DNA from: Microbacteriaceae bacterium
GTDB taxonomy: Bacteria > Actinomycetota > Actinomycetes > Actinomycetales > Microbacteriaceae
Direction: 5' to 3'
Assembly (NCBI GenBank): GCA_025464895.1
Contig: JAODMG010000102.1
Coordinates: 1-47,886 of the forward strand
Length of the DNA: 47,886 nucleotides
Under the pieces are notes generated by a model. It was not told where the DNA came from. It did no database searches and saw nothing but the letters and a program-made list of their open reading frames with translations. The position numbers were made by a program, and so were the translations under genes. Positions 1 to 47,886 of the stretch are shown piece after piece (position 1 is the stretch's first letter; every line of letters begins with the position of its first letter).

Positions 1-2
1 TG

Positions 3-401
3 CAGGTCGAGCGGTTCAGCCACATCATGCACCTGGTCTCCTCGGTCGAGGGCGATCTCAGGAAGGATGCCGGTCCGCTCGACGTCTTCACCGCCACCTT
101 CCCGGCCGGAACGCTCTCCGGGGCGCCGAAGCCGCGCGCGCTCGAGATCATCGACGAGTTGGAGGTGGCCCAGCGCGGGTTGTACGGCGGAGTCGTCGGC
201 TATTTCGGATTCGCCGGTGACCTCGATCTGGCGATCGCCATCAGAACGACCACGATCTCCCGCGGTGTCGCCAGGGTGCAGGCCGGAGCGGGCCTGGTGG
301 CCGATTCTGACCCGGCGACCGAGCACCAGGAAGCCCACAACAAGGCCGCGGCACCACTGCGGGCGATCGCGATCGCCAACGCCATGAGGCGAGTGGACTG
401 A
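3..401 (+). CDS. trpE: Anthranilate synthase component I, C-terminal part (5' truncated by window)
   Basis: VERFSHIMHLVS, FPAGTLSGAPKPRA, RGLYGG, AIAIRT and QAGAGLVADS chorismate-binding motifs; upstream of trpCBA. Confidence 0.95.
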   Translation, partial: QVERFSHIMHLVSSVEGDLRKDAGPLDVFTATFPAGTLSGAPKPRALEIIDELEVAQRGLYGGVVGYFGFAGDLDLAIAIRTTTISRGVARVQAGAGLVADSDPATEHQEAHNKAAAPLRAIAIANAMRRVD

Positions 402-403
402 TC

Positions 404-994
404 GTGAGCGGCAGGCGCCTCAAAGTCCAGAGCCTGGTGGCGGGGATCCTCTTCAGCGCGCTCACCCTGATCGCCTGGACCCAGCTGTGGTTCACCGTCT
501 CGGTGAACGAAACGACGACATCGACGATGGCCATCGCAGTGACCGGGGACCTCGCGGCACCCGCGCTGTCCGCTTTCAGCCTGGCCGGCCTCGCCCTGGT
601 CGCAGCACTGACCATTTCCGGGACAGTCCTGCGGATCGTCCTCGGCGTTCTGCAGTTCGCGATCGGTGCCGGTGTGGTGGCATCGACCGCGGCGGCGCTG
701 GCGAATCCAGTCGCGGCATCGGCCAGTGCGGTGACGAAGGTGACCGGCGTATCCGGATCGCATTCTGTCGCAGCCCTGGTCGAGACATCGTCGCAGACCG
801 CCTGGCCGTGGCTCGCGCTGGTCTTTGGCGCCCTGACCGCAGCTGTCGGCGTTGTCGTCGCCATCACGGGTCTCCGCTGGCCGGGATCATCCCGCCGATA
901 TCAAGCGATTGCCGACACCGACCAGGAGGACTCGAGCAATCCGGTCTCCGACTGGGACCGTTTGAGCGGCGGCAGCGATCCGACGTCACGCTAG
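404..994 (+). CDS. Trp-operon-associated membrane protein
   Basis: About 4 hydrophobic helices, C-terminal DWDRLSGGSDPT motif, position directly after trpE as in other actinobacteria. Confidence 0.85.
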   Translation: MSGRRLKVQSLVAGILFSALTLIAWTQLWFTVSVNETTTSTMAIAVTGDLAAPALSAFSLAGLALVAALTISGTVLRIVLGVLQFAIGAGVVASTAAALANPVAASASAVTKVTGVSGSHSVAALVETSSQTAWPWLALVFGALTAAVGVVVAITGLRWPGSSRRYQAIADTDQEDSSNPVSDWDRLSGGSDPTSR

Positions 995-1027
995 ACTTTG
1001 GAATCGAAACCCCTTAGAAGGAGCATT

Positions 1028-1258
1028 GTGAGCGACGACACATCAGACCCAGGCCACGGCAATTCGCCCGCCGCATGGACCGCTGTGATCATCATGCTGG
1101 TGGCATTCACCATCGGTACGATCGCCTTCTTCTTCGAACTGACGTTCATCGTCTGGTCGGCTGCGGCGCTTGCGATCGTCGGACTCATCGTCGGCTGGAT
1201 CATGTCGAAGGTCGGATATGGCGTCGGCGGCGACCGTTACATCCCGAAAGAGCACTAA
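1028..1258 (+). CDS. Small membrane protein with HGxxPAAW motif (DUF6704-like)
   Basis: GHGNSPAAW followed by two TM helices; GTG at 1028 preceded by AGGAG. Confidence 0.8.
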   Translation: MSDDTSDPGHGNSPAAWTAVIIMLVAFTIGTIAFFFELTFIVWSAAALAIVGLIVGWIMSKVGYGVGGDRYIPKEH

Positions 1259-1262
1259 CGCG

Positions 1263-2036
1263 GTGCTTTCCGAACTTGTCGCCGGGGCACTGGAAGACGC
1301 CGCGGAACGCCGTAGCCTGCGCAGCTTTTCCGCAGTCGAAGCGGATGCCCGCGCCCACGAGCCTGCGCTCGATGCCTTGCGGTTTCTTGCCCCGTCCGAT
1401 CGGGTGAAAATCATCGCGGAGGTCAAGCGATCGAGTCCATCCAGGGGCCCTCTCGCCGAGATCCCCGATCCTGCCGCCCTCGCCGTCTCCTACGAGACCG
1501 GGGGAGCGAGCGCGATCAGCGTCCTGACCGAGGGTCGACGGTTCGGTGGTTCCCTCGCCGACCTCGAAGCGGTCCGAGAAGCGGTCTCGCTCCCCGTGCT
1601 GCGCAAAGACTTCATCGCCGACGACTACCAGGTCTTCGAAGCGAGAGCGGCGGGCGCCGACATAGTCCTGCTCATCGTTGCCGCCCTCGAACAGCCCCTG
1701 CTTGCCAGCCTGTTCGCACGGGTGACCGAGCTCGGGATGACGGCACTCGTCGAGACCCACAGCGCCGACGAGGTGGCCAGGGCCCTCGACGTAGGTGCGA
1801 GCCTCGTCGGGGTCAACGCGAGAAACCTCAGCACCTTCGAACTGGACCAGGACTTGTTCGGCAGCCTCGCCGATCACATTCCGTCCGGCGTCATCCGAGT
1901 CGCAGAATCCGCGGTCAAAGCGCCGGCGGACGTCGCTCACTACCGACAGGCAGGAGCCGACGTCGTCCTGGTCGGTGAAGCACTAGTAACGAATGGGGAC
2001 CCGGTGTCCACCCTGCAAGAATTCCTGGCCGCCTGA
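1263..2036 (+). CDS. trpC: Indole-3-glycerol phosphate synthase
   Basis: [37 protein letters not shown] and LVGEAL motifs; start moved to in-frame GTG at 1263. Confidence 0.96.
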
Positions 2037-3238
2037 TGGCTCTGCGTGACGAGAACGGGCCATACTTCGGCGAGTACGGCGGACGGCACATGCCGGAACC
2101 CCTCGTCGCCGCGATCGACGAGATCACCGCGGCCTATGAGGCGTCCAAGGTCGATCCGACCTTCCAGGCAGAACTCGCCGAGCTGCACCGCACCTACACC
2201 GGGCGCCCGTCGATCATCACCGAGGTGCCGCGTTTCGCCGAGCATGCCGGTGGGGCACGGATCATCCTCAAGCGCGAAGATCTCAACCACACTGGATCGC
2301 ACAAGATCAACAACGTGCTCGGCCAGGCACTCCTCACCAAGCGACTCGGCAAGACCAGGGTGATCGCCGAGACCGGTGCGGGCCAGCACGGTGTGGCCAC
2401 CGCAACGGCTGCAGCCCTCTTCGGCTTCGACTGCACCATCTTCATGGGCGAGGTCGATACGGAGCGCCAGGCGCTGAACGTCGCGAGGATGCGGCTGCTC
2501 GGTGCTGAGGTCGTCTCGGTGACCACCGGCGCCCGCACCCTGAAGGACGCCATCAACGAGGCGTACCGCGAGTGGGTCGGCTCGGTCGCGACCACGAACT
2601 ACATCTTCGGCACGGCCGCTGGTCCCCATCCATTTCCCGCGATGGTGCGCGACTTCCAGAAAATCATCGGTGAGGAGGCGCGCGAACAGGTGCTCGCGCT
2701 CACCGGACGGTTGCCGGATGTCGTCGCCGCGTGCGTCGGAGGCGGATCGAACGCCATCGGCATCTTCCACGCATTCCTCGACGATCCGGGCGTTCGGCTC
2801 CTCGGCTTCGAGGCGGCGGGCGACGGCGTCGACACGGAGCGCCACGCGGCATCCATCGAACGTGGTCGCCCCGGCGTGTTGCACGGAGCGCGCACCTACC
2901 TGCTGCAGGACGAGGACGGCCAGACCATCGAATCGCACTCGATCTCGGCCGGACTCGACTACCCCGGCGTCGGCCCGGAGCATGCCTGGCTTGCCGACAT
3001 CGGTCGCGCGGAATACCTTCCGGCCACCGACGCAGAGGCGATGGAGGCCCTTCGGCTGCTGAGCCGCACCGAGGGCATCATCCCGGCCATCGAATCGGCG
3101 CACGCGCTGGCCGGGGCGATTCGGGTGGGCAAAGAGCTCGGCGAAGACGCGATCATCCTGGTGAACCTGAGCGGACGAGGCGACAAAGACATGGAAACCG
3201 CGGGAAAGTACTTCGACCTTCTGGATGCGACGGAGTGA
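2036..3238 (+). CDS. trpB: Tryptophan synthase beta chain
   Basis: [16 protein letters not shown] (PLP lysine), [31 protein letters not shown]; TGATG overlap with trpC. Confidence 0.98.
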
Positions 3239-4020
3239 GCGCGGTAGAGACCGCGATCTCGGCGCGCAAGGACGCGGGCAGCGGCGCACTGATCGGCTAT
3301 CTCCCGGTCGGCTTTCCCGATCTGCCGACGAGCATCGAGGCCGCGGTCGCGCTGGTCGAGAACGGAGTCGACGTACTCGAGCTGGGTGTGCCGTATTCTG
3401 ACCCGGTTATGGATGGAACGGTCATCCAGCAGGCCACCCAAGCGGCATTGGCCGGCGGATTCCGGCTTCGCCACGCCTTCGACGCCGTCGCGGCGATCAG
3501 CGCGCGGGTGAGTGCCCCGATCCTGTTGATGACGTACTGGAACCCGATCATCCAGTTCGGGATCGACAAATTCGCCGACGAACTGCTGGCGGCCGGGGGA
3601 GCCGGGCTGATAACCCCCGACCTCATCCCGGACGAGGGCGCAGACTGGCTCGCGACATCCGACCGCACCGGGCTCGACCGGGTGTTCCTCGCGGCACCGT
3701 CCTCGACCGAGGCCAGGCTTCGGCAGGCGGTCACCCTCAGCCGGGGCTTCGTTTATGCCGTGTCGACCATGGGCATCACCGGCGCGCGCTCCGACGTCGA
3801 TGCCGCCGCCCGTTCGCTCGTGTCCCGCCTGCGTGATGTCGAGGCCACCAGCGTCTGTGTCGGCCTCGGGATCTCCACCGCGGAACAGGTACGAGAGGTG
3901 CTCGGCTACGCGGATGGCGCGATCGTCGGGTCAGCGCTGGTCAAGGCACTGGCCGACGGCGGGGTCGACGCGGTCGCTCGCGCGGCGGCGGCGTTGGCCG
4001 ACGGCACTAGGCTGAACTAG
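3235..4020 (+). CDS. trpA: Tryptophan synthase alpha chain
   Basis: [41 protein letters not shown]; GTGA overlap with trpB stop. Confidence 0.97.
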
Positions 4021-4058
4021 TTTTCTCCGCAGTTCTTTTACGAGAGGTCACCACCCGC

Positions 4059-5165
4059 GTGTTCGAGTCACTGAGCGGCTTTGCTATCCAGAGCATCCCC
4101 AGCCCCAGCCCCGCCTGGCAGGTATTCAACCTCGGCCAGTGGTTTCGCGATATCGGCCTCACCTGGTTCAGCCTGAACATCAACATCCACGCATACGCGA
4201 TCTGCATCCTCCTCGGGATCATCGCGGCGACGATGCTGACCTATTACCGACTCAAACGTCGTTCCGCGGATGCGGGCGTCGTGCTGGACATCGCGCTGTG
4301 GGCCGTTCCCTTCGGTATCGTCGGTGGTCGAATCTTCCACGTGCTCACTCACCCGAACGACTATTTCGGCCCCGGGAAAGATTTGTTGAAGACCCTCTAC
4401 ATCTGGGAGGGCGGCATGGCTATTTTCGGCGCGCTGATCCTCGGTGCCGTCGGAACCTACATTGGTTGCCGGATAGCGGGACTGAGGTTCTGGAGCTTTG
4501 CGGATGCGCTGGCCCCTGCACTGCTGCTGGCCCAGGCCTTCGGGCGGTTGGGCAACTGGTTCAACCAGGAATTGTTCGGCCTGCCGACGAACCTGCCCTG
4601 GGGCCTTCAGATCTCCTCGCCGAACCCCGCCATTCCAGCCGGGCTACCGGCAGGAACCCTGTACCAGCCGACCTTCCTTTACGAGATCATCTGGAACCTG
4701 CTCGGCGTCGTTGTCATCATCCTGCTCGAGCGGAAGCACCGCTGGGAGAGGCGCGACATCCTCGGGATCAGGGTTCCGGTGCTCGTACCGGGCACCTACC
4801 GGCTCCAATGGGGCAAAGTGCTCGCCGTGTACCTGATCTGGTACGGGATCGGCAGAAGTTACCTTGAATCGATCAGGATCGATCCGAGCGAGATCTTCCT
4901 CGGGATCCGGGTCAACATCTGGGCAGCATTCGGCGCGATCATCGTCGGAATCGTCATTTTCGTGATCCAAAGTCGGCGTCATCCAGGACTAGAACCGAGC
5001 GCGTATGTGCCCGGTCGCGAATGGTCCCCCGAGGCTGGGGTAAACTCTGACGACACATACTCGGACACCGACGACGACAATGACGCCTTAGTCGCTACCA
5101 CAGCAGAACCCGAGAAAGACAATGCCAGGAAGCCCGTCACAAGCGGCTCAGGCAGCAAGTCCTAA
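4059..5165 (+). CDS. lgt: Prolipoprotein diacylglyceryl transferase
   Basis: IVGGRIFHV, IWEGGMAIFGA, AQAFGRLGNWFNQELFG, QPTFLYE; usual position after trpA. Confidence 0.95.
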   Translation: MFESLSGFAIQSIPSPSPAWQVFNLGQWFRDIGLTWFSLNINIHAYAICILLGIIAATMLTYYRLKRRSADAGVVLDIALWAVPFGIVGGRIFHVLTHPNDYFGPGKDLLKTLYIWEGGMAIFGALILGAVGTYIGCRIAGLRFWSFADALAPALLLAQAFGRLGNWFNQELFGLPTNLPWGLQISSPNPAIPAGLPAGTLYQPTFLYEIIWNLLGVVVIILLERKHRWERRDILGIRVPVLVPGTYRLQWGKVLAVYLIWYGIGRSYLESIRIDPSEIFLGIRVNIWAAFGAIIVGIVIFVIQSRRHPGLEPSAYVPGREWSPEAGVNSDDTYSDTDDDNDALVATTAEPEKDNARKPVTSGSGSKS

Positions 5166-5260
5166 GCAGTCAGGGTTGAATCTCAGACCCGCCTGCTCCA
5201 TCCGGTCTGGGCCAGTGACGTCCCGCACGCATTAGCATCCTTCGTGAGGACGGTTTGACA

Positions 5261-9830
<4,570 letters not shown>

Positions 9831-9838
<8 letters not shown>

Positions 9839-11285
9839 TCCCAAGGGATTCCTGAAGACCAGGGAACGCGAGCTTCCGACCCGTCGGCCCGTCGCGCTCC
9901 GCCTGATGGACTGGAAAGAGGTCTACGAGGAGGGTGACGCCGCGACGCTCAGGCGCCAGGCCGGTCGCTGCATGGACTGCGGCGTTCCGTTCTGTCACCA
10001 CGGATGCCCGCTCGGCAACCTGATCCCGGAGTGGAACGACCTGGTGCGCCGTGGAGAAGGCCGCGAGGCGATCGAACGCCTGCACGCGACCAACAACTTC
10101 CCGGAGTTCACCGGCCGACTGTGCCCCGCGCCCTGCGAGAGTTCCTGTGTGCTCGGCATCAACCAGCCGCCGGTGACGATCAAGCTGGTCGAACAGTCGA
10201 TCATCGACGACGCATGGGCGAACGACTGGGTGAAGCCACATCCTCCGGAGCGGCTCACCGGCAAGACCGTCGCCGTCGTCGGATCCGGTCCGGCAGGGCT
10301 CGCCGCCGCCCAGCAGCTCACCCGCGCCGGTCACACGGTCGCGGTATATGAGCGCGACGACCGCATCGGCGGACTCCTGCGCTACGGCATCCCGGACTTC
10401 AAGATGGAGAAGAAGGCCATCGAGAACCGTCTCAAGCAGATGCAGGCGGAAGGCACCAGGTTCCGCGCCGGCGTCAACATCGGCGTCGACATCAGCTGGG
10501 ACGACCTGCGCGCGCGGTACGACGCGGTCATCGTGGCCACCGGGGCGCTCGTCCCACGGGATCTTCCGATCCCCGGCCGCGACCTGTCTGGCGTGCATTT
10601 CGCGATGGACTACCTGGTGCAGCAGAACCGGGTCGGCGCGGGGGACACCGTGCTCGACCAGGTCACAGCGGAAGGCAAGCACGTCGTCGTCCTCGGCGGA
10701 GGTGACACCGGCGCCGACTGCATCGGTACGGCCCACCGCCAGCAGGCCCTTTCGGTCACCAACCTGGCGATCGGCATCCAGCCCCCGTCCGAGCGCCCAG
10801 AGCACCAGCCGTGGCCCATGTCGCCGACCCTGTTCGAGGTGTCCTCTGCACACGAGGAGGGCGGAGAGCGGGTCTACCTGGCCTCGACGGTCGAGTTCCT
10901 CTCGAACGACGCTGGAGAGGTTCGCGCCATCCGCGTCGCCGAAACCGAATACCTGGACGGGCGCCGGGTTCCGAAGGCGGGAACCGAACGCGAGATCCCG
11001 GCGGACCTGGTTCTCCTGGCACTCGGATTCAGTGGAACGGAAAGCACGTCGATCCAGGACCAGCTGGGCGTCCCGTTCGTCGACGGCAACGTCGAGCGCG
11101 GTGCCGACTACCAGACCAGCCACCCCGGTGTGTTCGTCGCCGGCGATGCCGGGCGGGGCCAGTCCCTCATCGTCTGGGCGATCGCGGAAGGGCGTGCAGC
11201 GGCATCCACGGTCGATCGCTATCTCGAGGGCGAGACCCAGCTTCCATTCCCGGTGAAGCCGACCGATCGCGCGATTGCGCTCTAA
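9831..11285 (+). CDS. gltD: Glutamate synthase small subunit
   Basis: [54 protein letters not shown]; GTG at 9831 preceded by GGAGG. Confidence 0.97.
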
Positions 11286-11326
11286 TACTCATTCCGCTCA
11301 TTGCAGCACCCACATAGAAGGAAGTC

Positions 11327-12772
11327 ATGAGACGAGCCAAAATCGTCGCGACGCTTGGCCCAGCCACGTCGAGCTACGAGAACATCAGGGCGATCATCGA
11401 AGCAGGTGTGGATGTCGCCCGTATGAACCTGAGCCACGGTTCATATTCCGTACACGAAGAGGTTTACGCAAACGTTCGAAGGGCTGCGGATGACTCCGGT
11501 CGCGCCGTCGCCGTGCTAGTCGACCTTCAGGGTCCGAAGATCCGTCTCGGCAAGTTCGAGGGAGGACCGTACGAGCTCGCCGTCGGCGACATCTTCAAGA
11601 TCACCACGGACGAGGTGATCGGTACCAGGGAGCTGTCCGGCACAACATTCAAGGGGCTCCCGAACGACGTCTCCGCCGGCGACTTCCTACTGATCGACGA
11701 CGGCAAGGTCAAGGTGCAGGTGCTCGAGACCGACGGCGTCGTGGTGACCACGAAGGTCATCGTCGGTGGTCCGGTCTCGAACAACAAGGGAATCAACCTT
11801 CCCGGTGTCGCCGTGAACGTTCCCGCGCTCTCCGAAAAGGACGAGGCCGACCTCCGCTGGGGCCTGCGCCTCGGCGCGGACATGATCGCGCTGTCCTTTG
11901 TCCGCAACGCGGACGACGTGACCAGGGTGCACGAGATCATGGCGGAAGAGGGGCGCAAGATCCCGGTGATCGCCAAGATCGAAAAGCCGCAGGCCGTCGA
12001 CCATCTCGAAGCCATCATCGACGCGTTCGACGCGATCATGGTCGCCCGCGGAGACCTCGGTGTCGAGCTGCCCCTCGAGGCCGTCCCGATCGTGCAGAAG
12101 CGCGCGGTCGAACTCTCTCGCCGGATGGCGAAGCCGGTCATTGTCGCGACGCAGATGCTCGAATCGATGATCTCGAGCCCGGTTCCGACCCGCGCCGAGA
12201 CCTCGGATGTCGCGAACGCCGTCCTCGACGGAGCAGACGCGGTCATGCTGAGTGGCGAGACCAGCGTCGGCGAGTACCCGGTCATCACGGTCCAGACCAT
12301 GGCCCGCATCGTTGAGTCGACCGAGGACCATGGCCTCGAGCGCATCCCGGCCCTCGGAACCAAGCCGAGGACGCAGGGTGGCGCGATCACCCTCGCCGCC
12401 GCGGAGGTCGCCGCGTTCGTCGAAGCGAAGTACGTCTGCGTGTTCACCGAGTCCGGTGACTCGGCACGCCGGATGTCGCGGCTACGTTTCAAGATCCCGA
12501 TGAAGGCGTTCACGCCCGACCCGGCCATCCGTCGCAGGATGGCGCTCACCTGGGGCATCGAGTCGTTCCTGGTCGACCGGGTCACCCACACCGACGCCAT
12601 GTACCACCAGGTCGACGAGGTTCTGCTCCGCGAGGGGCTGGCCGAGGTCGGCGACAAGGTCGTCGTCATCTCCGGATCCCCTCCCGGGATCTCCGGTTCG
12701 ACCAACGACCTCCGGGTGCACCGGGTGGGCGACGCGCAGAATGCCGTAGCCCCGGCCTGGGTGACCACCTAG
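11327..12772 (+). CDS. pyk: Pyruvate kinase
   Basis: RRAKIVATLGP, DLQGPKIR, IAKIEKP, MVARGDLGVE, ATQMLESM, PTRAE, MLSGETS. Confidence 0.98.
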   Translation: MRRAKIVATLGPATSSYENIRAIIEAGVDVARMNLSHGSYSVHEEVYANVRRAADDSGRAVAVLVDLQGPKIRLGKFEGGPYELAVGDIFKITTDEVIGTRELSGTTFKGLPNDVSAGDFLLIDDGKVKVQVLETDGVVVTTKVIVGGPVSNNKGINLPGVAVNVPALSEKDEADLRWGLRLGADMIALSFVRNADDVTRVHEIMAEEGRKIPVIAKIEKPQAVDHLEAIIDAFDAIMVARGDLGVELPLEAVPIVQKRAVELSRRMAKPVIVATQMLESMISSPVPTRAETSDVANAVLDGADAVMLSGETSVGEYPVITVQTMARIVESTEDHGLERIPALGTKPRTQGGAITLAAAEVAAFVEAKYVCVFTESGDSARRMSRLRFKIPMKAFTPDPAIRRRMALTWGIESFLVDRVTHTDAMYHQVDEVLLREGLAEVGDKVVVISGSPPGISGSTNDLRVHRVGDAQNAVAPAWVTT

Positions 12773-12785
12773 CGGCAGGTGATCG

Positions 12786-12823
12786 GGCCTCGGTCGGGAC
12801 GGTGTCCCGGCCGGGGCCTTTTT
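12786..12823 (+). terminator. Intrinsic terminator after pyk
   Basis: 15-bp stem GGCCTCGGTCGGGAC/GTCCCGGCCGGGGCC (2 G-U pairs), 3-nt loop, followed by TTTTT. Confidence 0.85.
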
Positions 12824-12848
12824 CGTGCGCAGATCCATTGTCGCCATG

Positions 12849-12866
12849 CCGTTTGCCTCCGAATGA
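12849..12866. promoter_or_regulatory. 18-bp palindromic operator, copy 1 (CCGTTTGCCTCCGAATGA)
   Basis: Matches the motif repeated in six intergenic positions of the cluster; lies just upstream of candidate -10 TAGCCT (12869-12874). Confidence 0.7.
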
Positions 12867-12918
12867 TCTAGCCTTGGTCGCAGTCCCAGCTCGAACACGA
12901 TTGATCGGATGGTCTCCA

Positions 12919-14433
12919 ATGGCGAAGACAACAGCAGGCAAGACCCTCGGTGACTGGACGAAGCAGGCGAACGAAATCGCCTGGCCGTCGACGCTGGTGG
13001 TGGACGGCAGGCTGGTCGAGTCACAGGACGGCGCGACCTTCGCTCACATCAGCCCTCGCGAGGGAAGCCTGCTCACCAACGTTCCATCCGGAAGTGTCGG
13101 CGACATCGACCTCGCGGTGGCCGCGGCGCGGCGGGCGTTCGACGACGGACCATGGCCGCGCTTCGCCCCCAGGGTCCGCAAGGAATTGATGCTCCGGTTC
13201 GCGGAGCTTATCGAGGCGCACCGCGATGAGCTCGCCATCATGATCAGTCTCGAGATGGGCAAGCCGATCGACGACGCATGGGGCATCGAGCTGCGGGCGG
13301 TGCTCGCGACCTACCGCTGGTACGCGGAGCTCGCGGACAAGGAGCTCGACGAGATCTCGCCGGTCGGATCGGATGACCTCGCACTCATCACCCGCGAGCC
13401 GGTCGGAGTCGTTGGCGTTGTAACCCCGTGGAACTTCCCTCTCACCCTCGCGGCCTGGAAGATCGCGCCGGCAATGGCGGTCGGCTGCACGATCGTGCAG
13501 AAGCCATCGGATCTGAGTTCGCCTTCGGCCATCCGGATGGCCGAGTTGGCGCTCGAAGCGGGGATACCGGCCGGAGTGCTGAACGTCGTCCCCGGGCGGG
13601 GTTCTGTGCTCGGCAGGCACCTTGGGATGCATCCGGGCGTCGATGCTCTCGCGTTCACCGGTTCGACCGAGGTCGGTCGCGCCTACCTCGAATACTCGGC
13701 GAGATCGAACCTCAAACGAACCTGGCTCGAGCTCGGAGGCAAGTCGGGCAACATCATCCTTCCGGATGCTCCCGATCTCGACGTCGCCATAGCGACCGCG
13801 GCCTGGGGCATCTTCTTCAACAGCGGCCAGATGTGCACTGCGCCGTCGCGGCTGATCGTGCACCGCGATATCGCGGACGAGGTGATTGCCGGAGTGGTCG
13901 CACGCGCCGCAGACTACCGTCCGGGGGATCCGCTCGACCCGGAGACGAAGATGGGTCCGCTGGCATCCGGAACACGGCTCTCGGAGGTCGAGGGACACGT
14001 GCGGGAGGCCAGGGAGGACGGCGCGGAGGCTATCGTCGGCGGCAGCGCGTATGACGGCGTCGACGTTCCTGCCAACGGGGTCTACTTCGAGCCGACCATC
14101 TTCACCGGAGTGTCGCCGGACTCCAGGCTTGCCCAGAACGAGGTGTTCGGCCCTGTGCTCGCGATCGTGACGGTGAACGACGACGAGGAGGCCATACGGG
14201 TCGCGAACAACTCCGACTACGGGCTGGCCGCCGGGCTCTGGACCTCGGATGTCTCGAAGGTGCACCGCCTATCGCGCCGGCTCCGCGCCGGCACAGTCTG
14301 GGTCAACTGCTACGAGGAGGGCGACCTCACCGTGCCGTTCGGCGGCTACAAGCTCTCTGGCAACGGCCGGGACAAGTCGCGGCATGCCCTCGAGAAGTAC
14401 ACCGAGCTGAAGACGACGTTCATCCACCTCTGA
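12919..14433 (+). CDS. NAD(P)-dependent aldehyde dehydrogenase, PuuC-like
   Basis: PWNFPL, FTGSTEVG, LELGGKS, FNSGQMC, EVFGPV; C-terminus PFGGYKLSGNGRDKSRHALEKYTELKT closely resembles PuuC-type ALDHs; start moved to ATG 12919. Confidence 0.9.
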   Translation: MAKTTAGKTLGDWTKQANEIAWPSTLVVDGRLVESQDGATFAHISPREGSLLTNVPSGSVGDIDLAVAAARRAFDDGPWPRFAPRVRKELMLRFAELIEAHRDELAIMISLEMGKPIDDAWGIELRAVLATYRWYAELADKELDEISPVGSDDLALITREPVGVVGVVTPWNFPLTLAAWKIAPAMAVGCTIVQKPSDLSSPSAIRMAELALEAGIPAGVLNVVPGRGSVLGRHLGMHPGVDALAFTGSTEVGRAYLEYSARSNLKRTWLELGGKSGNIILPDAPDLDVAIATAAWGIFFNSGQMCTAPSRLIVHRDIADEVIAGVVARAADYRPGDPLDPETKMGPLASGTRLSEVEGHVREAREDGAEAIVGGSAYDGVDVPANGVYFEPTIFTGVSPDSRLAQNEVFGPVLAIVTVNDDEEAIRVANNSDYGLAAGLWTSDVSKVHRLSRRLRAGTVWVNCYEEGDLTVPFGGYKLSGNGRDKSRHALEKYTELKTTFIHL

Positions 14434-14460
14434 GCGTCGGGAGCCGACGGGCTGGAAACC

Positions 14461-15954
14461 TCAGGAGATCACGTCGCGCAACAGCTCCGGATTGACGGTG
14501 CGACGCGTGCTCGACACTGCGAAGCCGACGATGAGCACGGCGAACGGCAGCAGGATGAGAATCCAGCCGATCGGGCTCTGGGCCCACGGCGTGACCGTCG
14601 GGTCGACGCCCTCCGCCGCGGTTCCCGCCAACAGTCCGAACCGCGACATCAGCAGGTATTCTCCGAGCACGAGGCCGACCAGGGCGATGATCGGCGCGAT
14701 CACGGTCTGGAAGGCATTCTCCTCCCCGCGATTGGCGCGGAAGTACGCGATCACGGCGATGCAGACCAACATTTCGATGAGCACGATGGCCACGACCGCC
14801 AGCCCGCTGAACCAGTTGAACAGGTTGAGCACCGGGTCGAGCTGGAACACCGCGAAGATCACGATGACGACACCGGTGATGATCGAGGTCAGGACGGATG
14901 CCGCACCAGGAGCACCGCGACGGTTGACCGTATTGAGCCGCTGCGGCAGCACGCCGCCTCGTCCCATCGCGAACAGGTAGCGGCTGGCCGCGTTCTGGAA
15001 CGCGAGGAGGCCGGCGAACAGGCTCGACAACACCAGGATGCTCATCACCGTCGCCATCCACGGTCCGACGTATTGCGATGCGAGGGAGAACAGCACCGCC
15101 GCCGGGTTCTCGAGCCCATTCGAAATGCTCGCGACCTTGTCGACGGCGCTCGACGCGCCGAGGCCGGTGACCATCGCGAACGCGGTCAGGGAGAACAGCA
15201 CGGTGATGACGACCACCGCGAGGTAGGTCGCCCGAGGGACCGCTCGCTTCGGGTTCTTCGACTCTTCGCCGTAGATGGCGGTCGCTTCGAAGCCGATGAA
15301 TGAGGCGAAAGCGAAGGCGAACGCGATCCCGGCAGACCCGGCGAGGCCACCGACCAGGATCTTGTCCGGCGCGAAGGATGCGGCGAAGTTGATGCCATCC
15401 GGTCCACCGTTGACGAGGATCGCGATCGAGGTGACGACGAGCGAGATGAGTTCGAGCAGCATCAGTCCTCCGAGCACTCTCGCGCCTACATCGACGCTGA
15501 GGAGCGACAGGAGCGTGACCACGGCCCATGCCACCAGGGTCCAGGCCCACCACGGCATCACCCCAAGCTGGGCCGAGATGACGGCGCCGAAGAAACCGTA
15601 GATCGCCAGTTGCACCGCGACGTAGGCGAGGATCGACACGAAGGCAGAGGCGATTCCGGCGTGCCTGCCGAGTCCCCGGCCGACATAGGCGAAGAAGGCT
15701 CCCGCGTTGGTGACCCGTTGGCTCATTGCCGCGTACCCGACGCTGAACAGCAGCAGGGTGATGCCGACGACGAGGTAGGCGCCAGGAGCCGCAGCCCCGT
15801 TACCGAGAAGAATCGCGACCGGGACCGCGCCGGTCATCCCGACCAGGGGGGCCGCGGCGGCGACCACGAAAAAGACGATTCCGATCACCCCGAGACGACC
15901 GCGTCGAAGAGTGGTCCCGGTCTCGCTGTCGCGTGCCTGCTCGGTAATCACCAT
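14461..15954 (-). CDS. APC family amino acid/amine permease
   Basis: About 12 TM helices, FFVVAAAAPL, SFIGFEATAIYGEESKNPKRAVPRATY; ATG at 15954 has GAGGAG 7 nt upstream. Confidence 0.9.
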   Translation of the reverse strand: MVITEQARDSETGTTLRRGRLGVIGIVFFVVAAAAPLVGMTGAVPVAILLGNGAAAPGAYLVVGITLLLFSVGYAAMSQRVTNAGAFFAYVGRGLGRHAGIASAFVSILAYVAVQLAIYGFFGAVISAQLGVMPWWAWTLVAWAVVTLLSLLSVDVGARVLGGLMLLELISLVVTSIAILVNGGPDGINFAASFAPDKILVGGLAGSAGIAFAFAFASFIGFEATAIYGEESKNPKRAVPRATYLAVVVITVLFSLTAFAMVTGLGASSAVDKVASISNGLENPAAVLFSLASQYVGPWMATVMSILVLSSLFAGLLAFQNAASRYLFAMGRGGVLPQRLNTVNRRGAPGAASVLTSIITGVVIVIFAVFQLDPVLNLFNWFSGLAVVAIVLIEMLVCIAVIAYFRANRGEENAFQTVIAPIIALVGLVLGEYLLMSRFGLLAGTAAEGVDPTVTPWAQSPIGWILILLPFAVLIVGFAVSSTRRTVNPELLRDVIS

Positions 15955-15988
15955 GGTCATACTCCTCGTCGAGTTCATGAACCGCAGG

Positions 15989-16006
15989 TCGTCCGTGTCC
16001 GAACGA
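15989..16006. promoter_or_regulatory. 18-bp palindromic operator, copy 2 (TCGTCCGTGTCCGAACGA)
   Basis: Upstream of the permease; overlaps by 1 nt the candidate minus-strand -10 CATAAT (16006-16011). Confidence 0.65.
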
Positions 16007-16078
16007 TTATGTCCACAATGACAAACGCGTGACGCCGCGTCAATAGCCCGGACCCGATCCGTCTCGGCCGCGAATCGC

Positions 16079-16096
16079 TCATTTGGGTGCAAACGA
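16079..16096. promoter_or_regulatory. 18-bp palindromic operator, copy 3 (TCATTTGGGTGCAAACGA)
   Basis: Covers the expected -35 region of the promoter whose -10 is TACACT (16112-16117). Confidence 0.7.
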
Positions 16097-16125
16097 TGCC
16101 GGGTGGTCGGCTACACTCTGGCCCT

Positions 16126-16935
16126 ATGAACGCACTCAATGGGTTCCTGCCGCCACTGACGCCGACCGGAACCAGCTCGCTCGTGCCGAGTCCTCCGTGG
16201 CACTACTCGGGAACCCTGCTCACCGTGGAGTATCGGACGGACCCCGGCAACATCCGCGCCATCCTCCCCGCCGACCTCGACCTGGCACCGGATGATCCGG
16301 GCGCCGTCGCCATCATCTGGGCGGACTGGCAGTCCTGCAGCGATGGGGGACTGGAGCTGCTCGATCCGATCCGTTCGCAGTATCTCGAGGCATTCGTCGT
16401 GGTGCGCTGCTCGTATGCCGGCGTCGTCTATAGTCGCTGCGTCGCCATCTGGGTCACCAAGGACTTCGCGATGGCACGCGGCTGGTTCCAGGGCTACCCG
16501 AAGAAGCTTGGTTCGATCCAGGTCACCCGCATCTTCAACCGGGGGAAGGCCACCCCGAGGCTCGAGGCAGGTGCACAACTCGGGGCGTCGCTCTCGGCCT
16601 ACGACCACCGGCTGGCCTCTGCGGTGGTGACCCTTCGCGCGCCCGCGGAGAGCAATGGCTTCGTCAACGGCCATCGGATGCTGCACAACCGTTTCCTGCC
16701 GTCCATCGGCAAGGGCGACGGGCTCTCCCTCGACCAGCTCGTGTCGATGGGAGGCGTCGACCTCGATCTCGGCCAGGCCTGGGAGGGCGACGCTGAGCTC
16801 TCGCTCGCCGATTCACCGTGGGACGAGTTGCACTCGATTCTTCCGGTCCACGAGATCATCGGCGGCTACTACCGCGAGGTCGGCACCACCTTCGACGGGG
16901 GAGAGCTGATCGTCGATCGCTCGCGCGCGGTCTGA
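16126..16935 (+). CDS. Acetoacetate-decarboxylase-fold protein, MppR-like subfamily
   Basis: N-terminal GFLPPLTPTG..SLVPSPPWHYSG, SQYLEAF, Schiff-base motif RGWFQGYPKKLG. Confidence 0.85.
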   Translation: MNALNGFLPPLTPTGTSSLVPSPPWHYSGTLLTVEYRTDPGNIRAILPADLDLAPDDPGAVAIIWADWQSCSDGGLELLDPIRSQYLEAFVVVRCSYAGVVYSRCVAIWVTKDFAMARGWFQGYPKKLGSIQVTRIFNRGKATPRLEAGAQLGASLSAYDHRLASAVVTLRAPAESNGFVNGHRMLHNRFLPSIGKGDGLSLDQLVSMGGVDLDLGQAWEGDAELSLADSPWDELHSILPVHEIIGGYYREVGTTFDGGELIVDRSRAV

Positions 16936-16979
16936 CCTGGCGCCGGTTGCCGCGCCATCCGGGGCGCTCGTAGCCGGGG

Positions 16980-18326
16980 CTAGTAGTCCTCGAGGTACTC
17001 GTCCAGCTCCCACTGGGTGACCAGCCGGGTCGCAGGGTCCTCGACGGCGTCCTCGTAACGCGACACCTCATCCCGCTTCATCATGGTGAAAACGTCGACG
17101 AGCGGCTCTCCGAGGGACGCACGGAACAGCCGGCTCGAATCGAGGGCGTCCAGTGCGCTCGACAGCGACTCCGGCAGTATCTCGGCCGCCTCGTTCTGGT
17201 AGGCCCAGCCGTCCGCGGTGGCTGGGACCGGGAGTTTCCTGACGATGCCGTCGAGCGCGGCGGCCAGCACGGACGCGATCATCAGGTACGGATTCGCCGC
17301 ACCGTCTCCCACTCGAAGCTCCAGCCGGGTTCCAGCCCCTCGTTCCGGCGGAACGCGCACCATCGTGCTGCGATTGTCGTGACCCCAATTCGCCCGGTAC
17401 GGCGCGAGGGTGTCTGGACCGAGTCGCTTGTATGCGTTCACGGTCGGGTTGGTCAGCGCGACGAGCGCCGGCGCGTTGTCCAGGATGCCCGCGATCATCT
17501 GGTTCGCCAGCCCGGAGAGTTCGCCGTCGCTCACCATCAGGTTCGTGCCAGCCGCGTCGACCACCGAGAAGTGCAGGTGGAACCCGCTCCCTCCCTCGTC
17601 GCTCCACGGCCTGCCGAGGAAGGTGGCCAGCTTCCCGGAGCGGGCGACGATGTCTTTCACCGACGTCTTGAACAGGAAGGTCCTGTCCGCCGCCCGCATC
17701 GCCTCGCCGTGCCAGAGGTTGATCTCGTACTGGGACGGACTGAACTCGTGGTTCCCGGCGAAGACGCCGATATCCATCCGGTCCAGGGTCCGGAGCAGTG
17801 TCAGGAACGTGCCGTCCGGGTCGACCCATGCGCCGGTCGTGTAGACCCGTCCCGTGCGCTGCAATGCGCGCTGCCACCCGCCGTCGCCACGCTCGGCGAT
17901 GTAGAACTCGAGTTCTGGACCAACGATCGGGGTGAGACCGAGCGCAGCGTACTGCTCGATGACCCGACGCAGCGCGGACCTGGGGGAGAGCCGGCTATCC
18001 GAGCCGTCCGGGTCGGCCGCGTCGGCGACCACCATCGCGACGCCCGGCTCCCACGGCATCGGCGTGATCGTGGTCGGGTCGATCGTGGTCACCAGGTCCG
18101 GCAGCCCGCTCGACATGATGTCGTTGCCGTCGAGCACGCCTCCGCGGGACGTCGTCACCCAGACTCCCTGGCAGAACGCCGGCCCGTTGGCCGCCGAGCG
18201 GTCGAGTTGGCTGACCAGCAGGTCCTTCGAACGGGTGATGCCGAGGATGTCCGGGAAGATCAGTCGAAGCACGTCGATGCCCTGGCCTTCGAGTTGAGAT
18301 CGCACTGCGGCGACGTCGATGCTCAT
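16980..18326 (-). CDS. Glutamine-synthetase-family protein, probable gamma-glutamyl-amine ligase
   Basis: GPELEFY, HEFSPSQYEI, GSGFHLHFS, DNRSTMVRVP, RLELRVGD; lacks the canonical YEAP flap (has TLAP); ATG 18326 preceded by AAAGGAG. Confidence 0.88.
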   Translation of the reverse strand: MSIDVAAVRSQLEGQGIDVLRLIFPDILGITRSKDLLVSQLDRSAANGPAFCQGVWVTTSRGGVLDGNDIMSSGLPDLVTTIDPTTITPMPWEPGVAMVVADAADPDGSDSRLSPRSALRRVIEQYAALGLTPIVGPELEFYIAERGDGGWQRALQRTGRVYTTGAWVDPDGTFLTLLRTLDRMDIGVFAGNHEFSPSQYEINLWHGEAMRAADRTFLFKTSVKDIVARSGKLATFLGRPWSDEGGSGFHLHFSVVDAAGTNLMVSDGELSGLANQMIAGILDNAPALVALTNPTVNAYKRLGPDTLAPYRANWGHDNRSTMVRVPPERGAGTRLELRVGDGAANPYLMIASVLAAALDGIVRKLPVPATADGWAYQNEAAEILPESLSSALDALDSSRLFRASLGEPLVDVFTMMKRDEVSRYEDAVEDPATRLVTQWELDEYLEDY

Positions 18327-18349
18327 CTTCCAGCTCCTTTGCCGAGAAA

Positions 18350-18367
18350 TCATTCGGGCCTGAACGA
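18350..18367. promoter_or_regulatory. 18-bp palindromic operator, copy 4 (TCATTCGGGCCTGAACGA)
   Basis: In the divergent gap between the GS-like gene and the GATase gene. Confidence 0.7.
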
Positions 18368-18433
18368 ATAGTGCGATACTAGGCCAAATCACACGGCTGT
18401 GGGCCGACGTGACTGGCCGCGAAAGGCGATGCC

Positions 18434-19138
18434 GTGAAAGCCCTGTTCGTACAGCACGATCACATCAGCCCGACGGGGCCGGTCGCCGAGCGACTCGCGC
18501 AGCGCGGATTCGACGTCGAATCTGTTGTCGTGGTCGACGCCGAGAACTTCCACAGTCCGAACGTCGACTTCAGCTTTCCGGATGCGGGCGACTACGACCT
18601 CCTGGTTCCGATGGGTGCGCCGTGGGGTGCCTGGGACGACGCCAGCATCGGCCGGTGGCTGCAGCCGGAGATCGCCTGGATCCGTGATGCGATCGACCGG
18701 GACATCCCGGTGCTCGGGATCTGCTTCGGCGGACAACTCATCGCCCGTGCGCTCGGCGGAGTTGTCGGACCGGCCAGGAAGGCCGAGATCGGCTGGACCG
18801 CGATTCACAGCGATGACCCGTCGCTGGTGTCATCCGGCCCATGGTTCCAGTTCCACTACGACAGTTGGACCCTCCCGGCCGGAGCAACCGAGATCGCCAG
18901 GAACTCGGTGGCATCACAGGCCTTCCGCTACGGCAGAACGCTGGCCGTCCAGTTTCATCCAGAGCTCACCGCCGGCACCCTCGAGGGCTGGTTGCGCGAG
19001 GGCGGGGCAGAGCAGGTGAGCGACGACGGCCAGGACGCGGATGCGCTGCTCGCGCACACCATGGCGGAGGAGCGCGACGCGGCGGCGAGAACGGTCGCCC
19101 TCATCGATGCCTACCTCGATCGAGTCGCGAAACTATAG
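18434..19138 (+). CDS. Class I glutamine amidotransferase-like protein (possible gamma-glutamyl-amide hydrolase)
   Basis: PVLGICFGGQL nucleophile Cys and VQFHPE His-Glu of the triad; stand-alone domain next to the GS-like gene. Confidence 0.88.
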   Translation: MKALFVQHDHISPTGPVAERLAQRGFDVESVVVVDAENFHSPNVDFSFPDAGDYDLLVPMGAPWGAWDDASIGRWLQPEIAWIRDAIDRDIPVLGICFGGQLIARALGGVVGPARKAEIGWTAIHSDDPSLVSSGPWFQFHYDSWTLPAGATEIARNSVASQAFRYGRTLAVQFHPELTAGTLEGWLREGGAEQVSDDGQDADALLAHTMAEERDAAARTVALIDAYLDRVAKL

Positions 19139-19163
19139 CGGTCTGGATGCTCGAGCTGAACAG

Positions 19164-20417
19164 CTAGCGCGCCAGTTCGACCCGCACCGGGAACCGTTTG
19201 ATCCCGTTGATGAAATTGCTGCGCAGACGGTCCAGCGTGCCGGTCTGATGCATTCCACTGATCCGCGGCAGCAGGTCCTCGAACATGATCCGGATCTCCA
19301 GCCGGGCGAGCGCGTTCCCCATGCACATGTGCGGGCCGCCTCGGCCGAACGCCATGTGCTCGTTGGGATTGCGGGTCACATCCATCCGATACGGGTCCTC
19401 GAATACCCCCGGATCGCGATTGCCTGCCGCGAACCAGGTGACCACCTTGTCGCCTTCCTTGATCGCCTGGCCGCCGATCTCCGTGTCCATCGTCGCGGTC
19501 CTGCGAAAGTGATAGACCGGGCTGGCCAGTCGCAAGAACTCCTCGATCGCCCACGGGATCAGCTCAGGACGCTCCTGCAGCAGGGCGAGCTGGTCCGGGT
19601 TCTGCATGAGGTAGTGCATCGAGTGGGTGATGCTGTGTCTCGTCGTCTCGTTCCCCGCGACCACGAGCAGGAGGAAATAACTGTTGAAGTCCCGGTCGGA
19701 GAGCGGGACGTCGTCCATCGGCGTCTGGTTGACCAGGCGCGACACGAGGTCTGTCCCATCTTTTCCGCGGCGCTGCTTGGCGAGCTCGCGCCCGTAGGCG
19801 AAGACCTCCTGCGCCGCAGGGGAGCGGAACGGCAACAGTCGGTACTGCTCGCTCTCATCCGAGTGGAGGAGAACGTCCGCGTGCTCCGGGTCGGTGTTTC
19901 CGACCATCCGATTTCCCCAATCGATCAGGCGATGGATGTCGGTGTCCGGCACGTCCATCATCCGCGCGAGCACCCTGATCGGAAAGTCGGCCGCGACATC
20001 GGCGACGAAATCGAACTCGCCCTTCGCGAAAGCAGCGTCGAGTGTGGTCGCGGTGAGCCCGCGGAGGAATGTCTCATAGCCGACGACCGCCTTCGGGTTG
20101 AACTCGCCCTGCATCAGGCGACGAAGGGCCCGGTGCCGCACCCCATCCGTCTCGAGCATCGACTTCCTGGCTTCGATCTGGTCGGCGTCGAGCTCTTCGA
20201 GGTTCACCGTCCCGCGTTCGCTGGAGAACGTCTCGGTGTCGCGAAGCACCCCGACGATGTCGTGATAGCGGGTGAGCGACCAGAAACCGTGGTTCGGCGC
20301 GTCCTCGTCGTCCCAGTGCACCGGGGCGTTCGCTCGCAGCTCGTCGAACACTTCCCACGGCTGTTCCCGCTCGAATAGATCGAGGTCGGCAAGTGTGACA
20401 TTCGCCAGTGAAGTCAA
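19164..20417 (-). CDS. Cytochrome P450 (CYP124/125-like features)
   Basis: I-helix LLVVAGNETTRH, EEFLR ExxR motif, heme motif FGRGGPHMCMG; TTG start with GGAGG 5 nt upstream. Confidence 0.93.
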   Translation of the reverse strand: MTSLANVTLADLDLFEREQPWEVFDELRANAPVHWDDEDAPNHGFWSLTRYHDIVGVLRDTETFSSERGTVNLEELDADQIEARKSMLETDGVRHRALRRLMQGEFNPKAVVGYETFLRGLTATTLDAAFAKGEFDFVADVAADFPIRVLARMMDVPDTDIHRLIDWGNRMVGNTDPEHADVLLHSDESEQYRLLPFRSPAAQEVFAYGRELAKQRRGKDGTDLVSRLVNQTPMDDVPLSDRDFNSYFLLLVVAGNETTRHSITHSMHYLMQNPDQLALLQERPELIPWAIEEFLRLASPVYHFRRTATMDTEIGGQAIKEGDKVVTWFAAGNRDPGVFEDPYRMDVTRNPNEHMAFGRGGPHMCMGNALARLEIRIMFEDLLPRISGMHQTGTLDRLRSNFINGIKRFPVRVELAR

Positions 20418-20434
20418 CGCATCCTCCGGGGATA

Positions 20435-20452
20435 TTGTTAGGATGCGAACAA
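20435..20452. promoter_or_regulatory. 18-bp palindromic operator, copy 5 (TTGTTAGGATGCGAACAA)
   Basis: Between P450 and MarR genes; overlaps candidate minus-strand -10 TAGGTT (20451-20456). Confidence 0.7.
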
Positions 20453-20554
20453 CCTACACCTCAGGCAGGGGACGCAACAGCTCCGAAGCACACTCGTGAC
20501 CCCGTTGGGGTGAACTAGAGTTGCGACACCCGCGGATTGCCAAGGAGATACGAC

Positions 20555-21055
20555 ATGCCCGGACCTCACACCCTGGTCGAGACGGAACGACGGGTCGATG
20601 AGCGGCTCGGCCAACTCGACATCGACTTCACGTCAATGGCAGTGGTATCCAACCTGTTCCGTGCCGCGAACGCCGTCCGCAACCACCTCGAACGCACCGT
20701 CCTGGCGGAACACGACCTCTCCTGGACGGGGTTTGTCGTGCTCTGGGTCACCTGGATCTGGGAGCCGATCGAGACCAGGCAGATCGCCGTGGAGGGCGGG
20801 TTCTCGAAGGCAACGCTCACCGGGGTGCTGTCGACTCTCGAAGGCAGGGGTTGGCTGGCACGGGAGAAGAGCCAGAGCGACGGCCGACTGGTCCTCGTGC
20901 GGATGACACCGGCAGGCAGGGACCTGATGGAGACACTGTTCCCTGCGTTCAACGAACAGGAACGGCACGTCGCAAGCCCCGTCGATCCGGCCAAGCGCGG
21001 CGAATTGGCCGAAATGCTCCGCGTGGTGACCGTGAACGTTGAGAAACAGTCCTAG
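20555..21055 (+). CDS. MarR family transcriptional regulator
   Basis: Winged-helix pattern SKATLTGVLSTLEGRGWLAR...DGRLVLVRMTPAG; ATG 20555 preceded by AAGGAG. Confidence 0.92.
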   Translation: MPGPHTLVETERRVDERLGQLDIDFTSMAVVSNLFRAANAVRNHLERTVLAEHDLSWTGFVVLWVTWIWEPIETRQIAVEGGFSKATLTGVLSTLEGRGWLAREKSQSDGRLVLVRMTPAGRDLMETLFPAFNEQERHVASPVDPAKRGELAEMLRVVTVNVEKQS

Positions 21056-21092
21056 CGCTGTTGTAGAGCCAATGCCGATTGGATAGGCTAAC

Positions 21093-21110
21093 TCATTAGC
21101 ATCCGAATGA
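21093..21110. promoter_or_regulatory. 18-bp palindromic operator, copy 6 (TCATTAGCATCCGAATGA)
   Basis: Just downstream of candidate -10 TAGGCT (21084-21089), upstream of the ring-cleavage operon. Confidence 0.75.
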
Positions 21111-21142
21111 TTTAACGACGAGTCATTCGAGACGGGAACTGC

Positions 21143-22606
21143 ATGTCCACGATCGAGGTTGCCGGAGTCCAGGTCGACCTCCGGCATTACATCGGAGGCC
21201 GGCGAATCGAGTCGGAGTCCACGTTTCGGAACAGTTCGCCGATCGACGGCAGTTTCCTCGGCGACATCGCCAGAGGCGGCCAGCGCGAGGTTGATCTCGC
21301 CGTCGCGGCGGCGACCGACGCCTTCCCCGTGTGGTCGACCACGCCGCCTGCCGACCGTGCCGCCGTCCTGAACCGGATAGCAGACCTGGTCGACCAGAAC
21401 CTGTCGGACCTCGCCATTGTCGAGACCACGGACAACGGGGCGCTGCTCCGCAGCCATCTCCGCGGCGTGATGCCGAGGGTCGCGCACAATTTTCGCTTCT
21501 TCGCCGACTGGCTGGTCAACCACCTGGGGCATCCGGATTTCGAGACCCGCGGCCACACGAATCACGTCAGCTGGGACCCGTCTGGGGTGGCCGCCCTCAT
21601 CACGCCGTGGAATGCGCCGCTGATGCTCGCCACCTGGAAGATCGCGCCGGCCCTGGCCGCCGGGGACACCGTCGTTCTGAAACCGGCAGAGTGGACTCCG
21701 CTGACCGCGTCGCTGTTCGCCGATCTCACCAAGCAGGCCGGGCTGCCGGATGGAGCGTTCAACGTTGTGCAGGGCTACGGGAGCGAGGCGGGGGCGGCCC
21801 TGGTGGCCCACCCGGGGCTCAGGCGAATCTCCTTCACCGGCTCGGTCCCCACCGCGAAGACGATCGCGATGGCCGCGGCAGAAAACCTCACGCCCTGCAG
21901 TTTCGAGCTCGGCGGCAAGAGCCCGTTCATCGTGCTCGCGGATGCCGACCTCGAGTTGGCGGCCGACCTCGCAGTCGAGCAGTACGACAACGCCGGCCAG
22001 GTGTGCCTCTCCGGCACCCGCATCCTCGTCCACGACAGCATTGCCGATCGTTTTTCGGCGGTCTTCCGTGCGAGGGCCGAGGCACTGCGGCAGGGTGATC
22101 CGAGGGACCCCGAGACGGACATCGGCCCGCAGATCCACCCAGCCCACTTCGACCGGGTCAAGGGCTTCGTCGACCGTGCATCCGCCGAGGGGGCGGACAT
22201 CGTCTTCGGCGGAACTCCGAACGAGGAGCTCGGCGGACTCTACTTCCGGCCAACACTGGTGAACGAGCCGTCGCGAGACAGCGAGATCGTCACAGAGGAG
22301 GTCTTCGGCCCGGTGCTCACCATGCAGAGATTCTCGACCGACGACGAGGCAATCGCCGTGGCGAACGGCACAGAGTTCGGGCTCGCCGCCGTTGTCGTCT
22401 CCGGCAACAGGACACACGCCGACGCGATCACATCGCGCCTGGTCGCCGGCACCATCTGGGTGAACTGCTTCTTCGTCCGCGACCTGCGGGCGCCATTCGG
22501 CGGCTCGAAGAAATCCGGGGTCGGGCGAGAAGGCGGCACCTGGTCGTTCGACTTCTATGCGGACGTGAAGAACACGGTCGTTGCTCCACAGGGATGGAAG
22601 GAATAG
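21143..22606 (+). CDS. Aldehyde dehydrogenase, (carboxymethyl)hydroxymuconic-semialdehyde dehydrogenase type (HpaE/XylG-like)
   Basis: ITPWNAPLMLATWKIAPALAAG, KPAEWTPLTA, FELGGKS, GQVCLSG, VRDLRAPFGGSKKSGVGREGG. Confidence 0.88.
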   Translation: MSTIEVAGVQVDLRHYIGGRRIESESTFRNSSPIDGSFLGDIARGGQREVDLAVAAATDAFPVWSTTPPADRAAVLNRIADLVDQNLSDLAIVETTDNGALLRSHLRGVMPRVAHNFRFFADWLVNHLGHPDFETRGHTNHVSWDPSGVAALITPWNAPLMLATWKIAPALAAGDTVVLKPAEWTPLTASLFADLTKQAGLPDGAFNVVQGYGSEAGAALVAHPGLRRISFTGSVPTAKTIAMAAAENLTPCSFELGGKSPFIVLADADLELAADLAVEQYDNAGQVCLSGTRILVHDSIADRFSAVFRARAEALRQGDPRDPETDIGPQIHPAHFDRVKGFVDRASAEGADIVFGGTPNEELGGLYFRPTLVNEPSRDSEIVTEEVFGPVLTMQRFSTDDEAIAVANGTEFGLAAVVVSGNRTHADAITSRLVAGTIWVNCFFVRDLRAPFGGSKKSGVGREGGTWSFDFYADVKNTVVAPQGWKE

Positions 22607-22609
22607 GAA

Positions 22610-23518
22610 ATGGGAGAAGTAGTAGGCGTCGGCCTGATCGCTCATGTACCGACGATCATGCTGCCCCGTGACGAGCGGCTGGCCATCAACGACGGCAAAG
22701 AGATCACCCTGGTACCCGGTCTCGAGAAGCTTCGCAAAGACGTGTTCGAGTCGGATGACTATGACACCGTCGTCGTACTCGACAGCCACTGGGCAACCAC
22801 CGTCGAGTACGTGATCTCCTCGCACGAGCACCGCGGCGGAAAGTTCACATCGGAGGAACTGCCGAGAGGGATGCACGGGGTGCCGTTCGGCTACCGCGGA
22901 GATCCGCAACTCGCCGAACTCGCCGGCCGATTCGCCGAGAAGAACGGAACCTGGATCACGCCGATCGACGACCCGGACCTGCCGGTAATGTACGCGACGA
23001 TCAACCTCTGGAAGTTTCTCGGCGAGGGCCTCGACAAGCGCTGGGTGAGTCTCAGCGTCTGCCAGACCGGAACAGACGAAGACATGCTCCGTGCGGGCAG
23101 GGCGCTCGGTGAGGCCATCGCGGCGAGCGATCGCCGCGTCATCCTGCTGGCATCCGGTGCGCTGTCGCACACCTTCTACAAGCTGCGCGAGCTCCGCAAA
23201 CACGAGGCGAGCGACCCGAAGCACATCTTCTCCGACAAGGCCAGGGCAGCGGACTACGAGCGACTCGAATGGATGAAGGCCGGCGAGCACGGCAAGATCC
23301 TCGAGTCGATGCCCGCATTCCACACGGTGCGGCCGGAGGCCATGTTCGGCCACTGGCTGCTGGCGGCCGGCGCCATCGGCGAAGAAGACTGCACCGCTCC
23401 AGGCGAGCTGTACAGCGAATACGAGAACTCGATCGGAACCGGACAGGTCCACGTCTGGTTTCCTCGTCCGGCCGACGGCTTCCCGCTGGCCAAGGATGTG
23501 ACGCTGTCCCGTGACTGA
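22610..23518 (+). CDS. LigB-fold extradiol dioxygenase, homoprotocatechuate 2,3-dioxygenase (HpaD)-like
   Basis: AHVPTI, VVLDSHW, SEELP, YATI, ASGALSHTF and GTGQ motifs parallel those of HpaD. Confidence 0.85.
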   Translation: MGEVVGVGLIAHVPTIMLPRDERLAINDGKEITLVPGLEKLRKDVFESDDYDTVVVLDSHWATTVEYVISSHEHRGGKFTSEELPRGMHGVPFGYRGDPQLAELAGRFAEKNGTWITPIDDPDLPVMYATINLWKFLGEGLDKRWVSLSVCQTGTDEDMLRAGRALGEAIAASDRRVILLASGALSHTFYKLRELRKHEASDPKHIFSDKARAADYERLEWMKAGEHGKILESMPAFHTVRPEAMFGHWLLAAGAIGEEDCTAPGELYSEYENSIGTGQVHVWFPRPADGFPLAKDVTLSRD

Positions 23519-24401
23519 GTTCCGGCGCATTCTGCTCGACGGCGTTGCCACCCAGGTGGTAAGGCACGGCGGCACACTGACCGCGTCCGACGGGAGGGAG
23601 GTCTCGGCCGAAAGTGCGGTGCACCTTCCCCCGACCGAGCCGAGCAAGATCATCGCCGTGCACCTGAACTACGCCAGCCGCACCGAAGAATTCATGACGA
23701 AACTGCCGGATGCGCCGACCTACTTCCAGAAGCCGGTGACCGCGCTCAACAGCCACGGTGGGGCCGTGGTCCGTCCGCTCGGGTGCAAATGGCTGAACTT
23801 CGAAGGCGAGATCGTCATCGTCATCGGTCGAACCTGCCGCAACGTGTCCCCGGCGGAGGCCGGCGACTACATTGCGGGCTACACGATCGGGAACGACTTC
23901 GGCCTCCACGATTTCCGGGACACCGATGCCGGTTCGATGCTGCGGGTCAAGGGCAGTGACACCCTGGCGCCGGTCGGCCCGGGCCTCGTCACCGACTGGG
24001 ACTTCCGCGACAAGCAGATCCGCACCATGGTGAACGGGGTCGTGAAGCAGGACGACAGCACGGCGAACATGAAGTGGGACATGCATTACCTGGTCGCGGA
24101 CATCGCCCGCACGATCACCCTCAGCCCCGGCGACCTGCTGTTCACCGGCACCCCGGCGTTCTCGCGTCCGGTGGAGCCCCGGGACGTCATCGAGGTCGAG
24201 GTCGAGGGCCTCGGCACCCTGCGCAACCACGTGGTGTCCGGTCCGATCCCGATACGAACGGATGTCGGTGCCCAACCCAGCGAGAGCGAAGAGGTCGTCT
24301 CGACGGCGCTCGGCGGCGACTGGGAGTTTCGCGGCATCCGCACCCCGTCGAAAGACCTGTACCCCTCGACGGTCGAGGAGACGACAGTGGAGGACAGCTA
24401 G
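23511..24401 (+). CDS. Fumarylacetoacetate hydrolase family protein (HpaG-like decarboxylase/isomerase)
   Basis: KIIAVHLNY, FQKP, FEGEI, GYTIGND, RVKGSDT, PGDLLFTGTP. Confidence 0.9.
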   Translation: MTEFRRILLDGVATQVVRHGGTLTASDGREVSAESAVHLPPTEPSKIIAVHLNYASRTEEFMTKLPDAPTYFQKPVTALNSHGGAVVRPLGCKWLNFEGEIVIVIGRTCRNVSPAEAGDYIAGYTIGNDFGLHDFRDTDAGSMLRVKGSDTLAPVGPGLVTDWDFRDKQIRTMVNGVVKQDDSTANMKWDMHYLVADIARTITLSPGDLLFTGTPAFSRPVEPRDVIEVEVEGLGTLRNHVVSGPIPIRTDVGAQPSESEEVVSTALGGDWEFRGIRTPSKDLYPSTVEETTVEDS

Positions 24402-24593
24402 TTGATCAAGGTTGAAGTGGATATGAGTCTCTGCCAGAACTATGGGCAGTGCGTGTTCGAAGCGCCCAGGATTTTCCATCTGAACGACGACGACAAGCTC
24501 GAGCACCTGGCGGAAGCCAATGACGATGAGCGCGACCAGGTCGAGTCTGCGGTGGATGTCTGCCCGATGCAGGCCATTCGAATCGTCGACTGA
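24402..24593 (+). CDS. Ferredoxin, 3Fe-4S type (P450-associated)
   Basis: CQNYGQC...CPMQAI motif; 63 aa; abuts both neighbouring genes with zero spacing. Confidence 0.9.
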   Translation: MIKVEVDMSLCQNYGQCVFEAPRIFHLNDDDKLEHLAEANDDERDQVESAVDVCPMQAIRIVD

Positions 24594-25808
24594 ATGAGCA
24601 CCCCGGCCGAGGCTCCGGTCGTCATCGTCGGTGGCGCGATGGGAGGACTGCGGGCGGCCGAGGCCCTCAGGCGAGCCGGATATACCGGCGGAGTGAAGGT
24701 CGTCGGACAGGAACTGCACGCCCCGTACAATCGGCCGCCGCTGTCCAAGGATGTCCTGTCGACCGTCGTCACCCACGAGGCCGTCGCCTTCCCAGAGCGT
24801 GCGGCAACGGCCGATGTCGACTGGGTGCGCGGGGTGTCAGCCACCGACGCCGATCTCGAGGCGAGAACCGTGACGACCGACGACGGCGAAGTGCATCCCT
24901 GGAAGGCACTGGTCATCGCGACCGGTCTTCGGGCCCGCCGCCTGGCGCTTCCCGAGCTGCCGGGCCGCCAGGCCATCCGCACTCTCGACGATGCAATCGC
25001 CCTCCGGGCACAGTTGACCGATGTCGCCAGGATTGTCGTGCTCGGCTCCGGATTCCTCGGCTGTGAAGTCGCCGCCACCGCACGAAAGCTGGGCTGTGAT
25101 GTGACCATCGTGTCGCCGAGCGACCTACCGATAGTCCGCCCGCTCGGTCGACTCGTCGCCGGCGAGATTCAACGCCGCCACGAGGCAAAGGGGGTGCGAT
25201 TCCGGTTGGGAAGAACGGTGGAGCACCTCGACGGCGAGGATCGACTCACCGCGGTGGCGCTGGACGACGGTGAACGGATCGAGGCGGATGTGCTGGTCGA
25301 GGCCATCGGATCGGACTGCAACAGCGAATGGTTGGCAGGCACCCCGCTGGACCTGACCGACGGGATCCGCGCCGACGCGGCCATGCGCGCGGTCTCGACC
25401 GATGGCATGGCCCACGACGACGTGTATGTCGTGGGAGACATCGCCAGGTTCCCGAACCTCATGTTCGACGACGTGCCGAGGCGGGTCGAGCACTGGAACA
25501 TCCCGACCGACACCGGAAAGCGTGCCGGTGCGGTTCTCGCCTCCTGGCTCGCGAACGACGGCTCGTTCGCCGACGCCGTTGCGCAGCCGTTCACGCCGAT
25601 GCCATCGTTCTGGTCCAACCAGTTCGAGCTAGCGCTGCAGGCGTACGGACTCCCGAGTCTCGCGGACGAGGACGGCATCAGGCTGCTCGATGGCGAGCTG
25701 TCGGGGGATGCGATCGTCGGCTACTACCGCGGCGACCGGCTGGTCGGGGTGGTCGGCCTCGGCATGAAGGCGGCCCTGCTGCCGTATCGCGCGACTATCG
25801 CCGGCTAG
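24594..25808 (+). CDS. FAD-dependent ferredoxin reductase
   Basis: PYNRPPLSK, LVIATG, GSGFLGCEVA, VGDIA, RRVEHW, PSFWSNQ. Confidence 0.92.
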   Translation: MSTPAEAPVVIVGGAMGGLRAAEALRRAGYTGGVKVVGQELHAPYNRPPLSKDVLSTVVTHEAVAFPERAATADVDWVRGVSATDADLEARTVTTDDGEVHPWKALVIATGLRARRLALPELPGRQAIRTLDDAIALRAQLTDVARIVVLGSGFLGCEVAATARKLGCDVTIVSPSDLPIVRPLGRLVAGEIQRRHEAKGVRFRLGRTVEHLDGEDRLTAVALDDGERIEADVLVEAIGSDCNSEWLAGTPLDLTDGIRADAAMRAVSTDGMAHDDVYVVGDIARFPNLMFDDVPRRVEHWNIPTDTGKRAGAVLASWLANDGSFADAVAQPFTPMPSFWSNQFELALQAYGLPSLADEDGIRLLDGELSGDAIVGYYRGDRLVGVVGLGMKAALLPYRATIAG

Positions 25809-25832
25809 CGATGTCACCGTGTCACGGTGTCG

Positions 25833-26555
25833 TCAGTGTGGGCTATCGACTGCCGCTCCGCGGTCGACGGCGGCGAGGATGATCTCGCCGAGCTCGCGCG
25901 GCCTGGTGAACTGTGGCCAGTGACCGGTCGGAAGGTCCAGATATTCCACATCACGCATGCGCGCGAGTTCCGCGACATAAGGATGACCGGCCTCGATCCA
26001 CTGCCTGAGATCGGCCGAGGAGTACTCGCAGGCGACGACGGTCGCAGGCACGTCAAAGCGACGCTCGTCACTGAGGCGCTGTTGGTCGTAGGCCACGCCC
26101 CGCGGTTGCGGTACCGCCAGCGCCCGGAACGCGGAGCGCAACTCATCGTTCAGGTCGACGAGATCGGCGTCGTCGAATGCCTCCCACGGAGGCAACGGAA
26201 CATCATCCCCCTCCGCCGGCAGCTCGTCATTGATGACGCCGCCTTCGCCGAGTGGTCCGCTGTCGACGTAGATGGCGCGAGCCACCCGATCGGGACGCCG
26301 GTCGGCGGCGCCGTAGATGATGGCTCCGCCGCCGGAATGACCGACCAGGACAACGGGGGAGTCGAAGGAGTCGATCCTCGCGACGACGGCGTCGATGTGG
26401 TCGCTCAGGCCGATGCCCGACCGCGGCGCGTCGACCGCCTCCAGTCCTGGGAGGGTGAGCGGATGCACCCGATGCCCTGCCGCCTCCAGCGCGGGCGTGA
26501 CCTCAGACCACGACGACGCATCCAACCAGAATCCGGGAACCAGGATGATGTCCAT
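25833..26555 (-). CDS. Alpha/beta-fold hydrolase/esterase
   Basis: LVPGFW, GHSGGG nucleophile elbow, TGHWPQF catalytic His. Confidence 0.9.
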   Translation of the reverse strand: MDIILVPGFWLDASSWSEVTPALEAAGHRVHPLTLPGLEAVDAPRSGIGLSDHIDAVVARIDSFDSPVVLVGHSGGGAIIYGAADRRPDRVARAIYVDSGPLGEGGVINDELPAEGDDVPLPPWEAFDDADLVDLNDELRSAFRALAVPQPRGVAYDQQRLSDERRFDVPATVVACEYSSADLRQWIEAGHPYVAELARMRDVEYLDLPTGHWPQFTRPRELGEIILAAVDRGAAVDSPH

Positions 26556-26617
26556 GACGGCACCGTACGCCGCCCCTCCGACACGCGGTATCCCTCGCCG
26601 CGATTTTGGCCGGGCGC

Positions 26618-27277
26618 CTAGCCGGTTTGGCCGTTTGGGCGTCCGAGCCCGACCGCCGGCATCACAACGCCATCGATCAGCGAAATCAGAAAATCGCGGT
26701 CGACCGGTTTCCTGAGGATAAGCACCCGGTAGGCGGCCATCGCGGCACTGATCTGGGACAGAACCTCGATTTCACAGTCCGCCGGAATCTGACCACGGTC
26801 GATCGCCCTCTGCATCAGTGCGCGGGTCGCGGCGGCCCTCGGCTCGATGATCGCCGCGTTGGCGGCATCTGCGAGCCCGGGGTCATGCGACAGCATCGAC
26901 ATCAGGCCGGCCATGATCTGGAGCTTCCTCTGGCCGTCCTTGATCGAGGGCGGCTTGATCATGGCGATGAGATCGCCCCGCAGCGATCCGGTGTCCGGAA
27001 GCCGCGAATAGTCGACCTGCTTCATGCAGGCGATGGCGTCGATGATAAGTTCACCCTTCGACGGCCACCGACGGTAGAGGGTGGCCTTACCGGCCTTGGC
27101 GCGAGCGGCGACCATGTCGATGGTCATGCCGTCGTACCCGGTCTCCGCCAGAACCTCGAGTGCGGCATCCAGGATCTCCGGGTCACGGGTGTGGTCTCGT
27201 TTGCGCCCCAGCTTCGGAGACTGCTCGGTCGTCTCCTCGGTAGCGTCCAGATGCCCAGTGATGTCGAGCTGCGTCAT
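26618..27277 (-). CDS. TetR/AcrR family regulator
   Basis: ILDAALEVLAETGYDGMTIDMVAARAKAGKATLYRRWPSK helix-turn-helix; PDTGSLRGDL; start moved to ATG 27277 (GGAGA upstream). Confidence 0.92.
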   Translation of the reverse strand: MTQLDITGHLDATEETTEQSPKLGRKRDHTRDPEILDAALEVLAETGYDGMTIDMVAARAKAGKATLYRRWPSKGELIIDAIACMKQVDYSRLPDTGSLRGDLIAMIKPPSIKDGQRKLQIMAGLMSMLSHDPGLADAANAAIIEPRAAATRALMQRAIDRGQIPADCEIEVLSQISAAMAAYRVLILRKPVDRDFLISLIDGVVMPAVGLGRPNGQTG

Positions 27278-27344
27278 TGCGGCTTTCTCCATTTCAGTCG
27301 GGGTTGCCAGGTTACCGGAAGGTAAATTCAGAACTGTTAAGATC

Positions 27345-27362
27345 CGAAACTCAAGAGTATCG
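27345..27362. promoter_or_regulatory. Candidate TetR operator CGAAACTC-AA-GAGTATCG
   Basis: Inverted repeat with one mismatch in the divergent TetR/MFS gap, immediately before candidate -10 TATGGT (27365-27370). Confidence 0.6.
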
Positions 27363-27377
27363 TATATGGTGGCAGTT

Positions 27378-28907
27378 ATGTCACAGACTTCAGTCAAAAC
27401 TTCCGCGGCACCAAACGCTCCAGCGGTGTCAAACCGGCGGTGGTGGACGCTTACGATCGTCGCCCTCGCGCAACTCATGGTCGTGCTCGACTCGACGGTG
27501 GTGAACATCGCGCTGCCGTCGGCCCAGGCAGACCTCGGCTTCACCGATGGCCAACGCCAATGGATCATCACCGCATACTCGCTCGCATTCGGCAGCCTCC
27601 TGCTGCTCGGTGGCCGCCTGTCAGACCTGATCGGTCGCAAGCGCACCTTCATCATCGGCCTGATCGGGTTCGCCGGCGCTTCCGCAATCGGCGGCGCAGC
27701 AGGAACCTTCGGAATGCTCGTCGGCGCCCGCGCCCTGCAGGGAGCATTCGGTGCGCTTCTCGCCCCGACCGCCCTCGCCGTGCTAACGACGACGTTCACC
27801 ATTCCCAAGGAGCGAGCGCGCGCGTTCGGCGTCTTCGGCGCGATCGCCGGGGCGGGTGGTGCTGTCGGCCTCCTCCTCGGTGGATACCTGACCCAGGACT
27901 TCGACTGGCGCTGGAACCTCTACATCAACGTCTTCATCGCGATCATCGCGATCGTCGGCGCGGCGATCTTCGTCGAGCAGGCCAAGCGCACCGGACCGCG
28001 TCCGAAGCTCGACATCCCGGGTACGGTGCTCGTCTCCGGCGCGCTGTTCGGCCTGGTCTACGGATTCTCCAACGCTGAGACCGACGGATGGGGCTCCGCG
28101 CTGACCTGGGGCATGCTCGCGGGCGCCGGGGTGCTGCTCATCGCCTTCGTGCTCTGGCAGCGGCGGGCGACGCACCCGCTCCTGCCCCTGTCGATCGTGC
28201 TCGATCGCAATCGTGCCGCCGCCTACAGCTCGATTCTCATCGCCGGTGCCGGGATGTTCGGGGTCTTCCTGTTCGTCACCTACTTCCTGCAGATCTCACT
28301 CCACTACACGCCCATCCAGGCGGGGTTGTCGTTCCTACCGATGATCGGGATGCTGATCACCGCGGCGCAGCTCTCGACGAATATCTTCGTTCCACGGTTT
28401 GGTCCGAAGATCATGGTTCCGATCGGGATGACCCTCGCCGCCATCGGGATGGTCTACCTGACTCACCTGAACCTGGGCAGCACCTACGCCGCCGACGTGC
28501 TCCCTCCGCTGATGATCCTCGGTGCTGGCATGGGTTCGATCATGCCGGCGTCGATGCAGACGGCCACGCTGGGTGTCGACCGCCAGTTCGCCGGCGTCGC
28601 ATCCGCAATGGTCAACACCAGCCAGCAGGTCGGCGGATCGATCGGAACCGCACTGTTGAACACGCTCGCCGCTACCGCCGCCAGCAGCTATGTCGCCTCG
28701 CACCTGCCGGCAACACCGACGGTGGCGATGGCGGCCGCTATTCAGAGCTACGCGGTCGCCTACTGGTGGGGCGCCGGATTCTTCGCATTCGGGGGACTCT
28801 TGGCCGCATTCCTGTTCAGGCGCCGCGGACAGGGCCTGTCGCTGTCCAACGCCACCGCGACATCCAGCAGCAATGCGGATGACGCGGTACCGGTCGCGGT
28901 TCACTAG
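27378..28907 (+). CDS. MFS efflux transporter, DHA2 (EmrB/QacA, 14 TM)
   Basis: LDSTVVNIALP, GGRLSDLIGRK, RALQG, WRWNLYINV, ASAMVNTSQQVGGSIG. Confidence 0.92.
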   Translation: MSQTSVKTSAAPNAPAVSNRRWWTLTIVALAQLMVVLDSTVVNIALPSAQADLGFTDGQRQWIITAYSLAFGSLLLLGGRLSDLIGRKRTFIIGLIGFAGASAIGGAAGTFGMLVGARALQGAFGALLAPTALAVLTTTFTIPKERARAFGVFGAIAGAGGAVGLLLGGYLTQDFDWRWNLYINVFIAIIAIVGAAIFVEQAKRTGPRPKLDIPGTVLVSGALFGLVYGFSNAETDGWGSALTWGMLAGAGVLLIAFVLWQRRATHPLLPLSIVLDRNRAAAYSSILIAGAGMFGVFLFVTYFLQISLHYTPIQAGLSFLPMIGMLITAAQLSTNIFVPRFGPKIMVPIGMTLAAIGMVYLTHLNLGSTYAADVLPPLMILGAGMGSIMPASMQTATLGVDRQFAGVASAMVNTSQQVGGSIGTALLNTLAATAASSYVASHLPATPTVAMAAAIQSYAVAYWWGAGFFAFGGLLAAFLFRRRGQGLSLSNATATSSSNADDAVPVAVH

Positions 28908-28948
28908 CCGCAGCTGCCAGCCACTGCCGCTAGTCGGAGTCGCTAACG

Positions 28949-28981
28949 GGGAAGGCCGTCCACTGGGTGGGCGGCCTTTCC
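28949..28981 (+). terminator. Hairpin after the MFS gene, probable terminator
   Basis: 15-bp stem GGGAAGGCCGTCCAC/GTGGGCGGCCTTTCC with 3-nt loop; no long T tail. Confidence 0.6.
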
Positions 28982-29088
28982 TGCGTCGGCGGTGCGTGCT
29001 TGAGTCTCCTCGGTGCCTCTGACGCCACGGACGGCAAGGCGTACCATTTCGGGTGAGTATCCCGCTAACCGAGGGGTAGGTCGTCCAG

Positions 29089-30960
29089 ATGAGCAAATAT
29101 CCGCTGATCGCCGAGCACGGCCTGATCGGTGATCTCCAGACAGCCGCACTCGTCGCAACGGACGGCACTCTCGATTGGTTCTGTAGCCCGCGCTTCGACT
29201 CGCCGAGCATTTTCGGCTCGCTGATGGACAGCGTCCGCGGGGGGCACTTCAGCGCCCGTCCCATTACGGACGAATTCGATACGAAACAGCTCTATCTCCC
29301 GGACACGGCCATCCTCATCACACGATTCCTGACGAAGGGCGGAGTGGGAGAAGTGGTCGACTTCATGCCGACAACAGGCGACGCCCCCAGGGAGGGCCAC
29401 CGTCTGATTCGCATGCTGCGATGCGTGCGCGGAACGATGGAGTTCGAAATCGAGGTGGCCCCTCGCTTCGACTACGGTCGCCGCACCCACCGCCTCATCG
29501 CCAGTGAGGCTGGCGTGCAGTTTGATGCCGGTGACACTGGCCTGACGCTCAGCATCATCCGCGAATTGGAGTACACGCAGCTGGGCCGGTATGAGACGAC
29601 CGACGAAGGCGACCTGCACATCTGGCTGACGCTTGAAGAAGGCCAGATGCGCGGCGCCGCCATCGAAACCGGTCCAGTCCATCAGCCGGTGGTGATGGTG
29701 CCCGCTGAGGCCCAACGACTGCTCGAGAGCACGGCGCACTTCTGGCAGGAATGGGTAGGCCAATCCACCTACACGGGACGATGGCGGGAACAACTGGAGC
29801 GATCGGCGATCACGCTCAAGTTGCTGACCTACGCTCCGACCGGCGGATTGGTCGCCGCGCCGACGGCCGGCCTGCCGGAAGAGATCGGCGGGGAACGCAA
29901 TTGGGACTACCGATACACCTGGGTGCGCGACGCATCGTTCTCGGTTCACACGCTGGTGAGGATGGGCTTCGTCGACGAGGCAGTTGCGTTCAGCAAGTGG
30001 TTTCGTGACCGCGTGATTGAGCGAACCGACAGCAAGACCGGTCCGCTGAATGTCATGTACCGCGTCGACGGAGACCCCGAGCTCGCAGAGGAGACTCTCA
30101 CCGACTGGGAGGGTTACCAATGCTCCTACCCGGTACGAATCGGCAACGGGGCCGCCGGGCAGTTGCAGCTCGACATCTACGGCGAGGCACTCGATGCCGT
30201 GTACTTCCTCGATCGCTTTGGCGTCGAGATCGGCCAACCCGCCTGGCTCTCCATCTGCGAGCTGCTCGAATGGCTCGCCGACAACTGGGACCAACCGGAA
30301 GAAGGAATCTGGGAGACGCGCGGTGGTCGCAAGAACTTCACCTACGGAAGGCTCATGTGCTGGGTTGCGTTCGATCGCGCCATCCGCCTGGCAACCGCAC
30401 ATGGGAGGCCCGCGCCGATGGCCCGCTGGATCGCGGAACGCGACGCCATTTACAACCAGATCATGGACAAGGGCTGGAGTGCCGAGCGGGGAGCATTCGT
30501 GCAGCACTTTGACGAGAACGTGCTCGACGCCTCCCTGCTCAAGATGACGCAAGTGGGCTTCGTGACGCCAGGGGATCCCATGTGGCAGTCCACGCTGCGG
30601 GCGATCGACGCCGAGCTGGTGTCCGACAGTCTGGTGTTCCGGTACGACCCGAGTGCATCACCCGATGGCCTCAACGGCGACGAGGGCACGTTCTCGCTCT
30701 GCACCTTCCTGTACGTGGACGCGCTTGCTCGCGCCGGGCGACTGGATGAGGCCAGGCTCACGTTCGAGAAGATGCTGACCTACGCGAACCATCTGGGCCT
30801 CTATTCCGAGGAGATCGCGGCCACCGGAGAACAGGTCGGCAACTTCCCACAGGCTTTCACGCACCTTGCCCTCATCGACGCCGCGATCACGCTGAATGAA
30901 AACCTGGACAAGGAGATGGACAGGAACCGCCGCTTCAGCCGACTGAGGGTGCCGCGCTAA
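29089..30960 (+). CDS. Glycoside hydrolase family 15 (trehalase/glucoamylase-like)
   Basis: LIGDLQTAALV, GERNWDYRYTWVRDASF, QLQLDIYGE, EGIWETRG, GLYSEE, GNFPQAFTHLALI. Confidence 0.93.
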   Translation: MSKYPLIAEHGLIGDLQTAALVATDGTLDWFCSPRFDSPSIFGSLMDSVRGGHFSARPITDEFDTKQLYLPDTAILITRFLTKGGVGEVVDFMPTTGDAPREGHRLIRMLRCVRGTMEFEIEVAPRFDYGRRTHRLIASEAGVQFDAGDTGLTLSIIRELEYTQLGRYETTDEGDLHIWLTLEEGQMRGAAIETGPVHQPVVMVPAEAQRLLESTAHFWQEWVGQSTYTGRWREQLERSAITLKLLTYAPTGGLVAAPTAGLPEEIGGERNWDYRYTWVRDASFSVHTLVRMGFVDEAVAFSKWFRDRVIERTDSKTGPLNVMYRVDGDPELAEETLTDWEGYQCSYPVRIGNGAAGQLQLDIYGEALDAVYFLDRFGVEIGQPAWLSICELLEWLADNWDQPEEGIWETRGGRKNFTYGRLMCWVAFDRAIRLATAHGRPAPMARWIAERDAIYNQIMDKGWSAERGAFVQHFDENVLDASLLKMTQVGFVTPGDPMWQSTLRAIDAELVSDSLVFRYDPSASPDGLNGDEGTFSLCTFLYVDALARAGRLDEARLTFEKMLTYANHLGLYSEEIAATGEQVGNFPQAFTHLALIDAAITLNENLDKEMDRNRRFSRLRVPR

Positions 30961-31014
30961 CCCATCGCTGGAGGAATCCATCCGCGACAACCCGAGCGGT
31001 GAGCGCTTGGCCCG

Positions 31015-32847
<1,833 letters not shown>

Positions 32848-32919
32848 TACCGAGCACGATAACAGACTCCGTTGGGGCTTCGCTCGTGATGGCGGCCGCG
32901 GCGTCCCGTACGCTTGGTA

Positions 32920-33005
32920 ATCGACACGGGGTGCTCCGCCATCGGGCGAGCTGAGATTCATACCCGTTGAACCTGTCTAGTTAGCACTAGCGAAGGGATG
33001 TCGAC
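32920..33005 (+). ncRNA. TPP riboswitch upstream of thiD-tenA
   Basis: CGGGGTGC...GCTGAGA...TACCCGTTGAACCTGTCTAGTTAGCACTAGCGAAGGGA, closed by P1 TCGACA/TGTCGA. Confidence 0.92.
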
Positions 33006-33006
33006 G

Positions 33007-34518
33007 ATGAACACGCGCGCCTCGAGTCTCGCGTTGAGGTCTACGCCACGGGTGCTGAGTATCGCGGGCACCGACCCGACCGGCGGTGCAGGCATCCACG
33101 CCGACGTGAAGAGCATCGCTGCCAACGGTGGCTATGGGATGGCCGTGGTGACGGCTCTTGTGGCACAGAACACTCGCGGGGTGGTTTCGATCCATACCCC
33201 GCCGGTGGAATTCCTCCGGCAGCAGTTGGATGCCGTCAGTGACGACGTGAGCATCGACGCTGTCAAGGTCGGCATGCTCGGAGACGTCACGGTCATAGGG
33301 GAGGTGCGCTCATGGCTCGAGTCAGTCCGGCCGCCTCTCATTGTCCTTGACCCGGTGCTCGTGGCCACCAGCGGCGACCGGCTCCTCGAACCATCGGCGG
33401 AACAGGCGCTTCGCGACCTGGTTCCGCTCGTCGACCTCGTGACCCCGAACATCCCGGAACTGGCGGTGCTGCTGGAGGAGCCACCCGCGGCCAATTGGGA
33501 CGAGGCGGTGGAGCAGGGCAGACGGCTGTCGTCGGTTACGGGGGTAACGGTCCTGGTCAAGGGAGGGCATTTCACCGAGTCCACCTGCCCCGACGCACTA
33601 ATCAATACGAATGGGCTTCTTGGGGATGATGTCGTGGAGTTCGCCTCGCCGCGGGTCAACACCAAGAACACCCATGGCACCGGCTGCTCGCTCTCCTCCG
33701 CGATGGCGACCGTGCAGGCCCAGACGGGCGATTGGCGCCTTTCCCTCGCGCAGGTCAAGGCGTGGTTGCAGGATGCGCTCGTGCACGCAGACGCACTGGA
33801 GGTAGGCACGGGAAACGGCCCGATCAACCACTTCCACCAGATTTTTGCCGACAAACCTCCCGTCGGCGACGAATTCAGCGCGAGCCTGTGGCGCGACATC
33901 GAGCCGATCCGGGCGGCGATTTTCGACTTGCCATTCATCACTGCGCTCGGCGACGGCACCCTCGCCGAAGAGCACTTCTCCTACTACCTGGCGCAGGACG
34001 CCCTCTATCTGGGTACCTACTCACGGGTCCTCGCGAGTGCGAGTTCCCTCGCGCCGACGGAGGCGGCCAGGGCCTTCTGGGCTAACTCGGCACGGGTGTG
34101 CCTCCAGGTCGAGGCCGAGCTGCACCGTCGATGGCTGGGCGGACAGGTCGCCGAGGCACCGGGGCCGGTCACGACGGCCTACCTGGATCATCTGCTCGCG
34201 GTCTGCGCGCAGGACAATTACGCCGTACTCGTCGCTGCGGTGCTGCCGTGCTACTGGCTGTATGCCGAGGTGGGGGAACGACTCCACGCGCAATTCCTCT
34301 CGCAGGCGGACCGCGGTGCGCATCCCTACGCCGACTGGCTGACCACCTATGCCGACGAGGGCTTTGCTGCAACTACCCGCCAGGCGATCGTGTACACCGA
34401 CGCGGCGGCCCGGGACGCGTCGATCGGTGAGAGAACGGCGATGAGAAGGGCCTTTTCCCAATCCTCACAGTTCGAGGTCGACTTCTTCGATGCACCGCGC
34501 CGCCATGCGCTGGTCTGA
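33007..34518 (+). CDS. thiD: HMP/HMP-P kinase fused to a TenA (thiaminase II) domain
   Basis: VLSIAGTDPTGGAGIHAD, AQNTRGV, VKVGML, NTHGTGCSLS; C-terminal YLAQDALYL and LPCYWLYAEVG of TenA; alternative start at 32998. Confidence 0.93.
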   Translation: MNTRASSLALRSTPRVLSIAGTDPTGGAGIHADVKSIAANGGYGMAVVTALVAQNTRGVVSIHTPPVEFLRQQLDAVSDDVSIDAVKVGMLGDVTVIGEVRSWLESVRPPLIVLDPVLVATSGDRLLEPSAEQALRDLVPLVDLVTPNIPELAVLLEEPPAANWDEAVEQGRRLSSVTGVTVLVKGGHFTESTCPDALINTNGLLGDDVVEFASPRVNTKNTHGTGCSLSSAMATVQAQTGDWRLSLAQVKAWLQDALVHADALEVGTGNGPINHFHQIFADKPPVGDEFSASLWRDIEPIRAAIFDLPFITALGDGTLAEEHFSYYLAQDALYLGTYSRVLASASSLAPTEAARAFWANSARVCLQVEAELHRRWLGGQVAEAPGPVTTAYLDHLLAVCAQDNYAVLVAAVLPCYWLYAEVGERLHAQFLSQADRGAHPYADWLTTYADEGFAATTRQAIVYTDAAARDASIGERTAMRRAFSQSSQFEVDFFDAPRRHALV

Positions 34519-34525
34519 CGAACGC

Positions 34526-35170
34526 CTACTGCCTTGGTGGCAGACGTGCCAACAGCCGCCGCGCGGCATCGGTCGGATCATCCGCTTCCGTGATCGCCCG
34601 AACGACCACGACACGGGTCGCGCCGGCATCCACGACCTGATCGATGTTGCCGAGGTCGATGCCGCCGATCGCGAACCACGGCACAGCGCTTCCCTTATCG
34701 CGGGTGCGTTCGCTTGCGTACCGAACGAGGCCCAGCCCCACCGCGGCACGCCCGGGTTTCGTCGGGGTTGGCCACAGCGGACCGACGCAGAAGTAGCTCA
34801 GGGTCGGGGAGACCAGCGCCGCATCGACCTGGGAGGGCGTGTGGCTGGAGAGCCCGATCGCTGCGGCGTCGCCGAGAATTCGGCGGGCGGCGGCGGGCGG
34901 CAGGTCATCCTGGCCGAGGTGCAGAACCGGCGCACCAGCCGCCTTGGCAATGTCGGCCCTGTCGTTGACCGCCCACAATCGCCCGTGACGTTCGGCGACC
35001 GTCCGGAGCACGCCGAGAAGTTCCAACTCCTCGGCAGCATCGAGACTCTTGTCTCTGAGCTGAATGATATCCACGCCTCCGGCGAAGGCGGCATCCAGGA
35101 ACTCGGCGAAATCGCCGCGGTTCTTCCTGGCATCGGTGCAGAGATACAGGTGGGCGCGATCGTGGTTCAT
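34526..35170 (-). CDS. thiE: Thiamine-phosphate synthase
   Basis: [49 protein letters not shown]. Confidence 0.95.
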
Positions 35171-35226
35171 TCGAACCAGAATAAGGGCGAGGTGCGACCC
35201 CGCCGACCACTGCCGCGAGTGTCCGC

Positions 35227-36440
35227 ATGACCCAGCACAGCGTCGATGTCGCGGTGATCGGTGCCGGAATCGTCGGATTGGGGATCGCGTGGACCATGGC
35301 GGAATCCGGCCGCACTGTCGCGGTCATCGACCCGGCCCCTGCCACCGGCGCGACGTATGCCGCCGCGGGCATGCTCGCTCCGGTCAGCGAACTGCACTAC
35401 CAGGAGGAGGACCTGCTCGAGCTCATGCTGGCCTCAGCGCGGCTGTATCCCACGTTCATCGAGCCGCTTGGCGCCGCCGAGGCCGGATATCGGACGACCG
35501 CGACGATCACCGTGGGCTCGGACCCGGCCGACCGGGATTCGCTGGCCGACCTCCGCCAGGCGCAGTTGGCGCACGGGCTGTCGGTGGAACAACTGACGAT
35601 TCGCGAAGCTCGGTCCCGTGAGCCTTTCCTGAGCCCCCGACTGTCGAGCGCGTTCAGCATTGGCCAGGATCACCAGGTCGATCCGCGACGGTTAGCTGAC
35701 CGGCTACAGTCGGCGATCGCCGCAATGGCCGCCACGGAAAAATGGACTCACGACGCCTTCATCCAGCAGAACGCGGTCGCGCTGCTGCACGAGCGTCCGT
35801 CGGATGCCGGCTCTCGGGTTAACGGCGTCGCTCTGGCCGACGGCTCCACGATGCGGACGGGCGAGGTGATCGTCGCGAACGGTCTATCCGCCGGCCGGCT
35901 CGAGGGGCTGCCCGATTGGCTTGCTCTTCCGCTGCGGCCGGTGCACGGGGACATCATCCGGTTGCGAATTCCGGATCGCCTCCGACCATTCCTGACCTCC
36001 ACCATCCGTGGCCTCGTGCGGGGACTTCCCGTCTATCTCGTCCCACGCGCAGACGGGACGGTGGTACTCGGTGCCACCCAGCGAGAGGACGGGTCCGGCG
36101 GGGTGTCGGCGGGTGGTGTGCACCAACTGTTACGAGATGCCCAGGTGCTGGTACCCGCCGTCACCGAACTGGAACTTATCGAAGTCATCGCTCGCGCGCG
36201 CCCGGCGACCCCCGACAACGCGCCGCTTCTCGGACGGGTCACCCGTCGCGTCGACGCATTGGAAGACGATATTCCCGGCCTGATCGTCGCGACGGGGTTC
36301 TTCCGTCACGGCGTGCTTCTCACTCCGATCGCGGCGCAGCACTGCCTGCACCTGATCGATGGCACCGCGGATGACCGGTGGGCTCTCGCTCTCTTCCGCC
36401 CCGATCGATTCTCAAAACCCACCCCTTGGAGGTCCGAAAA

Positions 36441-36444
<4 letters not shown>
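35227..36444 (+). CDS. thiO: Glycine oxidase
   Basis: GAGIVG FAD motif, [28 protein letters not shown]; directly before thiS-thiG. Confidence 0.93.
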
Positions 36445-38673
<2,229 letters not shown>

Positions 38674-38690
38674 AGCGGGTCTTACCGCTG

Positions 38691-38773
38691 TGCCGGTGGT
38701 GGGACTCGAACCCACACGCCCTTTCGAGCAAAGCATTTTGAGTGCTCCGCGTCTGCCATTCCGCCACACCGGC
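38691..38773 (-). tRNA. tRNA-Leu(CAA)
   Basis: Minus strand GCCGGTGTGGCGGAATGGCAGACGCG-GAGCA-CT-CAA-AA-TGCTT, long variable arm, then GTGGGTTCGAGTCCCACCACCGGCA; 83 nt, CCA not encoded. Confidence 0.96.
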
Positions 38774-38812
38774 GCACAGTAACCGCTCAAAGAATACCGT
38801 AGGCTTTAGCCT

Positions 38813-39418
38813 GTGACTGACCAGGAAAACACCGCTCAAGTTCCGCGTCGAGTAGTTGTGGCGGAGGATGAGTCGCTGATTCGCCTGGATATCGTCGAAA
38901 CGCTCCGTGACAACGGCTTCGAGGTTGTCGGAGAGGCTGGCGACGGTGAGACCGCCGTTGCGCTGGCCACCGAGCTCCGCCCAGACCTGGTGATCATGGA
39001 TGTCAAGATGCCACTGCTTGACGGAATCTCCGCCGCTGAGCGCCTCACCAAGAACCACATCGCCCCCGTCGTGCTATTGACGGCGTTCAGCCAGAAAGAG
39101 CTGGTCGAGCGTGCGACCGAGGCCGGAGCCCTCGCCTATGTCGTGAAGCCGTTCACGCCGAACGACCTCCTGCCGGCGATCGAGATCGCTCTCGCCCGTT
39201 ACGCCCAGATCATCACCCTGGAGGCCGAGGTCACCGACCTAGTCGAGCGGTTCGAGACCCGCAAGCTGGTCGACCGCGCGAAGGGCCTGCTCAACGAGAA
39301 GATGGGGCTCACCGAGCCTGAGGCGTTCCGCTGGATCCAGAAGGCATCCATGGATCGCCGCCTCACCATGCACGATGTGGCCCAGGCCATCATCGAGCAG
39401 CTCAGCGCCAAGAAGTAG
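38813..39418 (+). CDS. ANTAR-domain response regulator (PdtaR-like)
   Basis: Receiver VVAEDESLIR, MDVKMP, YVVKPF; ANTAR RKLVDRAKGLL...EAFRWIQKASMD; beside tRNA-Leu and near polA. Confidence 0.93.
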   Translation: MTDQENTAQVPRRVVVAEDESLIRLDIVETLRDNGFEVVGEAGDGETAVALATELRPDLVIMDVKMPLLDGISAAERLTKNHIAPVVLLTAFSQKELVERATEAGALAYVVKPFTPNDLLPAIEIALARYAQIITLEAEVTDLVERFETRKLVDRAKGLLNEKMGLTEPEAFRWIQKASMDRRLTMHDVAQAIIEQLSAKK

Positions 39419-39438
39419 CTGCCTCCGAACTAGGACCG

Positions 39439-39864
39439 CTACAGGTCTTTCAGGAAGTTCGTGATGCGCACCGTCGACAGGCGTCGACCCTGGTCATCCC
39501 GGATCACGATCTCGTGCGTCGTCAGCGTCCGGCCGAGGTTGAGCGCCGTGCAGGTCGCCGTAACCGACCCTTCTGAGACCGAACGGCTGTGCGTCGCGTT
39601 GACCTCGATACCGACCGCGATCCGATCCGGTCCGGCGTGAATCGCCGACGAGATCGAGCCGAGCGACTCGCCGAGAACAACGTGGGCACCCCCGTGAAGG
39701 ATGCCGACGACCTGCGTGTTTCCTTCGACCGGCATCGTCGCGACGGAGTGCTCCGCGGAGAGTTCCAGGAACTCGATGCCCATCTTCACGGCGAGTGCGC
39801 CACCGCCTGATGTGACCAGGCGGTCAACGAGTCGGCGATCGAGATGATCAGGGAAAGTCGTCAT
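39439..39864 (-). CDS. PaaI/hotdog-fold thioesterase
   Basis: MPVEGNTQ..GILHGGA..VLGE, GIEVNATH; start moved to ATG 39864 (AAGGA upstream). Confidence 0.9.
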   Translation of the reverse strand: MTTFPDHLDRRLVDRLVTSGGGALAVKMGIEFLELSAEHSVATMPVEGNTQVVGILHGGAHVVLGESLGSISSAIHAGPDRIAVGIEVNATHSRSVSEGSVTATCTALNLGRTLTTHEIVIRDDQGRRLSTVRITNFLKDL

Positions 39865-39921
39865 GTGATTCCTTATTGCGGGGGAGTCCGGGGTGTCGGC
39901 AGCCGCGGCTAGGCTGGCTGC

Positions 39922-42636
39922 GTGTCGGACAACGAAAAGCCTACCCTTCTCATAATCGACGGCCATTCGCTTGCGTTTCGCGCCTTCTACGCCCTCCCGG
40001 TCGACAGTTTCCAGAACCGCGAGGGTCAGCACACCAACGCGATCCACGGCTTCATCGCCATGCTCATCCTCCTGCTCCAGAAAGAGAAGCCAACGCACCT
40101 TGCGGTGGCCTTCGACATTTCCCGGTTCTCATTTCGCACCCGCGAGTACGCCGAGTACAAGGGAACCCGCGGCGAGACTCCTCCGGAATTCGTCGGCCAG
40201 GTCCCCCTCCTCGAGGAGGCGCTGAAGGCGATGAACATCGTCACGGTGACAAAGGAGGACTACGAAGCAGACGACATTCTCGCCACCCTGGCGACCCAGG
40301 GCGCTGCGCAGGGATACCAGGTGCTGGTCGTCTCTGGTGACCGCGACGCCATCCAGATGGTCAACGACGACGTGACACTGCTCTACCCGAACGCTCGGGG
40401 AGTCACCGAGCTGAAGCGATACGACCGGGACGCCGTGTTCGAGCGCTACGGCATCGAACCGCACCAGTATCCGGATGTCGCGGCTCTCGTCGGGGAGACC
40501 AGCGACAACCTCATCGGCATCGACAAAGTCGGTGAGAAGACCGCGGTCAAGTGGATCAACCAGTACGGCAGCCTCGACGAGATCCTGGCCCATGCGGACG
40601 AGATCAAGGGTGTCGTCGGCGAGAAGCTGCGCGAGCAGAAAGACAACGCGATTCGCAACCGCAAGCTCAACCACCTGCTCACCGACATTTCCCTCCCGGT
40701 CGGCCCGGCCGACCTGGAGCGACGGCCGATCAACGAGGCTGCGGTTCGGGACGTGTTCGACAAACTGCAGTTCCGCACTCTGCTCGACCGGGTCCTGAAG
40801 ATCGCCGCGGCCGCCGGCGACGAGGTCTCCACTGCCATCTCCGAGATCGACCCGTCAGCCCCGGGTCCCGCCGGCGAAGGCTCTGCCAGCTCTGCCAGCG
40901 AGATACCCGGCGTCCGCACCCTCGTCGACGAGGAACTGGGCCACTGGATCGACCAGGAATCCGACAGCGGAGTCACCCCGCTCGGCCTGCAGCTCGACTT
41001 CGGCCCGGATGGCATCGTCGGTTTCGGACTCGCATCCGACAAGGACTCCGCCTATGTTCCGTGGGCACCGGGCCGCCCCGACTATGCGGCGCTCGAAGTC
41101 TGGCTGGCAAGCGACGCGCCGAAGTATCTCTTCGACTCGAAGCTGCAGCTCAAGGCGCTCCGCCGGGCAGGGCTCGAGCTGAACGGGATCGCCTTCGATG
41201 TGACCCTGGCGGCATGGTTGATCAAGCCGGGAGCCCACGCGCAGGATCTCGCGACCCAGGTGTACGAACTGCTGGGAGCCCGCCTCCCGCAGGCCGACCC
41301 GAACCAGCTGGTGCCTGACGTCGAAGCGGTGAGCGTCGCGACCGAGGCCTGGTACGTGCTCCAGCTCGCCGACTACCTGGCCGAGCGGCTCGATGTCGGA
41401 TCGCGAGCGGTCCTCGACGAGATCGAGCTGCCGCTACTGCCGGTCCTCGCGACCATGGAGCTCACCGGCATCACCGTCAGCGCCGAGATTCTCGGTCGCC
41501 TGTCCAAGGACCTGGGAGACTCGGCGGCGGACCTGGCCGCGAGGGCATACGCCGAACTCGGTCGTGAGGTCAATCTCGGTTCTCCGAAGCAGCTCCAACA
41601 GGTGCTGTTCGAGGATCTCGGCATGCCGAAGACCCGGGCGAACAAGACCGGTTTTTCGACCGATGCCGCGTCGCTCGCCGACCTGCAGGAGCAGAATCCG
41701 CATCCGTTCCTCGACCTGCTGCTGCAGCATAGGGATGCGACCAAGCTGAAGCAGATCGTCGAAACACTCGACAAGGCGATCGAGCCGGACCACCGCGTTC
41801 ACACCCGCTACGACCAGACCGGCACCAGCACCGGCCGGATCTCCTCGACCGACCCGAACCTGCAGAACATCCCGATCAAGACCGAGGTCGGGCGGGAGAT
41901 CCGATCCGCATTCGAGAGCGGGCCGGAGTTCACGACCCTGCTCACCGCCGACTATTCGCAGATCGAGATGCGCATCATGGCGCATCTCTCCGGGGACCCC
42001 GGGCTGATCGAGGCCTTCAATTCCGGCGAGGACCTGCACCGCTTCGTCGGCTCCCGCATCTTCGGTGTCGATCCGCAGGATGTGACGCCGACCATGCGCG
42101 GCAAGGTCAAGGCGATGTCGTACGGGCTCGCCTACGGACTGAGCGCGTTCGGTCTGTCCAAGCAGTTGCGCATCGACACCTCCGAGGCGAAGCAGCTGAT
42201 GGCCGACTACTTCGAGCGCTTCGGCGCCGTGCGCGACTACCTGAGGAGTGTCGTCGAGCAGGCCAGGGAAGACGGCTACACCGAGACCATCTTCGGACGC
42301 CGCCGGCCATTCGGTGACCTGAAGTCCTCCAACCGGGTGCTGCGCGACAACGCAGAGCGCGCGGCCCTCAACGCACCGATCCAGGGTTCGGCAGCAGACA
42401 TCCTCAAGATCGCGATGCTCGGGGTTGCCGCAGACCTGCGCGAGCAGCAATTGGCATCGCGGATGCTCCTCCAGGTGCACGATGAGTTGGTCTTCGAGGT
42501 CGCAGAGGGCGAACTGGACACCGTCAGCGAGATCGTCACCCGCCGGATGAGCACCGCGGCCGACAGCAAGGGCCTAAGGGTGCCGCTCGACGTCCAGGTC
42601 GGCACGGGAAAGAACTGGGATGCCGCGGCTCACTGA
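39922..42636 (+). CDS. polA: DNA polymerase I
   Basis: IDGHSLAFRAF, YEADD, GRISSTDPNLQNIP, ADYSQIEMR, K.MSYGLAYG, NAPIQGSAAD, LQVHDELV. Confidence 0.98.
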   Translation: MSDNEKPTLLIIDGHSLAFRAFYALPVDSFQNREGQHTNAIHGFIAMLILLLQKEKPTHLAVAFDISRFSFRTREYAEYKGTRGETPPEFVGQVPLLEEALKAMNIVTVTKEDYEADDILATLATQGAAQGYQVLVVSGDRDAIQMVNDDVTLLYPNARGVTELKRYDRDAVFERYGIEPHQYPDVAALVGETSDNLIGIDKVGEKTAVKWINQYGSLDEILAHADEIKGVVGEKLREQKDNAIRNRKLNHLLTDISLPVGPADLERRPINEAAVRDVFDKLQFRTLLDRVLKIAAAAGDEVSTAISEIDPSAPGPAGEGSASSASEIPGVRTLVDEELGHWIDQESDSGVTPLGLQLDFGPDGIVGFGLASDKDSAYVPWAPGRPDYAALEVWLASDAPKYLFDSKLQLKALRRAGLELNGIAFDVTLAAWLIKPGAHAQDLATQVYELLGARLPQADPNQLVPDVEAVSVATEAWYVLQLADYLAERLDVGSRAVLDEIELPLLPVLATMELTGITVSAEILGRLSKDLGDSAADLAARAYAELGREVNLGSPKQLQQVLFEDLGMPKTRANKTGFSTDAASLADLQEQNPHPFLDLLLQHRDATKLKQIVETLDKAIEPDHRVHTRYDQTGTSTGRISSTDPNLQNIPIKTEVGREIRSAFESGPEFTTLLTADYSQIEMRIMAHLSGDPGLIEAFNSGEDLHRFVGSRIFGVDPQDVTPTMRGKVKAMSYGLAYGLSAFGLSKQLRIDTSEAKQLMADYFERFGAVRDYLRSVVEQAREDGYTETIFGRRRPFGDLKSSNRVLRDNAERAALNAPIQGSAADILKIAMLGVAADLREQQLASRMLLQVHDELVFEVAEGELDTVSEIVTRRMSTAADSKGLRVPLDVQVGTGKNWDAAAH

Positions 42637-43124
42637 TGGTGCGACGGCACCCGGCACGGACATCCATGACCGACGCTGACTCGACTCCGCTCGCCGCACT
42701 GCTCGACGAGCGATCGATCCGACTGGATGCGACGGCTCGCGACCGCGATGACGCGGTCGCCCAGGTGGGCCAGGCTCTACTCGATGCCGGGGCGATCGAC
42801 CCCGACTACATCGCGTCGATGCTGCAGCGGGAACGCACCGTGTCCACCTACCTCGGTGAGGGCGTCGCCATCCCGCACGGGATGCTCGCCGGAAGCCGTT
42901 CGGTGAAACACGACGCCATCGCTGTCCTCCGATTCCCGAACGCGGTCGACTGGGGCGACGAGCGGGTTCTGGTCTGCATCGGGATCGCGGCGACGGGCAA
43001 CGGGCACATCGCGCTCCTCGCCCGCCTCGCCACGATGCTGCTCGACCCGGCCGTGGCGGAGCGGCTGCGTGCGGTCGAATCCGCCAAAGAGGTTTACGCT
43101 CTGCTTGGCACCGCCACTGGCTAG
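42636..43124 (+). CDS. PTS IIA component, fructose/mannitol family
   Basis: YIASMLQRE..STYLGEGVAIPHG with phosphoacceptor His; alternative start at 42666. Confidence 0.88.
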   Translation: MVRRHPARTSMTDADSTPLAALLDERSIRLDATARDRDDAVAQVGQALLDAGAIDPDYIASMLQRERTVSTYLGEGVAIPHGMLAGSRSVKHDAIAVLRFPNAVDWGDERVLVCIGIAATGNGHIALLARLATMLLDPAVAERLRAVESAKEVYALLGTATG

Positions 43125-43147
43125 TCGATCATCCGGGCGAGTTGGTT

Positions 43148-43188
43148 CATTCACCAGTCCGACCATTCACCAGTCCGACCATTCACCA
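43148..43188 (+). repeat. Tandem repeat CATTCACCAGTCCGAC x2.5
   Basis: Exact copies at 43148-43163 and 43164-43179, partial copy at 43180-43188. Confidence 0.9.
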
Positions 43189-43202
43189 TCGCGAGGAGCA
43201 CA

Positions 43203-43472
43203 ATGCCAGAGAGAAAAGTCGTCGTCGCCTCGAGCGTCGGGCTGCACGCGCGGCCGGCCGCACTGTTCAGCCAGGCCGCCGCCCAGCTGGGGCATCCGGT
43301 CACCCTCGAGAAGTCCGATGGAAAGCGGGTCAACGCCGCCAGCATCCTCGGCGTGCTCTCGCTCGGTATTGCACACGGCGAGGAGGTCGTCCTGCGTGCG
43401 GACGGGGACGGAGCGGATGCCGCGCTCGATTCGCTCGCCGCACTGCTGGAGTCCGACCTCGACCAGGCCTGA
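43203..43472 (+). CDS. HPr family phosphocarrier
   Basis: GLHARPA (His15) and NAASILGVLSL (Ser46 region); GAGGAG upstream. Confidence 0.93.
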   Translation: MPERKVVVASSVGLHARPAALFSQAAAQLGHPVTLEKSDGKRVNAASILGVLSLGIAHGEEVVLRADGDGADAALDSLAALLESDLDQA

Positions 43473-43572
43473 CCTCAGTCCCGACTCCGGGCCAGACTCC
43501 AGCCCCGGACCTCGGCCACGACAGGCCGCCACTAACCTTTCGGCGTGCGGCCCTGCCGCGTAGGCTCGGCCC

Positions 43573-45258
43573 ATGACAGATGACAACGGGGCCAACAAGG
43601 CTCGACCTGCGACCGCCATCGACGCAATCGCCGAGGACTGGGTTGACATAGAACTCGAGCTGTTCCCGGAGTACCACGTGTACCTCGGCCGCCCGGGACG
43701 TGAGGGCGAGTACGCCGACTATTCCCCGGCCGGTGCGGAGCGGGTCGCTGCCGAGGCGGCGAAGGTCCTCGCGCGCATCCAGGCTGCCACCCCCGTCGAC
43801 GACGTCGATCGAGTGACGAAAATGGATCTGGCCCGTGAGCTGCAGCTTTCGATCGACAAGCACAACGCCGGTTTCGACCAGCGCGACCTGAACGTGATCG
43901 CGTCACCGGCCCAGGGTCTTCGCGACCTGTTCGACCTGGTACCGACCTCGACGGAGCAGAACTGGCGTCACGTCGCGACCCGGCTTCACAACCTTCCCGC
44001 CGCAATGGACGGATACATCGAGAGCCTGCGTTCCGGCATCCAGAATTCCAACGTCCCCGCCGTCCGGCAGGTCGCCGAGATCATCAAGCAGGCCGAGAAG
44101 CAGGTGGCGAAGAACGGATTCTTCTTCCAGCTGGCCGAGAATGCCAAGACGGACGACGGCGAATTGCCGGACTCCCTGAAGCGAGACCTCGAGTCCGGCG
44201 CTGAAGCCGCTTCTGCCGCCTACGGCGTACTCGCCGAGTTCCTCGGAACCGAGCTGGCCCAACACGCTCCGTCGAGAGATGCCGTCGGTCGCGAGCTGTA
44301 CCAGCTCGCCTCCCGCGACTTCCTCGGTGCGACCGTCGACCTCGACGAAACCTACGAGTGGGGCATCGAGGAGCTCGCTCGAATGACCGAAGAACAGGAG
44401 TCGATCGCCAAGGAGATCAAGCCGGGCGCATCGGTCTTGGAAGCGATTGCATTTCTCGACGGCGACCAGAGCCGCAAGCTGCACGGCACGGACGCGTTGA
44501 AGAGGTGGATGCAGGAGACCAGCGATCGCGCGGTCGGCGAACTCTCCAAGCACCACTTCGACATCCCGGACGAGGTCAAGCGACTCGAGTGCATGATCGC
44601 CCCGACCCAGGAGGGCGGCATCTACTACACCCCGCCGACCGACGACTTCTCGCGTCCCGGCCAGATGTGGTGGAGCGTACCGGAGGGCGACACCGAGTTC
44701 GACACCTGGCGAGAGCTCACGACCGTGTACCACGAGGGCGTCCCCGGTCACCACCTGCAGATCGGCCAGGCCATCTACAACAAAGCGATGCTGAACACCT
44801 GGCGCCGAAACGCCGGCACCTCCGGCCACGCCGAGGGCTGGGCGCTCTACGCCGAGCGGTTGATGGAGCAGCTCGGCTACCTCGACGATCCGGCCGACCG
44901 CCTGGGCATGCTCGACGGGCAGCGGATGCGGGCGGCCCGCGTCGTCCTCGACATCGGCGTCCATCTCGAGAAGTCGCTTCCCGATGGGTCAGGCCTGTGG
45001 ACGGGGGAGTACGCCTTCGGATTCCTCGGCAGAAACGTGAACATGAGCGAGCAGTTCGTGCGCTTCGAGGTCAACCGCTACCTGGGCTGGCCCGGCCAGG
45101 CACCGTCGTACAAGGTCGGACAGCGGATCTGGGAGCAGCTTCGCGACGAATACCAGCGTCGTGAGGGGGCGGCCTTCGACATCCGGGCATTCCACAAGAA
45201 GGCCCTGGACATCGGCGGGGTAGGCCTCGACACCCTTAAGTCGGCGTTACTCGACTAG
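43573..45258 (+). CDS. DUF885 family protein (metallopeptidase-like)
   Basis: YHEGVPGHHLQ, EGWALYAE, EVNRYLGWPGQAPSYKVG. Confidence 0.9.
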   Translation: MTDDNGANKARPATAIDAIAEDWVDIELELFPEYHVYLGRPGREGEYADYSPAGAERVAAEAAKVLARIQAATPVDDVDRVTKMDLARELQLSIDKHNAGFDQRDLNVIASPAQGLRDLFDLVPTSTEQNWRHVATRLHNLPAAMDGYIESLRSGIQNSNVPAVRQVAEIIKQAEKQVAKNGFFFQLAENAKTDDGELPDSLKRDLESGAEAASAAYGVLAEFLGTELAQHAPSRDAVGRELYQLASRDFLGATVDLDETYEWGIEELARMTEEQESIAKEIKPGASVLEAIAFLDGDQSRKLHGTDALKRWMQETSDRAVGELSKHHFDIPDEVKRLECMIAPTQEGGIYYTPPTDDFSRPGQMWWSVPEGDTEFDTWRELTTVYHEGVPGHHLQIGQAIYNKAMLNTWRRNAGTSGHAEGWALYAERLMEQLGYLDDPADRLGMLDGQRMRAARVVLDIGVHLEKSLPDGSGLWTGEYAFGFLGRNVNMSEQFVRFEVNRYLGWPGQAPSYKVGQRIWEQLRDEYQRREGAAFDIRAFHKKALDIGGVGLDTLKSALLD

Positions 45259-45271
45259 CCGACGGCATCCG

Positions 45272-45916
45272 GTGTCCAATGCCGCGGTGGCCAGGTCTCC
45301 CTACGAAATCGTCCTCGGCGACGGGGTAAACGAACTCCATCCACGCCTGCTGGACTACTTCCGCGCCATCCCGGTCGGCAGTCACGGCTACGGAACCGGC
45401 AGGTTCGACCTGGTCGGAACGCCGAGGCGCTGGCTGTGGCCGATGCTCTGGCTTCTCGGCCGTCTCGGAATCGCCTTTCCGGTCTGGGAGCGGAACGTGC
45501 CGTTCACCGTCGTCAACCGACCGCGCCTGGATGAACTCGGACGGGCCTCGATCCAGGCGTCGCGGCGCTTCGAGTTCGCTTCCGGCACCCGAACAATGAT
45601 CGACGCCATCACGGCGGGGGAGGGTGGACTGATGGACTATCTCGGCGATCGGCGCAGCGTCACCGCGATGCTGGTCGCCGAGGTATCCGCAGGCGAGCTG
45701 CATCTGCGCTCGACCGGGGTGACGGTAGTGCTCGGCCGGTTGAGACTGCGGTTGCCAGCCGGAATCGCTCCGAGGGTCGAGCTGGTCGAGCGCTTCGACG
45801 AAGCGGCAGGATGCCAAAGGGTCAGCCTGACCCTGGCGGCACCAATCCTTGGACGGATCTACGAGTACGCCGGATCCTTCAGGTACAACATCAAGCAAGG
45901 GGAGGCCACCGGATGA
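45272..45916 (+). CDS. DUF4166-like protein
   Basis: LHPRL..YF, RRFEF, DYLG, ERFDE and GRIYEYAGSF pattern; coupled to the epimerase gene. Confidence 0.72.
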   Translation: MSNAAVARSPYEIVLGDGVNELHPRLLDYFRAIPVGSHGYGTGRFDLVGTPRRWLWPMLWLLGRLGIAFPVWERNVPFTVVNRPRLDELGRASIQASRRFEFASGTRTMIDAITAGEGGLMDYLGDRRSVTAMLVAEVSAGELHLRSTGVTVVLGRLRLRLPAGIAPRVELVERFDEAAGCQRVSLTLAAPILGRIYEYAGSFRYNIKQGEATG

Positions 45917-46899
45917 CCGGACGCGTCGTCATCGCGGGCGCGTCGGGTTTCATCGGACGATTCCTCGCGGCAGCGTTCATCATCGATGGTGCGACGGTGA
46001 GCTTCATCGGCCGAAGCGGTGCGGATGCCCGTTGGGGCGACACCGCGCGGATCGCCGCCATCCTCGACGGCGCCGACCTGCTGGTCAACCTGGCGGGCAA
46101 GAGCGTGAATTGCCGCTATAACGAGGCGAATCGCGCCGAAATCCTGCGCTCCAGGGTCGAGACCACCCGCGAGCTCGGCGAGGCGATCCGCTCCTGTGAG
46201 CGTCCCCCGGCGCTCTGGGTCAATTCGTCGACGGCGACGATCTACCGCCACGCGGAGGATCGCCCGATGACCGAGGCAGACGGCGAGATCGGCGCAGGAT
46301 TCTCGGTCGATGTCGCGACGGCGTGGGAACGCGAGTTCTTCGCCGGCGAACTTCCCGGCACCCGCCGGGTCGCCATGAGGATGGCGATCGTGCTCGGAAA
46401 CGGCGGCGCGCTCATCCCGATGCTGCGTCTCGCGCGCTTCGGGCTGGGAGGCCCGCAACTCGACGGCCATTGGTTTGCGACGGCCGCCCGCCGTGCCGCG
46501 GGAACCTTCCACGAGTTCCGCGCGAGGGGTGGGCGCCAGCGATTCAGCTGGATTCACATCGCGGATGTTCTCGGCATCATCCAATTCCTGCGCGGGCGTG
46601 CCGACATCTCCGGAATCGTCAACGCCTCGTCCCCGAACCCCTCGGACAACAGGACCGTCATGCGCACACTGCGAACGGTGCTCGGTGCGCCGATCGGTCT
46701 GCCCGCCCCGCGCTGGATGCTCGAGCTCGGCTCGATTGCCATCAGAACCGAAACCGAGTTGGTGCTGAAGAGCCGTTGGGTCATTCCCGAGCGACTGGAG
46801 CAACTGGGCTACTCCTTCGAACATCCGGAACTTGCGTCCGCGATCCGGGATATCGTCCGTTCTGTCGACAGTGCCGGCAAAGAAGGGCTTCGATCATGA
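45913..46899 (+). CDS. NAD-dependent epimerase family protein (TIGR01777/YfcH-like)
   Basis: IAGASGFIG, VNLAGKSV, SRVETT, GRQRFSWIHIAD, LVLKSRWVIPERL; ATG 45913 preceded by GGAGG. Confidence 0.88.
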   Translation: MTGRVVIAGASGFIGRFLAAAFIIDGATVSFIGRSGADARWGDTARIAAILDGADLLVNLAGKSVNCRYNEANRAEILRSRVETTRELGEAIRSCERPPALWVNSSTATIYRHAEDRPMTEADGEIGAGFSVDVATAWEREFFAGELPGTRRVAMRMAIVLGNGGALIPMLRLARFGLGGPQLDGHWFATAARRAAGTFHEFRARGGRQRFSWIHIADVLGIIQFLRGRADISGIVNASSPNPSDNRTVMRTLRTVLGAPIGLPAPRWMLELGSIAIRTETELVLKSRWVIPERLEQLGYSFEHPELASAIRDIVRSVDSAGKEGLRS

Positions 46900-47564
46900 C
46901 CGCTTTACCCGATCGCGGCCGGTCGATCAGCGCCGGCCTGTCCATCGAAACAGCCACCCTCGGCGCCGCCTGGCTCGCCATCGCGCGGGAGATCATCGCG
47001 AGCGGGTCACCCAGCCGCTACGACGGACTCCCGATTCTCGAGCTCTCAAGAGTGACCATCAGCGTCGACCGCCCAGACTCCCGCGATCCGGTCATCCTTG
47101 AGCTCGCCGAGCCGGAGCGGCTGGCCTGGATGCACGCGAACTTCGTCGACCACTCGCGAGTTGAGGCACTCGGCAACGCCCGCAGCTATGCCAGCCGCCT
47201 CTACGACTATGCGGCGTCCGGCCGCGACCAGATCGCCTGGGTCATCGACCGCCTCCGGGATGATCCGTCCTCCCGCTCTGCGACGATCACCACCTTCGAG
47301 CCGCTGAGCGACACCAGCTACATCCCGTGCGTGAGTCTTCTCGATTTCTGGATTCGGGATGGCACGGTCGAGCTGGTCGCCTACGCCCACAGCATCGACT
47401 TCGGCGCGAAAGGCTACGGCAACCTGGTCGAAATGGCCTACCTGCAGGAGCGTGTGGCCGGCGCGCTCGGCCTGCCGGTCGGTTGCCTCGTCTTCTTCGT
47501 CAAATCGGCCCATGTCTACGACACCGAGCGCCAGTACATGGATGCGGTGTTCGCTGCCGGCTGA
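46896..47564 (+). CDS. Divergent thymidylate-synthase-fold protein (short, archaeal-ThyA-like), function uncertain
   Basis: SYASRL, DQIAWVIDRL..DPSSRSA, IPC, HSID, GN and SAHVY motifs appear in TS order; 222 aa from ATG 46896. Confidence 0.75.
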   Translation: MTALPDRGRSISAGLSIETATLGAAWLAIAREIIASGSPSRYDGLPILELSRVTISVDRPDSRDPVILELAEPERLAWMHANFVDHSRVEALGNARSYASRLYDYAASGRDQIAWVIDRLRDDPSSRSATITTFEPLSDTSYIPCVSLLDFWIRDGTVELVAYAHSIDFGAKGYGNLVEMAYLQERVAGALGLPVGCLVFFVKSAHVYDTERQYMDAVFAAG

Positions 47565-47575
47565 CCCCGATCGGA

Positions 47576-47605
47576 TTGCCGTGCCTCCTCTGAAAGAGCT
47601 AAGCT
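47576..47605 (+). promoter_or_regulatory. Candidate sigma-A promoter of rpsA
   Basis: TTGCCG-N18-TAAGCT, ending 137 nt before the rpsA ATG. Confidence 0.55.
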
Positions 47606-47742
47606 AGAACGTCACATTTGTGACGTCCTATCCGCCTGCCTGTTGCGGAACATCAAACGGTTCTACTCGTGTTCGCTGAACACACCGCAATGGGCCTGAA
47701 CGCTGTGCTTTTTCAGAGCACGTCCGCTGGAGCAACTACTAC

Positions 47743-47886
47743 ATGACAATCGCAACGACCGACAGGGCACCGAAGCAGGTCGCCATCAACGACATTGGAT
47801 CTGCTGAAGACTTTCTTGCCGCGGTCGAAAAGACGCTGAAGTTTTTCAACGACGGAGACCTCATCGAAGGTGTCGTCGTCAAAATC
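47743..47886 (+). CDS. rpsA: 30S ribosomal protein S1, N-terminus (3' truncated by window)
   Basis: Own translation gives MTIATTDRAPKQVAINDIGSAEDFLAAVEKTLKFFNDGDLIEGVVVKI, the actinobacterial S1 N-terminus; GGAG upstream. Confidence 0.95.
   Translation, partial: MTIATTDRAPKQVAINDIGSAEDFLAAVEKTLKFFNDGDLIEGVVVKI

What the first reader, a model, noticed from the sequence alone, without database searches (positions are those of the whole stretch)
12849..21110. Six copies of one 18-bp palindrome mark every promoter region of the catabolic cluster
Seen: CCGTTTGCCTCCGAATGA (12849), TCGTCCGTGTCCGAACGA (15989), TCATTTGGGTGCAAACGA (16079), TCATTCGGGCCTGAACGA (18350), TTGTTAGGATGCGAACAA (20435) and TCATTAGCATCCGAATGA (21093). 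The consensus is about TCRTTNG-N4-CNAAYGA. All are intergenic and five sit on or next to a candidate promoter element. Inference: operators of the local MarR repressor. This independently supports the view that the oppositely oriented transcription units form one regulon and one pathway.
Basis: partly seen in the sequence, partly recalled or inferred. Interest (0 to 1): 0.75.

Follow-up and report, generated by a model that had tools for sequence, protein, structure and literature searches.

The report
Conserved MarR operator, amine-catabolism regulon
The six 18-base palindromes are real and conserved across actinobacteria; they are likely the binding sites through which the cluster's own MarR-type repressor switches off an uncharacterised gene set, probably for breaking down a tyrosine-derived amine, and a seventh copy sits over the start of a decarboxylase gene elsewhere in the genome.

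Summary
All six sites are at the stated coordinates, and a matrix built from them ranks them 1-6 in the 2.83-Mb genome. In 80 related loci, 352 of 360 hits lie at 5' ends of cluster genes (19.9 expected), and none precede operon-internal genes. Distant, rearranged clusters fetched without using MarR give 27 of 29 (2.6 expected). The MarR orthologue occurs in 33 of 36 cluster genomes and 0 of 10 controls. Its fold is nearest the UrtR repressors, whose operator geometry (TxxCT-N8-AGxxA) matches TxxTT-N8-AAxxA. Binding is inferred, not shown. The site also travels with its genes. It goes with the optional aldehyde dehydrogenase. It overlaps the ATG of a PLP decarboxylase that is detached here and in four congeners but cluster-embedded in 33 of 80 loci. 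The switch is ordinary in kind. The pathway (likely tyrosine/DOPA to amine, gamma-glutamylation, P450, meta-cleavage) was not found described in my searches. This scan already reported the operator and the cluster on other genomes (e1-2126261, e1-4977379, e1-4125054).

The parts
12849..12866 (.). Site 1, likely operator of aldA; lies between candidate -35 (ATGCCG 12846) and -10 (TAGCCT 12869)
   Evidence: site before aldA in 4 of 4 loci; absent from the pyk-apc gap in 5 of 5 loci lacking aldA
12919..14433 (+). aldA, aldehyde dehydrogenase; best model PuuC (534 bits, cut-off 850); accessory gene
   Evidence: not found at E<=1e-120 in 5 congeners
14461..15954 (-). APC-family amino acid/amine permease
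15989..16006 (.). Site 2, likely operator just downstream of the candidate apc promoter (TTGACG-17-CATTGT on the - strand)
   Evidence: two sites in this gap in 50 of 52 loci
16079..16096 (.). Site 3, likely operator over the -35 region of the apparently leaderless adc gene (-10 TACACT 16112)
16126..16935 (+). Acetoacetate-decarboxylase-like (MppR-like) protein; candidate hydratase/aldolase
   Evidence: the activity is recalled from the literature, not tested
16980..18326 (-). Glutamine-synthetase-like ligase; candidate gamma-glutamyl-amine synthetase
   Evidence: below all curated cut-offs
18350..18367 (.). Site 4, likely operator at the predicted start of the gs transcript (-10 TAGTAT 18376-18381, - strand); shared gap with gat
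   Evidence: 62 of 62 loci
18434..19138 (+). Class I glutamine amidotransferase-like protein; candidate gamma-glutamyl hydrolase
19164..20417 (-). Cytochrome P450, nearest solved relatives in the CYP125/124/268 group; no characterised close homologue found
20435..20452 (.). Site 5, likely operator overlapping the P450 -10 candidate (TAGGTT 20451-20456, - strand); shared gap with marR
   Evidence: 79 of 79 loci; a second site in this gap in 27 of 79 loci
20555..21055 (+). MarR-family regulator with an extra N-terminal helix; likely binder
21093..21110 (.). Site 6, likely operator over the predicted start of the hpaE operon transcript (TTGTAG 21061, 17 nt, TAGGCT 21084)
   Evidence: TANNNT at offset -9 in 59 of 72; 72 of 73 loci
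21143..22606 (+). HpaE-like semialdehyde dehydrogenase (517 bits, cut-off 638)
22610..23518 (+). LigB-family extradiol dioxygenase; nearest is 3,4-dihydroxyphenylacetate 2,3-dioxygenase (119 bits, cut-off 316)
23511..24401 (+). FAH-family protein, HpaG C-terminal-like decarboxylase/isomerase
24402..24593 (+). Ferredoxin, likely P450 partner
24594..25808 (+). Ferredoxin-NAD reductase, likely P450 partner

Best explanation
The six palindromes are conserved sites at the heads of the cluster's transcription units and are likely the operators of the cluster's MarR dimer, which would block RNA polymerase until a pathway intermediate releases it. Shown: the sites, their conservation, and their fixed position on or beside candidate -10/-35 elements and predicted transcription starts. 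Inferred: the MarR binds them as a repressor; a seventh site over the ATG of the detached PLP decarboxylase (G000:C64:6204-6221) brings that gene into the regulon. Least certain, from gene content only: an aromatic amino acid (tyrosine or DOPA) is decarboxylated, or the amine is imported by the APC permease. The GS-like enzyme gamma-glutamylates it, and the P450 with ferredoxin and reductase converts it to a catechol. HpaD-, HpaE-, FAH- and ADC-like enzymes open the ring to pyruvate plus a (glutamyl) 4-aminobutanal. The PuuC-like dehydrogenase and the amidotransferase then give GABA and glutamate. I put about 0.8 on the regulatory claim and about 0.45 on this substrate and order.
For: Top six genome hits, with leave-one-out and shuffle controls. 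352 of 360 hits at 5' ends in 80 loci; none before hpaD (0/63), fah (0/61), fdx (0/56) or fdr (0/53). Distant clusters fetched by the dioxygenase: 27 of 29 hits at 5' ends, 16 of 20 loci with a site. MarR orthologue in 33 of 36 dioxygenase-positive and 0 of 10 negative genomes. In G454 the marR lies about 6.9 Mb from the cluster and keeps an upstream site (11-12 bits). Strict pattern: 2 or more matches in 30 of 30 MarR-positive genomes. Eleven other MarR loci of this genome score at most 10.2. The model has an alpha0 helix, with top fold hits MftR/PecS/HucR; their operator TxxCT-N8-AGxxA (PMC11602129, passages) has the same length and key positions as TxxTT-N8-AAxxA. The printed HsmR operator scores 15.9 in register. 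The decarboxylase follows the P450 in 33 of 80 loci; its close subfamily is in 18 of 401 genomes, 17 of them MarR-positive; the detached copies in 5 of 5 genus-g1 genomes with a hit carry the site at -10..+8, a register reached by 1 of 67,357 ATGs in this genome. Peptidase C26 (PuuD-like) homologues occur in 38 of 80 loci, and class-III, GABA-transaminase-like genes follow the dioxygenase in 3 distant loci.
Against: No binding or expression data; the RNA search found nothing usable. The 80 loci were picked by MarR similarity, and kin are not independent. Four of 20 distant loci have no site >=14, including G774 with a 51% MarR orthologue beside the genes. Several detached marR loci show no nearby site (L169, L174, L178, L183). 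Ten of 20 MarR-negative genomes have 1-5 strict matches, which I did not examine. An unrelated MarR operator (HsmR) fits the matrix, so geometry points to the family and not to this protein. The five detached-decarboxylase genomes are one genus, hence one event; two other detached copies (G090, G056) lack the site. Every enzyme scores below its curated cut-off, and the P450's solved relatives are named as sterol and aliphatic-chain oxidases rather than aromatic hydroxylases.
Confidence: 0.8

Rival explanations
1. The sites are real operators, but of another regulator encoded elsewhere (for example another MarR or a global factor); the local MarR is a co-inherited passenger or acts indirectly.
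For: MarR operators resemble each other (HsmR scores 15.9). G774 has the MarR but no full site. The genome has 15 matches to the HpaR-type MarR model.
Against: Motif and MarR co-occur across several families. The only other regulator among 51 unassigned ORFs in 14 distant loci is one ArsR. The window's TetR has no homologue in the 80 loci. The cluster lacking the MarR (G572) has no site >=14. A global factor would have many genome sites (13 hits >=15).
Confidence: 0.1
2. Same MarR regulon, different chemistry: the substrate is another aromatic amine (for example O-methylated, such as 3-methoxytyramine, or N-methylated or beta-hydroxylated), the P450 is a demethylase or side-chain oxidase, and the glutamyl group is removed before ring cleavage so that an acid such as homoprotocatechuate is cleaved.
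For: The P450 has no characterised close relative. The dioxygenase and HpaE are nearest the homoprotocatechuate enzymes. aldA's models include phenylacetaldehyde dehydrogenase StyD, and aldA is dispensable.
Against: A group II decarboxylase nearest aromatic-amino-acid decarboxylases points to a primary arylethylamine. No amine oxidase or dehydrogenase was found in the clusters examined. PuuC/PuuD-like and GABA-transaminase-like genes fit a four-carbon amino-aldehyde product.
Confidence: 0.35
3. The regulator binding these sites is mainly an activator, or the palindromes are promoter elements or chance matches.
For: HpaR can activate from an upstream site (PMC7180172, passages). Sites 1 and 3 lie near -35 positions.
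Against: Sites 2, 4, 5 and 6 overlap or follow the -10 and predicted start. Offsets to the promoter differ from site to site while the palindrome is kept. Chance is excluded.
Confidence: 0.04

Closest known systems
HpaR of E. coli W / Yersinia pseudotuberculosis (MarR repressor of homoprotocatechuate meta-cleavage genes)
   Same: MarR repressor beside hpaE/hpaD/hpaG-like genes; operator halves spaced by 4 bp (TTAA-N4-TTAA; PMC7180172, passages), with one site over the -10.
   Different: Not an HpaR: 48 bits against a cut-off of 121, and two other MarRs of this genome score higher. The half-site differs (TTHG-N4-CDAA). The regulon has GS-like, amidotransferase, P450 and decarboxylase genes instead of hpaBC, hpaF, hpaH and hpaI.
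UrtR subfamily (MftR, PecS, HucR)
   Same: Extra N-terminal alpha0 helix in the model, top fold hits (TM about 0.8); 18-bp operator with the same key positions.
   Different: No alpha0 Trp, no alpha2 Asp/Arg, and recognition core S-K-A-T instead of T/S-S-G-T; operator has T/A where UrtR has C/G. A urate response is therefore unlikely.
DesR of Sphingobium SYK-6 and HsmR of C. difficile (MarR operators)
   Same: DesR represses dispersed catabolic genes through similar inverted repeats and is released by substrate (PMC6888825, passages); the HsmR operator fits the matrix.
   Different: Different proteins, effectors and pathways.
Gamma-glutamylation routes: E. coli Puu, Streptomyces GlnA2/3/4, 1-naphthylamine NpaA1
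   Same: GS-like ligase plus amidotransferase-like hydrolase plus PuuC-like dehydrogenase and APC permease (papers seen as search listing only; Puu steps recalled).
   Different: Here they are joined to a P450 system, a group II decarboxylase and a homoprotocatechuate-type ring-opening set under one MarR; no such combination turned up in searches or 85.

Membership tests
MarR-family repressor regulon | Winged-helix MarR protein encoded with the target genes | tested here: met
   Pfam PF01047; model pLDDT 91 with MarR fold hits; wing D109-x-R111 invariant in 32 sequences
MarR-family repressor regulon | Palindromic operator overlapping promoters of target genes | tested here: met
   promoters are candidates, starts not mapped
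MarR-family repressor regulon | Operator at the regulator's own promoter (autoregulation) | tested here: inconclusive
   Site 5 is 102 nt from marR here; a second site lies in that gap in 27 of 79 loci; detached marR keeps a site in G454 but not in L169, L174, L178, L183
MarR-family repressor regulon | Direct binding and ligand-induced release | not testable with these tools
   needs EMSA or footprinting
HpaR (TIGR02337) | Score above the curated cut-off | tested here: not met
   47.8-48.1 bits against 121.2
HpaR (TIGR02337) | Operator core TTAA-N4-TTAA | tested here: not met
   same spacing, different bases: TTHG-N4-CDAA
UrtR subfamily | N-terminal alpha0 helix | tested here: met
   helix 7-18 in the model; top hits MftR
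UrtR subfamily | alpha0 Trp and alpha2 Asp/Arg for urate binding; core T/S-S-G-T | tested here: not met
   first Trp is W57; MftR FDVLATLR aligns to FVVLWVTW; core is SKAT
Homoprotocatechuate meta-cleavage (hpa) pathway | HpaD, HpaE and HpaG equivalogs plus HpaF, HpaH, HpaI | tested here: not met
   homologues of D, E and G below cut-offs; no F, H or I model hit among the cluster proteins scanned
Puu-type gamma-glutamylation pathway | GS-like ligase, PuuC and PuuD equivalogs with shown glutamylation of the amine | tested here: inconclusive
   homologues present, all below cut-offs; activity untested

The most novel reading that the evidence does not exclude
The operator marks a phylum-wide, undescribed route that degrades tyrosine or DOPA through its amine: decarboxylation, gamma-glutamyl capping, P450 hydroxylation to a glutamyl-catecholamine and meta-cleavage of the ring while still capped, ending in pyruvate, GABA and glutamate. 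It is run by a new alpha0-helix MarR subfamily that senses a gamma-glutamyl amine, and the motif alone identifies a detached decarboxylase as the entry step.
Probability: 0.35. Interest if true: 0.75.

Novelty: new member of a known kind. Interest (0 to 1): 0.45.

Why it matters
As a switch this is ordinary. Its use is as a handle: it defines the membership of an uncharacterised catabolic regulon found in 52 of 401 sampled genomes of this family, including small-genome freshwater lineages, and in other actinobacterial families (36 of 400 phylum genomes carry the dioxygenase). It adds the decarboxylase as a likely entry enzyme, and it gives a direct way to find the substrate through a ligand-release screen on MarR plus operator, which would test a possible new route for tyramine/dopamine turnover in soil and water.

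Tried and rejected
A pattern with a 6-base centre, sent by my slip, gave 0-3 scattered matches per genome and none in G000; it serves as a wrong-spacing control. Window hit at 35167 (17.5 bits) lies inside an ORF of the thiamine operon, and the downstream gene was not found in 5 congeners: probably chance, unresolved. C119:33491 is unresolved (see noticed). C35:8134, C139:7588, C235:2637 and C65:5323 were not tested in relatives. The window's TetR was rejected as binder (no homologue in 80 loci). The ~50% decarboxylase paralogues lack the site (12 loci L133-L144). Apparent -10 boxes for gat and marR at offsets +25 and +15 were rejected as mirror images of the opposite-strand TANNNT. The sigma-70 scan was uninformative. 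The E. coli HpaR footprinting paper and the Swit_4259 paper were not held, and a search for Sbi00515 gave nothing useful, so the hydratase/aldolase activity of ADC-like proteins is recalled. Literature searches for this regulon or pathway found no description; most subscription papers and RegPrecise itself could not be searched, and no supplements were read.
Full report
Observation. The six 18-mers are at the stated coordinates; 8, 12, 12, 14, 14 and 14 of 18 positions are self-complementary. The window is contig C176 of a 2.83-Mb, 65% GC genome whose closest named relatives are Microbacteriaceae such as Lacisediminihabitans and Parafrigoribacterium. A symmetric matrix from the six sites ranks them first to sixth in the genome. 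In leave-one-out tests each held-out site is reached by only 2-17 of 2,825,649 positions. With a matrix trained on 156 distinct sites from orthologous loci (some identical to window sites), 6 of 13 hits >=15 fall in the five cluster gaps (648 bases); 30 column-shuffled matrices gave 0-7 genome hits and none in the gaps.

The cluster. Between pyruvate kinase and an alpha/beta hydrolase lie aldA (best model PuuC), an APC permease, an ADC/MppR-like protein, a GS-like ligase, a class I amidotransferase, a P450, the MarR, and an operon of HpaE-like, HpaD-like and FAH-family genes, ferredoxin and reductase. All enzyme scores are below the curated NCBIfam cut-offs. Eight transcription units share six sites.

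Conservation. In the best 80 of 228 loci found with the MarR, the six-site matrix gave 360 hits >=14 in 1.17 Mb, 352 of them within about 200 bases of 5' ends of cluster genes (19.9 expected). Per gene: apc 53/53, adc 53/53, gs 62/62, gat 58/58, P450 79/79, marR 79/79, hpaE 72/73, aldA 4/4; divergent pairs share gaps, so these are not independent. Operon-internal genes have none: hpaD 0/63, fah 0/61, fdx 0/56, fdr 0/53. The consensus is TYRTTHG-N4-CDAAYRA. To avoid selecting on MarR, I searched 400 phylum genomes with the dioxygenase (36 positive) and fetched 20 of the 36. Gene order is shuffled there, yet 27 of 29 hits lie at 5' ends (2.6 expected) and 16 of 20 loci have a site. L151, L156, L162 and L164 have none >=14.

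Position on promoters. Relative to the site start, TANNNT recurs at -9 before hpaE in 59 of 72 distinct contexts, with TTG at -32 in 35; at -14 before gs in 35 of 59; and at +20 before aldA in 3 of 4. A looser BANNNT recurs at -4 before the P450 (36 of 76) and at -15 or -14 before apc (39 of 52). In the window, sites 2, 4, 5 and 6 therefore overlap or follow the -10 and predicted start, and sites 1 and 3 cover the -35 or spacer. This is the layout of a repressor (inference). marR's own promoter is the weak point: site 5 is 102 nt from its start, although 27 of 79 loci have a second site in that gap.

Which protein. The MarR orthologue is in 52 of 401 family genomes, in 33 of 36 dioxygenase-positive phylum genomes and in 0 of 10 negative ones. 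A strict pattern has 2 or more matches in 30 of 30 MarR-positive genomes and any match in 10 of 20 negative ones, where the reversed control gives 0-7. In G454 the marR is about 6.9 Mb from the cluster and keeps an upstream site of 11-12 bits. G572, which lacks the MarR, has no site >=14. Against this, G774 has the MarR and only half-sites, and four detached marR loci show no site within 1.5 kb. Among 51 unassigned ORFs in 14 distant loci the only regulator was one ArsR. Eleven other MarR loci of G000 score at most 10.2. The AlphaFold model (pLDDT 91) has an extra N-terminal helix, and its top matches are MftR, PecS and HucR. PMC11602129 (passages) gives their operator as TxxCT-N8-AGxxA, with a Ser contacting the C. 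Our motif's most conserved positions form TxxTT-N8-AAxxA, and our protein has Lys at the aligned position; a link between these two changes is inference. It lacks the urate-binding Trp, Asp and Arg, so it is not a UrtR. It is not an HpaR either (48 against 121 bits), although HpaR sites share the 4-bp centre (PMC7180172, passages). The HsmR operator printed in PMC12541388 (passages) scores 15.9, which supports the family but warns that geometry does not single out one MarR.

The site travels with genes. Five loci where pyk is followed directly by apc have neither aldA nor site 1 (best score -1.1). A group II PLP decarboxylase follows the P450 in 33 of 80 loci; its nearest solved relatives include DOPA, tryptophan and diaminobutyrate decarboxylases. 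In this genome it lies on C64 (80% identical) and carries CCGTTAGGGCATGAACGA across its ATG (15.4 bits). The four congeners with a hit have the same site at -10..+8 (11.8-15.3); their proteins share only Met-Asn-Glu before diverging. Eleven cluster-embedded copies and 12 distant paralogue loci have no such site. Only 1 of 67,357 ATGs in the genome scores >=11.8 in that register. The close subfamily occurs in 18 of 401 genomes, 17 of them MarR-positive. Limits: the five genomes are one genus, and detached copies in G090 and G056 lack the site. More distant decarboxylase homologues (31-54% over part of the length) sit just upstream of marR in several distant clusters.

Pathway (inferred). The decarboxylase, APC permease and GS-like ligase point to a primary aromatic amine that is glutamylated. 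The hpa-like genes need a catechol, which the P450 would supply. By analogy with the homoprotocatechuate route to pyruvate and succinic semialdehyde (PMC12718150, passages), a capped dopamine would give pyruvate and glutamyl-4-aminobutanal. That fits the PuuC-like aldA, the peptidase C26 homologues in 38 of 80 loci (this count may include cross-hits and neighbours outside the cluster), and GABA-transaminase-like genes behind the dioxygenase in three distant loci. The same paper reports that the HpaE-type enzyme also oxidises succinic semialdehyde, which could explain why aldA is optional. The ADC-like protein would replace HpaH and HpaI; that activity of its relatives is recalled, since the papers were not held. 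No step is shown, and the P450 has no characterised close relative.

Novelty. Substrate-released MarR repressors of dispersed catabolic genes are well known (DesR, PMC6888825, passages). I found no paper on this motif, regulator or pathway (listings only unless stated). This scan already reported the operator (e1-2126261) and the pathway reading (e1-4977379, e1-4125054) on other genomes; these are unchecked notes and not support. Verdict: real, well supported, ordinary as a switch, and useful as a handle on an undescribed pathway.

Noticed in passing
G000:C64:6204-6221 (L111:5205-5222), outside the window: Seventh operator-like site across the ATG of an apparently leaderless PLP decarboxylase, downstream of a tRNA; conserved in four congeners.
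   Followed up: yes
L112:5491-5508 (G000:C119:33491): Site TCGTTCGGATCCGAAATA 62 nt before a class-V aminotransferase, upstream of a Nudix-like regulator and nadA/nadB-like genes; five congeners have weaker semi-palindromes (6.9-12.1 bits) at the same offset. Weak regulon member or another regulator's site.
   Followed up: partly
window 35167-35184: Matrix hit (17.5 bits) inside an ORF just before the thiO-like gene of the thiamine operon; that gene was not found in five congeners.
   Followed up: partly
L134-L140, L142, L143, upstream of the ~50% decarboxylase paralogues: Shared upstream element beginning CCCCAGTCGCACG and ending GTGGCGGG in small-genome Microbacteriaceae; no Rfam match in the four such loci scanned. 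Possibly an unknown cis element or hairpin.
   Followed up: partly
window 21123-21129: An extra half-site (TCATTCG) 12 nt downstream of site 6.
   Followed up: no
window 12785-12827: Strong intrinsic terminator after pyruvate kinase that insulates the cluster.
   Followed up: no
L159:5464-6030: A heliorhodopsin gene lies between the P450 and marR in one distant cluster.
   Followed up: no
G013: MarR-negative genome with 4 strict pattern matches and 0 in the reversed control; positions not examined.
   Followed up: no
L048:2658-5182: An ornithine cyclodeaminase and CtlX module with a small regulator-like ORF is inserted between adc and gs.
   Followed up: no

What the first reader, a model, noticed from the sequence alone, without database searches (positions are those of the whole stretch)
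12919..25808. Candidate new pathway: amine gamma-glutamylation plus P450 oxidation feeding homoprotocatechuate-type ring cleavage
Seen: 12 contiguous genes encoding an APC permease, GS-like ligase, stand-alone class I GATase, PuuC-like ALDH, P450, 3Fe-4S ferredoxin, reductase, MppR-like ADC-fold enzyme, HpaE-like ALDH, HpaD-like dioxygenase, FAH protein and MarR. Known: GS-like + GATase + P450/ferredoxin + permease + ALDH is the logic of the Pseudomonas isopropylamine (ipu) pathway. GS-like + GATase precede a Rieske dioxygenase in aniline (atd/tdn) catabolism. HpaD/E/G degrade 3,4-dihydroxyphenylacetate. Inference: an aromatic amine (tyramine, dopamine or similar) is imported, N-glutamylated, oxidised by the P450, converted to an aryl acid and ring-cleaved. 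No amine oxidase, transaminase or HpaBC monooxygenase is encoded here. I do not know of a characterised pathway with this combination; the substrate is a hypothesis.
Basis: partly seen in the sequence, partly recalled or inferred. Interest (0 to 1): 0.85.

Follow-up and report, generated by a model that had tools for sequence, protein, structure and literature searches.

The report
Glutamate-tagged tyramine/dopamine ring-cleavage pathway
This bacterium carries a 12-gene cluster, conserved in many Actinomycetota, that likely attaches glutamate to a tyramine- or dopamine-like amine and would then break the aromatic ring open with the tag still on, a predicted route that I did not find described in the papers I could search.

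Summary
All 12 genes are real and intact. Eleven keep their order and strands in 25-26 of 26 full-length related loci. The set recurs, reshuffled, across Actinomycetota and on a Novosphingobium plasmid. One HpaR-type palindrome marks four of its promoter regions.

Six near-complete genomes keep the ligase and ring-cleavage genes with no match to the P450 anywhere, so the P450 is unlikely to be the deaminating link. In 29 of 40 loci from that genus, the PuuC-like dehydrogenase abuts a PuuD-like hydrolase.

Best reading (0.6): tyramine is gamma-glutamylated, ring-hydroxylated to gamma-glutamyl-dopamine and meta-cleaved while tagged. That gives pyruvate plus gamma-glutamyl-4-aminobutanal, then GABA. 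No activity was measured and the substrate is inferred.

Against: the PuuC-like gene is dispensable, and the window's GATase may be a glutaminase. One related dioxygenase cluster has no ligase.

Not found in ten literature searches. The scan noted this cluster before on other DNA (four earlier findings, three with a similar reading).

The parts
12848..12867 (.). Weak operator-like site (one near-perfect half-site) upstream of ALDH1
   Evidence: Matrix score 8.0, below the 12-bit level. The best sites upstream of ALDH1 in four related loci score 4.4-17.0.
12919..14433 (+). ALDH1, PuuC/KauB-clade aldehyde dehydrogenase; predicted gamma-glutamyl-4-aminobutanal dehydrogenase; accessory gene
   Evidence: Best NCBIfam hit PuuC, 534 bits. 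Best PDB hit 4LIH, gamma-glutamyl-gamma-aminobutyraldehyde dehydrogenase. 45% to E. coli PuuC, 39% to FeaB, 37% to PatD. Orthologue in 4 of 60 named loci.
14461..15978 (-). APC-family permease, predicted amine importer (start codon uncertain)
   Evidence: PF00324/PF13520; best NCBIfam hit ethanolamine permease, 79 bits against cut-off 382.
15988..16007 (.). Operator-like palindrome in the APC|ADC divergent promoter region
   Evidence: Matrix score 16.2, rank 5 in the genome.
16078..16097 (.). Operator-like palindrome in the APC|ADC divergent promoter region
   Evidence: Matrix score 21.6, rank 3 in the genome.
16126..16935 (+). MppR-like enzyme of the acetoacetate decarboxylase fold; predicted hydratase-aldolase replacing HpaH+HpaI
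   Evidence: PF06314. PDB 4ZBO/6EEJ and MppR 4JM3 at E about 1e-46, with the GYPKK motif aligned. HpaH and HpaI absent from 134 of 134 loci.
16980..18326 (-). Glutamine-synthetase-like ligase; predicted gamma-glutamyl-amine synthetase
   Evidence: PF00120. Ten metal, ATP and glutamate residues are kept in 84 of 84 orthologues. Ammonium-site D50, Y179 and E327 are replaced in 84 of 84.
18349..18368 (.). Operator-like palindrome in the GS|GATase divergent promoter region
   Evidence: Matrix score 20.6, rank 4 in the genome.
18434..19138 (+). Stand-alone class I glutamine amidotransferase; a gamma-glutamyl hydrolase or glutaminase, exact role open
   Evidence: PF00117; GxCxG and HPE motifs; best PDB hit 7D54, E 1e-61.
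19164..20417 (-). Cytochrome P450 related to CYP125/124/268; predicted ring ortho-hydroxylase of the glutamylated phenol
   Evidence: PF00067; best PDB hits CYP125MRCA and CYP125/268/124. AGNET, ExxR and heme Cys present. Lost together with Fdx and FdR from six loci that keep GS and ring cleavage.
20434..20453 (.). Operator-like palindrome in the P450|MarR divergent promoter region
   Evidence: Matrix score 25.2, best site in the genome.
20537..21055 (+). MarR-family regulator, HpaR-like; predicted repressor of the cluster (start codon uncertain)
   Evidence: PF01047; best NCBIfam hit HpaR, 48 bits against cut-off 121; 20% identical to E. coli HpaR.
21092..21111 (.). Operator-like palindrome upstream of the ring-cleavage operon
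   Evidence: Matrix score 24.7, rank 2 in the genome.
21143..22606 (+). ALDH2, HpaE-like 2-hydroxymuconic-semialdehyde dehydrogenase
   Evidence: HpaE 517 bits against cut-off 638; groups next to HpaE in the tree.
22610..23518 (+). LigB-fold extradiol dioxygenase, sister group to HpaD; predicted to cleave gamma-glutamyl-dopamine
   Evidence: PF02900. Model pLDDT 96.6, best fold match 8IQ8 (DHPAO), TM 0.85, 26% identity. H12/H60/E243/H187/Y128 kept.
23511..24401 (+). FAH-family protein; predicted HpaG-type decarboxylase/isomerase
   Evidence: PF01557; 36% to the C-terminal half of E. coli HpaG.
24402..24593 (+). Ferredoxin with a three-cysteine (3Fe-4S-type) motif; predicted P450 partner
   Evidence: PF13459/PF13370; motif.
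24594..25808 (+). NAD(P)H:ferredoxin reductase; predicted P450 partner
   Evidence: PF07992 and PF14759.

Best explanation
The cluster likely catabolises a tyramine/dopamine-type arylethylamine by gamma-glutamylating it and would open the aromatic ring while the nitrogen is still acylated. Predicted steps, none measured: (1) the APC permease imports the amine, or in relatives a PLP decarboxylase makes it from Tyr/DOPA; (2) the GS-like ligase forms the gamma-glutamyl amide; (3) P450 with Fdx and FdR adds the second ring hydroxyl, giving gamma-glutamyl-dopamine, a step not needed if the amine is already a catechol; (4) the LigB-fold dioxygenase cleaves 2,3; (5) ALDH2 oxidises the semialdehyde; (6) the FAH protein decarboxylates; (7) the MppR-like enzyme hydrates and retro-aldol-cleaves to pyruvate plus gamma-glutamyl-4-aminobutanal; (8) PuuC-like ALDH1, or another ALDH, gives gamma-glutamyl-GABA; (9) a C26/PuuD-like hydrolase or the GATase frees glutamate and GABA, which goes on through GabT/GabD. 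The tag would stop the ring-opened amine, and later the amino-aldehyde, from cyclising. MarR likely represses all units through one palindrome. Shown here: gene identities, catalytic residues, conserved linkage, gene-loss patterns and the palindrome. Inferred: the substrate, every reaction and their order.
For: (a) Linkage: eleven genes in 25-26 of 26 full-length named loci, with the same order and strands; the same set reshuffled across the phylum and on a Novosphingobium plasmid. (b) Displacement: in 14 of 14 loci from 13 genomes with a GS match but no LigB match, GS, P450 and FAH sit with a VOC-fold extradiol dioxygenase instead. (c) P450 is optional, GS mostly is not. Of 40 loci from genus g8, six keep GS and ring cleavage without P450, Fdx or FdR, and their 99-100% complete genomes have no match to the P450 at E<=1e-80, while two other genomes in the same searches did match. 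L222 reads GS | MarR, ALDH2, LigB, FAH, decarboxylase, ADC, ALDH1, C26, with no oxidase among them. The S. lunaelactis plasmid is also P450-less. (d) The decarboxylase is in 6 of those 40 loci, none with the P450, and in 0 of the 27 loci with it. (e) ALDH1 abuts a C26 hydrolase on the same strand in 29 of 29 such loci; C26 is 32% to PuuD, and PuuC+PuuD turn gamma-glutamyl-aminobutanal into GABA (PMC10606097, passages). (f) A class III transaminase is in 8 of 35 LigB-centred loci, beside the dioxygenase where mapped, and a cut-off-passing GABA transaminase lies beside the GATase in L132. (g) The ligase lacks the ammonium residues, as GlnA4 and PauA7 do (PMC6529630, passages). (h) Ring-opened DOPA with a free amine cyclises spontaneously (PMC11926856, passages). 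(i) The five best operator sites among 2,825,171 genome positions all lie in the cluster.
Against: No enzyme was assayed. ALDH1 is in only 4 of 60 named loci, and five related genomes had no hit above 44%. The window's cluster has no C26 gene; the genome's only clear C26 hit (34%) lies in another GS-like cluster on C69. The GATase's best PDB hit, 7D54, is recalled as an enzyme active on glutamine but not gamma-glutamyl-GABA; the paper was not held. ALDH1's second PDB hit, 5IUU, is recalled as an indole-3-acetaldehyde dehydrogenase. G133 has a basal member of the dioxygenase group with a PuuC-like ALDH, HpaB/HpaC and an acyl-CoA-ligase-like gene, but no GS or P450 orthologue, and the group's invariant residues are present there too. 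GS was inside the fetched stretch in only 17 of 35 LigB-centred loci. Of five GS-less ones followed up, three had a 39-41% hit on another contig, one had a 37% hit about 33 kb away and one had none. L229 has ring cleavage, ALDH1 and C26 but no GS in the stretch. The solved relatives of the P450 are labelled steroid or alkyl-chain oxidases, not ring hydroxylases. The decarboxylases are about 30% identical to solved enzymes and do not separate aromatic from diaminobutyrate types by score; the P450-less type has a different pocket motif. Three of the six P450-less loci share one layout, so they are not independent.
Confidence: 0.6

Rival explanations
1. One reading: the P450 hydroxylates the carbon next to the amide nitrogen. 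The carbinolamide collapses to an arylacetaldehyde plus glutamine, the GATase acts as glutaminase, ALDH1 makes homoprotocatechuate, and the lower genes degrade the free acid to pyruvate and succinic semialdehyde.
For: The GATase's nearest solved relative is recalled as a glutaminase (7D54). ALDH1's clade is recalled to include an arylacetaldehyde dehydrogenase (5IUU). The P450's solved relatives oxidise alkyl chains. The dioxygenase's best fold match is DHPAO. A basal relative sits with HpaBC and no ligase. P450 oxidation beside a gamma-glutamylated nitrogen in the Pip pathway is recalled (named in earlier finding e1-4702696; not read).
Against: Six genomes and one plasmid keep the ligase and ring cleavage with no match to the P450, and their loci share no substitute oxidase. 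The cluster would have no ring hydroxylase for tyramine. GATase is in only 3 of 40 g8 loci while C26 is in 29. HpaX and HpaF are absent from 134 of 134 loci. The dioxygenase is outside the annotated HpaD clade.
Confidence: 0.12
2. Ipu-type order: glutamylate, hydroxylate, then remove the tag with the GATase before cleavage. Free dopamine is cleaved and 4-aminobutanal (delta-1-pyrroline) is oxidised to GABA.
For: In Ipu an amidotransferase is postulated to remove glutamate right after the P450 step (PMC6776027, passages). GATase is in 26 of 26 full-length named loci. L132 has a cut-off-passing aminobutyraldehyde dehydrogenase and GABA transaminase beside the GATase. The dioxygenase has an invariant acidic residue, E272.
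Against: If the tag served only the P450, the ligase should be lost with it, yet six P450-less loci keep it. Ring-opened catechol amines with free nitrogen cyclise. The ALDH1-C26 pair points to glutamylated late intermediates.
Confidence: 0.1
3. Same logic, different main substrate: octopamine/noradrenaline, m-tyramine, 3-methoxytyramine, phenylethylamine, a hydroxybenzylamine such as vanillylamine, or an aminophenol.
For: VanA-like Rieske proteins are in 10 and GCV_T (DmdA/LigM-like) proteins in 7 of 134 loci. A second P450 of the same family is in 5 loci. An SDR family recurs in 18 of 55 loci. Ligase specificity cannot be read from sequence; mutagenesis of NpaA1 did not settle it either (bioRxiv 2024.01.21.576549, passages).
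Against: A group II amino-acid decarboxylase of several lineages recurs in the cluster, and the genome's own orthologue aligns at the pocket with DOPA/Trp decarboxylases. Both point to a two-carbon amine from an aromatic amino acid. The C4 tail enzymes fit an ethylamine side chain.
Confidence: 0.15
4. Two unrelated modules (aliphatic amine glutamylation and aromatic acid cleavage) that are merely neighbours.
For: The genes lie in several transcription units. G133 and four g8 loci show the dioxygenase group without the ligase.
Against: The genes interleave in many different orders. Linkage survives replacement of the dioxygenase by another fold and reaches another phylum. One palindrome marks both halves.
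Confidence: 0.03

Closest known systems
E. coli Puu pathway (PuuA, PuuB, PuuC, PuuD, PuuE)
   Same: GS-like ligase (30% to PuuA), PuuC-like ALDH (45%), C26 hydrolase in relatives (32% to PuuD); the predicted late intermediates are the same.
   Different: No PuuB oxidase in 134 of 134 loci. The aldehyde would come from retro-aldol cleavage of a ring-opened aromatic, not from amine oxidation.
Homoprotocatechuate meta-cleavage pathway (HpaDEFGHI; E. coli, A. baumannii TH, PMC12718150)
   Same: LigB-fold dioxygenase, HpaE-like ALDH, HpaG-like FAH protein, HpaR-like repressor; the operator matrix scores an E. coli hpaR-hpaG palindrome at 22.8 bits.
   Different: The dioxygenase is a separate clade at 25-30% identity. 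No HpaF, HpaH, HpaI, HpaX or HpaBC. An MppR-like enzyme sits in place of hydratase and aldolase. The predicted substrate carries a glutamylated amine, not a carboxylate.
Ipu isopropylamine pathway (Pseudomonas KIE171, Arthrobacter aurescens TC1; PMC6776027)
   Same: Permease, GS-like ligase, P450 with ferredoxin and reductase, GATase, ALDH.
   Different: Aliphatic substrate, no ring cleavage, and the tag is removed right after the P450 step. I could not align to Ipu proteins.
Aniline/naphthylamine dioxygenase systems (AtdA1-A5, Tdn, NpaA1-A5; bioRxiv 2024.01.21.576549)
   Same: The aromatic amine is gamma-glutamylated first, and a GAT-like enzyme hydrolyses excess amide.
   Different: The nitrogen is on the ring, and the Rieske dioxygenase turns the amide into a catechol before cleavage. 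Here a P450 replaces the Rieske enzyme and the nitrogen is predicted to stay on through cleavage.
PauA7/PA5508 of P. aeruginosa and GlnA4 of S. coelicolor (PMC6529630)
   Same: GS-like ligases lacking D50/Y179/E327; PauA7 glutamylates aromatic monoamines.
   Different: Only distantly related (4HPP, E 4e-29). The passages read give no downstream ring-cleavage pathway.
Tyramine/dopamine catabolon of Pseudomonas putida U (cited by title in PMC10606097; mechanism recalled)
   Same: Same predicted substrates and a meta-cleavage lower pathway.
   Different: Recalled to deaminate first to the aryl acid and to use HpaBC, with no glutamylation.

Membership tests
GS-like gamma-glutamyl-amine ligases | Metal, ATP and glutamate residues of glutamine synthetase kept | tested here: met
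   E129, E131, E212, E220, H269, R321, R339, R344, E357, R359 in 84 of 84 orthologues against E. coli GlnA.
GS-like gamma-glutamyl-amine ligases | Ammonium-site D50, Y179 and E327 replaced | tested here: met
   D50 to C 82/84 (S 2), Y179 to V 83/84 (A 1), E327 to L 80/84 (M 4); criterion from PMC6529630.
GS-like gamma-glutamyl-amine ligases | ATP-dependent glutamylation of an organic amine | not testable with these tools
   Needs an assay.
Puu pathway | PuuA equivalog | tested here: not met
   NF045547 252 bits, cut-off 650; 30% to PuuA.
Puu pathway | PuuB-type FAD oxidase in the cluster | tested here: not met
   0 of 134 loci.
Puu pathway | PuuC-type dehydrogenase and PuuD-type hydrolase | tested here: inconclusive
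   ALDH1 groups with PuuC but scores 534/850. C26 is absent from the window's cluster, present in 24 of 60 named loci and 29 of 40 g8 loci.
Homoprotocatechuate pathway | HpaD orthologue | tested here: not met
   TIGR02298 119 bits, cut-off 316; separate from 11 annotated HpaD, SH-aLRT 100, quick tree only.
Homoprotocatechuate pathway | HpaF, HpaH, HpaI and HpaX in the cluster | tested here: not met
   0 of 134 loci for each.
Homoprotocatechuate pathway | HpaE- and HpaG-type enzymes | tested here: inconclusive
   Best hits but below cut-off: 517/638 and 193/276.
LigB-class (type II) extradiol dioxygenases | LigB fold with a His-His-Glu iron site and a catalytic His | tested here: met
   TM 0.85 to 8IQ8. 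H12, H60 and E243 in 91/92 each, H187 in 92/92. The roles of these residues are recalled.
Ipu pathway | Gene set of permease, ligase, P450 system, GATase and ALDH | tested here: met
   reference set from PMC6776027.
Ipu pathway | Orthology to IpuC/IpuD and activity on isopropylamine | not tested
   No Ipu sequences were fetched.
Aniline dioxygenase systems (Atd/Tdn/Npa) | Rieske dioxygenase beside the ligase and GAT | tested here: not met
   No Rieske protein among the 12 genes. VanA-like Rieske genes occur only as accessories in 10 of 134 loci.
MppR-like acetoacetate decarboxylase superfamily | ADC-family sequence with the Schiff-base lysine motif | tested here: met
   PF06314; GYPKK aligned to 4ZBO and 4JM3. 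The lysine's role is recalled. TIGR04460 186/380, so it is not MppR itself.
MppR-like acetoacetate decarboxylase superfamily | Hydratase-aldolase activity on a 2-oxo-enoate | not testable with these tools
   Aldolase activity of MppR, and induction of relatives in a meta-cleavage pathway, are reported in PMC7820114 (passages). The hydratase-aldolase activity of the 4ZBO enzyme is recalled.
HpaR-type MarR regulons | Palindromic operator at the regulated promoters | tested here: met
   Binding itself is untested, and HpaR equivalog status is not met (48/121).

The most novel reading that the evidence does not exclude
A widespread actinobacterial pathway carries out extradiol ring fission and the whole lower meta-cleavage sequence on an N-gamma-glutamyl catecholamine. 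It uses glutamate as a protecting group and hands the side chain to Puu-type enzymes as gamma-glutamyl-4-aminobutanal. It would need a dioxygenase clade for glutamyl-dopamine, a CYP125-related ring hydroxylase and an MppR-like catabolic hydratase-aldolase. It would be a main bacterial sink for tyramine and dopamine in soil and fresh water, kept even by streamlined Rhodoluna and Planktophila.
Probability: 0.55. Interest if true: 0.75.

Novelty: new variant of a known kind. Interest (0 to 1): 0.6.

Why it matters
If true, it adds a further way to degrade biogenic aromatic amines, one in which nitrogen is not removed first.

It would give a function to a cluster whose dioxygenase was matched in 36 of 401 sampled phylum genomes and 76 of 331 genomes of genus g8. 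The cluster is also present in Rhodoluna and Planktophila assemblies of 1.1-1.3 Mb. Its members are now annotated 'catechol 1,2-dioxygenase', 'glutamine synthetase family' or 'acetoacetate decarboxylase'.

It would show glutamylation acting as a protecting group through ring fission. It would also supply a soluble P450 that makes a dopamine derivative from a tyramine derivative. Named strains carry it (Salinibacterium amurskyense DSM 16400, Streptomyces canus, S. lunaelactis MM109, Novosphingobium EMRT-2), so it can be tested directly.

Tried and rejected
Structure and residues:
- The dioxygenase folded without an alignment gave pLDDT 32 and was discarded; the aligned model was used.
- The idea that loss of the Arg after the catalytic His marks loss of carboxylate binding was rejected: the Arg is present in 3 of the 7 dioxygenase-group rows shown and absent from 2 of 11 HpaD.
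- Group-invariant residues (R86, E272, H281) cannot be tied to a glutamylated substrate, because the ligase-less G133 enzyme has them.
- The careful dioxygenase tree did not finish; only the quick tree is cited.

Searches that added nothing:
- The P450 homologue search gave only generic names.
- The 50%-cluster search for the dioxygenase gave 576 hits without names or context.
- One RNA run laid 11 short contigs on the region; this is not evidence of transcription.
- An operator-like site at C119:33490 (13.1 bits) lies among unrelated genes and was set aside.
- The operator matrix finds nothing on the Novosphingobium locus (best 0.3 bits).

Literature: ten searches found no description of the pathway. 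Papers on Swit_4259, Sbi00515, MppR and SpuA/MsGATase were not held, and most subscription papers are outside the library, so a published account cannot be excluded. No supplements were read. No complex prediction was run.

Full report
Observation. All name-giving NCBIfam models score below their cut-offs, so the genes resemble PuuA/PuuC, HpaD/E/G/R and MppR without being shown to be them. The strands alternate, giving three divergent promoter regions (APC|ADC, GS|GATase, P450|MarR), a lone ALDH1 and a five-gene run. The cluster lies between pyruvate kinase and an alpha/beta hydrolase gene, with the same GC3 as its neighbours. Half or more of the sampled words occur in 11 of 20 listed runs, all labelled soil metagenome; one of them may be the source of this DNA. 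The closest named loci are Microbacteriaceae.

Conservation near the window. The P450 scan of GTDB gave 60 loci. In the 26 full-length ones, nine genes were found in 26 of 26 at 45% identity or more, and LigB and the reductase in 25 of 26; the exception, L059, is frameshift-ridden. Order and strands are unchanged. An ALDH1 orthologue is in 4 of 60. Two accessory genes fill fixed slots: a C26 peptidase in 24 of 60 and a group II PLP decarboxylase in 22 of 60, together only in L009. The window has neither in the cluster, but the genome has a 76% decarboxylase orthologue on C64 among unrelated genes. The dioxygenase was matched in 5 of 5 other genomes of the genus and 0 of 19 other genomes of the family in that sample.

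Wider distribution. The dioxygenase matched 36 of 401 phylum genomes, the P450 26 of 401 class genomes and the ligase 25 of 401 phylum genomes, each at a strict threshold. I fetched 35 LigB-centred and 20 of the 25 other P450-centred places. The same genes recur in many orders. In the 20 P450-centred loci GS was seen in 18, ADC in 19 and LigB in 16. In the 35 LigB-centred stretches, several cut by contig ends, GS was seen in 17 and P450 in 22. Thirteen genomes had a GS match but no LigB match. All 14 of their loci carry GS, P450, FAH and a VOC-fold protein whose best model is the other HpaD type (97 bits, cut-off 321); 13 also have ADC, 13 ALDH2 and 9 a decarboxylase. A Novosphingobium plasmid has GS, P450, LigB, ADC, FAH, two ALDHs and MarR. 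HpaF, HpaH, HpaI, HpaX and PuuB had no hit in any of 134 loci.

The test that orders the steps. Genus g8 has genomes of 7-12 Mb, and its usual cluster matches the named Streptomyces canus plasmid, so it is probably Streptomyces (inference). The dioxygenase matched 76 of 331 genomes. I fetched 40 of the 79 places, chosen for contig length and to include divergent ones. Twenty-seven have the P450 in the stretch, and one more has it just outside. Six keep GS, ALDH2, LigB, FAH and ADC but lack P450, ferredoxin and reductase together. Their genomes, 99-100% complete, have no match to the P450 at E<=1e-80, while G865 and G1004 matched in the second of the two searches. A decarboxylase is in 6 of the 40 loci, none with the P450. 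L222 is a compact version: GS divergent from MarR, ALDH2, LigB, FAH, decarboxylase, ADC, ALDH1 and C26. Flavoproteins or a transaminase lie near some P450-less loci, but none is shared by all. The S. lunaelactis plasmid is the same kind, and its paper lists the ligase, ADC, hydrolase and ALDH genes as of unknown role (PMC9866976, table passage). Three of the six share one layout, so the number of independent losses is smaller. ALDH1 abuts C26 on the same strand in 29 of 29 loci that have it.

Enzymes. The ligase keeps ten GS catalytic residues in 84 of 84 orthologues and replaces D50, Y179 and E327 in all, the pattern described for GlnA4 and PauA7 (PMC6529630, passages). The dioxygenase model (pLDDT 96.6) matches A. 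baumannii DHPAO best (TM 0.85) and keeps the iron and catalytic residues. It forms its own group apart from 11 annotated HpaD in a quick tree. ALDH1 is nearest PuuC: 45%, against 39% to FeaB and 37% to PatD, with 4LIH as best solved relative and a 99-supported group with PuuC in a FastTree that held no arylacetaldehyde dehydrogenase. The ADC-fold protein aligns to 4ZBO and MppR. MppR is reported as an aldolase, and relatives are induced in archaeal phenol meta-cleavage (PMC7820114, passages); the hydratase-aldolase activity of the 4ZBO enzyme is recalled. The P450 is a distinct family near CYP125/124/268, with intact motifs. GabT-like genes were found in 5 of 5 genomes checked, including this one, and GabD- and PatD-like genes in this one.

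Regulation. A matrix trained on 197 upstream regions of the named loci, seeded from a consensus read off the window, converged on ATCATTCGGATCCGAATGAT. Its five best sites among 2,825,171 genome positions lie in the cluster's four main promoter regions, and a weak site (8.0 bits) precedes ALDH1. It scores an E. coli hpaR-hpaG palindrome at 22.8 bits and finds sites before ALDH1-C26, ADC and GS in S. lunaelactis. One regulon is predicted, not measured.

Mechanism. In the homoprotocatechuate pathway, the ring substituent ends up in succinic semialdehyde beside pyruvate (PMC12718150, abstract and introduction). Put CH2CH2NH-gamma-Glu in place of CH2COOH and the aldehyde becomes gamma-glutamyl-4-aminobutanal, the substrate of PuuC and then PuuD (PMC10606097, passages). 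That explains the ALDH1-C26 pair, the transaminases in other lineages, the missing HpaX and PuuB, and why the ligase outlasts the P450. Ring-opened DOPA with a free amine cyclises by itself (PMC11926856, passages), which gives the tag a purpose. The P450 then fits best as the optional monophenol-to-catechol step. All of this is inference.

Evidence against. ALDH1 is dispensable: five related genomes had no hit above 44%. The A. baumannii HpaE-type enzyme also oxidises succinic semialdehyde, so ALDH2 may cover, but that helps either model. The window's GATase may be a glutaminase (7D54, recalled), or a safety valve as in aniline systems (bioRxiv 2024.01.21.576549, passages). G133 uses a basal dioxygenase with HpaBC and a CoA-ligase-like gene and has no GS or P450 orthologue. 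Four g8 loci have the dioxygenase without the rest of the cluster, and L217, the one annotated, sits with PvcA/TauD/HpaB genes. The dioxygenase group is therefore not confined to glutamylated substrates. L229 lacks GS in the stretch. The genome has unlinked amine-oxidase-like genes. Decarboxylase specificity is not established. VanA-like and GCV_T-type accessories suggest that methoxylated or methylated amines feed in.

Novelty. Both halves are known kinds; their fusion, and cleavage of a still-glutamylated ring, were not found in ten searches of the open library. Most subscription papers are not searched. I wrote this reading down before consulting earlier scan notes. Four notes on other genomes describe the same cluster; they are not independent support. 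Verdict: a real, conserved, uncharacterised pathway; new variant of gamma-glutamylation catabolism; mechanism 0.6; interest 0.6.

Noticed in passing
L217:3104-11532 (G896); dioxygenase also in L215, L216, L218: A member of the same dioxygenase group (52%) sits with PvcA-like isonitrile synthase, TauD/PvcB-like, HpaB, asparagine-synthase-like and flavin reductase genes. This is a candidate biosynthetic cluster that would hydroxylate and ring-cleave a tyrosine isonitrile.
   Followed up: partly
L122:2049-11464 (G133): A variant with PuuC-like ALDH, ALDH2, ADC, FAH, an acyl-CoA-ligase-like gene, HpaB, LigB, MarR and a flavin reductase, and no GS or P450 orthologue. It may tag with CoA instead of glutamate.
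   Followed up: partly
L150:16985-25543 (Novosphingobium EMRT-2 plasmid): CocE/NonD hydrolase, TonB receptor, carboxylesterase and tannase/feruloyl esterase genes follow the cluster. They could release tyramine from plant hydroxycinnamoyl amides; this is speculation.
   Followed up: no
L127, L128, L131, L133, L135: Two P450s of the same family (the second 50-53% to the window's) in one cluster, plus a third unrelated P450 in three of them. These may be successive hydroxylations from phenylethylamine.
   Followed up: partly
L134, L137-L145; L095, L100, L101, L107, L109, L120, L125: VanA-like Rieske oxygenases (10 loci) and GCV_T/DmdA-like proteins (7 loci) beside the cluster; possible O- or N-demethylation feeders.
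   Followed up: no
G000:C69 (L181), G000:C190 (L182), G000:C238: The genome has further GS-like genes: APC-GS-C26-ALDH on C69 (Puu-like), APC-isochorismatase-SDR-GS-amidohydrolase-SDR on C190, and two on C238.
   Followed up: partly
G000:C24:9407-11281: A copper amine oxidase-like gene (28% to E. coli TynA over 655 aa) about 2 kb from an ALDH; a possible separate route for aromatic amines.
   Followed up: no
window 31015-38673: thiC on one strand, and thiD/tenA, a FAD oxidoreductase, thiG and a ThiF-rhodanese gene on the other: an ordinary thiamine cluster.
   Followed up: no
window 27-12772: Tryptophan genes, lgt, gltB/gltD and pyruvate kinase precede the cluster. The same pyk neighbour is seen in L001, L005, L007, L008 and L059.
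   Followed up: no
window 46323-47564: The long ORF has only a partial thymidylate synthase hit (residues 278-404) and overlaps the preceding gene, so the real gene may be broken or in another frame.
   Followed up: no
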